A stretch of 64,000 nucleotides of DNA from Isurus oxyrinchus (Eukaryota): the NCBI GenBank assembly GCA_026770705.1, contig JANJGN010000003.1:115940001-116004000 (forward strand). The letters are read 5' to 3'. The notes below the pieces were generated by a model that ran no database searches, had not been told where the DNA came from, and saw only the letters and a list, made by a program, of their open reading frames with translations. Both the position numbers and the translations under genes were made by a program. Positions within the stretch are counted from its first letter, which is position 1. Every line of letters starts with the position of its first letter. Below are positions 1-64,000 of the stretch, in pieces.

Positions 1-316
1 GGCCAAAGCATGATTTCATCAAGATACTGGCTTCAAGGTGCCACATTCCAACTTTAACTTGGGCATGTTTTGCTGTGCACTCATAACACCCTCTGGAGAG
101 TAATATGCTTCCTTGTCCTCTCAGAAGAGCAGTAGTTCTGGAGTTTGAGGAAAATATATGTTTGACAATGTAAATTGACAAATTTAAATGGCATTTAAAT
201 TTAACAACACATGCACGGTTTTATCAAGATCCCTGAAAGTTACCATTGAAACCAAGGCGAGAATGGGACAGTTAATTCATGGGGCTCATTAACAGTCAGG
301 GAAATACTGCAACAAA

Positions 317-425
317 AAAAACAAAAACAGAATTACCTGGAAAAACTCAGCAGGTCTGGCAGCATCGGCGGAGAAGAAAAAAGTTGACGTTTCGAGTCCT
401 CATGACCCTTCGACAGAACTTGAGA
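317..425 (-). mobile_element. Penelope-like terminal-repeat fragment carrying a minimal hammerhead ribozyme
   Basis: Same repeat as 10431, 36268, 38758 and 49333. Flanked by the 11-bp direct repeat ACTGCAACAAA (306-316 / 426-436). Confidence 0.7.
382..420 (-). ncRNA. Minimal type-I hammerhead ribozyme motif (variant core CUGUCGA)
   Basis: Minus strand reads AGTT-CTGTCGA-A-GGGTC-ATGAG-GACTC-GAAA-CG-TC-AACT: stem I AGUU/AACU, stem II GGGUC/GACUC, GUC cleavage triplet. Confidence 0.6.
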
Positions 426-573
426 ACTGCAACAAATTGCCAGTGTTCACAGCTGCTTTCTTACCTCCCACTGGGAAATCGTTTGTTGAGAGTGCTGGTT
501 GTGATGTTAATTTCTGCACTTTGTAGACATTGACATTCAAAATGAGTATGGATAGGACTATGGCTGCCTTCGA

Positions 574-786
574 ATGGACCTCAAACAAGGAGCAATAGGG
601 CCAATAGCAATGGGAGGTTGGTCAGTAGTGAGGGAAACAGCAGTGGGGAGCGGGGGGGGGGGGTGGTCAAACTCACTGGAGGTACTATTCATGCAACAGG
701 ATGCACAGGCAGGGGCTCAGTTTCTTGATCTGCCAGAAGAGCAGTGCTTGCAGAGGCTGAGGTTGTCACTTCATGTGGTGGCATAG
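574..786 (+). pseudogene. Harbinger transposase N-terminal remnant
   Basis: FLDLPEEQCLQRLRLSLHVVA resembles YLNMSDVQCQRRLHLSRETV in the N-terminus of the transposase at 24533-25769. Confidence 0.45.
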
Positions 787-803
787 TATTTCACTTCTTG
801 TGT

Positions 804-1095
804 GTCAGCCATGGCTCAGTTGGTAGCACTCCCATCTATCAAGTACAAGGTTCTGGTTTCAAGTCCCACTCCAGGGTTTGAACATAAAAATCAAGGCAAC
901 ACTTCAGAGCAGGACTGAGGGACAGCTGCATGGTTGGAGATGCTGTCTTTCAGGTGAGATATTAAACTGAGGTCCCATCTGCCTGTGCGGGTGAGTATAA
1001 AAGATTTCACGATGCTATTTTGAAGAAGAGCAACAAAGTTATCTCTGCTGTCCTGGCCAATATTTATCCCTCAATCAACATCACCAAAAAACAGA
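804..1095 (+). mobile_element. tRNA-derived Deu-domain SINE (SacSINE1-like), 5' part
   Basis: A-box TGGCTCAGTTGG, B-box-like GGTTTCAAGTCC, and Deu-like core ending GTCCTGGCCAATATTTATCCCTCAATCAACATCAC. Interrupted at 1096. Confidence 0.8.
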
Positions 1096-2364
1096 GGCCG
1101 GGATTTTCTGTGCCCGCTGGCATCGGGTATGCTCAGCAGTGTGAGCAGACAATATGGCGAGGAGGCCAAAAATCACACACACACATACACATACACACAA
1201 ACACCCAACATCATGAAACCAATTTGCGATCGTACGCTCCACCCACCAACGGCGAGCCATGTTCCCCACCATCAGACATCAGGAACCTCATTATAATACA
1301 TCAGCATATCATTATAAGGTCAGCCTGCCAGACTCATCCTCCCGCCCCCATCGGATCGTCCACCCATGACGATGGGAAAACATGCCGATGTGTTTCACAA
1401 CAGCATAAAAAAGGCGTGCAGTTGGCGGACTGTACTTCACTCGGGACTTCATGGTTTACTTCACAGTCATCAATGCCAGACTTCACAGACAGCACCATAT
1501 CACTTTTAGGGAGGGGTCATGGGTAGGTTTCTACCTACCAGATCAGCCATATGTGGGTGGCTTTTCAACAGCTGCACTGCTAGGGCATACTTCGAGAAGG
1601 GGAAGAAGTGGCCTCAGGCAAAGAAAGAGGCTGCAGGGTGAGGGCTATACTGGGGAAGGAGGGCAATCCAGGGTGTGTGTGAGGGCTCATGTTGATCTGT
1701 GCAAGTGGCCTCAAGATGATGAGGGCTTAGGAGGCAGTCCCCAGAGGAGATGAGGCCAGATGGACATGTGAGGGTGTGCGTGTGAGAATGGGTGGTGATG
1801 TCCTTGAGCTGGCAGTGAGTGAGATGACAGTGAATGTGTGATGAGCTGAGTATGTGAGTTTAGAGTGTTGAGATGGTTGCCATACCCTGGCTGCACTGAT
1901 GAGATCATTCATCCTCTATCTGCATTGGATGGCCAACCTCTTCTGTGGAGGATTGGCACTGACACCACTGCCATTGCCTACCAAGCCAGAATGGTAATGC
2001 AGCTGCCCCTCATGCGGCCAGAGCAAGGGTAGAGGACATCACAGCAGGCCTCCACAGCATCCAAAAGGCACTCAAGGTCTGCATTCCTCTTGCTTTTCAG
2101 GGCCAATTCTTTTTACAGCAGTCCTGGGCTGAGCGTGGCTGTACTTTACATGTGGTGCCTGGCGTGATGAAGCGGTGAGATGATGGCGTGGTGAGCAAAT
2201 GAGAGCCTGCCCGCCATTGAAACGCTGTGTTTCCTGAAAATGCATAAGTAATGAGACGTGTTTGGGATGATACGGCGTGAAAACCCTCCATCGCAGCCAG
2301 CAAGTAAAACATCGTTTTACCCACCCGCCACCGCACTTAGTGCAAATCTGGGATGTTTCAGCCC
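1096..2364 (-). mobile_element. Internally deleted Harbinger element (retains Myb/SANT exon 1) inserted into a SINE
   Basis: Splits the SINE; ends GGCCGGGATTTT / TTTCAGCCC with AGA/AGT flanks. Minus strand encodes ...RMNDLISAARV. The right end is the reverse complement of the 30030-30280 region. Confidence 0.7.
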
Positions 2365-2545
2365 AGTGTCTCTGCTCATTATCACATTGTTGTTTGGAGG
2401 AGTTTGCTGAACGAATATTGGCTGTTGTGTTTCCTACATTACGATAGTGACTACACTTCAAAAAATACTTCTTTGGCTGTAAAGTGCTTTGAGATGGCTG
2501 ATGGTCATGAAAGGCACAATATTAATACAAATCTTTCCTTACTTT
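2365..2545 (+). mobile_element. Deu-domain SINE, 3' part with LINE-derived tail
   Basis: CATTATCACATTG...TACATTACGATAGTGACTACACTTCAAAA...GCTGTAAAGTGCTTTGAGA continues the 804-1095 SINE (compare 39150-39330). Confidence 0.8.
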
Positions 2546-2759
2546 CTTTCCTGCCACTCTGCTGCAGAGCAGTTTGGTGAAGATCAGAGACAAGCTGTAA
2601 GGCTAAGGTACTATCACAATCCCTGTAGACACCAACAATTTTTGAATTTCCAAGGTAATTAGGTTGGGAATTGATGTGATGGAGTAGGCTTGACAAGGCA
2701 GAGTTGTGGGGGGAAGGAGGTAGGTGATATGCAAAACAGGATGTAGGTGAGTGTGCAAC

Positions 2760-4810
2760 TATACTCACCATTCCTGACTGGGTTAGGTCACGAAAGCACT
2801 TCCTGCACTGAATCCCAGGCTGTGGCACAATCCTGCTGCTGACCTCCTCAGCCATCAAAATCCTTTGTTGCAGGAGTAGGTTTCTTCCTTGGGAAAGAGT
2901 AACTTTTGCTGATTCTTTACTGAACCCAGGAGTGCATCAAGCAATGTTCCATTAAATCAAACCGCAGACCTTGACTCTACTGAATCTGTTCTGAGACTTG
3001 CATAATTACACTATTTGTAGCTCATAAGTTGACAAGATTGTGGTATAAGCAGGAAGTGGGAGGTGAGGAAGAGGGTTAGGTATGAGGATATTGTGATCGT
3101 CGATGCTTTCAACCCTACCAGTGATCGCAGCCTCAGCAATAACCCTTCCCATTAAGGCCAGCACTGTTTCCCTCATGGGGGTTGGAACATTCAGGTATGC
3201 TTCTCCCCCACCAGTTACTTGCTGCTGCTCCCACTTGTAGGCCATCTTTTCCTATGAGAGAGGGATGTTTATCAGTGAGGGTCAGCAATCTGAGTGATGT
3301 GGTTGTCATGGTTAAATAGCTGGCAGTGTGTGCAAACTGTGAGATGTGGGGGAAGGCTTGCAGCTGTGCTAAGAGTGTAAGGGTGAGGTGAATCAAATGA
3401 ATGTTAGGTATGAGTCCTGATGGCCTGCACCCTGGATGGATGCTCACCACCATTAATTAAAGAGTGCTTTTGAGAGTCATTCCCTACCATCAAACTCACT
3501 GCATTTTTAGCCCATGATATACCTTCCCTGACTTGGTATGAATCAGGAAATCCATCATGTGCCCTCAATCCTTCAGCCCCATCCCATTATTGAAAATCAC
3601 AATAAAAAAAGACCACCAGTTCTGCCACTGCCCCTTTACAATCGTCATGGTTTACCTGCATCAAAAACAAAGAAGAGAAACATTACACAACTAATAGTAC
3701 TTACAAATATTAAACTATTCACTCTGGTGCTTATGCTTGGTGATTACCTTTAAGTGCACTTGTGTAATCTAGTACTGCTATAAAATGCAACCACAATGCA
3801 GCAACAGGCAAGGTGAATGGCTACTGAGAATCCAAAGAGGGCAGTTCAGATCTCCTCCTGTGATACCCTCAAGAGGCTCTGGGCTGTGATGGTCCTGCCT
3901 CAGACTGTACCATCTCAACATGGACTTCAGCAATGGGCCTTCTAGCTGACAGGCAATGGCAAGGATAATGGTGGAGTGGTGGGGGAGGGAGGAGGGATGC
4001 TTCCATATGGGGAGAGGCCAATAGGTTCCTGCTTCTGATTCCCATGCTACCATCATGGGTTGTCTGCTCAGCCTGCTGAGTGACCTGGTGGAGGGCAGAT
4101 CTCTAGCAAATGGAGACACTCTACAAATCCCCTTTAACCAAGAAACCCAGAGCCACTATGGCTGCTGCACAGCTCTGGAAGTGACCAGCTTCTCAAGGTG
4201 GAGGTGACAATTCCATCCTCCTACCTATGACCTGTTAGCTTTCAGGCAGGCTCTCCATTACATCAAACCCATCAGCCTTCTTCAGAAACTTGGCCTTCAT
4301 CTGACTCCTTTACAGCAGAACTAGTATGCAACCCTATGGTCCAGTATTCCCTCTACTCCTGTGTGGTTGCTGTCCATGATAGCCTGTTGCATCTCACTGT
4401 AAGGATCCCTGTTCTATTTTAGCTCTAAGTTACACATGGTATTGATCTTTGAGCTGATGCCTGTGATAGTGGTAGCGATTGATGCAGTGCTATTTTCTTC
4501 ACTATCCTCCTCCTCTTCCTTCAGGATGGAGGCGAGGCAGTTGTTAACTCGTCTATGGTTCTGCATTGATATTGCTGGAAGGGTTCGGGTGAAGGGTATG
4601 TGGCTACTGTAGGAGGATGTATGATGAGCACAGATGGAATGTGGGAGTGAAGATAGCTTACGGGGATAAGGGATCAAGAATAGTTATACATCTATAAGGA
4701 AGCTGGAGTGACCACATACCAGTAAGCATATGACTCCTGCTCTACCTCTGGCCACAGCACCTCCCACTCCCCTCCCAGTCAAGGTGAGCACTGCCTCCTC
4801 AAAGGGATGC
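2760..4810 (-). pseudogene. Old, fragmented Harbinger Myb/SANT gene remnants (probably more than one copy)
   Basis: Minus-strand peptides MAEEVSSRIVPQPGIQCRKCFRDLTQSG (exon-1-like) and MAYKWEQQQVTGGGEAYLNVPTPMRETVLALMG (exon-2-like). Confidence 0.45.
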
Positions 4811-4879
4811 AGGTATGATTGACCTCCTCTAGGTAGGTCCTGCTGTCAGTTGTTGTTAAGTATTTTATCCTGAAACACA

Positions 4880-5665
4880 ACAACAATTTTTATCCATATT
4901 ATGCATTTAATGTAATAAAACAAGCAGCATTATAAAGCAAACTTGGACACTGAGCTACATGGGGCAGATAATCAGAAGTTTGGTCAAAAAGTTAGGTTTT
5001 ATGGAGTATCTTCAAGAAGGAAAGAGATGTAGAGAGACAGAAAAGTGTTAAGAGGGGATTGCAGAGCTAAGCAGCTGAAGGGAAAGCCACCAATGATGGA
5101 GCAATTAAAATTGGGAATTCTCTAGTAACCAGAATTAGATGAGTGCAGATACCTCAGAGGATTGTGTTTTGTTGAGGCTGGAGGAAATCAGAGATAAGGA
5201 AAGATGAGGCCAAGGAGGGGCTTGCAAACAAGAATGGGAATTTCGAGGTGTTACTTGACTAGGAGTCAATGTTAGTCGGGAAATACAGAGGTGATGGTGA
5301 ACAAGACTTAGCACAAATAAGGATATGGGAAGCAGAGTTTTGGATGATCTTAAGTTTATGGAGGGTAGAACATGGAAAGCTGGCCAGAACTGTGTTGGAA
5401 TAGTCAAGTCTAGAGGTAAATAAGGCATGGGAGAGTTCCGCATCCAATGAGCAGAGGCAGCTGCAGAGTTAGGTTATGTTATGGAGGTATGTGGGTGGGA
5501 GTTCACCTTGGGATCAAATATGGCACCAAGTTTGAGAGCAGTCTGGTTCAGCCTCAGACAGTTGCCAAGTAGAGGGATGAAGTCAGTAGATGATCCCAAC
5601 ACAATGGCTTCAGATTTCCCTATGTTTTGTTGGAGGAAATTTCTGTTCATCCAGAACTGGATCCA
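4880..5665 (-). mobile_element. L2-clade LINE 3' fragment
   Basis: LSHALFTSRLDYSNTVLASFPCSTLHKLKIIQNSASHIL matches the typical L2 ORF2 C-terminal motif (SRLDYCN...LQxxQNxAA). Confidence 0.8.
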
Positions 5666-5769
5666 ATAATAGAGGTATGAATATCAGCGCAAAGTTAGAC
5701 AATGGATGAAGTATGTTAAAGTTGTGATGTTGGTGATGGTGGTGCAGTTATTGATTGATATGGTTCTGG

Positions 5770-6025
5770 TGAGATGAGACCTGACCTTGACCATTCATGC
5801 TGTCATGAAATTTCTTGGAGCCCTGGAGCTATATCCTGGGGACAGGGCTCCTGTCTGTCAGCTCCTATATGATGTCCTCCACCATGCACTGCATCAGCTG
5901 CCTCTGCAGCTTCCTTCCCCGCTGCAGGTAGTGGACATCCATCCTCTTCTTGAGCTCCCCCACCGGGGCTTCCAGCTCCATGATAGAGAACATGGATGCT
6001 CTCTTCCTCAATCTTTGAGCCATCC
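5770..6025 (-). pseudogene. Harbinger-type Myb/SANT exon-1 remnant
   Basis: MAQRLRKRASMFSIMELEAPVGELKKRMDV...KKFHD fits the Myb_DNA-bind_5-like pattern (RxxxFSxxExxxLxxxV...KKFxD), with stops. Confidence 0.55.
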
Positions 6026-6944
6026 TTCCATAATAACTTGCCTCCCAACCAGCGCACTCCACACCTTTGTATACATCTCTAGGAAAATTGCATCCAATCA
6101 GCACTTGAATGCTAAACTTGCAGCATCAGTTTCAGGACCTTTAGGCACCTTTAAACACGATAATCATTAGCCCCAAAACTGTGTTCAAAATCTATACACA
6201 CCTGTTTTCACCCTTTGGCTAGGATAACCCCCCATGGTCTTTACAGATCCGTTGACTTAGCAATTTTAACTGAAGTATGGTATCAATAAGCATTCTTGCC
6301 ACCACAGGGATTGACATCACTGTATTTCATTACAAAATGACAAATCTAATTCCACATGTAGTCTGTTCATTTAAGTTGGAGTGCATCCATGAGCCCTTAA
6401 AGCGATAACCAATTCTATAGGACACAACTGATTTTCTGTGTCATCGTTGAGTCATTCAACACTTTCTTTTCATCATTGATATACCAGACAATAAGCAGTG
6501 AAATGTAGAATCAGAGGGCGTGATTACCCTGGTGTGTCATCTTCTGACATCATTTATATATTCTCATTGAGTGGAAGCAATAGTAAAAGCTACTTTGCAG
6601 CATGAATCTTCTTTTCAGTTTAGCACAATGCTTTAATGTTTGTTCAGAGCATCAATGTTACCTTGTTTTGAAAAGGCCAAATAGCTGTATCATGAAATCC
6701 ACTTAATGATAACTCTAATAAGAAAATAACACTTCCAGAAGCAACCTTGTCATTATGAATGAAAGTTAATATTATTGGACCTTTTTCCACTGCACAAAGC
6801 TAACTGAGAGTTTTCAGTTTGGGAAGTGTATTTAAACTGGTAGACAATGGTATCGCGGCCTCAAATTCATTCAAACTGATCTGGCAGACATGCTGCTATC
6901 ACATTCTATCGGTGGCTGCTTCATCCTGGGTTTTAGGGTTAACA

Positions 6945-7060
6945 TTTCCTACATTACAACAGTGACTATGCTTCAAAAGTACTTGATTGGCTGTAAAGCT
7001 CTTTGAGATATCCTGTGGTCATGAAAAGCGCTATATGAATGCAAATCTTTCTTTCTTTCT
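6945..7060 (+). mobile_element. Deu-SINE/LINE 3' tail fragment
   Basis: TTTCCTACATTACAACAGTGACTATGCTTCAAAAGTAC...GCGCTATATGAATGCAAATCTTTCTTTCTTT. Confidence 0.75.
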
Positions 7061-7764
7061 AACATTGCAAGATTTTAAGGTAGCCTTTAGTGTGTGTTTA
7101 TTGCAGTTCATCTGCTTGCCTCTCTTATGATATCCAGACTGTAGCTCAGCATAGAAGGTAACTTTGGGAATCCTACAATTAGGTACGAGAATGGTAGGTT
7201 GAGTGAGTGCAATTATGGCCTTATATTATATTGCAGGACCTGAAGCATCAGTGCTGGACATCCTGTCCAGCCACCTGTTGTTATCAATATGTTGTATTGA
7301 AATGGTCTTTGTTTGATGTGATGGCAATAGCTAATCCACATAGTAGGACGTTGAGGAGAACAGCTTGCTGTATTAGTGATTTTTGATGATAAGCTAACAC
7401 TTCGTTCCTTCATCTAAGTCTGCCAAAGGCTGTTTCAGTATGTTAATCCAATGAGTGCAGCATAGATTATGGTAAAAGAACATTACGGAGTAACAGAATT
7501 TGTCCATGATCTTAAGTGGTAAGTTAATGATTGAAGCGACAGTAGGTATGACGAGATAATCAGGTATGGGCTTGAGTAAGCTATGAATTCAGATCTTTTA
7601 AGTTGGTTGTCAGGCCAAAATGTTGCAACTTGTTATCTGAATTCATTTCAGCTTGCATGTGGCAAATGAAGGTTGGATATGTCATTGCACAGTATTGAGT
7701 ATCATTGAGCATTGGATGGCTTCTACTCAGCAAGTTACACCTTATCTGGACACATCTTTTATTT

Positions 7765-8040
7765 ATTTACCATTAACACCCCTTTGACTTTTGTATCATG
7801 AATCTTTTTGTCACTTAATCTCTCCTGACCTCCCCCTATCACAGTCCTTTCCCCTTGTTCTTTTTTCCCCTCCTCTCTCTCCTTTCACTTGCTCAAAACG
7901 TTTCTGCCTTTCCTCAGTTCTGATGATGGGTGATCAACCTGAAATGTTTCTCTCCACAGATGCTCCCTGACCTGCTGAGCACTTCAAGCATTTTCTCTTT
8001 TTATTTCAGATTTCCAGCACCTGCACTATTTTGCTTTTGT
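7765..8040 (+). mobile_element. Older Penelope-like 3' end / terminal repeat with canonical CTGATGA hammerhead core
   Basis: Pyrimidine-rich run, then AGTT-CTGATGA-TGGGT-GATCA-ACCT-GAAA and CTCTCCACAGATGCT...ATTTCAGATTTCCAGCA; similar to 32335-32682. Confidence 0.6.
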
Positions 8041-8146
8041 ACTGAGTATCAATTCCCCTGTCACAATTCTCAAGGGTCTTGAGCAGTACCACATATAATG
8101 GACACATTGAATGCAATATATTCAGATAAAAAGGAAAACAACGTTC

Positions 8147-8283
8147 AGTTCTGAAGAAAGGTACATGCCCAAAATGTCATAATTCATCTTTTCCCTTTAT
8201 GGATGCTGACAGGCCTGCTGTGTTTCTTCAGCACTTTTGTATCTTTGGTTCAGATTTCCAACATTTGCAATTTTTGCTTTTTT
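8147..8283 (+). mobile_element. Decayed Penelope-like terminal-repeat fragment
   Basis: AGTT-CTGAAGA-AAGGT..., GATGCTGACAGGCCTGCTG, TTCAGATTTCCAACATTTGCAATTTTT. Confidence 0.5.
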
Positions 8284-8315
8284 AAAAAGAATTATGTACC
8301 ATTTTAGTACATCAG

Positions 8316-8471
8316 TGCCAGTGGACTGAGTTTACCTTCAGATGGGATCACAATATCAATAGTGTTTAGGTTAAAACATCAAGCTTTTCCACAAAATCAA
8401 ATGGTACAATAAGCAATACAGATGGAAATGGGCTCTCTGCCATCAAAGGGTGATAACATATAATGGTGTGA
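8316..8471 (-). repeat. 3' LTR (preceded by polypurine tract AAGAAAAAGAGG at 8472-8483)
   Basis: Aligns with 13645-13821 (GCCAGTGGACTGAGTTTTACCTTCAG; AATGGGCTCTCTGCCATCAAAGGGTGATAACATATAATG). Ends in CA on the minus strand. Confidence 0.7.
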
Positions 8472-10430
8472 CCTCTTTTTCTTATCCCTGTACATCAAAT
8501 TCCCTTCTTGTATTATTTAACAATGCCACAAAATAACCAAGATGAATATATGCAAACAGCTTCTTTGCATCAAAATGAAGTCTTAAGTGAACATGGGGCC
8601 CAAAGAGTACAAACTCATAAATATAAGAAGCAAGAATATCTTTGTGAAAGGCAGTCCAAACACATGCATAGGAATCACAACAAGTGGTATGGATACTGGG
8701 CATACAAACACATATCACAGGTCTGGACTATCCTCCAGCCACTGGGGTTTATTCTGTCCCCAACTATTAGCATATTAATCCTGAAGTATAAAATCTGCTA
8801 GATGTTTCAGGAGTTGAACACCTTAAAGAAGGCATCAAAGGAATAGGGCTAGTGGTGCATTTAGACAGTTGGCTAGATGTGCTAAAAGCCAGTTCTATGG
8901 GATCAGGGGCCTGGGCTGGAGGCTGCAAGACTGGATCAGATGGCTGCATCAGAACAGGGATCTGCGCTGGGGACTGCAAGATTAGACTAGGCGATAAAGG
9001 CTGTGTCTCTGGAATAGATATCAGTGTCTCTGCATCGGGAGGTAGGGGTCTGTCTCAAAGTCAGTGATTCAAACAGGACCGGGGGACATCGCAGGTTGTC
9101 GAATTTGCGTGGTTGATCCCAGTGTTGACAGCACTGGAGCTGTGGAAGGTGTGCACAGCTCAGCTAGTATGCTAGGGTTTGCAGAAACGGGCTGGACAGT
9201 TGTGGAACATTCATCGCGATTGGTAGAACTGTAGCTAGAAATGCAGCAGATCACAGAGCCAGTGCAGAAGGAAGCATCCTTGGAGCATTTAGATCTCTTA
9301 CCTTGATAAGTTGTGCTACGTAGCTGGGAACTGATGAACTTGTGAATATTGCACCAGCCATTGACAGAGGTAACCAAGTAGTGTCAGTGGGCCTGTGACT
9401 TGTTGAGATCAGCTTCAAGGATTACCTGATCTCCAAAATCAACTGAAGTGATTGTTGGTTGCACTCCTAGTGGGCCCTTGGATTTCTGACTGTATGGGCA
9501 ATTGATCTGGCAGGGTCAATGTTGATCCCCAATTACCCTCTCATCAGACAAGAGGTAATCAGCACATTGATGAACTGGTCTCTCACAGAAAAGCCTTGGG
9601 AACAAAGGAGTGATTTGAGTTGTGCAATGGCAATAGACAGGTCCAAAGATGTGATAGGACTTCCATGTAGTTTGTGGCTTTGAAGCTCACCCTCTAATTC
9701 CCATACTGCCCTCTCTGCTGCTGGATTCTTGTTGGGGTTCTTTGATCCCTCGAGCTCAGTCATAATGTGGTGCTCCTGAAGCAGCTTGTCAGCTAACTGG
9801 GTGGAAAACCCAGGGACAGGATCAGTCTGTACAGCAGCTTATGGACCATCTAGTGGACGAAACCCAAGGTACAACTGGAGGAGAGCATCTCTTAAGGTAT
9901 CATGGTGTTCATTGGCAATGATGTAAGCTGCTGTGTAACAAGTAACACACTTTAGCAAAACTAAATTTAGTTGTTGCTCACGCATGGTAACAGCAGCAGC
10001 AAATGAGATGCCAACCACCTCTGGAGGCTCACTTGAAGATTGGGGGACAATGTATGGAATGATCTGGAGAGCAGAATAAATATGTCAGTTAGCTGTAAGC
10101 TGCTCAATGGAGACATCCATGTCAAGTACATAGATATATCAGTGGGTGACCGATTTAAGTTGATGACATGATGGGTGACCATAATGGACAGCAGTGTTAA
10201 GGCCTTCCAGAACATCATGCGGAATAATAATGCATTCTCTGGAGGGGGCCAGGGGCTCATTGCGCCGAATGACAAGTAAACCATCCTGTTCAATCCATGT
10301 GGATTGTATAGCAATCCGGAGGTAGCCATGAGTGTTAGTAAGCTTTTTTAAAGGGTGGGTGCTTTGCAACACATGGGCACATGTGCGATGAAGGAGGGGA
10401 TATTCAGAGTCAGACTGGATAGCTAGCCAT

Positions 10431-10657
10431 AAAAACAAAAAACTGCGAATGCTGGAAATCCAAAACAAAAGCAGAATTACCTGGAAAAACTCAGGTCTGG
10501 CAGCATCAGTGGAGAAGAAAAGAGTTGACGTTTCGAGTCCTCATGACCCTTCAGCAGAACTTCTGCTGAAGGGTCATGAGGACTCGAAACGTCAACTCTT
10601 TTCTTCTCCACCGATGCTGCCAGACCTGAGTTTTTCCAGGTAATTCTGTTTTTGTTT
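10431..10657. mobile_element. Palindromic (inverted) Penelope-like terminal-repeat insertion with two hammerhead motifs
   Basis: About 100-bp near-perfect inverted repeat centred at 10560/10561. 15-bp TSD TGGATAGCTAG(C/T)CAT at 10416-10430 and 10658-10672. Sits inside Gypsy pol. Confidence 0.8.
10523..10597. ncRNA. Back-to-back minimal hammerhead motifs (one per strand, core CUGCUGA)
   Basis: Plus: CTGCTGA-A-GGGTC-ATGAG-GACTC-GAAACGTC-AACT (10563-10597). Minus: the same motif with the full AGTT stem-I strand (10523-10561). Confidence 0.6.
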
Positions 10658-11039
10658 TGGATAGCTAGTCATGCTGGACTGCTGGTGAAAGGGGCTTTTG
10701 TTGAGGCTGACACAATGTTATCAATAGATATCCAGGGAACAGTGGAATGTGAGGTCTGGTTTATGAAGGAACAGACTTGGCATGTGGGGACCTCACAGTT
10801 AGGTGCATTGGGGCTTGCAAAATCTGATGGGATATTCACAGATCCAGCTAGGTGTCTGACAGGGGTGTGGTAGTGACTTACTGTGGAAAGGAAGGTAGTG
10901 ACATGGGACTGGCAGAACATTCTCCCCTGCACAGTTTCTCAGAGGTCTACACACATGTTTTGTTGTCTGTAAGGACACAAGGATGATGCTTGAACTGCAC
11001 AATATATGGGCTGAAGCCATGTCTTCTTCATTCTGGGGC

Positions 11040-11285
11040 CCATTTGCTGTCCCAGGTGTCACTCACTATAGAGTTCTGGTCTGCTGGGACTGCTAGAGCT
11101 GCTGGCCAATCAGATTAGCTGGCTGATCTCGAGGATGGGAATTCCTTCCACTGGAGGGCAGAAGTCCCATCCTCACCTCCTTAAGACTGCCCAGAGCATG
11201 TCATAGCTGTGGGTTGCCTTGCTTAACATTCGTCAGTTCAGGACCAACATTTCTTTTAGGGCGGCAGGGGAGAGCAATACACACA
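11040..11285. mobile_element. Non-autonomous element fragment at the site of the RT/RNase H deletion in the Gypsy element
   Basis: GCTGGCCAATCAGATTAGCTGGCTG...GGAGGGCAGAAGTCCCATCCTC resembles 33630-33710. The YxDD region of RT is missing here. Confidence 0.4.
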
Positions 11286-12719
11286 CCCATAACATTCAGT
11301 CCAATGTGTATCCACTGGGCAATCTTGCGTAATGTTGAGTCAACATCTGGCATGAGTGAATATTGCAGCTTATTGTAGCACCTAACTTCAGTGAATGCTG
11401 TGACAAGTCATAAACACCCATTCAACTTCTGCATGAGAAATGATGGATTAAGGTACTCCACAGTGATCCCCACATCTTCACATCAAGAAAGACTCTAAGG
11501 CCATCATGGCCATCAAATTTTTCTCACAATTCAACAAGTTTATTTCTGGCACTGACACTGGGGGAGGCAAACCAAGATTCTGTTGTAGAGGTTGTATGGG
11601 ACCCATGTTGACATTAGCCTTGAAGGATCCAGTTTTTCCATCATAACCTGGGAGTGTTAGATGGAAGACATCATCATTCTCCAGAAGGAGTGTGTGAAAC
11701 TAAGAATGTGTATGCTCAGGCAGGGTGTGATCCGGATCCACAGGAACAGATTCAGAGAACAGCTGATGATGCTTACGTTTGAGTTGTTTGGTAAGTGGCT
11801 GTGTCAAGTCCTGAAAAAGATGAGAATCTTGGTTGCTGGGGGTGAAGGCAGGTCCTATCCAAGCAAAATGTTCATTGTGAAACATGACTTGCGGTTCATG
11901 GGAGAGGTTGGCAATGCAAATCTTGTTAGCAACACTAGTCAAAATATGTGGTGGAGGCTAAGTGTTGGATAGCTTGGTACACTTTGGTCCATAAAATAGA
12001 GTAGATGGTTCAACTATAAATGCCCTGAGATCTGCAAGATCATCTCTGTGAAATCCCCTGGCCAAACTATCACTGACCTTGAGAGAACACGAACTACATG
12101 GGCTCGTCTCACTCTGCATGGGCTGGAGGAAGAATGAGATCCATTAACATAGGTGGTGGAGTCGCCACCTAGCACTAGGCATTTGGCCAGTCAAAGTGAT
12201 ACATCATTGGTTTCCATGGACGGAGTGCCTGCAAGATACTTGACATCAAGCTTCTCCAAGACCAAGCCTTCAAAGACAATGTTGTGATGGTCTCTGGACA
12301 GAGAGAATTGTGTTTCACCAACAACATGTAAAGGAGATGAACCATCAGTTTGGTGAGCAAATTGGGATGAATTCTTGATTGAGACACCAAGTCTCATAAC
12401 TGTGGATACACAGATCATTATTACCAGTGGCTCCACTGTCAATGGTCACTCGAATAGCATGGTGCTCAAAGAATGTGCCCAAGAAGGGTGACTGACTGAT
12501 CTCTATATGACTGCAGCTGATTCCAACAAAAGGTCAGCAGGTTCCTCATCCCCTTCATCTAAACAAGCATCTGTGATATCATCATCATCATCCAGGATAG
12601 CGGCTATCTTACGAGCTTTAGCCATATATTTTCAATCTTGACCTGGCAGACAATTACACTTGCTGAGGAAATGTTTATCTGATTGATCTCTTCTTGCTTA
12701 CACAATGGGCATGACACCT

Positions 12720-13530
12720 GTCATGTGCTTGAAGGAAGAGAGTTAAGGAGTCCGGTCTTGTTAGGAGGGGGAAAAACTGTCTGGTTCTTTTGAAGAACCG
12801 AGGGAGTGGCAGTGCGGAGAGCCTTGACATCAGCAGATGCGTGAATCTCATCTAACAGCAAATCCAAGGCTTGGGAAATCTCTGGCTTGATCAAGGCCCC
12901 AGGGTGCATTAACTGAGCTCGGTGCCGTACCTCTACTAGATGTCGTAGGTTGGGATGAATGAGTTGTAGCCAACGTAGGACCATTATGTTCTCCAGGAAG
13001 GGTGACACCCCTTCATCCTCATCAAGAGGTGGACCATGATGACTGAGACTACCTTTCAGCAAGAGGTTATCCTCAAAAAAAGCCATCAGTCATTGATATA
13101 GATCCTCTTGCCTTTCATTTGACTATATTGTGAAATCAGCCAGGTCTAAGAAGTGGGCACCCATGGCCTACAAACCATAATTCAGGCAGACAGTCTGCCA
13201 TATCGAAGCAAGTGAGATTGATGCTTTAACAGTAGAGTTGTGTAATACGATGGGGCAGTAATATGCTATCTGTCATAGCTTCAACTAGGTCCAATAAGTT
13301 CACCTTTTCAATCTTGGTGACATATCCATCACCTTCTGTGTTTCTGAATCCACAAAGATGGTTAATCTTGGTTCTATTCTCCCAGGGGAAGCAGCTGTTC
13401 ATTGAGGAAGGGGCAAAGTTAGGATCAAGTGTCAAAGTGTAGATTAGGTTCTGACGCCAATGGTCAAATTGATTGACCATTTCAATCTTCCTAAACACCA
13501 CAGCTTCAGTCCCCAGCACATGGTTGCCAT
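12720..13530 (-). pseudogene. Gypsy gag remnant
   Basis: FDHWRQNLIYTLTLDPNFAP; MAFFEDNLL; ENIMVLRWLQLIHPNL; IKPEISQALDLLLDEI. Lies between the PBS and the protease. Confidence 0.7.
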
Positions 13531-13627
13531 AGTTTCTGCTGTAACCATACCATAATACTAGGTCAATATCAGTGTGTACATGCCACATATAAACTCACAA
13601 ATTTCCTTGAATGAGAGGCATGGAAAT

Positions 13628-13644
13628 ATTCCACGCTGCAACCA
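13628..13644 (-). promoter_or_regulatory. Primer binding site, tRNA-Leu-like
   Basis: Minus strand TGGTTGCAGCGTGGAAT immediately after the 5' LTR; close to the complement of the tRNA-Leu 3' end (TGGTGGCAGCGGTGGGAT). Confidence 0.65.
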
Positions 13645-13821
13645 CGCCAGTGGGCTGTGTTTACTTTCAGTTTGGCACATTGCCTTCATTACAATATCAG
13701 TTGAAAACCTTAAGCTTTAATGCCACCTTGAAATTCAGCAGTACAATCATAATACAAAATGGCCATGCCTACATGGGAATGGGCTCCCAGCCACTAGAGG
13801 TCGATAACATATAATGTTACA
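13645..13821 (-). repeat. 5' LTR
   Basis: Begins TGTAACATTATATGTTATC on the minus strand; homologous to 8316-8471 but clearly diverged. Confidence 0.7.
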
Positions 13822-15184
13822 GAATGTTGCATAACTCCGTTAATATAAAACTTATCCATTGGCTCACTTGTACCAAATGAAAACGAAACCCACAGCATCA
13901 GCCAATCTATTAACGGAGCATAGGACAAAGTTAACTCTTATGCTGAGTTCCCACACCCCAGAAGGTTACCCAAGGCAGATCTCAAGCTGATGCAAGGTGA
14001 TTCCTTGTAGAAAGGGAGATAGTACATAAATGATGCAGATGGTACATAAGGATGTTCTCATCCACTTCCTAATGTCAAGTTGCAGCTTGGCATTGGCAGA
14101 TACGTAGGAATAGGTTGTCTTCTATCAACAAGTGGTGCATGTGTTGTACAACTTAAAGAGGAGGGAAGAAAATAACTAAAGCAAAAATGCTAAAAAGATG
14201 AACGGGAACCCTAAGCAGTAAAAACCCCTTGTATCATTTTTATGTCTCCCTCAGAATTCATAATGTGCTCTTTTCCTCTCTTGTTTCCTTGCCAAGCAAA
14301 AATCATTGTACCAGTTTATTTAGGCATCAGAAGCTGCCATGATCCATTTTCATCCTTTAAGCTGCAGGCATGTATTGTCACTCATAGTTGTTCTGTAAAG
14401 TGTCCCTTCCATTAGGTCAATTTTATGTTATAAAAGCAAATATAAATAAAAATGAGTAATGCTATGACAGACAAAGCTCATTTGCATTTAGCTGCCTTTT
14501 AAAATGTGTTATCAGGGTCATATCATATATAATACACGCTGCCCACATGAATCTGAAAATAAAGGACAATTAACAGGGAACTGTAAAATCTAGTATTTAT
14601 TCAAAAAGTGAGGAAGACTTTTAATAGCTCATGTGTGAAGTAGTCAGTATTGTCATCAAACGCTAAGTGATTTTCTTCATGTATGGAATAACTTCTCAGT
14701 TCCATTCCAATCACTGTTGGAAATTCCTTTTGTATAACAGAATTTGTACCAGTTTAAATTTTAATTTAATTTTTGTTACCTAATTTGCAGTTTTTCCTGT
14801 TTATATTATTTTGAGATTGCAGTTTACAAGGTAGATGATGTGCTGAAGGGAAAAGGAGAACAGACTAGAGGAAAAGGAGGTAGTTAAAAGGACTTTAAGG
14901 GCCCTTACTTCCTCTTCTTGAGGCCAATTGTCAACTTCCCATCATGGCCCTAAGAGTTGGCAACGACCATAAATATCTGAAAGGGACTTGGGCCTGCTCC
15001 ATCCCTACTAACATTTGCATGTGGTGGGCAAGGAAGACACAGCCAGTGACATTGCCAATGGAAGAGGTGCATAGGGGAAATACAGGTTGGGGTGGTGAGA
15101 TAGTGGTAGGCCTCACCTCAGACTTTTATCTCAATCTCTGCCACCATCCCACCGAGAAAAAATGTTCAAGAAATTGACACATTA

Positions 15185-15510
15185 ACTGCTCTGGTGGGAA
15201 TCAGAACAAGGGGATATAATCTTAAAATTAGAGCTAGACCGTACAGATGCGAAATCAGGAAGTATCTTTTTCACACAAATGGGTATGGAAATCTAGTACC
15301 CTATCCCGTAAAAGGCTGTGGAAGCTGGGACAATTGGTGCTTTCAAGACTGAGGCCATTAAATTTTAGTTAGTTAAGGGGATCAGGAAGAACTGCAAATA
15401 TCAAGTATCAAGGGATCTGACGGTACAGATGGTGTAGAGATCAACCATCATATAACTGAATGGCTAATCAGGCCTGAAGGGCTGAATGGCCTATTTGTGT
15501 TCATATGTAA
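15185..15510 (+). mobile_element. CR1 LINE 3' end fragment
   Basis: GAACAAGGGGATATAATCTTAAAATTAGAGCTAG...TTTTTCACACAAA...GGCCTGAAGGGCTGAATGGCCTA, typical of the CR1 ORF2 end and 3'UTR. Confidence 0.75.
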
Positions 15511-15762
15511 CATTCTTTTAAGTACAGCAATTCAGCCTTTGTCTAATTCACAGGGCAGAATCTTGCCCTTATCGGGCGATCTCGACGGGGGCAATTGGGA
15601 ATTCGATCACCGCCCACAACCAGGGCCTGACCAGTTTGAAACGCGGCTTGTCACTGACTGGGAAGGGCCGAGCGGGAGCAGGGCCTATTGGCCGCCAGGT
15701 CCAACGGCCCATGCAGCCTCAGAAAGGCTGCCAGGAAAGGACGTCTGTCTGCCGGTGCAAGG

Positions 15763-16350
15763 ATGGAGTCGAGTGCAGCAGCAAACACCAGGTGGGAGGG
15801 TAGGTCGGGGGTGGGCACTCGCCTCCCACCACCCCCCCCCGCCCCCCCAACTTTTTCCAATGAGAGTCTCGCTGCCCTCCTGGAGGAGGTGGCTGCTAGA
15901 GAGGACACTCTTGTCCCCAGAGATGGGAAGAGGAGACCACCGCACCTCACAAAGAAGGCAGGGGGGAAGGTGGCAGCCTGGGTGAGCAGTCAAGACGTGG
16001 TGTGGCGCACTTGGGTGGAGTGCCGGAAGTACTTCAATGACCTTCTGCACTCAGGCAAGGTGAGCACAGTGTTGGCATGGATCAGTGTGTTGAATTGTTT
16101 TGGGCTGGCCGTCCCGCTGGGGAGCTCAGGAATGTTAGAGTCTGAGTGCCAACTGTCAATCACACCAACGGTGGCCAAGGGGCTAAGCCCTGGCTGCTTT
16201 GACGGAGCACGGGCTCCATTGGCCAGAGGACAACCACCAAGGTCATCAAGGCCAACAGGACACCACAGTCAGCATGCTGTCTCCAATGCTGGTGCCGGTG
16301 AGGAGGGTGCTAGCCATAGCACCCGTAAACTTAAGTTTAAAGCACCTTAA
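15763..16350 (+). CDS. Open Myb/SANT-like DNA-binding ORF (exon 1 + retained intron piece + native C-terminus)
   Basis: APPTFSNESLAALLEEVAAREDTLVP...VWRTWVECRKYFNDLLHSGK, open to STRKLKFKAP*, the same frame as the C-terminus in the full-length copy (STHKCKMKAP*). An upstream TTG start at 15688 is possible. Expression unknown. Confidence 0.5.
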   Translation: MESSAAANTRWEGRSGVGTRLPPPPPAPPTFSNESLAALLEEVAAREDTLVPRDGKRRPPHLTKKAGGKVAAWVSSQDVVWRTWVECRKYFNDLLHSGKVSTVLAWISVLNCFGLAVPLGSSGMLESECQLSITPTVAKGLSPGCFDGARAPLARGQPPRSSRPTGHHSQHAVSNAGAGEEGASHSTRKLKFKAP

Positions 16351-16679
16351 GGACAAGAGGGACGGGTCATAGGTGACCTTTTGTTCCCCCATTTTGTTTT
16401 TCTTTTTTTAATGGTGTGACTACCAACACCAGTTTTTTACCGTTCAAGACAATGTGAGTTCCAACATTAAATTACATTTGCTTTCGTGTTATTGGCCTGA
16501 GTATGCTTCATTTATTTCGTAGGTGCAGGGTACGCCAGTATGTAATGCTGGATGTGGGTGGCTCGAACCTTTATTGCACAGGCACCAAGTGTATCTTGGG
16601 GGCAAGAGAAAGGGTCATTTCTGTCATCCAGAATGGTGGAGGCAGCCCTGGTATGAGGTGGTAGCTCTTATTTGGCAGC

Positions 16680-17145
16680 CTAGCTGAAGGAGTGTTGGAT
16701 CAAGGCATCCCTGGTGTTCCTGCCTCCCCGGAGGTTACTGATGTCTGGCTCCACACCCTCAGCGTTCTCCTCACTGTGCTCCTCTTCTGACTCACTACTG
16801 GCCTCATCATCTGTGGCTTGTGTAGCTGTGTGAAGATCCTCTTCCTCCAGTGGGTCCCCCCTTGTCAGTGCCAGATCGTGGAGAGTGCAGCATGTAACCA
16901 CTATCAGTGACACCCGCTGTGGGGAGTATTGTAGTGCAACCCCTGAACGATCCAGGCATCGGAAGCACACCTTCAGAGGACCTATGGTTCTCTCTATTAC
17001 AACCCTTGTGGAGGAATGGCTCCTGTTGTACCATTGCTCTGCCTCTGTCCTTGTGTGGCAGAGAGGTATCATAAGCCACCTTTTTAACGGATAGCCCTTG
17101 TCACCCAGCAGCCATCCATCCAGCCGAGCTGGAACACTGAAGACC
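16680..17145 (-). pseudogene. HARBI1-like transposase C-terminal fragment
   Basis: [15 protein letters not shown]..., [33 protein letters not shown], acidic tail; N-terminal half deleted. Confidence 0.85.
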
Positions 17146-18892
17146 CTTTGGCTTAATGACGTTGGGACACTCGCCTGACGTCATTTTACGTTCGAGTGGG
17201 TCAAGCGCGCCTGCTCACTCAGCGAAAAATTCTGCCCACAGTGTGTGCGAAGCACAAATAGGTGGGGACTTTTTCCTCTGCATTGCAACCTAGAAGTAAG
17301 AGCACACAGGCACAACATAAAGGAAAATGGGTCCCATAATTTGCCTTGGAGCTTTTGGGCTAGAGTGGAGATTAAAAAAAAAACTATCAATTGATTTCCA
17401 TTCCTGATTGCCATTCACCAGTTAGTAAATGGGGAGTACTCACCAGGATATCAGCTGAGAACAGAATCAGGATTGGCATTGGGGGGCCTGAGCCCCAGGA
17501 GAGCAGGATCCACAAGGTGCAAATCATTGTGGCCCGTGCTGGGAGAGAGGGCTCAAGCCTTCTCCTGTACCATATGCTTCAGATAGTTACAACCGTGAAC
17601 GTGTTGGGAAACATTATTCAGACATAAAGGCTGGTAAATTCAACAGGTTTCCCTACGACGGGCCATTCAATCTCCCATTCTCTTCGGCAGGAGGGGCTGG
17701 AGAATCCTGCCCAAAGTTTGAGTTTTATTGACTCCTTCCTGAGTAATTGTGGGATGTTTTAAAGCTCAGCCAATGCCTCCTGTGGCCTCGCAGCAGGAGG
17801 AAGAGGAAATTACATTTTAATTGCATGTGGCCCATGTCGCCAGGGAATGAAAATCTCTGGGACACAGGAAGTCTGACTGTTTGGTGAACTGGTCACAAAG
17901 CTATGTGACTCCAGGGCTAAGTTTATAAAAACACATTGTCATTCCCATATAATGGTGAATTGCATTGTTGTGGGAGCGCAGGCAGGTGTTGGGGGACATG
18001 GGGGCTGAATGCATCTGCTGATGGTGCTAGTCACGGGGCTGCTGCACATTTTTCCCTTATTTGCAAAATGCTTGTCCCCCCTTGACCTGGGACCCAGGGG
18101 AGGGTTGGGGAGTGGTGGGGGGTCAGGGAAGGGCAACATCTAGGTAACTTTGACAGAATTTTTGAAAATCCAGGTGGTCAGCCATGGTTTTGTTTATCTG
18201 GAGACTAAACAGTCTCAAAACTGCAACCCACAAGAAAAACGAATACATCCAATGACAATTATTTTACATGAGGGACCAATCTCTCAGTTCAATTTTAAAA
18301 GCTGCTTCTAAAAGTTATGGGACTGTTATCTTGCACTTAACGAATTTATGCATTTAAAGGAAGCTTAACATGATAATGTTGACCTCTGTCTTGATTTATT
18401 TGCTACTTGTACAATCTTTAAGCTGATCTAGATACTGGAACAACAGTTTTGTGCTTATCTAAGGGGTAATTATGAGTCTGTGCAGCAAGCAACCTTGCTC
18501 ACTTGCAACATTTTTAAAATTTGGGCTGGGCAGCCATTGTGGACCCATGAAATCTAATGTTAACAGGATGCTATCACTCCTGTGGAAATGTTGTATGTAA
18601 TCTTTAAAGCAATTAACTTATTAAACAACTCATTTGCCTAAAACGCTAATAAACTCACTGGACATTCCCAGGTTTCCATTGCTGACAAAATTCTTGCCCA
18701 TGGAGAATTTTCTCCTGCTAGAAAGTAGTCTTCCCCCAACACCTCAGTTTCATTCCATTATTACTGCAAGTTTTCCCTCATCCTGCATAGTTTAAAACTG
18801 CATGATATTTTTAAAAAATGACTAGCAACTAATGTCTAAAGATTTAAAAAGGTATCGAATTTTCAGTTGCTGTTCAGTTTACAGAAACTTTT

Positions 18893-18991
18893 GGGCAAAA
18901 TCTTTGGGTCAGCAAGTGGGGGCGGGCCCGCCCACGCCCACGCCCACGCCCACTCACATCCAACCGCCCCGACAGGGAGAAAATTCTCCCC
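18893..18991. mobile_element. 99-bp Harbinger mini-MITE (ends only)
   Basis: GGGCAAAATCTT ... GAAAATTCTCCCC with TSD TTT; internal (CCCACG)n. Confidence 0.7.
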
Positions 18992-19832
18992 TTTGTGTTA
19001 GCTATTAACTCAAGCAGAGCAGCTTGGTTTTTTTTCAAAGCTGAAATAAGTGCAGCTTCTTTGGCACTTTTAAGGACAGCGATTCAATAAACAGTTTAAA
19101 AAAGCAGCAGTGAGTCCTGGGGCCAGGGAGTGAAGTGTTCCCCTCATGAAGGTGACATGTGTCATTGTCACCCAAAATGGGTCTCTCACATTCATGACAA
19201 TGCTGTCGTTGGTTAGACAGTCCCTGTGCCCCTGGCACCATCATTATAGCTTAGAGGTGTAATTAAATGCAATTTAACAACAGACTGTTCTGAGGGGGCT
19301 CATGAACAGGGCGGTTCCCCTGGAATCCCCCAGCTCAGAGGGGAGGGCCACTCCTGCTAATCTACTTTGTTGCATTCTTGCATTTGAGGAAAATGTGGAG
19401 CAGCAAATACCTGCAGAGCCCTCTGTCTCACTCAATCATTGCTCATCGCCATGAGGCATTAGGGCGACAAAGAACACGACAGGTTCCAGGTATATCACTC
19501 ATATTTTTTGGTTGGGGACGGGAGTCTCCTTAAAAAAAGTTTTGACGCCATTGTGGCATTTAAAGGGATCACCCTCCCAAAAAAACATGACGTGCAAACA
19601 TTTTTTTCTGAACTGATCTAAATGGGCCTGGACACAGGAGGAGCACCAGGGCCCATGATTTCTCCCCTGAGTCCTGGGTTGGGCCTTCCCTCTGATGTTT
19701 TGATAATTTCATGACACTCACTTTGGCAGATGCAGAATGGTCATTTGAGCAAGATGCCAGAGGGCAAAATAAAACATTATTTATTACATAAATCCAAAAT
19801 TCCTTGGAGTGGATGAGTTCAATGAAAATGAG

Positions 19833-20480
19833 GGGCAGAATCTTGTGACCGTTAAAAATTAATCACAGGTCGGGCTGGGACCTAACCCCTTACTGGCTAT
19901 CAGCTCACTGCCTAGATGACCATTCCAGAGACGGCCAATTAAAATGCCGCCTCTGAGCCCATCATCCAATTATGGATTGTCAGCGGGTTCCTGATGCTGC
20001 AGGCCTAATTATCGGCCCTGCAAACTTGGAAGGATTGCAGCTCAGCTGCCAGAGGTGGGCGTTGTTGCTGCAGGAGGGGACTGCGAGTGTCAGTCCATCT
20101 TGTGGCGTCTGCTGAAGAGACATTGAACTCAATTGAATAAATGATGCCCAAGCTGCCAGGCTACTCCTGTGGAAGGGAATCAATCAGACCAGAAATGGGC
20201 AGTTAATTATGCCGGTTTTGCACTAGCCTCTGCCAGTGATGACCTGCCTCTGGAAGATCACAAGAAGACACGGCACATCACCATTCACCCAAAGCCAAGT
20301 TTTGTGAACTTTACCCCAGTCCCACCTTGAGACTTGGCCACTGGGCCCCACGGGACTGGGAAGATTCCATCTGATATGTTGCCCAATCCTGGACCTAATA
20401 TTGTTGCACCCCCGCCACCGTCCCCCACCTCCCCCCACCCCACCCCACCCCCCCCCCCCACCCCCCCACTCCACCCTTGC
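19833..20480. mobile_element. Harbinger-type non-autonomous element, right end not resolved
   Basis: Starts GGGCAGAATCTT (same TIR as 15553); ends in a C-rich tract. Confidence 0.45.
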
Positions 20481-20494
20481 TGCCTACATTCACT

Positions 20495-21759
20495 TGTTAG
20501 AATTTTTTGAAAGGTGACTAAAGTAGTGGACCAGAGAATGTCTATGGATGTTCCTTCTTTGAACTTCCAGAAGGCATTTGATACCTAGTCCCTCATCAGA
20601 GACTGTCAGCTTAAGTCAAGCTCATGGGATTGAAGGCAAATTATTGACCTGGTAAAGAAATTGGGTAAGGGGAAGGAGATAGAGAGCAGAGATAATTGGC
20701 AGTTATTCTCATTGGCAGGGTGTGTGGTTAGTGGTATCATGCAAGGATCTGCATTGGAGTCTCAACTATTCACTATTTTCATTAAATACTTAGATGAAAG
20801 GATATCCACATTTGCCAATGGCTCAAAGATAGGCAGTAATTTTTAGCAGTGTAGGTGGAAACATAAAATTACAAAGAAATATTGATACATTAACTGAATG
20901 CACAAAACTGTGGCAAATGGATTTCAATGCAGGTAAATAGGTTTCAATGCAGGTAAATGTGAGGTCATCCACTTTGGACATGAATAAGATATAGAACAGG
21001 ATATTTTCTTCATTGTAAACAGGTAGAAGAGGGACCAGTCAGCTCAGTTGGCTGGACAGCTAGCATGTGGATCTGATTAATGCCAGGTAGAGTCAAGGCC
21101 TGCTTCCTCACCCTACCTGTAGTTAAAAAAAAAATTACAGCACTTTGCCATGAGTTTAAAAATAAGGGCTCCCCCATTTGAAATGGAGATGAGGAGAAAT
21201 TCTTTCTCTCAGAGGGTGGTGAGCCTGTGGAATTCTCTTCCTCAGAGAACATGGTGGCATGGTCTTTGAGTATATTTAAGACTGAGTTAAATAGATTCTT
21301 CTCTGGCAAGGCAGTCAAAGCATATAAGGGAATAGGAAGGAAGGTGGAGTTGAGGCCACAATCAGATTAGTCATGATCTTATTGAAATGGCGGAGCAGGC
21401 TCGAGGGACCAAATGGCCTAACTCTGCTCCTAATTCGTATGATTTGGCAAATGATAGCCAAGGATCTACTTTTGGGCAGAGAATTAAGAAGTAAAAGGTG
21501 GAAACAGTGGAGGTCCAAAGAGATTCACAGACCCTTAAAATACCATAAACAGCTACAGAAAATAAACAAACAGGTTAATGAAATGCTGGCCTTTATATCT
21601 GGAGAGATAGAATACAAGGAGACAGAAATCATGCTTCAGCTATGCAAAACTGTGGATCGACCACACCTGGAACACTGTGAGCAATTATGGGTATACACCT
21701 TAGGAAGGATATATTGGCCTTGGAGGGAATGCAACATAGATTCACTCGAATGATATCTG
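20495..21759 (+). mobile_element. CR1 LINE ORF2 (RT) fragment with nested SINE head and a second CR1 3' fragment (about 21150-21440)
   Basis: TTCCAGAAGGCATTTGAT (FQKAFD); SGIMQGSALESQLFTIFI; IMLQLCKTVDRPHLEHCEQLW. Continues after the Harbinger insertion at 26266. Confidence 0.8.
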
Positions 21760-21978
21760 GGAGAGAATTTTCCCCATGTCGGGCGGGGTCACCGGCGATC
21801 AGAACCACACCGCCATTTTACATGGGCGGGCAAACTAAAGCCCACCCAGTGTGCTTGGCGACTCCTGGGGATGGCAGGAGTGGGCAGGCGGAGGCCAATC
21901 AGCAATTGACGCCGGGTCGAATGGTGAGCCAGCGGCCTGTTTAAAGGCCAAGCTGCAGCCGCTCCAAGGCTGCTGTAC

Positions 21979-24231
21979 ATGGCCAGAGGTCAGAGCCAAG
22001 GCACATCAAGGCTCACCATGCAGGACAGTAAGGCGGGTGGTCACTGTGTGCTCAGGTTTTCAGACGAGTGCCTTGCTGCCCTCCTGGAAGAGGTGGCAGC
22101 ACGGCGGCATGTGCTTGTCCCCGAGGACAGGAGGAGAAATCCACCCCACTTCACCAAGCGTGTGTGGGAGGATGTAGTGGAGATTGTGACCTCCCGCGAC
22201 GTGGTGCTGTGCTCATGGACCCAGTGCCGCAAGCGCTTCAACGACCTGCTGCACATGAGAAGGGTGAATAGCATGTTGGCATTGTTCATTCACCCATCAT
22301 GTAAGTTTCTCCCCCACTGGTGGACCACCCATGTCTGAGTGGCTTGAGAGTAGCGAGTCTTTGATGGCATATGTCCTCAGCTGGGCGGGCCAGCAGATAT
22401 TCCCTATGCGTTGGTCAGCCTGAGAGGGTTGTGATAAGATGGGTTCTGCACCCGCAGCATGTGGGTGGACTGACACCCACATGACTGTGGTGTGGGCGAC
22501 CTGGAAAACCTGCACCCAGGCACAGTGCTCGACCTCCAGAACATGTCGAAGTCAGGGTGATGACATGTTGGGAGGGGATGTTCAAGGTGGTGTGGCACAG
22601 ATAGATCTGCTGCCCTCTGTGCTCCACATCATTGTGCCTCCTTGTACGGCAGGTGTGTGCTCCCAAGTGTGATGAAGGCCAAGGGTGCGTGGAAGGGAAA
22701 GACACACCTGGCATATTTGTGTGAATGTTCGGCAGCAGCGGGGGAAGGATGCATTGCACCCCTGCAATGGGCAACTGGGCTTGGGGTGGGCTGGCTGCCA
22801 GGACATTGACAGTACAAATATCACTTATCAATGCTATTTTTTCATTTCCAGGAGAAGAATTCTCATAACACCACCAAGTGGCTGAGGACTGACCATGGGC
22901 CAGACCAGATTTTGCTGCTTAGCCGTTTTGAGCAGGAGGCCCTTGATCTGGAGAGGTGGCATGCACCCAGGTCCACTGGAGCCGGAGAGGCTGGGGTTCC
23001 ACAGGCAGGTATGTTAGGCCAGCACTCACGTTACCAGTAGTCTCCCAACAGCCATGGCAGTGCTGATTGTTCAGTGAGTGATGTCACCAACATGGCTTTC
23101 CCATTGCGTGTGGAATGATGAACACATGATGCTCCGGGGGACAGGCATATACATTGACATTGCCCACATGCTAGGCTGATCGAATTTCCTTACTCTCCTT
23201 TTAGCATCAGCGGTGCAGAGCCGGGACCCGGAGCAGCAGGGACCCCCTCTGACACCTGAGGGACATGGAATTGCACCATCAGAAGCATCACACCATCTCT
23301 GCCGGGCAGGCACCAGCGCAGATACTGGCACCTTGGTGGGCATCACACCTTCGGCTAGTGTCCCAGAACACAGCAGTGAGGGCACTTCACAGTCGCTGGA
23401 GGAAGTAGCGGAGACTAAAAATGCCGATGGCTCCCACAATCAGAGGACTGCAGGGGCCCAGTGTTGCTGGAGGGGCTGGTGGAGACAGAGAGTGCCCATG
23501 GCGCCAGCAGTTGGAGGACTGCAGGGGCCCAGTCACATGCTCAGTCCATGGCCGATGATGAACCTCTGGAGCCGTTGGCGATGCAGCCAACTGATGAGAT
23601 GCAGCTGGGTGTGTGGGAGCATCTGGTGGAGATACATGAGGCTGTTCTTGGCTTAGTGTCAGTGGTGGAGGAGTCCACGCTGACCGTAACCAATGCATTG
23701 AGCTTCATGGCTGTGCACCAAGCTTCCTCCATAGAGAGAGTGGCGACTCTCATGGAGAGGCAGCTCCAGGGACGGCATCAAGGGTTCCTGGGGTTGCGCT
23801 CAGATCTGCAACCCCTCACAGTGGCATTGATCTCAGGTGGTCAGTGCCCGTGTAGGTGGTGGTTTGAGCACCAGGTCTCCCACCTCGGTGCCCATTAATC
23901 TACACTGAGCAGGGAGGGCCGAACGGACTTCATGTCGGCTGAGCAGCTGCCTGGCATCTCTGCGGGCACCTCTCAGGGTGGCAGCTCCTCTGCCCCTCTG
24001 TCAGTGACCCCGGCACCCAATGAGGCTGCAACGACTGGGGAGATGCCAGCTGCGGTGCTAGCAGCTCCCTCCTAGGCGAGGCAAACAAAGACTCCACAGG
24101 CCAGGGAACATTTGCCAAGGACATTGTGGCCAACAGGACAGGAGAGAGAGCAGCCTGTCTCATATGCCAGTGCCAGCGAGGGGACAGCACAAAGAAGTAG
24201 CACCCACAAATGTAAAATGAAGGCACCTTAG
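21979..24231 (+). pseudogene. Harbinger Myb/SANT-like gene, 3 exons (21979-22263, 22852-23008, 23205-24231), disrupted in exon 3
   Basis: RFSDECLAALLEEVAARRHVLVP...WTQCRKRFNDLLH. GT-AG introns with compatible phases (AGG|GTGAAT...TTTCCAG|GAG; CAG|GTATGT...CTTTTAG|CA). Frameshifts and stops downstream. Confidence 0.85.
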
Positions 24232-24532
24232 GCACATCCTGGGCTCTTCACTGGTGGGTTTTTGTTGGCCCCCCTATGAGTCCCTTCTGATTGTGTGTGA
24301 AGTGCAACATCAATTTATTTCTCTTATGTCAAGAGACTTTTGTTACAGCATTAAATTTATGTCGTCTAAAATGGCTGGGGCAGGTGCATGGATTCCTGAG
24401 ATTTGATGAGTGATTTGTGTGTCATTTACATTTATTGACTGGGCCCATCATCAATGCTCCTATTCTGACAGATTTTGTACTAAGAATGGAGGCTGCAGCC
24501 CAGGCTTGTGTTGGAGGACCATATGTGCTGTG

Positions 24533-25769
24533 CTAGCTGAAGGTTCCTTGGACTAGAGTGTCCCAGGTGTCCTTGCCTCCCTGGAGTATGCCCGGGTCAG
24601 TGTGTGCTCCCTCAGCATTTCCCTAGGTGTGCTCATCCTCGGACTCACTGCTGAACTCATCGTGTTCAGCCGCAGCCACTCCACCTACATCTTCTTCGTC
24701 CACAGCACCCCGCTTTGCAGCACAAGATTATGGAGTGCGCAGCATGCAACTGCTATCACCGAGACACGATCTGGGGGGGTACTAAAGTGCGCCCCCAGAA
24801 CGGTCCAGGCATCGGAAGCGCATCTTGAGAAGACTGATGATTCTCTCCACCACAGCCCTTGTGGAGGTGTGGCTCCTATAGTACCGCTGCTCAGCTTCTG
24901 TTCTTGGATGGCGGAGAGGTGTCATGAGCCACCTTCTGAGGGGATAGCCCTTGTCACCCAGCAGCCATCCATCCAGCCGAGCTGGAGGACTGAAGACCCC
25001 GGCACCTGGGAGTGTCTGAGGATGTAAAGCGTCGTGGGAGCTGCCTGAGTAGCTTGCACTGACTTGTCGAATCAGCATCCTGTGATCACACACTATCTGC
25101 ACATACATGGAGTGGAAGTCCTTCCTGTTGATGATGGCACTGGGCTCACCTGCTAGTGCCTTGATGGCCACATATGTGCAGTCTATAGCACCCTGGATGC
25201 AGGGGAAGCCAGCAATGGCCGCGAAGCCTCTGGCTCGCTGTGTCTGGCTGGCCTCATCCCAGCGGTAGTGGATGAAGGTCAATGCATGCCTGAACAGAGC
25301 GTCGGTGACCTGCTTGACATAAGTGTGGACAGCTGATTGCGAAACATCACAAAGATCACCCACCAGCCCCTGGAAGGAGCCAGAGGCATAGAGGTTGAGG
25401 GCAGCTGTGACCTTTAGAGCCACTAACATGGGGTGTCCACCCACACATTTAGTTGGGAATCTCTGGACCAATCATCTGACAGAAATAGTTGACTGTCTCC
25501 CTTGACAGATGGAGCCTCCTTTGGCACTGTACATCAGACATATTGAGGTAGCTGCTTCACCTTCTTTAAACCCTGGCAGCAGGATAGTGGCATCATCTGC
25601 AGTCCCTTGAGCCTTGGACTACCTCTTGGCACTGCGTCCCTTGTGCTTGCACCTGTCCTCCCAAAGGTGGCTCCCCTGCAGGCTGAATGTGCACTCCTGG
25701 CCTCCTCCCCCTTCTAGCCCTCCCTTCCTCCTCAGATGAGGTGCCTCCAGTGGAGAGATCACCTCCCAT
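24533..25769 (-). pseudogene. HARBI1-like DDE transposase, frameshifted
   Basis: [88 protein letters not shown]; several stops and frameshifts. Confidence 0.92.
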
Positions 25770-26265
25770 TCCCAGGCTCAGGGAGGCTTCCTGAAACCTA
25801 CAGGCCCCAAAACAAATCCTCACTGCAAAGTGCTGACCTGAAGACTATGAGTCCAGTCCAAACAGCTGGTATGCGTTTGCAACTTTTCCACCTCACACAG
25901 GCAAGTTTCACTAACTTCTGAGCAGTAACTCTTAAATGTCTGGATTCGTGAACCCACTGAGCCCTCTTCTCCTGCCCGTGGATGAACTTCTTGCAAATTT
26001 CTAATACCCGCCTGCCTGTTGCATCCATACAACGAGCCGAAGATCACATGGGCGCCTTAAAATCCAGGTCAATTGGATCCTCAAGGGGCTTAAGTGGCCC
26101 GTTAGTTAATGGCGGGCGCACAACAGACATCTTCGTGCACCCACCCACCAAAATATCACAATGGCGCACAGTGACTTCGGGACGTGCGCCCAACGTCACC
26201 GCACATCATATTATGCGGCAGCTTGCAGGTCCCACCCCCTGTACGCCAATGGAAAAATTCTGCCC

Positions 26266-27260
26266 CTGGACTCCATGGGATAAACTATGAGGAGAGATTA
26301 CGCAAACTACATTTGTATTCCCTGGAATTTACAAGGTTAAGGGTGATCTGATCAAAGTTTTCAAGATATTACAGGGAATAGATAGGGTAGATTGGGACAA
26401 ACTATTTCCAATTGTTGAGGAGTCTAGGACTTGGGGGACATTGTCTAAAATTTAGAGCCAGACCATTCAAGAGTGAAATTAGGAAATATTTTTGCACAGA
26501 AGGGTGGTAGAAGTTTGAAACTTTCTTCCGCAGACTGCAATTGATGCTAAATCAAGTGTTCACAGGACCACAGAATCACAGAATCAGAATCACAGAATCA
26601 CAGTGCAGAAGAGGCCCTTCAGCCCATCGAGTCTGCTCCGACATATGAGAAACACCTGACCTACCTACCTAATCCCATTTACCAGAACTTGGCCCATAGC
26701 CTTGAATGTTATGATGTGCCAAGTGCTCATCCAGGTTCTTTTTAAAGGATGTGAGGCAACGCGTCTCCACCACCCTCCCAGGCAATGCATTACAGACCTT
26801 CACCACCTTCTGGGTAAAAATGTTTTTCCTCACATCCTCTCTAAACCTCCTGCCCCTCACCTTGAACCTATGCCCTCTTGTGACTGAGCCTTCAACTAAG
26901 GGGAACAGCTGCTTCCTATCCACCCTGTCCATGCCCCTCATAATCTCTTACACCTTGATCAGGTCGCCCCTCAGTCTTCTCCACTCCAACAAAAACAACC
27001 TTTCTTCATAACTTAAATGTTTCATCCCAGGCAACATCCTGGTGAATCTCCTTTGCACCCCCTTCAGTGCAATCACATCCTTCCTATAATGTGGTGTGTT
27101 AATTTTAAAACTGAGATTGATGGATTTTTGTTAGCCAAAGGTATTAAGGGATATGGGGCAAATGTGGGTATATGGAGTTAGTTGCAGATCAGCCACAATT
27201 TAATTGAATAGCACTATAGGTTCTAAGGCTAAGTGGCCTACTCCTGTTTTATGCTCCCTG
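26266..27260 (+). mobile_element. Continuation of the CR1 3' end (interrupted by an inverted CR1 at about 26561-27095)
   Basis: GACTCCATGGGATAAACTATGAGGAGAGATTAC...AGGGGTGATCTGATCAAAGTTTTCAAG; resumes about 27097 through GGCTAAGTGGCCTACTCCTG. Confidence 0.75.
26561..27095 (-). mobile_element. Younger CR1 3' fragment with (ATTCTGTG)n-type tail
   Basis: MRGMDRVDRKQLFPLVEGSVTRGHRFKVRGRRFREDVRKNIFTQKVV; CACAGAAT repeats at the left end. Confidence 0.85.
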
Positions 27261-30200
27261 AGTAAGGGGCCTGATCACCAAACTCGGTTTTAAAAGGGAG
27301 GCCTTCATGGATCCAGGTCACCCTCTGAGCAAGATAATACCGATATGGTTGACTTCCATCTCTCCTCACTCAGCCAATATCTGTCACATGAATGTTGGGT
27401 TCTGGCCGTGGATTAGAAATGAGGACTCTCAGTTTAGCCAAGGTGGTCCCCACGCATGGTCTCCCTCACTGATGGAAATTCTATGCCGTGCAAGTCAATT
27501 AGGGATAATCCCTGAAACAGCAGAAATGCAGAGGAACTAGGTCTTCAACATGTCCCTGAGGGTTCTACCTGCCTATGGTACTGTGAAAGATTAACAAACA
27601 CTCTACAGAATTTCAGGGTCAGGGTCATTATCTTTACTATACAAGTCAAGGAAAACAATCAATAATTAGTTCAATTGACAACATCTGTTAAGTGAGGTAG
27701 ATTAGATCGACATTTCAATTTGACCAATTTGTTAATGTCTAAATAATGCAGTAAGTAATTTTACTGTAAATAAAGTGTGTAAACTTACAAATGGGAGCAT
27801 GGCAGCATAGAGTGCCAGAACACTGCCCTTTCACCTCTGGGATCCCAGTTGAAATCTATCTTGGACTGAATGATTCTCTGTTCGCTCTAATGCCTTAATG
27901 GATCAAAATGACACAAAGTTTAAGACAGTCCTCAGCAAGAAATTTAAAGCACCTCATGTTTAGCAGCAGGCAGTAAATAGGATATTAAATTATGTTTGCA
28001 GTTCTGAAGTGAGAACATGACTCATTAATGATATTTACCAACATCGCATTACTATTTGCAGTATTTATATTTTCAAGAAAATGTGCAGAATACAACATTA
28101 TTTATGTTCAAATAGTCTATTCCACTTCAAAGGTCTAATAGTGTGCTTCTCGTTGTTGTTGTGCCGGTTGTTGCAGCACACTTTTAAACTCAGCTGTATA
28201 TTTCACAGAAACGTGAAGCTAAAATGGGGATGCTATTTTATTTAGTGGCAAATTATTTTAAGCTGAGTAGAAGTAGAGCAATAGTAGAGCAATAGCAAAT
28301 GTAAAGTAAGAAACTGTGCTTTGCATTTCACTAATAAGACCCTGGCAGAAAACTATCAGTCTGACTGAATAGCACACAAAGAGCTATCATGCATTTCAGA
28401 TCACAGGGTCTGTTTTAAGTTAGTGTGATTGCTAGGAATTGAGGATGACACAGGTTGCGTAGGGGTGCTCAATATAAGCAGCCCTTCAGAATTCCACATC
28501 TAAACACCAGAAATCAGTAGCTGTGGACCTGTGTGTTTCTGTGTTGGTTTTACTTGTTTTTTGAACTGAGCTAGGAGTGCTGTACCACTAGACATTTTTC
28601 TCCCTGCTTGGTTTTAGTCAGCACACGATTTTGTTTCCTGTACAGCTAATTAAGGCTCTTTTACTGAAATTCTCCACATTCCACAAACATGAAGTAACAT
28701 TTTTGTGTATTAATTCTGTTTTCATGGTCAGTTTTTGTCACACAAGCAAATGTATGTCAGTTTGGCATTGCACACTAATTAGATTAATAATTTCAAACAA
28801 AACCTGATCCATTGATTACTGATGTCTTGTTTACTTAAGCCTTGTTTTGATTTTTTGCCTATGAGAAAATATGAAGTTCAATTTCCTTAGCTTTCAATGT
28901 TGAATTTTCAGAGAAACTGGCATAATGAGGAAAAATGTTTTTTGGAAGGGGTGATTGTCATCAAAATTGAAATGTCTGCGTGATAACAGAATCTGTCATG
29001 GCCCCTCAGAACATGTGCCCTCAGGAAAATAGTGGACAAAGAGGTCTTCATTGAGAAACACACAGCCATGTGGAGCCTCTCATCTCGAAGGCACCAGCAG
29101 GAATCCACTAATGTTTTTCTCACAGTCAAGAAAGCATAATAGGGAAAATCTATTACTGTTCAGAATGCAAATGAGTTAATAGCAAATGTAGCAGCACTGA
29201 AAGATTTTGTTGAATATTTTAGCTTGTTTGGCAGAGTGAGTTTTATTCCTGATTAGAAGTAAAGCTGGTTAACAAACAGAAACAATAAAAGCATTTGTCT
29301 GACACTTAGTCAGGCAGTCATTCAAAGTGTTCAACAAAATGTATAAATTTTGGTTATCAATTAACTACCAGAGGCAGTGCAGGGTCCCAGTGGTTACGAC
29401 ATTTGACTAGAAAACAAGTGATCATGAGTTGAAATGCTATCAGTAATTTGTAGACTAGCACCAGAAAAATAATAATGAGAGTTCCTGGACTCATTAATTA
29501 CCTTACCTAGCCCATACATACTCCAGGAACATAATATGGGTTGTCTCTTAATGCCTTCTGAAATGAGCTAACAAAATGTTTCTATCAAGTTCAAAAATAA
29601 GGGGAAAAAGGGGGTAACTCTGCAAAATTCTCTTTTCCAACAACTAGGGACTGGTACTCAAGATATTAAAAACTTTGTAAGACTATGTCATGTGAGAGTC
29701 ATCATCCCATAGTCAAGCACCCCTGGCCAAGTCCTGTTCCATTGGCCAATCAGACCCACCAGAGATGCGGGCACACTGCTGGGTAAATGTGGTTTTCACT
29801 CTAGATTGTCAATAATCATTGTTTCAGGTTAAACAAGGCCAAATAAAACCCCTGATGTTTACCACTGATGGTCCACACTTAACTGACACATCAGTGCTAT
29901 GTTGAATTTCACTAGGACAAGGTTCTGATGGATGCAATAGTACAGATTATCCAACTCCATGAGTAAATTAATAACATTACTGACTGAGCTGGCCTGAAAG
30001 ACCACGGATGTCAGACTGTATTTGGAATCAACCCAGAATCAACCCTAAGTGTGGTAGCAGGCGGGTAAAACAACAGCCGCAATGGCGGATTTTCATGCCA
30101 TGTCATCCCAAACCTACCACATTAATTATGCATTCCCGGGAAACACTCCATTTACATGGCAGGTGGGCTCTCATTTGCCCGCTACGCCATCACCTCACCA

Positions 30201-30285
30201 CTTCAGCACACCAGGTGCCATATTTAAAGTCCAGCCATGCGCACACATCTCAATGCTTCCAGCCAACGACTGCTGAAAAGAAGAC

Positions 30286-31877
30286 ATGGCCCTGAAAGAC
30301 AAAAAGACTTCAGCCCCCAGGTTCAATGACACATCCCTCAAGCACCTTATGGACACAGTGGAGGCTCGCCATGATGTTCCCTATCCCCGCTCTGGCTGCA
30401 GGCTGCTCAGCAACCTCACTAATCTGGCTTGGGAGGTGGTGGCAGCCATGGTTAGTGCCAATGCCTTTCAAATGAAGACAGGCACCCAGTGCCATTAGAG
30501 GATGAATGACCTCCTCTGTTCTATCAGGGTAAGGTACTCCTCATTACTCTCAACTCACACCGTCAAACATCCACAGGGTCCTCACTCACTGCCAGTTCAA
30601 GGGACATCACCATTCACTCTCACACACACTGTTATTGTCCTCAACCTATCCATGCCACCACTAACCACACACACATGCCAGGCAGACTCATCATCTGGCC
30701 GGGCAGGTGTCCTACTTACACACTCTCCATCCCTATTCATGCTGGACAAGCTGGCACACAACAAGGTCACAGACCTGTGGAGCAATGCCAGAAATCAAGG
30801 TCCTCATGGACTTTGAAAACAGGGCAATCCAGTTGGCCGGCGAGCATCTGGACCATTCCTGGACCGTCGGTGAGGGCGGTGCTGCTGTATCAAGTGAGGA
30901 TCCAGCAGTGCAACATCCATCAGACAACCATGCTGTGAGTGATGTGTCCTCTTTCACAGGCCACTGCCATGCATTAATTATCTCCCCTTGCTTCCTCAGG
31001 TACATCTGAGAAACAGCCGACAGAGTCTATGACCCAGGGCCTCCAATCAAGCCCTGAAGAAACCTCTCAAGAGGAATCTGAAGGCACCCTCCTTGAAGTC
31101 ACAGAACTCACAGTGCTCATCCCCTCCACCAGCTCAGAGACACAGACCTCGGTGAGACCCAGCTCTAGAGTAGCCTTGGGATCACAAACTGGTGAGCACA
31201 TTGCACTTTCTGTCCACAGCAAGTGGCTTCAGGGACTTCCCAGGTCTCCGGCACTCAGAGGACTGCTGGAGGCCAAATATTTGCTGAGTCTGAGTCACAT
31301 GACAAGCATCTGGACTCGTGTCACAGTTGCTGGAGCTGCAAAGGGATCAGGAAGGGATGTCCGCTGCGCTCCTTAGATTGCAAGGCACGATGGAGGAATC
31401 CATCTGCCTTCAAGCTGAGGTGATAGTGCCAGCATGCCAATGCACTGAGGTCAACACTATCCTACCAGTGTTGACGGTCACCACAGAGACCTAGATCCAG
31501 GCCATCGGTCCTGTACTGCTGCGTGGGCTCAACTCCATTGCTGACGCCATAGTTGGCCTCCAACAGTGTGTTTGTGAGAAGGGTGCCAGGCAGCTCAATC
31601 TCACTCCAGCTACACCTTCTCCTCAAGGAGTCAGCCAGGGACCTTTGGGCACCTATAGGGAGGAAGATCAGCACATGTACCCCTGGGGACCATCTATCAA
31701 GGTGACTCCTGGAGTGTCTGGCCCGTCCGAATCCCCCTCCTCCTGTGACCTCTGCAGCTCCAGCTCCACAGGCTGAGGAGGGTGCCACTGCCACACAGCA
31801 GAACACTGAAAGCAGGATGGATGGCTGGGGAAAACCAAGACATAGCAGCAAGGTTAGGAAAGTTAAAAAGATGTAGT
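30286..31877 (+). pseudogene. Myb/SANT-like gene remnant (exons about 30286-30528, 30745-30934, 31000-31877)
   Basis: MALKDKKTSAPRFNDTSLKHLMDTVEARHDV...AWEVVAAMVSA...TQCH*RMNDLL; donor AGG|GTAAGG; DKLAHNK exon 2; acceptor CTTCCTCAG; AATAAA at 31931. Confidence 0.7.
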
Positions 31878-32334
31878 TGCACAACCTGGGCATGGTTGTT
31901 AATCACTTGTACATACTGTTCATTATTGTGAATAAACTCACAAGAATGTGTCCCTGCCTATGGCTTCTTGTTCTGATGAGCAATGTTCATGCCACTCAGA
32001 TGTGAAATTTTTCTGCACAAGATAAAGGCAGGTGTCTCAGTCCAGTCCAATGTCTCTTCACTGTGCCCGTGCAGCCTTCAGACTAAAGTGATGGTCCAGC
32101 CTCACACTCCCTGCTCCCACCATTACTGCCAGAATGTTGTGGGCAGGCACCACAGGGTTTCATCATCTTCTCCACATGCTCTCAGCACTTTTAAGGTGGG
32201 GCTGGCTGCCAGCTCTTCAGCATCTGTGACCAGTGACGGTGTGCTCCTGAAGGGCTCAGGTGCTGAAGACAGACAAAGAATCAGACGCTTCTAAAATCTG
32301 ATGGTTGCGTCTTGATATGACCCTGAACACATGT

Positions 32335-32682
32335 ATTAACATGTTCTGCTTTCTTACCTTAATGCCAGTATCAGCACCTCCTTTAGCCCTTACCACTACC
32401 ATTAACACTCCCTTTGTCTTTTTGTTCATGACATCTTTGTCAATATTTCCTTAGCCCCCATCTATCGCTGGCCTTCTATCCAGCTTCACCTACTCCACTC
32501 CAATTAAACAGTATAAATTTCATCACATTTGTACTTTTCTTTAGCTCTGAAAAAGGGTCATGCGGACTCAAAACATTAACTCTGTTTCTCTCTACACAGA
32601 TGCTGTCAGACTTGCTGAGTTTTTCCAGCACTTTCTGTTTTTTAGTCAAATTTCCAGCATCTGCAGTATTTTGCTTTTATCC
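32335..32682 (+). mobile_element. Penelope-like 3' end with decayed hammerhead motif
   Basis: CTGAAAA-AGGGTC-ATGCG-GACTC-AAAACATTAACTC, then CTCTCTACACAGATGCTG...TTTCCAGCATCTGCAGTATTTTGCTTTT. Confidence 0.65.
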
Positions 32683-32761
32683 TACTATAAAATTTGGTGC
32701 CATGCTATGAACACTGTTCCCGCCCATGTGCCATTTTACCAGTGGTGGTGGGGCATCAGGA

Positions 32762-33205
32762 ATGATCCTGGGATGAAGGACTTATGAAGAAAGGTTGAAC
32801 AAGTTCGGCCTATACACATTGGAGTTTAGAAGAATGAGACAGGATTTTTTTGAAACACTTAAGGTCCTGAGGGGACTTGATAAAGTGGATACCCTGAGGA
32901 TGTTTCCTCTTGTGGGGGAGACTAGAACTAGGAGGCATAGTTTAAAAATAAGAGGTCCCCTTTTAAGACAGAGATGCAGAGAATTTTTTTTCTCTCAGAT
33001 GGTCATTAGTCTGTGAAATTCTCTTCCTCAAACAGCAGTGGAGGCTGGGTCATTGACTTTATTCAAGACTGAGTTCGATAGATTTTGGATAGATAAGAAA
33101 GTCAAGGGCAGACAAGAAAGTGAAGCTAAGGCCACAATCAGATCAGCTATGATCTTATCAAATGGCAGAGCAGACTCAAAGAGCCCACTCCTGCTCCTAA
33201 GTTCT
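32762..33205 (+). mobile_element. CR1 LINE 3' fragment
   Basis: LNKFGLYTLEFRRMRQDFFETLKVLRGLDKVDTLRMFPLVGETRTRRHSLKIRG. Confidence 0.85.
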
Positions 33206-33209
33206 ATGG

Positions 33210-33840
33210 TCCCAAACCCTAAGGCTGCCTGCCCATGGCCAAATTAATAGCCATTTAAGGGCATCCTCCCACCACTGCCACTATTTTACTCACAGCGTGG
33301 GAGGCCAGCGCCAAGTATCCAGCCCGGCATGTTTCAATGGGCAAACTGATGTCCAGTCAAGTGGGCGGGGAGTGGGGGATTGTCAACCTTACACCTGCTC
33401 ATCAGAATTCCCCCCCCCCCCCCCCCCACCAAGTTCTTCTCACCCTGCAATTCCCTATGCCCCACCAAGACCAACTTGGCCCCAATGCCCTCTTCCGCGT
33501 CTTCCAGCCTGGCCCTGGTGAGACTCAAGGCTTACCTTAAAGTGCAGGCTCTATCACAGCATGCCTTTTTCAGGACTAGCTACAGTCTTATCAGTAGCCA
33601 CCACTCCCAGTGATGCTGCAGAGACCGGAAAGCTGCTAGCCATTTGATTGGCTGGCAGCTCTCAGAGGCAGGATGTCATTTCCAATGGGGGCGGAAGGCC
33701 TGCCTCAAGCCAATGAACGGCAGCAGGGTGAGCCAGCTGACTATTACACTGGGGATGGAGGCACTGCTGTCCTCAACTCTACCCCATCACCCCCTGCTGC
33801 CACCCCACCCACCCACCCATTCCCAATAAAAATCACTTTG
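33210..33840. mobile_element. Non-autonomous GC-rich (probably Harbinger-type) element fragment
   Basis: GGCCAAATTAATAGCCATTTAAGGGC subterminal-like motif shared with other MITEs; poly-C tract. Confidence 0.4.
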
Positions 33841-34364
33841 GGTACTCACCTTTTGGAGCATGGGATACTTTGTCACAGGGAATGGTTGAGGCAGAGATTA
33901 TTGCATTCCTTAAGGACAATTAGGTAAGCAGTTGACAATTAAAGGCCATGGAGAAAGGCCATAGGGCAATGAGATAAGTTTTGGATTGCAGTAGCACAGA
34001 GATGGCATGTACACAGGACCTCCTTATGTGCTATAATTTCTTTGGTCCTTGGTCTTATTTCACTCTTGGTTTCTCTGTTAGTAACCCATGTTTAAATCTA
34101 AATGCATCAATAGAAACTCTGTACTTAAATCATGGGAATATTTTGGAGTAATCACATTCTATTAAATATTACTACTAAAATGTTACGCAGAATAAGAGAT
34201 TGATAGCATAAGCCTAGAAATTATTGTTGGCAACATTTTCAGAAGAATGCAAAACAGGTTAACAGGCATTAGTAACACCATCTGTTCAAATTGGTTTTTC
34301 AAATAGGTTCCCAAGACCGTGTCACAATTCATTCAATTTACGAACTAAATGTTATGCAAAGCTT

Positions 34365-36267
34365 TGTGGTCACTGAGATGAAGATGGTTGGGCCGAGGGC
34401 ATTACCTTGAGAGATTCCTGCAGTGATGCCCTGGGACTGAGATGACTGACCTCCAACAACCACAACCATCTTCCTTTGTGCTAGGTATGACTCCAACCAG
34501 CAGAGAATTCTCCCCCTGATTCCCATTGACTCCAATTTTACTAGGGCTCCTTGATGCCACACTCGATCAAATGCTGCACTGATGTCAAGGGCAGTCACTC
34601 TCACCTCACCTCGGGAGTTCAGCTGTTTTGTCTATGTTTGGACCAAAGCTGTAATGAGGTCAAGAGCTGAGTGACCCTTAAGGAACCCAAACCGAGCATC
34701 AGTGAGCCAGTTATTGCTAAGCAATTGCTGCTTGATGGCAATGACTTGCCCATCACTTTGTTGATGATCGAGAGTAGACTGATTGGCTGAGTTGGATTTG
34801 ACCTGCTTTCTGTGATAGGACATACCTGTGCAATTTTCCACATTGTCAGGTAGATGCCAGTGTCGTAGCCAACTGGAACAGCTTGGCTAGGGGCATGGCT
34901 AAGGGCTGGAGCACAGATCTTGAGTACTATTGCCAGAATGTTGTTAGGACCCTTAGCCTTCGCAATATCCATTGCCTTCAGCCATTTCTTGATATCACAT
35001 GGAGTGAATCAAATTGGCTGAAAACTAGCATCTGTGATGCTGGGGACCTCCGGAGGAGGCTGAAATGAATCACCCATTCAGCACTTCTGGCTGAACATTG
35101 TTGCAAATGCCTTGTCTTTTGCACTGATGTGCAGGGCTCCTCCAGCATTGAGGGTGGGGATATTTGTGGAGCCTCCTCCTCCAGTGAGTTGTTTAATTGT
35201 CCACCGCCATTCATGACTGGATGTGGCAGGACTGCAGAGCTTAGATCTGACCTGTTGCTTGTGAGATCATTTAGCTCTGCCTGTCACATTCTGCTTTCGC
35301 TCTTTGGCATGCAAGCAGTCCTGTGTTGTAGTTTCACCAGGTTGACACCTCATTTTTAGGTATGCCTGGTGCTGCTCCTGGCATGCCCTCCTGTACTCTT
35401 CATTGAACCAGGGTTAATCCCTGGCTTGGTGGTAATGGTAGTGGGGGATATGCCAGACCGTGAGGTTACAGATATTGTTCGAGTATAATTCTGCTGCTGC
35501 TGATGGCCCACTGCATCTCATGGATGCCCAGTCTTGAGTTGCTGGATCTGTTCAAAATCTATCCCATTTAGCATTGTGGTAGTGCCACACAACATGATGG
35601 GGGGTATCCTTAATGTGAAGGCAGGACTTCGACTCCACAATGACTGTGAGGTGGTCACTCCTACCAAAACTGTTATGGACAGATGCATCAACTGCAGGCA
35701 GGCTGGTGAGGATGAGGTTAAGTGCGTTTTTCCCTCACCACCTGCTGCAGATCCAGTCTAGCGATGTCATTTAGGACTCAGCCAGTATTGATGCTACTTA
35801 GCCACTCTTGGTGTTGGGCATTGAAGTCCCACACTTCAATTCTGTGCCCTTGCCACCCTCAGTGCTTCCTCCAAGTTATGTTCAACATGGACAAGCACGG
35901 ATTCATCAGCTGAGTGAAAGTAATCAGCAGGAGGTTTCTTTACCCATGTTTGACCTGATGTCATGAGACTTCATGTGGCCCAGAGTCAATGTTGAGGACT
36001 TCAAGGGCAACCCCCATCCCGACTGTATACCATTGTGGTGCCACCTCTGCCCTGCCAGGGATGGTGGAGTCTGGGACATTATCCATAAGGTATGATCTCG
36101 TGCGGATGATCAGCCTGTTGCTTGACTAGTCTGTGAGACAGCTCTCTTCAATTTTGGCACTAGCCCCCAGATGTTAGTAAGGAGGACTTTGCAGGGTCGA
36201 CAGAGCTGCGATTGCCATTATCGTTTCCAGTGCCTAGGTCGATCCATCCAGTTTCCTTCTTTTTGTA
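34365..36267 (-). mobile_element. Non-LTR retrotransposon ORF2 fragment (endonuclease to mid-RT; CR1/Jockey group)
   Basis: VTALDISAAFDRVWHQGALVKLESMGIRG...GISQGNALGPTIF; KAKGPNNILAIVLKICAP; ARFGFLKGHSALDLITALVQ. Confidence 0.85.
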
Positions 36268-36453
36268 AATATATATATAAAAACAAAAAACTGCGGATGC
36301 TGGAAATCCAAAACAGAAACAGAATTACCTGGAAAAACTCAGCAGGTCTGGCAGCATCTGTTGAAGGGTCATGAGGACTCGAAATGTCAACTCTCTTCTT
36401 CTCTGCCGATGTTGCCAGACCTGCTGAGTTTTTCCAGGTAATTCTGTTTTTGT
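36268..36453. mobile_element. Inverted Penelope-like terminal-repeat insertion with one hammerhead core
   Basis: Arms CAGAATTACCTGGAAAAACTCAGCAGGTCTGGCAGCAT / ATGTTGCCAGACCTGCTGAGTTTTTCCAGGTAATTCTG. 16-bp TSD TTTCCTTCTTTTTGTA (36252-36267, 36454-36469); short (AT)n filler. Confidence 0.8.
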
Positions 36454-36479
36454 TTTCCTTCTTTTTGTAGCGGTTTGTT

Positions 36480-36720
36480 AGGCCATTTAGAGCCTACAAT
36501 GCTGTGGATGAGACCAGGTAAGGAAGACAAAGTTTTTTAAACAACAATCAAAAAATGGTTTCATGGTCATCATCATTATTGAATTTTTAATTCCAGAATT
36601 TTATTGAAGTCAAATTCCACCATCTGCCATGGCAGAATTCGAACCTGGGCTCCCAGAGCATTATCTTAGGTTTCTGGATTACTAGCAAAGCAGCAGTACC
36701 ACTACGTCATCACTTCCCCT
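36480..36720 (-). mobile_element. tRNA-derived SINE (same family as 47125-47490), partial
   Basis: AATGGTTTCATGGTCATC...AAATTCCACCATCTGCCATGGCAGAATTCGAACCTGGG...GGATTACTAG; B-box GGTTCGAATTC on the minus strand. Confidence 0.75.
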
Positions 36721-36853
36721 GCATTCCCTGCGTTATAATAGTGGCTACACCTCAAAAAGTACCTTATTGCTGTATAGTGTTTTGAGACATCCAATGGTCA
36801 TGAAAAGCCCTTTATAAATGCAAACCTTTAATTTTATCTACATATGAAACATT

Positions 36854-37096
36854 GGGCAGGATTTCATGCAGGCACGCACCCGACTCAATCGGCCGTGAAA
36901 TCGCGCGAGATGATGTTGGGCGCGATTCATCGCACGCTCATGCGATATTTCGCTTGGTGGGTGCATGCAAAAGTCGGAATCACGCCTGCCGACTGCATGA
37001 AATCACGGTCAAAGGCCAATAGCAGTTGGCAGTCCATTTCCTGGCCGCTCCCAGGCCCACCAATCATGCGCGCCCGATGACAAAAAAATTCAGGCC
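36854..37096. mobile_element. Harbinger MITE (243 bp)
   Basis: GGGCAGGATTT ... AAATTCAGGCC; TSD ATT on both sides; CpG-rich. Confidence 0.8.
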
Positions 37097-38518
37097 ATTG
37101 TATTCAACTTTGGTCAGTTTCCTACCACAGTATACTGAGGTAATAAATACAATAAAGAGCAAGAGCAGTTCTAAGTCTTAGAATATTGAGGTATAAAGAT
37201 CTGTTTAATGTGTTCTAATGAAAATATAAATGCTTCTAAAATCTTTAAATGAGTATGTGTTTAATCATTATTTTTTCCATAGTGAGCGCTGTAGCCGAAT
37301 CTCAGTAAGATTGCCCTCTGTTGGTCAGTTGCATTCTTGTGGTAACTTTTTCTTTTCCACGTATTTTTTAACCATTTATAAAACAATTCACGCAACAACA
37401 ATTAAAATTGGCAGCAAATCGTTTTATTACCGCCAATGTTACATTTAGTTTGTCATTGCTTGGACTTAAAATAATGTTTTCAGCATGAAAGATAATATAT
37501 GCAGTGAGGAAATTGAGCAAAAATATCAGAACAAAAAAAGCAATTATTTTTTTCTGTTTTTGACTAACATTTGAAGTTAAATTATTTTTAAGACAGTTCT
37601 AACTCAAATTTATTTCATTATATCTTCAAGTCACATTTTTAGAAAAAGGAATTACATGTGCATAATGTACTGTTTATAATTTGTTAGAAAATGGGGCTGA
37701 CATTCGAATTAGACTGCACAACTCTGATTAATGGTGCTAAAACTATGTAATATTGGTTTGTGCTTCTTCCTTAACCAGAAAATGAATGTAATGAAATTGA
37801 AAGGTACATGAGTTAACTTTAATTTTTATATTGTTTATGTGATTCAATTAAGAGTTCAACTTCCTGGGGCATTGGGATCAATTTTGTGGCTGAGTGAGTT
37901 ATCCTGATGGAATTTTCTATACCCAAACAGAGAAAAAAAACCTGGCATGAGGTTAGGTAGAGCTGCAGGGAAGTGTTTAAAAGTTAATAAGACAGGGGGA
38001 GAGAAAAAGCAAGAGAATAGTGCTGGAAGCTTGGAAGGAAAAGTGATTTAAGGTAAGCCCTAGATAGTTTATTTTGAAAAGTAAAATTAAAGATGGAGGG
38101 TGAAGTTTCTGCATCGGACATATTTAGCAATTCCAGCACAAATTGCATCCATTTTGAAATCATTTACATATTGCCAAATGTAAAATCTGTCATGAACCAG
38201 TGCAATTGGTTTGGAAACGTAATTATATATTTTAATTTTTCTTAAAATACCCCTTGAAACATTTAAGAGTGGTAATCTGTGGCAGTTTGCTTTATGCAGC
38301 TGAAAATGGGTCTATTACAAAATGTAAGCTCTTTAAATTGCAGTGATAATTCACTTGTTGTGAGAAACCAGATTTTAAATTCCTGAAAATAGCTTTTTAA
38401 AAAATGCAAATCTATATTCCAGTTACATTAGTGGTCAGCTCCTTAGTAATTATTTTAAATTCAAAACATTTCAAAAATATCTATTAATGTTCTTGCATTC
38501 AAATGATTCAGCTTAATT

Positions 38519-39335
38519 TTATGGTTCAGTTGGTAGCGCTCTCACCTCTGACTCACAAGGTTCAGGTTCAAGTCCCACTACAGGGTCTGAACACAAAAAT
38601 CAAGGCTGACAGTTCAGTGCAGTACTGAGGGAGTGCTGCACTGTCAGAGATGACATCTTTCGGATGAGATGTTGAACCAAGGACTTCTGCCTGCCCAGGC
38701 GCATGTAAAATTTCCCATGGCACTATTTTGAAAAAGAGCTGGGGAGTTATCCCAATGCAAAAACAAAAATACCTGGAAAAACTCAGCAGGTCTGGCAGCA
38801 TCAGTGGAGAAGAGCAAAGTTGACGTTTTGAGTCCTCATGACCCTTCAACAGAACGAAGGGGGGTATCTCCTCCTATCAATGCTTGCTTGTCCCAACAAT
38901 ACCCCCCTCCTTCTTCCCCCCCACGCCCCAAACCAGCTTATAATTCACCCCTTTCTTATTTCTACTTAGTTCTGTTGAAGGGTCATGAGGACTCGAAATG
39001 TCAACTTTGCTCTTCTCCGCCGATGCTGCCAGGCCTGCTGAGTTTTTCCAGGTATTTTTGTTTTTGTTTTGGATTTCCAGCGTCCGCAGATTTTTTTTTA
39101 TCTCTGAGTTATCCCAATGACCTGGCCAGTATTGATCCCACAATCAACGTCACAAAAACAGATTATCTGGCCATTATCATATTGCTGTTTGTGGGAGTTT
39201 GCTGTGTGCATAATGGCTACCATGTTTTCTGCACTACAACAGTGACTACACTTCAAAACATACTTCATTGACTGCAAAGCGCTTTGAGACGTCCAGTGAT
39301 CGTGAAAGGTGCTATGATCGTGAAATGTGAGTTTT
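38519..39335 (+). mobile_element. Full Deu-domain tRNA SINE (SacSINE1-like) interrupted by a PLE-like insertion
   Basis: A/B boxes; GCAGTACTGAGGGAGTGCTGCACTGTCAGAG...TCTTTCGGATGAGATG; 3' tail ACAACAGTGACTACACTTCAAAA...GCGCTTTGAGACGTCC. Confidence 0.85.
38758..39105. mobile_element. Inverted Penelope-like terminal-repeat insertion with about 110-bp spacer and two hammerhead motifs
   Basis: Arms about 38758-38855 and 38969-39066; 14-bp TSD GAGTTATCCCAATG (38744-38757, 39106-39119). Confidence 0.8.
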
Positions 39336-40619
39336 TTTTATTTGAGGAGCCTTCTCAAAGGCCTATCAACAAACACAATTGGGAGAAACTTCCTATGCTG
39401 ATTAATTCATCCTAGAGGTGTAGCCAGCATTGTGAGTGGGGCCAGCTTCTAGCGCAGCAATTTTAAAACTAGTGCAAAAGATTACAGAAACATGATTGTG
39501 CTGAACACAATTTGCACTTAGATTTCCATGACCTCTTGCACCAGTTACACTTACATTCTGAGAAATTGCACTAAAAAAACCCAGCACATCAAGAGGAAAC
39601 TCCAAGCCCCAATGTTTAGAGTCCTTGCTCTAGCAATTTATCAGCTAAAGTGATGGTGGGATAATGAAAATGTTTGAAGTTTCAACACAAGGGAACAATT
39701 GTGGTCTGGCATTTAGGAAACAATTCCCTGGTGTATGACCTCAGTCAGCCTTTGTTGCAAATGTAAGTGTCCTCTCATTCTCATTGCATCTTTTACTCAG
39801 TGGTATAAAGTGACTTTGAATTCCCTGAATTGTGCATTTGTAAGTGTATCATTTCTTCTCCAACAATCTTTAAGTCTAGCTCCATCAATTACTTCTTCAT
39901 TCCCTCAAAGTGTACCTTCTTAAAATTAAGGGTCTCTCCTTTTGGATGGTGAGTCTGATGTCAAAGTCAATTGTACATTCAGTCCACCTCCTCAAATGAA
40001 GGGAGATAGTTCTATGGAATGATAAAGAGTCCTCAATTCTTTTTCAACACACTGAAGTTTCCAGCCTTTTGCAGTGTACACATATTATGCCCGTTCACAC
40101 ATGCAAATATGGGAATTACAGCATATGTGTCAATGTTGCTTTTGAAATCTTAGTAACACTGAGCACTGTGGATGCTTGTGCATTACTTGAACTTTGGAGG
40201 CTTTTAAAATTCAAAATATGAATTTTCTTCTTAATTGCAAACCTGACACATTAAACTGATGATCAAAGAATTTTCTATTCAATTTCCTCAGGTTGGCTCA
40301 CTAGTGCTGAAGGCAAGGCTCACCCTGAGCTTCCTGAAACTGACACCCCTATTGCACCCACCAAGAAATGCAAGTCCCCTCAGCCTGGAAAATTGGTCAT
40401 GCACTCATAGTGCAGACCCCAGCCAACCTTGAGTAAATATTAGGGAACCACACAAATGGAACACACAGTTTTCTGTCATTAATTAATAAAATGTTAGTAC
40501 ATACCCCATTATACCTCTCACTACACCCCAGCTGTCCTGATACTCCCGTGGTAGATTTTCCACATTCAAACACCTCAATGTGTACCTTGTTTAGCAACTT
40601 ACCTTCGTTGTTTATTATT

Positions 40620-41200
40620 CTTCAGGTTTATTGATTCCCAGTCTGCTTTTAACGCAGTGACTCCTCATTCTCAGTGAATTCAACCATGCTGTCCTGCCTC
40701 CTATAATTTCTCCAGGGATCTCACCACTCTCAACTTCATCCTCCACACAAGCTTTCTCAACCACATGCATAGCCACTTCCTCACTCTTTCTCATCACACA
40801 AAACCTCACCACATCAAAGGTCTCTATCAGACTTCCATTCCTGACCTTGCTGACTTTTTCTGACTTTTTTTCTCATATATCCCTACCCACTGTCTAATCC
40901 CTTCAGGCTCTCCTTCTGCCCAATGAAAAAACAATTGTCCTCTACAATTTCTATAAATTTATTTCTACAATGTTCCATTCACTGGCTGTGCCACCTAATT
41001 CTTCATGATCTTCAGCAACTCTAAATCCTCAGGCTGTGTTCCTTTCTGCTCCTAGATGTCCTGCTAATTAACTATAAAGTCTTCATCCTCATTTTCAAGT
41101 TTTTCTAAAACCTTGCCTCACACTGTCTGAGTGATCTTTCCCAACCATGTACTACTAACCATACCCTGTACTTACTTAATGCTGGAACTCCCTGTTCCAA
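40620..41200 (+). mobile_element. Very old L2-like LINE fragment
   Basis: C/T-rich decayed sequence with CTATAAAGTCTTCATCCTCATTTTCAAG...AACCTTGCC, resembling the L2 3' region. Confidence 0.35.
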
Positions 41201-41384
41201 GTAAGTGTCTGTATAGTAAATCCAGGAAACTGAAATTGGCTAGTCAATTAATTGTCAAGAAGTATAGGCATAGATTTTTACCCTGAGCAGACTTTGGGCA
41301 GCTGGCCAACCCCACAAAATTAAATATCAACTTAACAGTGCTTGACCCAGCAATGCCCTAAAATGGCAAATGGGGCCCCTAAAA

Positions 41385-41392
41385 TATATATG

Positions 41393-41436
<44 letters not shown>
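41385..41436. repeat. (TA)n microsatellite
   Basis: Direct observation. Confidence 0.95.
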
Positions 41437-41438
<2 letters not shown>

Positions 41439-44339
41439 AGTGAATGCTGATTTGAATTTTAAATGTGCCTGCCTCCAGCTTCAGATGGGCCCTCTAGCCT
41501 GCCAGCAGTGGGTGCTGGAGAAGATTGTGATAGCCAGAGCAACAGAGGAATGGGGCAGTGAGTCACTCCCTGCCAATTTTGGAATTCCACCACATGATTT
41601 TGCTGGGTGACAGTTTCTTCCTTCGACCAGACAATCATCCATAAATCTTCAGAATGGAAATGGTCGTGAGTTATTGCATTGTTTTATGAACATCCCTCCA
41701 TCATTCAGTTAGAAATATTTTCATGAAAGTGCAAGAAACTAAACCATGGCTTAGTTTGAGTGTGAAATGCCATGTTTGAACTGACACATAAACAATGGCT
41801 ACATGTAATATATGAGCAGAATAGCAAATATGTGTCAGATAAAGTTTTGTTCATTCACAAAAATAATCTTCTGAAAATATTCAATCTGAAGTTTGGTTAC
41901 ACTGACATAGCTGAAAACAGCCAAAAATAAAAATAGATAAAGGAATGAATTCGTAGGCTGCTGAGGATACAGAACATACTGTTCAAATATGAATCATCCA
42001 GGATTATAACGCCACATGCTTTGCAACATCAAAAATTCTGCATTCTTTCCTGTGTGTGTAATCCCAGATTGCTTTATGAAGACCACATCCGGCAATTCCC
42101 TGATAAATATGAAGCATTTCAGCATGAATTTTATGCCTCTTCCCTCTGGCAAAGAACTTCAGTCTAATTCCCTGTTTCTAATAGCAAAGCAAATTAAATT
42201 GGAATCCTGGTTATCCACATTGAATTTGATAACTATGAATTATGTACTCTTTACATTTGCTGTGAGGAACTCCCAAAGTTGTACCAATACTATAACTAAA
42301 TGGAATCTTTCAAGGTCGACATAATATATAAGAAAGTAACAGAGGCACTAAATAAATCAAATAATATATAGTTATATTTCCCATAATAGAAAGTAAGGAA
42401 TGAGGATGTAACATTCTAATAAAAAAGGAGCAATGGTAAGGTAGGAAATGCACAGGCAATACATCAGACATATTCATACTTCATCATAAAATTTTCAGCA
42501 TGGAAAAGGTTCATACAACCTATTGTACCTGTATCAGTCCACATTGGTGTTATCGGGAAAAAAAATCCTCTCAATTTACACTGGCTCAGGTAATATACCC
42601 TTAGGTTCTTTTAGGCCTCCCATCAAAGCTATGTCCTCTCCTCCCAGTAACACCCTATTAAATTTATATTACACCTTTAATAGCTCGAATATTCTTTCCA
42701 AAATGAGGGCTCAAAGCTGCAAAACTCTAACAAATCACTGGTACAAATGAATAGTTTCTGTTTCTTTTGTAATCAATGATTAATATGTAAAACTTTGACT
42801 CCCACTTGTCATTTTTTATGGCTTTTCTACTTTCAAATCTTCATCATGCAGTCATGTGTATGTAATGTAAGCTGTGAAATAAGTTGCAATCGTACATTGG
42901 AACTTTACAAAAGAAATGCTGGGCTCAGGAGTAAATTCTTTAATTTGGTCCGGTGGCAGAATAGTTTATCCTGCCTGGGTGTTAATTTCTCTGTTAAAGA
43001 ACTATTTCTAATCAAATGCTCACAGTTAGTAGTTTAAGCATCAATTCATTCAGGGCCTTGTTAGTTAATTATTCAGTTTCAATTTTAATTGGATACAATA
43101 AAGTTAACTCAATATATAGTGTACATGAAGTGTTAAAGGAAGTTGGATGTTTTTATCTCCTACTCCTCTGCTGTGAGCCATCCTCATTTTGATATGTATA
43201 GGCTTCCATAAGAAAATATGTTTCAGTAGTGGCTACTTTTAAGAATATTATATGATTGATATTAATATGAAATTTTATGTCACAGAAATTCCTTCCTTTT
43301 CTAATTATTGCAACAAAATAGATTTGAGTAAAAAGTTGTACTTTTGTTTGCTATTAGAGGCTAAGCATCAAATAGGATATGATAATTCTATGAAATCCTT
43401 CTATGAAAGTTAAATTAAAATATCTTGAGTGGAATTGTGCTACTTTTGACCGTAGGCAGGTTCTTTGAAGTCACTGAAAATATTTGCAGTGGTACCTGCT
43501 CATAACCTATTTCTGGGAGTCACTTTGGGTTCCTCTTATAATTAAACGATACATTTTAACTTGCACTTTATTGGAATAACCAAAATAAAATGGAAATTGT
43601 ACAAACCACAAAATGTGAAAAATCTCAACTGATGACAATAGCTATGATTATAAAATTAAATATATTAAATTAAATGGTTAAAAACCAATGTATAATACAA
43701 AATTTTTAAAAACCACATAAAATCAGTGCAAAACATGAAAATTACATAGGTTATAATTTGGAAGTTATAATTTCAATATAACTTAGAACAAAAATGATAG
43801 ATGTCAACAGAATCCTATTAAATAAAAGTCATTCAACTTTACAGATGTCTATTATTGTTAGAAATATCAATCTTAATATTCCTGATGATATTGTGTTATC
43901 TGATATGGACATACTAGTTAATTTAAAATGATGTTATTTTAACCTTAACATGCTTTTGCTCTCTAAAATATGAATGGTAAACACTGAAAAAACACTCTTC
44001 TAAAGTCACAACAATCAATACTTTAACATCAATAGTTTGTTTGGAAAGGATAATAGTTTGTATACAAGTTCTGTTAACTTTCAGTAAATGACTGCAAATC
44101 TCTCTGCTGGGAATAACAACTGTCCAATATAATACATTTACTTTACCTCTCCAATTTTCCACTTCCTTTTTGTTCCTTAATTTTTGGTTTTCCCATTTCA
44201 AGGGTAGTGTCTCATATGTCCCACAAGCCTCAGCCAGTTTATCAGTGTCCATTCTCTCTGTATCCCCTAGACAGTGAATGTATGCAGGCTATTTGTCTGG
44301 CAAGGGGAAGCGTGTCCTCACATGATATCTAACACAAGC

Positions 44340-45220
44340 ACCAACACTCGTTCTAGTTACTCTCTTCCTGTTTAAATACATGTAGAAACTCTTTCTATCA
44401 GTTTATTAAATTTCCAGTTAGCATTCTCTCATGCTCTAATTTCTTCTATTTATTTATATTTTATTCAATATTTTATGTTTCTTAAAATCTGTCCAATCTT
44501 CTGACCTACTATTAATCTTCATAGATTTGTATAGTGTTTCTTTCAATTTGATGCTTTCCCTTACTTTATGAAGTGACATGGATGATGCATCTTTCTCCTA
44601 GAGTTTTTCTTTCTCACTAGGATAAATCTTTGCTGAGAATTATTAAATATCCCCTTGAAAGTCTGCAGCTGCATATCCACTGCCCTACCTTTTAACCTAG
44701 TTTTTCAGTCCATCTTAGCCAACACTGCCTTCATACCCTTACTGATCTTTATTTAGGTTTAAAACACTAGTTTTAAACCCATACCTCTCACCTTCAAACC
44801 GAGTGTGAAATTCTATCAGGTTATGATCACTGTCACTTGGAGGGTCCCTTACCATGAGGTTATTGATTAATTCTGTCAATTGCACAATAGCTGGTAAAGA
44901 ACAGCCTGCTCTCTAGTTGGCACTAGAATGCACTGCAGTAAGAAATTGTTCCAAATACACTCTATGAACTCATTTTCCAGGTTACCTTTGCCAATCTGAT
45001 TTGCCCAATCTACATTTGGATTAAAGTCATCCATGATTATTGCAATACCTTTCTTACACACCCCATTTATTTCTTCCTGTATACTGTGTCCTACAATGTA
45101 ACCACTGTTAGGGACCCCATAAACCACCCTTGCAAGTGACCTCTTATTTTTCCTATTTCTTATCTCTACCCAAATTGATTCTACATCTTGCTCATTTGAG
45201 CTAAAGTCATCTGTCACCAC
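44340..45220 (-). mobile_element. CR1 LINE ORF2 endonuclease-region fragment
   Basis: VESIWVEIRNRKNKRSLARVVYG.PNS...IIMDDFNPNVDW...EFIECIWNNFLLQCILVPTREQAVL. Confidence 0.85.
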
Positions 45221-45399
45221 CATGAGGTGATGAATATGAGTCCCAGATGACTTTAGCTCTGAAGTTTCAGTATGATTGTTGAGCTGCCACATGATTCCAT
45301 ATCCACTGGGCTTCCTCAAGTTTATTGAAAGTGGGGACAAACCTCTTAAATTCCCTGTTTTCATTTTGGGCTAAATAACATTGGAAACTCTAATGGTAT

Positions 45400-47110
45400 C
45401 ACAGATGAGTTAGAGGGTTATCTCTTGATTTTCTGAAGTCTCCCAGTAAGAACATGTGGAAGCAGTATTGACAAGGAAGAAGGTACTGTTTCCCAGCATC
45501 CACAGCAGTATCCCCAGTGTAACTATCCAGTAGGCTTGGGAAGAGATGGCTGAGGGCCAGTGTGAACAGCATCACTCCCAGGTCCTGAGTTTAGTATACA
45601 CCCAACAAAACTCCTTTCATCCCGTCCCCCACCACTCTCAATAACTAGCTTATTTCCATCGTTCAGCCCAATTACAAGCTCAGGTTGCAACACCTCTCTT
45701 TCTCATTCCAATGACACTCACTTCTTCATTTACTTCCTTCACACCACACACTAACACCATTTTCTTTTCACATCCTAGCACTTGCTCAACCACAACTACT
45801 CCCAGCATTCCTTCCTCATTTCACATTTAGCACACTTGGTTTTACATTCATCACCTCTATATCCTTATTTTACTTGATTCTTCCCCTCCTCACTCTACAT
45901 ACAGCATTATCAGCGTGTCTTTGATTTAGAAGGTGACTGAATGGTTTTAACATTCTTTCTTATGGAGTGGTGAAGGTCTGTTAATGAGGTGGGGCTCTGG
46001 GTAAGGAAAATGAGACGGCAACGGAATTACTGAGCAGTTAACCCATCCCTCATATCATTGGCTGCAAGGTGTTCTTCTGGTGCTTCCTCACCTTCACCGT
46101 GGTCTTCCTCGTCTGATGAGGACTGCTGCTGTTCCTGTTGCCGTGCTTCCTCCAAATGCAGGCCTGTCTGTATAACAATGCTGAGCAGCATGCAGCACAC
46201 AAAATGTCTATATTGGAGACTCATCATGTAGAAATGGTGTGCTCAGTAGTGATCCTGATGGAGCCATGGCTTTGATTTTATCTAAGTTGCACAGGCATGC
46301 AAAGGAGTGTCATGAACTACATGCATCCCTTGTCCCACCATAATCACCTGCCATGTTACAGGAAGGTTAAATATTGGAAGAATGATAGTCTGGTACAAAA
46401 CTGACATGATTACCTGAGTACATGGAGGAATTTGTACAATCCAGCTTGTGTGAAGGGATGTTAATGGAATAGAATGAAATAGGAATGTTGGTGTTTTGGT
46501 GTTCTGGTGCCCTGATGGCAACATATGTGTAGTCAATGACACCTGAGGAAAACCAACAGGACTACAAATTCCAAACTTTTTCTTGTTGACTATCAAGTTC
46601 AATGTAGAAAGTGGTGTACTGCTGAGCTCTGGTTAATGAAGTATCAGTGACCTTCCTAATGCAGCTGAGGGATGCAGCTGATGTCGCCTGAAAGATAACT
46701 GAAGGAGTCATGTGGTAAAGAAATTAAAGACTATGGTGACATTGACAGCCACCGATGGAATACTGGACAGCAGAGAGCTGGTACTTCCACAGAAAGCTAT
46801 AGAGGTCTGCAACAACCTGGATGAAGAAATGTATCCACTTAATACATTGGAGAACTTGCTTGAAGGCCTGTAGTCCTGGGTAAGGCCTCCCACAAGAACA
46901 CCCCTCACTTGCTGTCTTTCAGCAGGTGGAGCTGCTGGTTGAGCTTGCTGAGATTGCTGTTACTCATCTAGCAATAATAGCGACCATTGTAAATGGCTAA
47001 ACCTTACTAAAGGTAATAAATCAATAGCAGTGAAGAAGATGCAAACTGTGAAATGAGGAAACTCTCCTGGCAATCCAAACAGCATGAAGACCTTGTGATT
47101 CAATTGGCTG
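45400..47110. mobile_element. Old, heavily decayed Harbinger element (Myb remnant on +, transposase remnant on -)
   Basis: Minus: IPSVAVNVTIVFNFFTT, VGFPQV, VCCMLLS...SSSDEED...RDGLTAQ*. Plus 45430-45600: Myb-like AWEEMA segment. Confidence 0.55.
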
Positions 47111-47124
47111 CATGTGAACGTGCT

Positions 47125-47490
47125 TTCTTTTAAGTCATTCATGAGATGCGGGTGTCACTGGCTAGGCCAGCATTTATTGCCCATCCCCAATTGCCCTTGT
47201 TCAGTGGGCATTTAAGAGTCAACCACATAGCTGTGGGTCTGGAGTCACATGTAGGCCAGACCAGGTAAGGACAGCAGATTTCTTTCCCTAAAAGACATTA
47301 GTGAACCAGATGGGTTTTTACAACAATTGACAATGGTTTCATGGTCATTATTAGACTTTTAATTCCAGATTTTTATTGAATTCAAATTCCACCATCCACC
47401 ATGGCGGGATTCAAACCCAGGTCACCAGAGCATTACCCTGGCTCTCTGGATTACTAGTCCAGACAATACCACTATGTCATCACCTCTCCA
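47125..47490 (-). mobile_element. Full-length tRNA-derived SINE
   Basis: Minus strand: GGTGATGACATAGTGGTATTG...CTGGGTTTGAATCCCGCCATGG...GGGCAATAAATGCTGGCCTAGCCAG...CATGAATGA; the same tail occurs near 63870-63927. Confidence 0.8.
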
Positions 47491-47527
47491 AATGCTGCTT
47501 CAGTGGCTCAGAGACCCCAAACCCATG

Positions 47528-48184
47528 GGGCTGAATTTTTCCGTCAGCGAGAAGGGGGCGGGGCCCCCTCGCCAATGTGAAAATGACGTGAGATGACGTT
47601 GGGGGGAAATCCCGACATCATCCCTCCCCATTTAAATCTTCAGGAAGGCAGGGGCACAGCACGCCCGCCATCCTGTCAATGGCCAATTGAGGCCATTGAC
47701 AGGATAATTAAACAATTAAAGGACCTGCTCGTCTAACCTTAAGGTTGGTGGGCAGGCCGGGAGCCCCTGCAGGCTTCTGAAAAAACATGAAACCTCATCC
47801 ACCAGTGGGATGAGGTTTCATGTCGGTTTTAAAAAAGTTTAATAAAGTTTTTGTGCACTTTATTAACATGTCCCATCTCGTATGACATTGTCATTTTTTT
47901 TCTATTTTTAAACTTTGAAAACCTTTCAGCAATCTCACTGAGGCAGCACTTAGTCTCAGGGAGATGTGAGCATGTGTGAAAGAGTGCACCCTCACATTTG
48001 GGGAATCCACCCCCGCCCGCACAGGAAGTGCATAGCGCTTCCCACCGGGTGCCACGCTGGGCGGGCCTTAATTGGCCCGCCCACTTAAAATGGTGGCGGG
48101 GCCCGTTTCGGTGGTGCCGATCGGCTGCCCGCCTGCCGCCAACTCAGTTGGGCCTGCCCACCCATCAAGAGCAAAATTTAGCCC
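47528..48184. mobile_element. Harbinger MITE (657 bp)
   Basis: TIRs GGGCTGAATTTT / AAAATTTAGCCC; TSD ATG; internal hairpin CATGAAACCTCATCC...GGATGAGGTTTCATG. Confidence 0.88.
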
Positions 48185-48397
48185 ATGAGGTTTTACTAGC
48201 AGTTTGGCCACTGAGTGGAACTTGCAAATTTTAAGCTAAAATAGTGTTGGGGTCCTAATTATGTCAAAGGGTACTGATTTAGATGTACTCATGAGAGCCT
48301 CATCTGTGTATGTCATGTGCCATGGCCAAATATACGTGGTTAAAATGAGGGTGAGCAGAAGCACAGGGTGAATTCAGTAATAAGTAGGCTACTACTG

Positions 48398-48820
48398 TGG
48401 AGGTCTTGTGGCACAGTAAGTCATGTCCCTGCCTTTGAACCAGCAGTTCTGAGTTCAGTCCCACCTCAAGACTTGATGTCCAAGGAAGGTGCCTCCATAA
48501 CTTGGCATCATAAAAGCAAAGGGATGCTGGAAGTCTGAAATATAAAATGCTGGAAAAGCTCAGCAGGTCTAACGGCATTCTGTGGACAGAAAAACAGAGT
48601 TAACACTTCAAGTCTTATGACCCTTCTTCAGATTATCAACCTTTCATTACAGACCCATGGCAGGTTGTAAGAGCAAGAGAGATTCCTGGTCAGCTATGTA
48701 ATGGAAAGAAAGTTGGCGCCTCTATCGTTGATATCCATAGCTTCAACCCACATCATGCATGTAAGGTGCATGTTGCCACAGCAATTCAAACTTGCTGAGT
48801 GATCTGTAGCACACCACCAC
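48398..48820 (+). mobile_element. Putative tRNA-headed SINE interrupted by a PLE-like fragment
   Basis: TGTGGCACAGT (A-box-like) and GAGTTCAGTCCC (B-box-like); 3' extent uncertain. Confidence 0.4.
48508..48632 (-). mobile_element. Penelope-like terminal-repeat fragment, decayed hammerhead with CTGAAGA core
   Basis: Minus strand CTGAAGA-AGGGTC-ATAA-GACTT-GAAGTGTTAACTC... Confidence 0.6.
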
Positions 48821-49332
48821 TCTGCTACTATTTGAGCAACTTTGTTAAAATCGAGGTAATTAAGGCTAATTGCAACACTGCCACTGTTATCCTCACTGAA
48901 AACATCAGGTTTGAATCTAGCGGTTACTTTTGATTTTGGGTGTAAACAGGACGATAATGATTCAGCCGCATATTATATGTCTCCCGATTTCCATTTAAGT
49001 CAACGCGAGTGAAATGCGGCGTCTATGTTTAACTGGCGGCTGAAGCAAAACCCTTTTGGATGTTTCTGGTGCTCTGGATTGCTTAGTTCCGCATCAGTTG
49101 ATTCATTTCCAGTTGAGTTCAGACATTCCCTATTTTATAGTTATTCGAGAATCATTGCAGCACTTTATTCTGCCCTGAATGATTAGTCAGTGATCGGAAA
49201 AAACTAATCCACCTTATTTATATACAGCACACTCATTTTAGTCTAATATCATACCTTATGAGTGTGTGTATGTTTTGATTCAGTGTCCATTACTGAATAA
49301 TTGTGAACAAAGCACAATGTCACTATCTTATT

Positions 49333-49439
49333 TATCTTAGTTCTGTTGAAGGGTCATGAGGACTCGAAACGTTAACTGTGCTCTTCTCCGTCGATGCTGC
49401 CAGACCTGCTGAGTTTTTCCAGGTATTTTTATTTTTTGT
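49333..49439 (+). mobile_element. Penelope-like terminal-repeat fragment
   Basis: Same family as 38758; imperfect 13-bp TSD TCACTATCTTATT / TCACGACCTTATT. Confidence 0.7.
49339..49377 (+). ncRNA. Minimal type-I hammerhead ribozyme motif (core CUGUUGA, palindromic stem III AACGUU)
   Basis: AGTT-CTGTTGA-A-GGGTC-ATGAG-GACTC-GAAACGTT-AACT. Confidence 0.6.
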
Positions 49440-49649
49440 TCACGACCTTATTACCAGCTGCTTGCAATGCTCCTGATTTTACTCCCGTAACTCGCGTTTT
49501 AGAATGATAATAAACAAACTAATATTTATCTTCAAGCACAGGCTTGGCTTTCTTTGGGGCACTGCACTTCCATTTATATATTAACATTGACATTTATTTC
49601 TAGCGTGTTATCATACATTATCTGACATATTAAATGACTTTAATTTTCT

Positions 49650-49900
49650 CTCACTCTGTACCACGCATTACGTTCCCGGTCGGAAAACGGGGCTGAAGAC
49701 CGAACCTCAACCTGCCTACCGAAGGCCTATGTGACTGCAATTGGTTGCAAGGAAAGTCGTCAGCGTGTCTCCGGAAGCTCACTGCCTAATAGCTCTGATC
49801 GCTCTTCCTGTAGGGAGAGGCGAAGCCTTCATTTATCCACCAAAGGGTTGCTGAGATCCAGAAGACGTGTCCCATGAGACAGTTGTGGGTAATGCTTATA
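49650..49900. promoter_or_regulatory. CpG-retaining unique segment, candidate promoter/enhancer
   Basis: Many CpGs relative to the AT-rich flanks; ETS-like CCGGAAG; no repeat recognised. Confidence 0.25.
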
Positions 49901-49932
49901 TTATTCCGAGTTTGGGAAGGCCAGAAGGCTGT

Positions 49933-50060
49933 GCTCTGAAGAAGAGTCATAAGGACTCGAAGGGTTAACTCTGTTTTCTCTCCACAGATGCTGCTGAGTT
50001 TTTCCAGTTTTTTCTGTTTTTGTTTCAGATTTCCAGCATCCGCAGTATTTTGCTTTTATC
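49933..50060 (+). mobile_element. Penelope-like terminal-repeat fragment, canonical CTGAAGA core with perfect stem II
   Basis: CTGAAGA-A-GAGTC-ATAAG-GACTC-GAAGGGTTAACTC...CTCTCCACAGATGCTG...CAGATTTCCAGCATCCGCAGTATTTTGC. Confidence 0.65.
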
Positions 50061-53000
50061 TTTGCGCTTGGGAGTTAATCGATCCTGTGCCATTTCCATT
50101 ATTGAACACCAGAGAAGAATGGTGTCACACTGAATAGTTTGTAAGCATATCCCATTATTTATGTGGGAAGAAAATGATTTTCATGGCCTCTAACGGGCGA
50201 GAATGGGGCCATTCTGAAAATCATGGGGCTAATTGTGATCCTTTTCCCGGTCACTATTCTCCTGGCTCCTTTTTCTTTGGCCCAAAACAACGGAGGGCGT
50301 GGCGGACCGCTTGCTTCTGCCATACGAGTCATTCGGGTATGTCAATTGTGCCCCGATGATGTCCTTAAGACATTGAAGTAATTTTGAGGTACAAATGCAT
50401 GGAGTGTGCCCCAGCCCTATTTGTACTCAATAGACTGGCCTTAATGGGTCTCTCAGAAAACCAACAAAGATAATTTTACAAAAGATTTATGTGGGGCCAA
50501 AAGGAGCATTAGTGGCCCCATTCTCCCCCTGAACGGCGAGTTGCCTGTGAGCACTTGCGCAGCGCTTTCCGCCCAAAGTTAAAATTGTTCCAATTTATTG
50601 TGTGTGGACTTGAGCCAGCAGGAACAATCTTGGATTTTTTTTTATTTTGACAAAAGTGTCTTGGTGCCTTTGTAAACGTCAGGAGAGAAAAGCACTTTGG
50701 AAACGCGTTGCCACTATGCTTAAGCACAGACGTTGAGCAACAGGATGAAAAGTATTCCTAAAATTCTATTTTGACAACACTACAATCCATTTCCATCTAT
50801 ATCGAGGCAAACTGAGTTGATCACTGCCACAAAAGTGTAAGTCATGAAATTCCATGGAGCTACACTTGAAATCAATTCAGCTTTTAACTGAGTATGACAT
50901 CAAGACGCAGCAAGTCTTTATGCCCTATTGAAGTTAATGGAAAGTAAAATCATGCGGACTGTAAAATGGGCGCCCCGTCTATTTCTGTCTTTCTACTTCA
51001 GGTGAATTAGGTTAAAATTGTCCCCTATTCCATTTTGTACTTATGTTGACTTTTTCACCAAAATCAAGAAGAGGAAATTTACACCCTCATCCCCCTAATC
51101 TGGCCCCATAACCATTCATATATTGCGTAGTTTGATTTCATGTTTCAAAAGCATGGCATAAAATTAAAATCAGAATTAACCTTTTTACTATGAATGCCAT
51201 CAAGTTCTGTGTTTATCTTTGTTTTTGTCTTTAAAAACTTTCTTTAAAGTATATAGTTTGTAATGAAATGCAAGATTCATTCGCTCCCTTCGGGGCATTG
51301 ATTTCAGTTAGTGTGACACACCAGGTACACCAGCGCATTTTTCTACAGTTTTTCTCAAAGTAAGAATTTTGCAGAAGGCAACGTAGAAAGCAAGCATGAG
51401 TAAGAATTTCTATCTTGTATTCTCCAGTGTATTTCCCAATTCAAGTTGATGTTTATTACTGTACAGATCAGGCTGCATGAAATCATAATTTCAGTCAGTT
51501 CAATCTTTGAGCAACACTTGATAGTTTGGTGACATTTTCCAAAAGGAAGAGGATAAAAGCCCAAAAGGGACTGATCACAGATTAAGAAAGAACACAGACA
51601 TCTTGCAAGCAACTGATTTTGTTGAATAACACGACAGTGAAGAGAGTGCCCTGGGGCATTTTTCCAAGTTGCCCACTCTGTGTGCCAGCCATCTGTATCC
51701 ATTTAAAAAAAAGCAGGGAACCTCATCTTCTCAGGTTGCAGGGCTGAGTGTGGGCTCTTTGCTGGACCTAAACCTTCTGCCAGGACCTTCTCAAACCCAA
51801 GTGCATCCGCTGATCCCTCCAGAGGAGTAATTGCACCAACACCAGCTGCAAGGATGCATGTTTAGTGTATCTTTTCATTCAATCTGAAAGATGTTGAGCA
51901 GAAATATTCAGAAGCTGTCGTGCTTGGAATTGAATAAAAAAGTAAGTAGGAAAATCAGGGTAGAAAATGAAAACTGGAAAGCATCCATAAATTAGAGTAA
52001 AATCATTTGTGATGCTGGTAATTTCCTGCAGTGGACTCATTCATTCACTTTAATGCACTTAACCCAATAAATTACGATGATTTATGTTACTGAATTTTGT
52101 ATATTGTCAGACAAAATCAAATATTCAAATGAATGAATCTGCTGTGTATTCATCCTTCTTCAATGCATCATGATTTACTGTATGAAAGAAACAAAACTAT
52201 CTGTGATTATAATTAATACCAAACTTCAGTTGTTTTTATCAAGAGACCTGGGACTGATCCAAATCAATTGTGAATGTGTATTTGGTGTGTTACATTCTTG
52301 AATCACATTTTTTGAAAAGAAAATGAGTTTTATCACTAAGCATAGGGAAAATACAGAATCATCTGAAATTTACAAGTTCAACTACTACAACCACAGTTCT
52401 GCTGACCAGAGTTTTGTCTTCATTTTAATAAGGACATGGTTCTGGACAAATGACTGAACATATTTCCTTAATCAAATTTAATTTAAAAAGACAATATTTG
52501 TTGAGTATGGGATTTTTCAACATTATGCTACTTTAAATTCACACTAAACGTGCATGTATCATTTACATTGAAAGCCTTTTCAACTGGAATTTCTGTTCCA
52601 GCAAGTAATTTGTGGGTTGCACTAAAGGGTATCATTGAAAGTCAAAAGAACATTCAAACAAGATAACTGGTTTTAGTTCAAAAACATACCACTAGCACAA
52701 ATGTTATGTGTTATAAAGTTTAGCACTATTAAGTAAATATTTATTTCAGCACAGAATTAAAGTATGGTGCTCACTCATATATATCCTGCTCTCTGTAGGA
52801 GCAACACCATTATATAAATAAAGAGAAACTTCAGTTCAGAGTATATTAAACTAGCACATTTCTGACTCAAAAGGAATGGGAATAAAATCAATTATCAAGA
52901 TGTTTTTTTCCAGGATGTAAACAACATCTGACAATGTCAATACAATGCACCAAACAAGCTGAATGGCTAATTGAGGAAATCATTCAATTAATTTATAAGT

Positions 53001-55967
53001 TAAAAGAAAAATTATCAACGGAGGCCAATTTAGTTTTTCAAGAAAAACATAGCCTAAATTGAAGAAGGGCTAATAGGTTCCTATGAATTCTTATTTTGGT
53101 ATGATATGACCCAGAGGTATTAATAATCTCCTGTCATTGCTATTTAATAGACAGAGACACAGAACATCAGAGTAATAATGAGGGTAATGAGGCAGTCTGG
53201 AGCTTGTTTACCATCATGTTATTTTTAACACTAATTTTAGGATGTTAAAAATAGGTTAATTGCATAAGATCGCTTTCAGACAGGGATAAGCCTGTAAACA
53301 CACCACAGAAATAACCATTCTATTACCAAGTGGGGAAACATTTTAAGACTATTATCTGTACAGAAATAAACCATATTTTGGGGCAGCTGTTCAAATAATT
53401 TAATCATGAAAAGAAAAACATGAAATGTCAGAAGGGTTGCTTTCAAATAATGACTATGAGCATTTCAGTTAAGTGAAACATAAAGATACAAAATCAGTTG
53501 AGTATTGTACTGATAGCACTTTACAGGTTCAATACAAATTGATGAGAAAAGATATGTGTCCTTATTTCAAAAATGAAAGTAACTTCAGTTTGGCTGGAAA
53601 TGACAGTTCAGCTTGACCCCATACTTAGTGATAAATAATTTAATTTGTGTTTTCAGTTTCAGTCATTTTATAAACATTCAAGGTGGCAGGAGATAGCAGA
53701 AACTAGTTGGTATATTAATCATGTTTAGATCAGAAATATAGAAGCAAGTATTAAAATGAAACAATGCTGACCATAGTGAATTTAGCATGCCATTTGATTT
53801 TAAGATAAAAATTAATTCAATATAATTAAATATTTGAAAAAGAATAAAGTCTTGCCTTAAATGGAAATTATTTTTTGTTTTGTGTTTTATTATGGTGTTA
53901 TATATTACTTTATACTTTGAAAACAAATGAAATTGTTTGAAAGATTTAGCATGTGTCTCATATACTAAACAAACATCGGAGTCTGTTAAAGTAAAAGGCA
54001 AGGCTTATTGTAGCAGATTGTAAGTAATCTTTAAAAAGTCACAACACTCTGTTCTCATTGACTAATCAATTTTCCACAAAGTCCAGTTTGATGTCATGTA
54101 TATGCTTAAATGTAGCATATATTTACATTTCATGTGGCGCTATGCTTTTTGTAATGAAAGTAACATTAAAGCAATAATCGTAAAACATCAACATCTAGAG
54201 AACTGATATATTGTCAGTTCTTTTGTGAAATTTGTATTCAAATTGCATCTAATATTTGAATTACAATTCTGAAAACTGAAAGTCAATACGTCGTTTAAAT
54301 TCTAACAGTTATATTTGGACCTCAGCACCTTATAGTTTGTATTATAGTTTGTTACAAATGTTATTGAAGATGTTCGAGTTCGTATAGAAACAAGTTGTGA
54401 TCGCTGAAGCAGTAATTTCAAAAGAAGATCAATGGCATGGGATGGGTTATTCATGTAGTGATGTGTGTACGATTTATAATAAAAGATCTTCCGATTCCTA
54501 TTGACTGCGAGTAGAAATCAGTCTGCTTGCAGTCTCTCCCGTACAGACTCCTGCCTGCAACCTTACCCGTATGGAGATCAAAGCCCCCTTGTCTGTGTTG
54601 TCAGTCTGAGTGACAGGTCAGCGAACTGCAATTTAGTGTTCAACCCTCAGTACAATAATGATACCTCTTCCTTAGTTAGATCGGTAAAATCAAAGTGGCA
54701 TTGACTTTAATGCTTAATTTCAAACCCTTTCGAGGGCTAACAGATGACCCTACTGTAATATTAGAACACTCTGAAACATGCAATTTATAGATAATAAAAT
54801 GTAATTATAAATTCAACTTCCTTATATTTTTCTTAAAGCAAAAACACTTGTAATGTAAACTACAAGTGCAATAACATTTTCAATGCCCTGTCTTGCCAAT
54901 CCTAATAAAATATTAGGATTAGATACATATTAATAATGTTCTAAATTGTTAGTTTTATAACATTATTAATATCATCTTAATGGCTCATGGATAGGTACCA
55001 GTGTTGGAAAAATGAATTTTGTATTTCTTTTTCTTAAAAGCAAACATTTTGCGGTGTTGAATTTAATGAAGTACTGCAACTATAAAAAGTGTTCCATGGT
55101 GTAGATATGCAAACAATATTTAGTGTGGTGAGCAACGCTGTTGAAGCTCGAATGTACGCTCTTTCCTTCTTTATAAAGTGTTATGTCCACATGATGGATA
55201 ATCATATAACCTGTAATGAATGCACACATAGCCCGAGGATTACATCAATGATCATTTTGGCACACAGTGGAGTCTGGTTTACCTATAATTACTCATTCCA
55301 TATTGCTAAAAAGGATGCCACATATCACATCTTTCAGAAATGTCTCATGCCGTTCTACATACAATGAATGTATTTATTTCTAAATAATGTTTAAAAATCC
55401 TCACGCTTAAGCTACAGAGCTAATAGTTTGAAAACACTACTTGGGTTTAGAATTGTAGATAGATAGTGACGGGAATCTTATAGAAAGAGACGCACAGAGG
55501 AAACAATTTAAGTGCTAAAACCAGCCTCCTGTGTGAATGGACCTGGTAAATGGTTATGCACTGTAATGATAAACAATCATATTGGTGTTGTTATAACCTG
55601 ATATTTTCTGCAAAGCCATGAACTCTAGTAAACCTTATGTAACATTAGAGGACTGAAATGACACAATTGCACTTTTCTTTCTGGTCTGGTGCTTCACTGA
55701 AATGTGTATCACATCAACTCCAAAATTCGGTACCTCATAGGACTGAAAAGGATTCCCAAAGCCAACTGACCCTTGGCTTCAGTGATTGAAGCCAGCATCT
55801 CCAAGAGATCACCTTGTTCCATATTATGTCGAGTTGGCCACAATGTAACTGCAACCAAACAAACATTCCATTTATAATAACATTTTATTTACTTAAATTT
55901 AGATAGGCTTCTCGACCTTCATTCACTGGCTGAAAAATAGGTCGTTGTTCCCTCAAATGTTTTTATT

Positions 55968-57320
55968 CATAGAATCATGGAATGGTTACTCATCCCGTCG
56001 TGTCCATGCATACCCACTCTCTGCAACAGCAACTCAGCTAGTCCCAGTTGTTCACTCTTTCCCCCAGCCCTGATTTTTATTCCTTCTAGGTACGTATCCA
56101 ATTCTCTTTTGAAAGCTATGTTTGAGTCTAACTCCATCACAGTCTCAGGCAGTGCATTCCAGATCCTAACCTCTCACTGTACTTTGTTGCCTCTTTGGCC
56201 TTTGGTTCTTTTGACAATCACTTTAAATCAGCGTCCAAGGATCCTCTGCCCTTCCACCAATGTGACTGATGTCTCTATCTACAGCGTCTAAACTACTCAT
56301 GGCTTGAACACCTCCATAAATTTCATCTCAATCAGCTGCTCTACAGAAAACAACCACAGCTTCTCCAATCTATCCACGCGGCTGAAGTCCCTCGTGAATA
56401 TTTTCTGCACCCTCTCTTAAGCCTCCACATCCTTCCTAAAATGTGGTGCCCAAATTGGACACAATACTCTAGTTGAGGCCGAACCAATGTCTTATTAAGG
56501 CTCATAATAACTTCCTTGATTTTGTATTCTGTGCAACTATTCATAAAGCCCAGGATCTGTATGCATTTTTATTCAATTTCTCAACTTGTCACCTTCAATG
56601 ATTTATCCCTAGGTCTCTCTGTTCCTGCACTCATTTTAGAATTGCATCCTTTTTATTGTCTTTCCTCATTCTTCTTATGAGATTCCATTACTTCACATCT
56701 CCACATTAAATTTCATCTGCCACCTATCCACTCACTCCACCAGCCTCTGTCCTCATTTGTCAATCACTATCCTCCTCTGTTCACAATACTTGAAAGTTTT
56801 GTAATACCTGCAAATTTTGAAATTGTACCCTGTACACACAAATCTAGGTCATTAATATATATTAATGAAAGCAGTGGTTCTGGTACGGACACCTGTGGAA
56901 CCCCTCTACCTTCCTCCAGTCCAAAAATCAAAAGTTCACCATTACTTAATTTCATATCACTCAGTCAACTTTATATCAATACAGCCACTGCCCCTTTTAT
57001 TCCATTGGTTTCAACTTTGCTGATAAGCCTATTATGTGACACTTTATCAATTGACTTTTGGAAGTCCATGTACATTACATCCACCACATTGCCCTCATCA
57101 AATCTTCCTGTGACCTCACAAAAAAAAACTCAATCAAATTAGTTAAACCTAATTTGCTTTTAACAAATCCCTGCTGGCTTTCCTTAACTAATCCCCATTT
57201 GTCTGAGTGACCGTTAATTTTGCTCCAGATTATAGTTTCTAAAAGCTTCCTCACCACCGAGGTTAAATTGACTGCCCTATAGATGCGAGGTCAACCTTTG
57301 CATCCTTTATTTGAACAATT
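55968..57320 (-). mobile_element. CR1 LINE fragment (RT to 3' end)
   Basis: KLLETIIWSKINGH...ESQQGFVKSKLGLTNLIEFF; GVPQVSVPEPLLSLIYINDLD; KTLVRPQLEYCVQF. Confidence 0.88.
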
Positions 57321-58889
57321 AGTAAGAAACCAAACTAGGAGGCCAGTAAATCACCCTGCTTGCGTGAACCGTTATTCGCAGAGGTCTGTCATTTAGTTTG
57401 GTGAACTCTGGGCTCTGTGCTGCAGTTAGTGCTGTGTTGGCAGGGACAGTGTAATCGGATGCCCTTGCCTCATTAACAACTGAAACGCAGGTAATTGTTG
57501 TGCACGTAAAGTTTTTTATGTGGAGTCCTTTCCATGTGCCATTGATGCATCCGCACAAGAATCCCTTCATATCCCACATTGTGCACCATGTGTCTGAAAA
57601 CGTTAACTATAGATCCTGGGCGCTTTCGATGTCCCGAACTCTCAAATAATTTTAAAATAAATCCACATTCAGGGCCTGCAGTGCCAACGTCAATGGCATT
57701 TCTCAGATAAGAGGCCCAAAAGTTGAACAATAATCACCCAAAGCACATCAGATTGATTAGCACTTCTGTTCGTTTGTGTAGGCGCGAATTTATGATTACA
57801 AACTTACCTCTCCCACAGGTCTGCGCGAGTGTTTGTACATTTTTCTCTCTGTATATAGTGTGTGTATATTGACATATTTTGCTCTCTATAGCTTGCATAT
57901 GTATCTCTATCTAATCAGACTACATATAAAATCTAATTTTTTATTTCTCTATGTACGCGTGTATATGTGCAAGTCTACATATGAAACCTAGTACAGTAGC
58001 AAACCATACATTTGTTTGTATGTTGTTGCGTCCAGAGAGGCAAACAGCATTTTTGTTGTTTACAAACCATCGCTACCTTTAACGTGTCGGGGAATTTTAG
58101 GGAAATGCACATTTTAAAATGATTTATTTTGTGCTGAAATCTGGATCTAGGTAGCGAGCTTCTGAGCCCCTAAATAATTTACAAAATACTCTTTAAGCAG
58201 AAAGAAATTGCATTTAATTATTTAAAGACCGACCCTGAACATCTTGTTCTGGATAGCATAGCTGATATCGAACCGGGGGTTAGAATATGTGGGTTGAAGT
58301 GGCTTATTTATTTAGAGGTGAATATTCCAAGAAAACTTAGTCATTGTTCCTAACTTCATGTTGTTGTTATTTGTGACTTCGCTACAAGGTAAAAATATTT
58401 ACAAAACATTTTGGATTCCGAAGTAAACTAGTTCATTAACCACGGAGGGTGTACGTTTGTTTTCCCCCCTGCTGCATGCAGCCATTGATTGTGGGTCAGA
58501 AATGCGCACAAGTTTTGAATGCGACATGGAATTGCTAGCTTACAATAAAATCAACGAAATGGGAGCACTTGGGAGAAATGTGTTGTGTTCATCCTTCAAT
58601 ATTAATATTTTCTTTCTCAAAATGTCGACGAGACTTGCACCATAAAAACCTTCCAGCGTTAAACTGAAGCTGGACTTGTTTATTCTGAAGGTGGCTGTAT
58701 TTTAATCGTATTGAGCTTTAATATTCCTAACGATTTAACCGATGCTGCAAAACTGACAGTTAGCCCACAAGGGGAAAATTAACAAAAACATTACGACAAA
58801 ACATTACGAAAAGTAATAGTATTCAGCAAGGGGGAAGAGAATGAGTCATTTATTCCAAATTCGGATTTAGACCAGGAACCTGCTCGAGT

Positions 58890-59003
58890 TACTGTGTTTC
58901 CTACATTGCAACAGTGACCACACTTCATCAATATTCATTTGAAGTGCCGCGCTTTAGGATGTCCTGAGGTCGTAAAAAGCGCTATGCAAATGCAAATTCT
59001 TTC
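58890..59003 (+). mobile_element. Deu-SINE/LINE 3' tail fragment
   Basis: TGTTTCCTACATTGCAACAGTGACCACACTTCA...GCGCTTTAGGATGTCCTGAGGTCGTAAAAAGCGCTATG. Confidence 0.7.
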
Positions 59004-60379
59004 TGCCACTGTTTTAGTTCGAGGCATTGCACTTTGCTGTACAATCAAGTCTATCTCCTGCAACAGAGCCATTGAAACTCTGCCATCCTCCTATTTTGAT
59101 AGCTTCATGAAATCTCCCGGTTTTATCCCCAAACCTTCCAAACAGGAATTATTCGGTTATATTTGATACTGAACTTTCCAGTGGAAAGTTTGCGAATTTG
59201 TCATTATTTTTTAAATCTGGAATTGAATGTCCGCCACCGCTTCACAAGTGTCTGCTACAAATGAAAACAAACCAGGATTTCACACTGTATGCCATCTATA
59301 TGTGTAATTCGTGAATTAGTAATGTCTATTTCTAGATAATCCAGTTCTGTTTAAAATTTTACTTGTACGAACTACATGGAAAGCTTACGCTTGCTTTACC
59401 CAAAGTTAACCTATGCGGCACACTGGGATTTCGAAGTGAGCTCAATGGGAGACCAAAGCAGTGAGGTGAACTCCACTGTCACCTATCATGTTTTCTAAAA
59501 AAAACATAAGGCACAGGGAGGGCAAACCTTAGCTTTTCTTAAGCAACCAGATTTTTTTTAAAATCAATTCTGGATTTCATAGCACAATATAGAACGTGTA
59601 AACGCGGGTATCATTTACAACACTACCATTTGGAATTTTTGCCTTCAGAAATGGAAGACGTATTTTGAACTGGATTTCAATAATTTCCAAAGTACTATTC
59701 AGTCACAGAGTAAGTAAAAATAATTTGTCCTGCCATGAATTTAAAAATATCATTCCGCTTGGAAATGTAACTGCTCACATTTACTGGAACTAGCTTTACA
59801 ATGCAATGGCCAGGAGAGAGAAAAAGTTAGGCAGTCCTAGTACTGATGCTGTTTTGTAGATACTTTCTGTTGCTCACATAGGAGTTGGATTTTTTTTGTA
59901 TGAAATACATTCTGCACATGGTTAAGTATGGCCAGAGTTTTACCTTCACCGTGTGGGCGCGGGACTCGATAATGTCGGGAAGACACCATCGTGCCACCTC
60001 TCGATATTTCAGTCAGCAGGCATGCATGGAAATCAGAAGTACGCCAGCGAGAGTTAAAATGCCAATTAAGCCCATTAAATCCCTAATTGACTGCAATTTT
60101 GAGTGGCCCGGGTGCTTTTACACTAGGCACTCAGGCCAATTAGCCAGATGGCCTTCACATTTTTCATTCATTCTACATCCAGTGCAGGATAGAAAGCCTG
60201 CCTAGAAGATGTTGATAAGGTGAGGTGTTAGTTTTGCTGTGAATTGTTTGTTGTTGGATTAGAGATTGATTCTGGTATCTTTTGGTTGATTTGGACCATT
60301 CTAGGATTGCTAAACATTTGCAGAGGCTCTCTGCAGAAAGGCCCCTTAGGTGCTGAAACCTGTACACATCAGGTCTGAC

Positions 60380-60988
60380 ATGGAGATTGTGTACTCAGCT
60401 GGAGGGACCTTCTCAGGAGAGCAGGAGAGGGCCAGAAGGGCACCATCCAGAATCTGCCCTCTGGACTGAGAGGTGCAGCCAGAAGGAGTGGAGTGCCAGC
60501 AAGATTTGCAAGGGAGAAGTTGCCAATACCCAGCAGTTAGAGTATACAGGCAGCGATCATGCTACCTGGACATAACAGAGGTTCAGCGCTGAAGAAGACT
60601 CCACCCCTCCAGAGAAACAGTCACCTCTATCTGCGACATGATCAGCCCCAAAATAACCTCAAACTGTTTGGGGACCACCCAGTGCCAGTGGCTCTGAAGG
60701 TGACAGTGGCCCTGAACTTCTATGCCTCAGTCATTCCAGGGGTCAGTGTGGAGTCTCGCAATCCGCTGTGCACTGTCACATCAAGCTGGTTACAGATGTA
60801 CTGTTTCGAAGAGTCAACACCTTCATTCACCTCAGGTCAGACAAGGCCAGCCAGGCAGACCGAGCCAGAGGATTTGCAGCAATTGCAGAATTTCCAAGAA
60901 CTCAGGGGGTCATTGACTGTGCGCACTGAGGAAGCTTACAGGAGGCAGGGAAACCAGGGAGACCTTGATTCAGAGGATTTTCAGTTAG
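60380..60988 (+). pseudogene. HARBI1-like transposase remnant lacking the catalytic core after the first Asp
   Basis: DHPVPVALKVTVALNFYAS ... GVIDCAH, joined directly to the C-terminal RETLIQRIFS*. Confidence 0.8.
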
Positions 60989-61284
60989 GGCTCCAAACCA
61001 AGGAGTCAAGATGATGGCGAGGGGGCGACCACCTTGCTGACTGGTGCTAATGAGGCCCTCCTGACATGTTCCACTTATTGTCCTATCTCTGAAATTAACA
61101 TTACAGCCCAGTCTGTGTGTGACACATGACTCCCAGGCCTCCTCTCTAACAATTGCATGAAGCACACCAAGGCCTTTGGAGATGACCTCATTTTAATAAT
61201 GAAGTGTGAGATATACATACACCATTACACACATATCAATGAAAAATAATTCACCTGTGAGACCTTTATGTGATCACAGTGGCT

Positions 61285-63085
61285 TAAATTTGCATGTGCT
61301 ACACCTTGGCACTGCCCCCTCACTGCCAACTGCATTGGAGGCAGACTGTTGACTCTGATGCCCCATTGGTCTTGATGACTTTGGCGGCCATCCTCTGGCT
61401 GGGAGAGACCAGCGCTATGGTGGGCAGTCATCGCAGTGTCCTCAGACGTGACAGTCACTGGCAGAGGAACAGAGGAGCTGCTGCCATCATCAGGAGTGCC
61501 TGAGAGGAGCCCCCAGTTACATGGAGCTGCAGGTCGTCCGCCAACATGAGGTTTGTTTGAACCTCCCTGCTCACCATATTTGGATGGGCAGCCAGCAGAG
61601 TCACTTGGTGCCTCATCTATCTCTCACATTGGCAGTGACCTGCTGGAGTCACTGCCAGTGCTTGGGCTTGCAGATCTGAACACAGTCCCAAAAACCCCTG
61701 ATTGAGTTTCTGGAGCTTCCCTTCCATGAGGGTCACCACTTTCTTTGTGGAGGAAGCTATGCATTCAGAGATCTGGGCCAATGCAGTGCATTGTCACCTC
61801 CTCCAATACAGAGACCATGGCACACAAAGATCAGGGATCTCTGCCAGATCCTCACATGTGTCCCGCTGGTTATCCAGCATTTGCCGCCTTATCGGTGACT
61901 CCAGAGGCTCATCATCTGCCTCAGGCTCAGCATCGACCTAGTCTCCAGCATTTCTCTGACTGCCGAAACATTGGGGTTCTCTGCCTCTGCCAGCTCCTCC
62001 GGCGAGTGTCACATGCCTTCCCCAGCGTGCACTGACATTGGCTCCAAAATATTTATGCCCACCGACATGCCTGTATCAGCGCTGGTGCATGGTGCAGAGG
62101 GAGGATATGATGTGGTACATCCGGCTGCAGGTCATCCTCTGCCAAGGGAACTTCTTCTGGGTGCCTCTGCAGTCTAGAGGATGTTCCATCTCAGGGAAGG
62201 GGGGAATAAAATGTTATATCTCTCAAGCATCATTAAGAACTCGTGCATGCAGTCTGGTAGCTTCTCAGAATGGACATTTAGCTGAGCAAAGACTTCTGAA
62301 TGAACGAGCAATGGAGATTAGTAGATTTCACATATCGGTATTACAACCACTGCTCTACATCTCTCATACTCTCCCCCAATCTCTCCCCTGTCCTCTGAAC
62401 TCTTACCTTTCTCCTAGACTCCTGTCCCTCCATGACCAGTGGACTTGGCTGCACGTTCACACACCATCTCGAACATTTGCTCCTCTGCCTGACTGAAGAT
62501 CAGAGGATTAGGGACACAACCACCCATCCATCCTCGCTCCTGCACATTGTGATGACTCTTCTCCTGTAAGGACAACAGTGCTTTCATTAATACCCCCTCT
62601 ACATGCCAGAACATAGCAGCCTTCCCCTCAAAGATGCAGTTTCAGATGCCCATCACATTGTCAGAGCTCAACCTTACATACATTCCAGCCATCCAGTATA
62701 ATCACATGTAGTCTTTCAAGGCAGCAGAATATGTGCCAATTTAGGCTTGGGATTTCACACCCGTGAGCACCAACAAGTGCTGCCACCCTCAAACACATCT
62801 CTCCATGGCTAAAATTGGAAGAGCGCAGAAGGTCATTGAACCTCTTCCTGCACAGTATCCAGGTCCTTTACACTACATCATGTCCACTGACCTGACTTGT
62901 CACTTCCATCCATGCCTCCTTTGTTAAGTGCGGTGGCCTCTTCTTTCCATCTCATGGTAGCAATATCTCCGATCGGGCACTGACTTCCTCCAGCAGAACC
63001 TGCAGGCATTCATCAGAAAAATAGGGGGCAGACTGGCTTTGGCCATTTCCATCCTGCCTGGCATGGGCTCTGGGTGCGGATGACA
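61285..63085 (-). pseudogene. Harbinger Myb/SANT gene remnant, 3 exons
   Basis: SAPYFSDECLQVLLEEVSARSEILLP*DGKKRPPHLTK...CRKRFNDLLR; exon 2 about 62407-62564 (TTACAG|GAGAAG...AAG|GTAAGA); exon 3 from about 62176. Confidence 0.75.
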
Positions 63086-64000
63086 TATTGCAGACGCAAT
63101 GGACAGCACAAGATCTGAAAAAGTAGTCTGACCCCTGGAAACTCACAGAAGCTCCCTGAGGCAGTTGCACAATGATTGTCAGCCTTCAGGGAAATCTACT
63201 TTAAACCCCAGCCAAACCCTCATTTGTCCTGGTGCCCACCCTCTTCCCACCACCAAACCCCTTGCCACCCAACCCTGCCTTGGCAGCACTCAGCCTCTCT
63301 CAGCGTGTGTTTCACGCTGGCCGGCAGTTAGTTAGCCAGCCAATGTGAAAACACTGTCGGAAGCCGATCGTGGGCGGGAGTGAATTTCACATCCGCTTCC
63401 CATCCCACTGATCACACTCGTCCGACAAGCCTAAAATTCAGGCCTATAATTCTTACACTGCAGCTGTGTTGTTTCTTTTGCATCAATATAGAACAGTTTC
63501 AAATGCACCCTGACCTGATAGTGCCAGCTTAATTGGGATGTCTGATCTCAAGCTCTGGCTTAATTGTACTAAAGCCAAGCAGCTTGAGACCCCTACCAGA
63601 AGGTCATGGCACACTTCTAGGTTCAGATTGACTGCAGTATAATTCCAGGCTGATGTAAAGCCATGTTTTAAAAATGCCCAGGCTGTCTGTTGAACCTCCT
63701 GGAAACTATTGAAGTTGATAATGATTTTCCTGCTTCTCCATTTCTGACATTTTAATAAATGTGCCAAGGTCTGCGTATGTCTAAATTTAAAAAAAAACTT
63801 CACAGAGTTTCTTTATGGTAGAATTTACTATAAGTTGAACAGGACAACCTTCTCAAGGACAATTAGCAGTGGGCAACAAATGCTAGCGTAGCCAGCAGCA
63901 CCCACATCCTATGAAAGAATAAAAAAAGGATGTGCAGCCTGTAGTGTAACTCTGGCTGTTGGCTGCATATTGCACTTCACTGATTCTGAAATGAAACCAG

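Follow-up and report, generated by a model that had tools for sequence, protein, structure and literature searches.

Within a 64-kb stretch of Isurus oxyrinchus DNA (the window, by which we mean the whole of the stretch that was analysed), about ten short, related insertions carry a hammerhead-ribozyme motif, some of them as inverted pairs, and their form raises the question of whether they are cut-short ends of a Penelope-like element (PLE) or an independently amplifying, retrozyme-like element. Our answer is that these insertions are a known class, with an insertion pattern that has already been described for it, and that they are very probably the ends of a PLE. What is added here is a change at position 6 of the hammerhead core in the young subfamily, the spacing of a TATA-like box, and a fixed start of the inverted arms as opposed to variable direct arms.

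Copies of the family in the window

An HMM built from four copies was used to search the window, and its 13 matching arms (E 1e-41 to 7e-15) all lie at the ten loci that the original prediction had listed, with no further copy at E ≤1 (Table 1). In sum, the family occupies ~2.0 kb, or 3.1% of the window. The three inverted-repeat units of that prediction were also recovered, at 3/10 loci (10431, 36268 and 38758), each of them head-to-head; no head-to-tail tandem is present at any of the ten. What had to be given up is the notion of a fixed 110-bp unit: three copies reach 100-210 bp upstream, and the 3' ends fall at two sites.

The same unit is abundant in public contigs of two related organisms (runs X1 and X8), being carried by 54,633 contigs from about half of run X1 and by 32,614 from ~77% of X8. 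Exact-pattern scans returned nothing from metagenome contigs or from viral contigs. A single exact-pattern match in prokaryote genomes was set aside as chance, since only the 22-nt pattern itself aligns.

Table 1. Copies of the family in the window and their parts (offsets count from +1, the first base of helix I; sites 1 and 2 are the two 3' end sites)
Feature	Position	Strand	Details
Focal unit, left TSD	10416..10430		15 bp; overlaps the 3' end of the element by its last 2 nt
Focal unit, right TSD	10658..10672		one mismatch relative to the left copy
Focal unit, direct arm	10430..10561	-	+1 to site 2; ~33-nt tail at about 10430-10462
Focal unit, hammerhead motif of direct arm	10523..10561	-	core CUGCUGA (C6); predicted cut after 10527; fits relaxed descriptor
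Focal unit, inverted arm	10561..10662	+	+3 to site 1, tail-less; 5-nt microhomology with the right TSD
Focal unit, second hammerhead motif, in inverted arm	10559-10597	+	C6; predicted cut after 10593; fits relaxed descriptor
Inverted unit 36268	36252..36469		16-bp perfect TSD 36252-36267/36454-36469; short (AT)n addition
Unit 36268, direct arm	36277-36357	-	starts at ~+55, hence without the ribozyme; has tail
Unit 36268, inverted arm	36357-36455	+	+4 to site 1
Inverted unit 38758	38744..39119		14-bp perfect TSD 38744-38757/39106-39119; ~9 nt of filler between arms
Unit 38758, inverted arm	38758-38855	-	+2 to site 1
Unit 38758, direct arm	38865-39105	+	starts at -103; TATA-like box at 38939 (-29); has tail
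Solo young copy (element 317-420)	306..436	-	+1 to site 1; core CUGUCGA; 5 extra nt at 5' junction; 11-bp TSD 306-316/426-436
Older copy	7765..8040	+	A6 core; upstream sequence of ~150 bp, rich in pyrimidines; 3' end at site 2
Old, decayed solo copy	8145..8285	+	starts at about -2; ends at site 2
Older copy	32335..32682	+	~208 bp of upstream sequence; A6; ends at site 2; TATA-like box at 32512 (-31); left boundary approximate, from the original prediction
Older solo copy	48510..48632	-	+4 to site 2; A6
Solo young copy (element 49333-49439)	49320..49452	+	about -3 to site 1; core CUGUUGA
Older solo copy	49933..50062	+	+2 to site 2; A6; 9-nt internal deletion

Ends of the copies and the upstream region

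The 3' ends of the 13 arms fall at two sites that lie ~33 nt apart: site 1, in a T tract near +100 (5/13 arms), and site 2 (8/13). In all three inverted units it is the direct arm that ends at site 2, with a tail, and the inverted arm that ends at site 1, tail-less. Among the contig positions listed, loose ends recur at site 1, at 39068-39070 (166, 184 and 213 contigs in X1; 290, 300 and 351 in X8), and they also occur near site 2, at 39089 and 39099.

The 5' starts, the offsets of which were read by eye, are concentrated at the 5' edge of the ribozyme, where nine of the 13 arms begin between -3 and +4 (i.e., within 8 nt); the others begin at -103, at about -151, at about -208 and, in one case, at about +55. 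If truncation were uniform across the range of starts observed, such clustering would have P ~5e-10. The original prediction had considered 'extreme 5' truncation' of a PLE, which is only partly right, the starts not being random. No element end, 5' or 3', coincides with the predicted cleavage site (+35) among the 13 arms. Among the 24 contig positions listed of ~800, there is no 5' loose end at +1.

Three long copies extend upstream of this edge. The upstream parts of 7765 and 32335 align with each other (42 nt, 86%, E 5e-9), that of 38865 aligns weakly with both (E 0.09-0.4), and 63 X8 contigs run past 38865 into sequence that resembles the upstream parts of 7765 and 32335 (agreement 0.85). 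Because these parts align as homologues and are continued in contigs, we read them as one homologous, pyrimidine-rich region and the unit as the end of a longer element.

A TATA-like box lies at -31 and at -29 in two of the three long copies, and the third (7765) has no TATA. The +1 position sits in a motif of the TCAGT/TTAGT type, which we take to be initiator-like by comparison with the initiator consensus. Summed contig depth across +1 climbs from 0.51 to 12.9 million in X1 (~25-fold) and from 0.59 to 5.4 million in X8 (~9-fold), a step that we treat as a hint, contig depth not being copy number and the upstream part perhaps simply diverging more. In all three long copies a pyrimidine tract ending in YAG directly precedes +1; the region can also be read as a polypyrimidine tract followed by a YAG splice acceptor. 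No common exon 1 was seen in the nine short 5' flanks. With the arm starts clustered ~30 nt below a TATA-like box, +1 is probably a transcript start, and most of the short copies (stubs) would probably be promoterless run-off cDNAs.

Target-site duplications

Candidate target-site duplications (TSDs) were scored against 300 random window pairs, among which the maximum score was 9. Long TSDs of 11-16 bp had been proposed for five copies; four of these, of 11, 15, 16 and 14 bp (317, 10431, 36268 and 38758), exceed all 300 random pairs, and all four belong to the young subfamily, whereas the fifth, a 13-bp candidate at 49320/49440 with two mismatches and a score of 7, is at chance level, being equalled or beaten by 98 of the 300, even as it coincides with the element junctions. 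No TSD beyond chance was found at the remaining five of the ten loci (7765, 8147, 32335, 48508 and 49933). Matches of 7-8 bp at 7765, 8144 and 32335 were rejected as TSDs, such lengths being at chance level. The junctions also show 2-5-nt microhomologies or short additions.

Inverted units

In the focal unit, two arms of 102 nt (10458-10559 and 10561-10662) form a hairpin; they are 98% complementary and separated by a 1-nt spacer. Folding predicts a long hairpin (-191 kcal/mol) for either strand, with a stem II pair probability of 0.0, and because both strands fold in this way, neither hammerhead motif is predicted to form in a finished read-through RNA. The proposal of one ribozyme on each strand of a hairpin with ~100-bp arms is thus upheld to the extent that a motif occurs on both strands, but both have C6 and neither folds inside the hairpin. 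A miRNA reading of the hairpin was discarded: none of the Rfam miRNA matches attains the gathering score, and they stem from the palindrome.

The two arms of unit 10431 have in common a 3-bp deletion and C6, and they differ at one non-CpG position in 97, versus 2-11 differences to other loci; those of unit 38758 differ from each other once, versus 4-8 differences to other loci. Because private changes are shared and differences are few relative to those between loci, both arms of one inverted unit appear to derive from one source. Unit 36268, with two differences over a 47-nt overlap, is uninformative for a common source.

A further feature of these units is that the inverted arms start at +3, +4 and +2 where the direct arms start at +1, +55 and -103 (10431, 36268 and 38758, respectively). 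The inverted arm of unit 36268 consequently has ~50 nt, including the ribozyme, that are absent from its direct arm. Similar asymmetric opposite-strand joints occur in contigs (38970-39034; three contigs each in X1 and X8). Alternatively, unit 36268 could owe its asymmetry to the later loss of part of one arm from what was once a perfect palindrome. Because 3/3 inverted arms start at the +1 edge and stop at the tail-less site, the pattern suggests that a second priming event lies behind them.

The hammerhead motif

From +1, the motif consists of a 4-bp helix I, the core at +5, one extra base, a 5-bp helix II with G10.1-C11.1, GAAA, and a palindromic ACGU remnant of helix III; the predicted cut is after +35. 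A relaxed descriptor (CUGNNGA, stem II, GAAANNUH, stem I) matches five arms and has no match in 20 random 64-kb sequences. A strict descriptor that adds A6 has no match in the window, and the canonical core is incomplete in every copy: nowhere is C3 U4 G5 A6 N7 G8 A9 combined with G12 A13 A14 and intact stems, as an active hammerhead would require. A6 is absent from 7/7 young arms (U in five, C in the two focal arms); 5/5 older arms keep A6, and each departs from the descriptor elsewhere. Hence the hammerhead fold with a CUGnnGA core, as first described, finds its counterpart in the five arms that fit the relaxed descriptor, but its 'nn' masked the loss of A6 in all seven young arms.

In Rfam, the hammerhead models gave no match at E ≤5, and the only hits were sub-threshold miRNA models on the palindrome. 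The original prediction had named a lack of covariation in stems I and II across copies, joined to a lack of cleavage even as a dimer, as refuting the ribozyme; among ten arms, a two-sided change was found in 0/9 pairs, and helix II is 100% paired in 10/10. Because the copies are too few and too similar, this null result cannot refute the fold. Folded in isolation, the motifs do no better than shuffled sequences (z 0.05, -1.34 and -0.16), which, like the absent covariation, speaks against the fold.

Contigs placed on the 38758-unit copy include no T-to-A change at position 6 (38975) among the positions listed. In X19 and X16, the only T-to-A change counted is at 39055, which puts A6 below 5% among young-type contigs, A6-bearing older subfamilies probably being clipped before position 6. 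At position 7, C is found in 37% (X1) to 69% (X19) of contigs, a mixture that would fit a CUGUCGA source with CpG decay.

In a hammerhead, the A6C change strongly lowers activity in Mg2+ and spares it in Mn2+ (PMC7151607, PMC3088659). Our literature search found no test of an A6U hammerhead; a related paper concerned twister ribozymes. The hammerhead of the young subfamily (U6, and C6 in the focal copy) is, to judge from its core, probably weak or silent, and neither end of the element is set by it. Because a position that is normally fixed has changed, and because the copies start just before the ribozyme and not at its cut, we suggest that the young copies spread without self-cleavage.

Comparison with Penelope-like elements

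Five of six features of endonuclease-positive PLEs are found in this family; the sixth, a single parent ORF with a PLE RT and a GIY-YIG endonuclease, was sought among the longer ORFs of the window. The minimal type-I hammerhead architecture is represented by the five arms that fit the relaxed descriptor, with covariation support absent; the optional tail of 30-40 nt, often at one end, is present in eight arms and absent from five; an inverted truncated copy adjoins the 5' end at 3/10 loci; a TSD surrounds the whole unit at 4/10 loci; and three copies, which reach 103-208 nt upstream, represent the varying-length copies of a longer element. It is the tail, the adjacent inverted copy, the TSDs and the longer copies that share an upstream region which bear out the PLE-end alternative of the original prediction. 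As for coding capacity, no RT or GIY-YIG domain is matched by any of the 32 ORFs of at least 120 aa in the window. Both this result and the lack of two-sided covariation count against the PLE-end explanation. Three window ORFs match Harbinger-type transposon domains.

Literature on sharks and Penelope yielded no title on the present family; existing variant lists and supplements may include it or a position-6 variant. Lunse and colleagues reportedly listed PLE hammerhead variants in 2017.

Published PLE insertions often have a 30-40-bp tail at one end and an adjacent inverted truncated copy (Craig et al. 2021, PMC8557442), and those of rotifers are described with a 31-bp tail, an inverted pLTR (pseudo-LTR), an 8-10-bp TSD, and a TATA and Inr in the pLTR (Arkhipova et al. 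2013, PMC3846280). The present units resemble such truncated or inverted insertions of endonuclease-positive PLEs in the head-to-head inverted pLTR at the 5' junction, the 30-40-nt tail on one arm, the TSD around the whole unit, the solo pLTR pieces and the TATA/Inr-like pLTR motifs. They differ from those published insertions in their size (100-350 bp), in having no ORF remnant, and in the concentration of 5' starts at one site; their TSDs (11-16 bp) are also longer than those of the rotifer examples in PMC3846280. The D. virilis Penelope promoter, for its part, is described as TATA-less and internal, a point against reading +1 as the transcript start.

Minimal type-I hammerheads of metazoan PLEs are reported as mostly single and dispersed, with some close opposite-strand pairs, and their cleavage is said to be weak and to require a dimer (Cervera and de la Pena 2014, PMC4209133), for which a dimer model exists (PMC6765202). 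Ours share with those of PMC4209133 the short helix I, the extra base before helix II, G10.1-C11.1, the palindromic helix III remnant and the occurrence as single motifs or close pairs on opposite strands, and differ in the 5-bp helix II and in the U or C at position 6 of the young copies; the accessible text of PMC4209133, which reports U3-A8, contains no position-6 variant.

A further parallel is PAc (Poseidon from Anolis carolinensis; Frangieh et al. 2024, PMC11167929), in which reverse transcription begins at two internal sites near the hammerhead; the tail lies between them, as it does between two sites here. The PAc protein is reported to nick and extend both strands and is modelled as a dimer; its ribozyme cleaves with the help of the protein, and PAc inserts equally well when the ribozyme is dead. 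The PAc ORF starts at stem II, whereas here the ATG frame in loop II ends after 18 codons, as read from the sequence, and the next ATG frame carries a stop in the commonest young variant.

A proposed insertion mechanism and its rivals

Relative to the rivals listed below, we consider it probable that the insertions are the pLTR end of several subfamilies of an endonuclease-positive PLE, inserted by a scheme of run-off synthesis and double priming. The pLTR end (hammerhead, T-rich tract and optional tail) would insert by target-primed reverse transcription, with staggered nicks giving rise to the 11-16-bp TSDs. The transcript would begin at the 5' edge of the ribozyme (+1), the TATA-like box ~30 nt above it being in the upstream pLTR. 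Reverse transcriptase primed at site 1 or site 2, ~100 or ~133 nt from the 5' end of the RNA, would run off the template, and integration of the short run-off cDNA would leave a promoterless stub; the longer copies that reach upstream would reflect priming on the downstream pLTR. In an inverted unit, one nicked strand would prime at site 2 and yield the direct arm, of variable length, and the other would prime at site 1 near the 5' end of the RNA and yield the inverted arm, with its fixed start. A narrow search found no two-priming or run-off reading of PLEs in print, and the literature that pairs 'Penelope-like' with twin priming or strong-stop contained no title on the PLE mechanism.

An unlikely rival, which concerns the same class and differs in mechanism, holds that ordinary 5' truncation of full PLE transcripts left these 3' ends, with RT stalling or RNA processing near helix I, and that the inverted arm arises by fold-back self-priming or from an antisense template, followed by asymmetric deletions at the centre of the palindrome. 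Its processing step could be splicing, given the tract ending in YAG before +1 in all three long copies and the D. virilis Penelope intron that ends at helix I (PMC4209133); against this, a splice acceptor gives no free 5' end, and the nine short flanks have no exon 1 in common. With regard to the inverted arms, self-priming on an antisense template has already been published for head-to-head PLE palindromes (PMC3846280), and the focal unit is a near-perfect palindrome with private changes common to its arms, but fold-back should start at the 5' end of the direct arm, whereas the inverted arms start at +2 to +4 regardless. For unit 36268, simple fold-back fails unless a deletion followed, because the inverted arm has the ribozyme that the direct arm is missing.

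Still less likely, in our estimation, is a non-autonomous, SINE-like PLE derivative, in which one or a few ORF-less solo-pLTR master loci give rise, from +1, to a short RNA; mobilised in trans, this RNA would be the source of most stubs, especially the young ones with U6. Such a derivative would suit the very high abundance of the unit in X1 and X8, the sharp common 5' start and the fixed U6, and it has precedents in that pLTR sequences alone can drive insertion in trans (PMC3846280) and non-autonomous PLEs exist (PMC8557442). On the other hand, the young copy at 38865 reaches 103 nt upstream and is continued in other contigs, so the subfamily has longer forms; the 3' ends are the two priming sites of a PLE, with no terminator or poly(A) tail; and the stubs are without a TATA-like box. 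The SINE-like and PLE-end readings yield identical stubs; they can be told apart only at the source locus, by what comes after the tail.

Retrozymes are described as tandems (150-450 bp, head-to-tail) that carry canonical ribozymes and yield circular RNA (Cervera and de la Pena 2020, PMC7229834; Li et al. 2026 bioRxiv). It is very improbable that the present units are non-LTR retrozymes, amplified by way of circular RNA that a ribozyme has processed: they are likewise non-coding, with a type-I hammerhead motif, a relation to PLE pLTRs and long TSDs (more than 4 bp in retrozymes; PMC7229834), retrozymes derive from PLE pLTRs and are present in one chondrichthyan genome (bioRxiv 10.64898/2026.07.22.740005), and rare head-to-tail contig joints do occur (39054 to 38976, depth 196; 39096 to 38972, depth 41), yet the depth of such joints is ~2e2 versus ~1e7 for the unit, the window has solo or head-to-head units and 0/10 tandem loci, starts range from -208 to +55 with ends near +100 and +133 and none at the cut site (+35), and the motif is of the minimal PLE type, not the canonical retrozyme type, with a young core that lacks A6, all of which speaks against the retrozyme-like alternative of the original prediction.

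Returning to the run-off and double-priming scheme, we can extend it, tentatively and with doubt, to the proposal that the dominant young retroelement family of this genome, fixed for U in place of A6, spreads mainly as 100-135-bp run-off cDNAs of the RNA 5' end, akin to retroviral strong-stop DNA, with inverted units arising from two primings at the tail sites; alternatively, U6 may be a working variant of the core.

Implications

If the focal locus is transcribed, its 102-bp hairpin would be a possible source of dsRNA. If the extended proposal is true, the stubs would be a genome-wide record of a PLE insertion intermediate, and they would provide in vivo evidence that catalysis by the PLE ribozyme is dispensable; the alternative, a working U6 core, is a variant that we did not find in the literature searched. 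Tens of thousands of contigs carry the unit, and their junctions hold a record of the way in which PLEs prime, end synthesis and form inverted ends; these steps are still called unvalidated in the cited papers that treat them. Should the U6 subfamily be the most active and yet catalytically weak, this would bear on what PLE hammerheads are for.

Rare joints in the sequencing contigs

Among public sequencing-run contigs from two related organisms, A and B, aligned to the 38758 copy as reference, rare contigs carry the hammerhead unit repeated head-to-tail (reference 39054-39061 joined to 38973-38983, and 39096 joined to 38972); one such joint passes through a 7-nt microhomology, with a period of ~86 bp and a depth of 196. 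Only in these head-to-tail forms could a dimeric hammerhead fold, and they might seed retrozyme-like arrays. Four of the 12 joints listed connect a point 3-4 nt beyond the predicted cut site with the region of +1, the first base of ribozyme helix I (reference 39005-39006 to 38968-38972); such joints may represent either tandems of the ribozyme alone or head-to-head junctions close to that site.

Sequence around the units

Extra nucleotides at three unit junctions are possibly untemplated additions by the reverse transcriptase (see table). The window also holds at least two decayed Harbinger/PIF-type DNA transposons. Besides the hammerhead units, a second family of dispersed repeats is present, whose copies have a common, SINE- or LINE-tail-like 3' end; two of these copies sit no more than ~110 bp from hammerhead units.

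Junction extras and other repeats in the window
Feature	Position	Strand	Basis
(AT)n run, 3' junction	36268-36276		
5 extra nt, 5' junction	421-425		
~9 extra nt, G-rich, 5' junction	38856-38864		
DDE_Tnp_4 nuclease, Harbinger/PIF-type	16683-17180; 24785-25471	-	domain match of ORFs
Myb/SANT-like gene, Harbinger/PIF-type	21928-22335	+	domain match of ORF
Repeat pair linked with Harbinger/PIF-type transposons	16921-17146 / 24774-24999		
Second dispersed repeat family	2364-2540; 6941-7054; 36567-36833; 39159-39335; 47339-47457; 58893-58997		
Another dispersed repeat, 168 bp, copies oppositely oriented	2130-2297 with 30076-30243		
Two-copy tandem, 71 bp	23392-23533		
(AT)n microsatellite	41384-41439		

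A young sub-variant in two organisms

At reference 39055, the sub-variant of the 317, 10431 and 36268 copies accounts for 56% of depth in organism A (sequencing run X1) and 21% in B (run X8), depth not being equivalent to copy number. Read with that same proviso, the larger share in A may reflect continued spread since the two organisms split.
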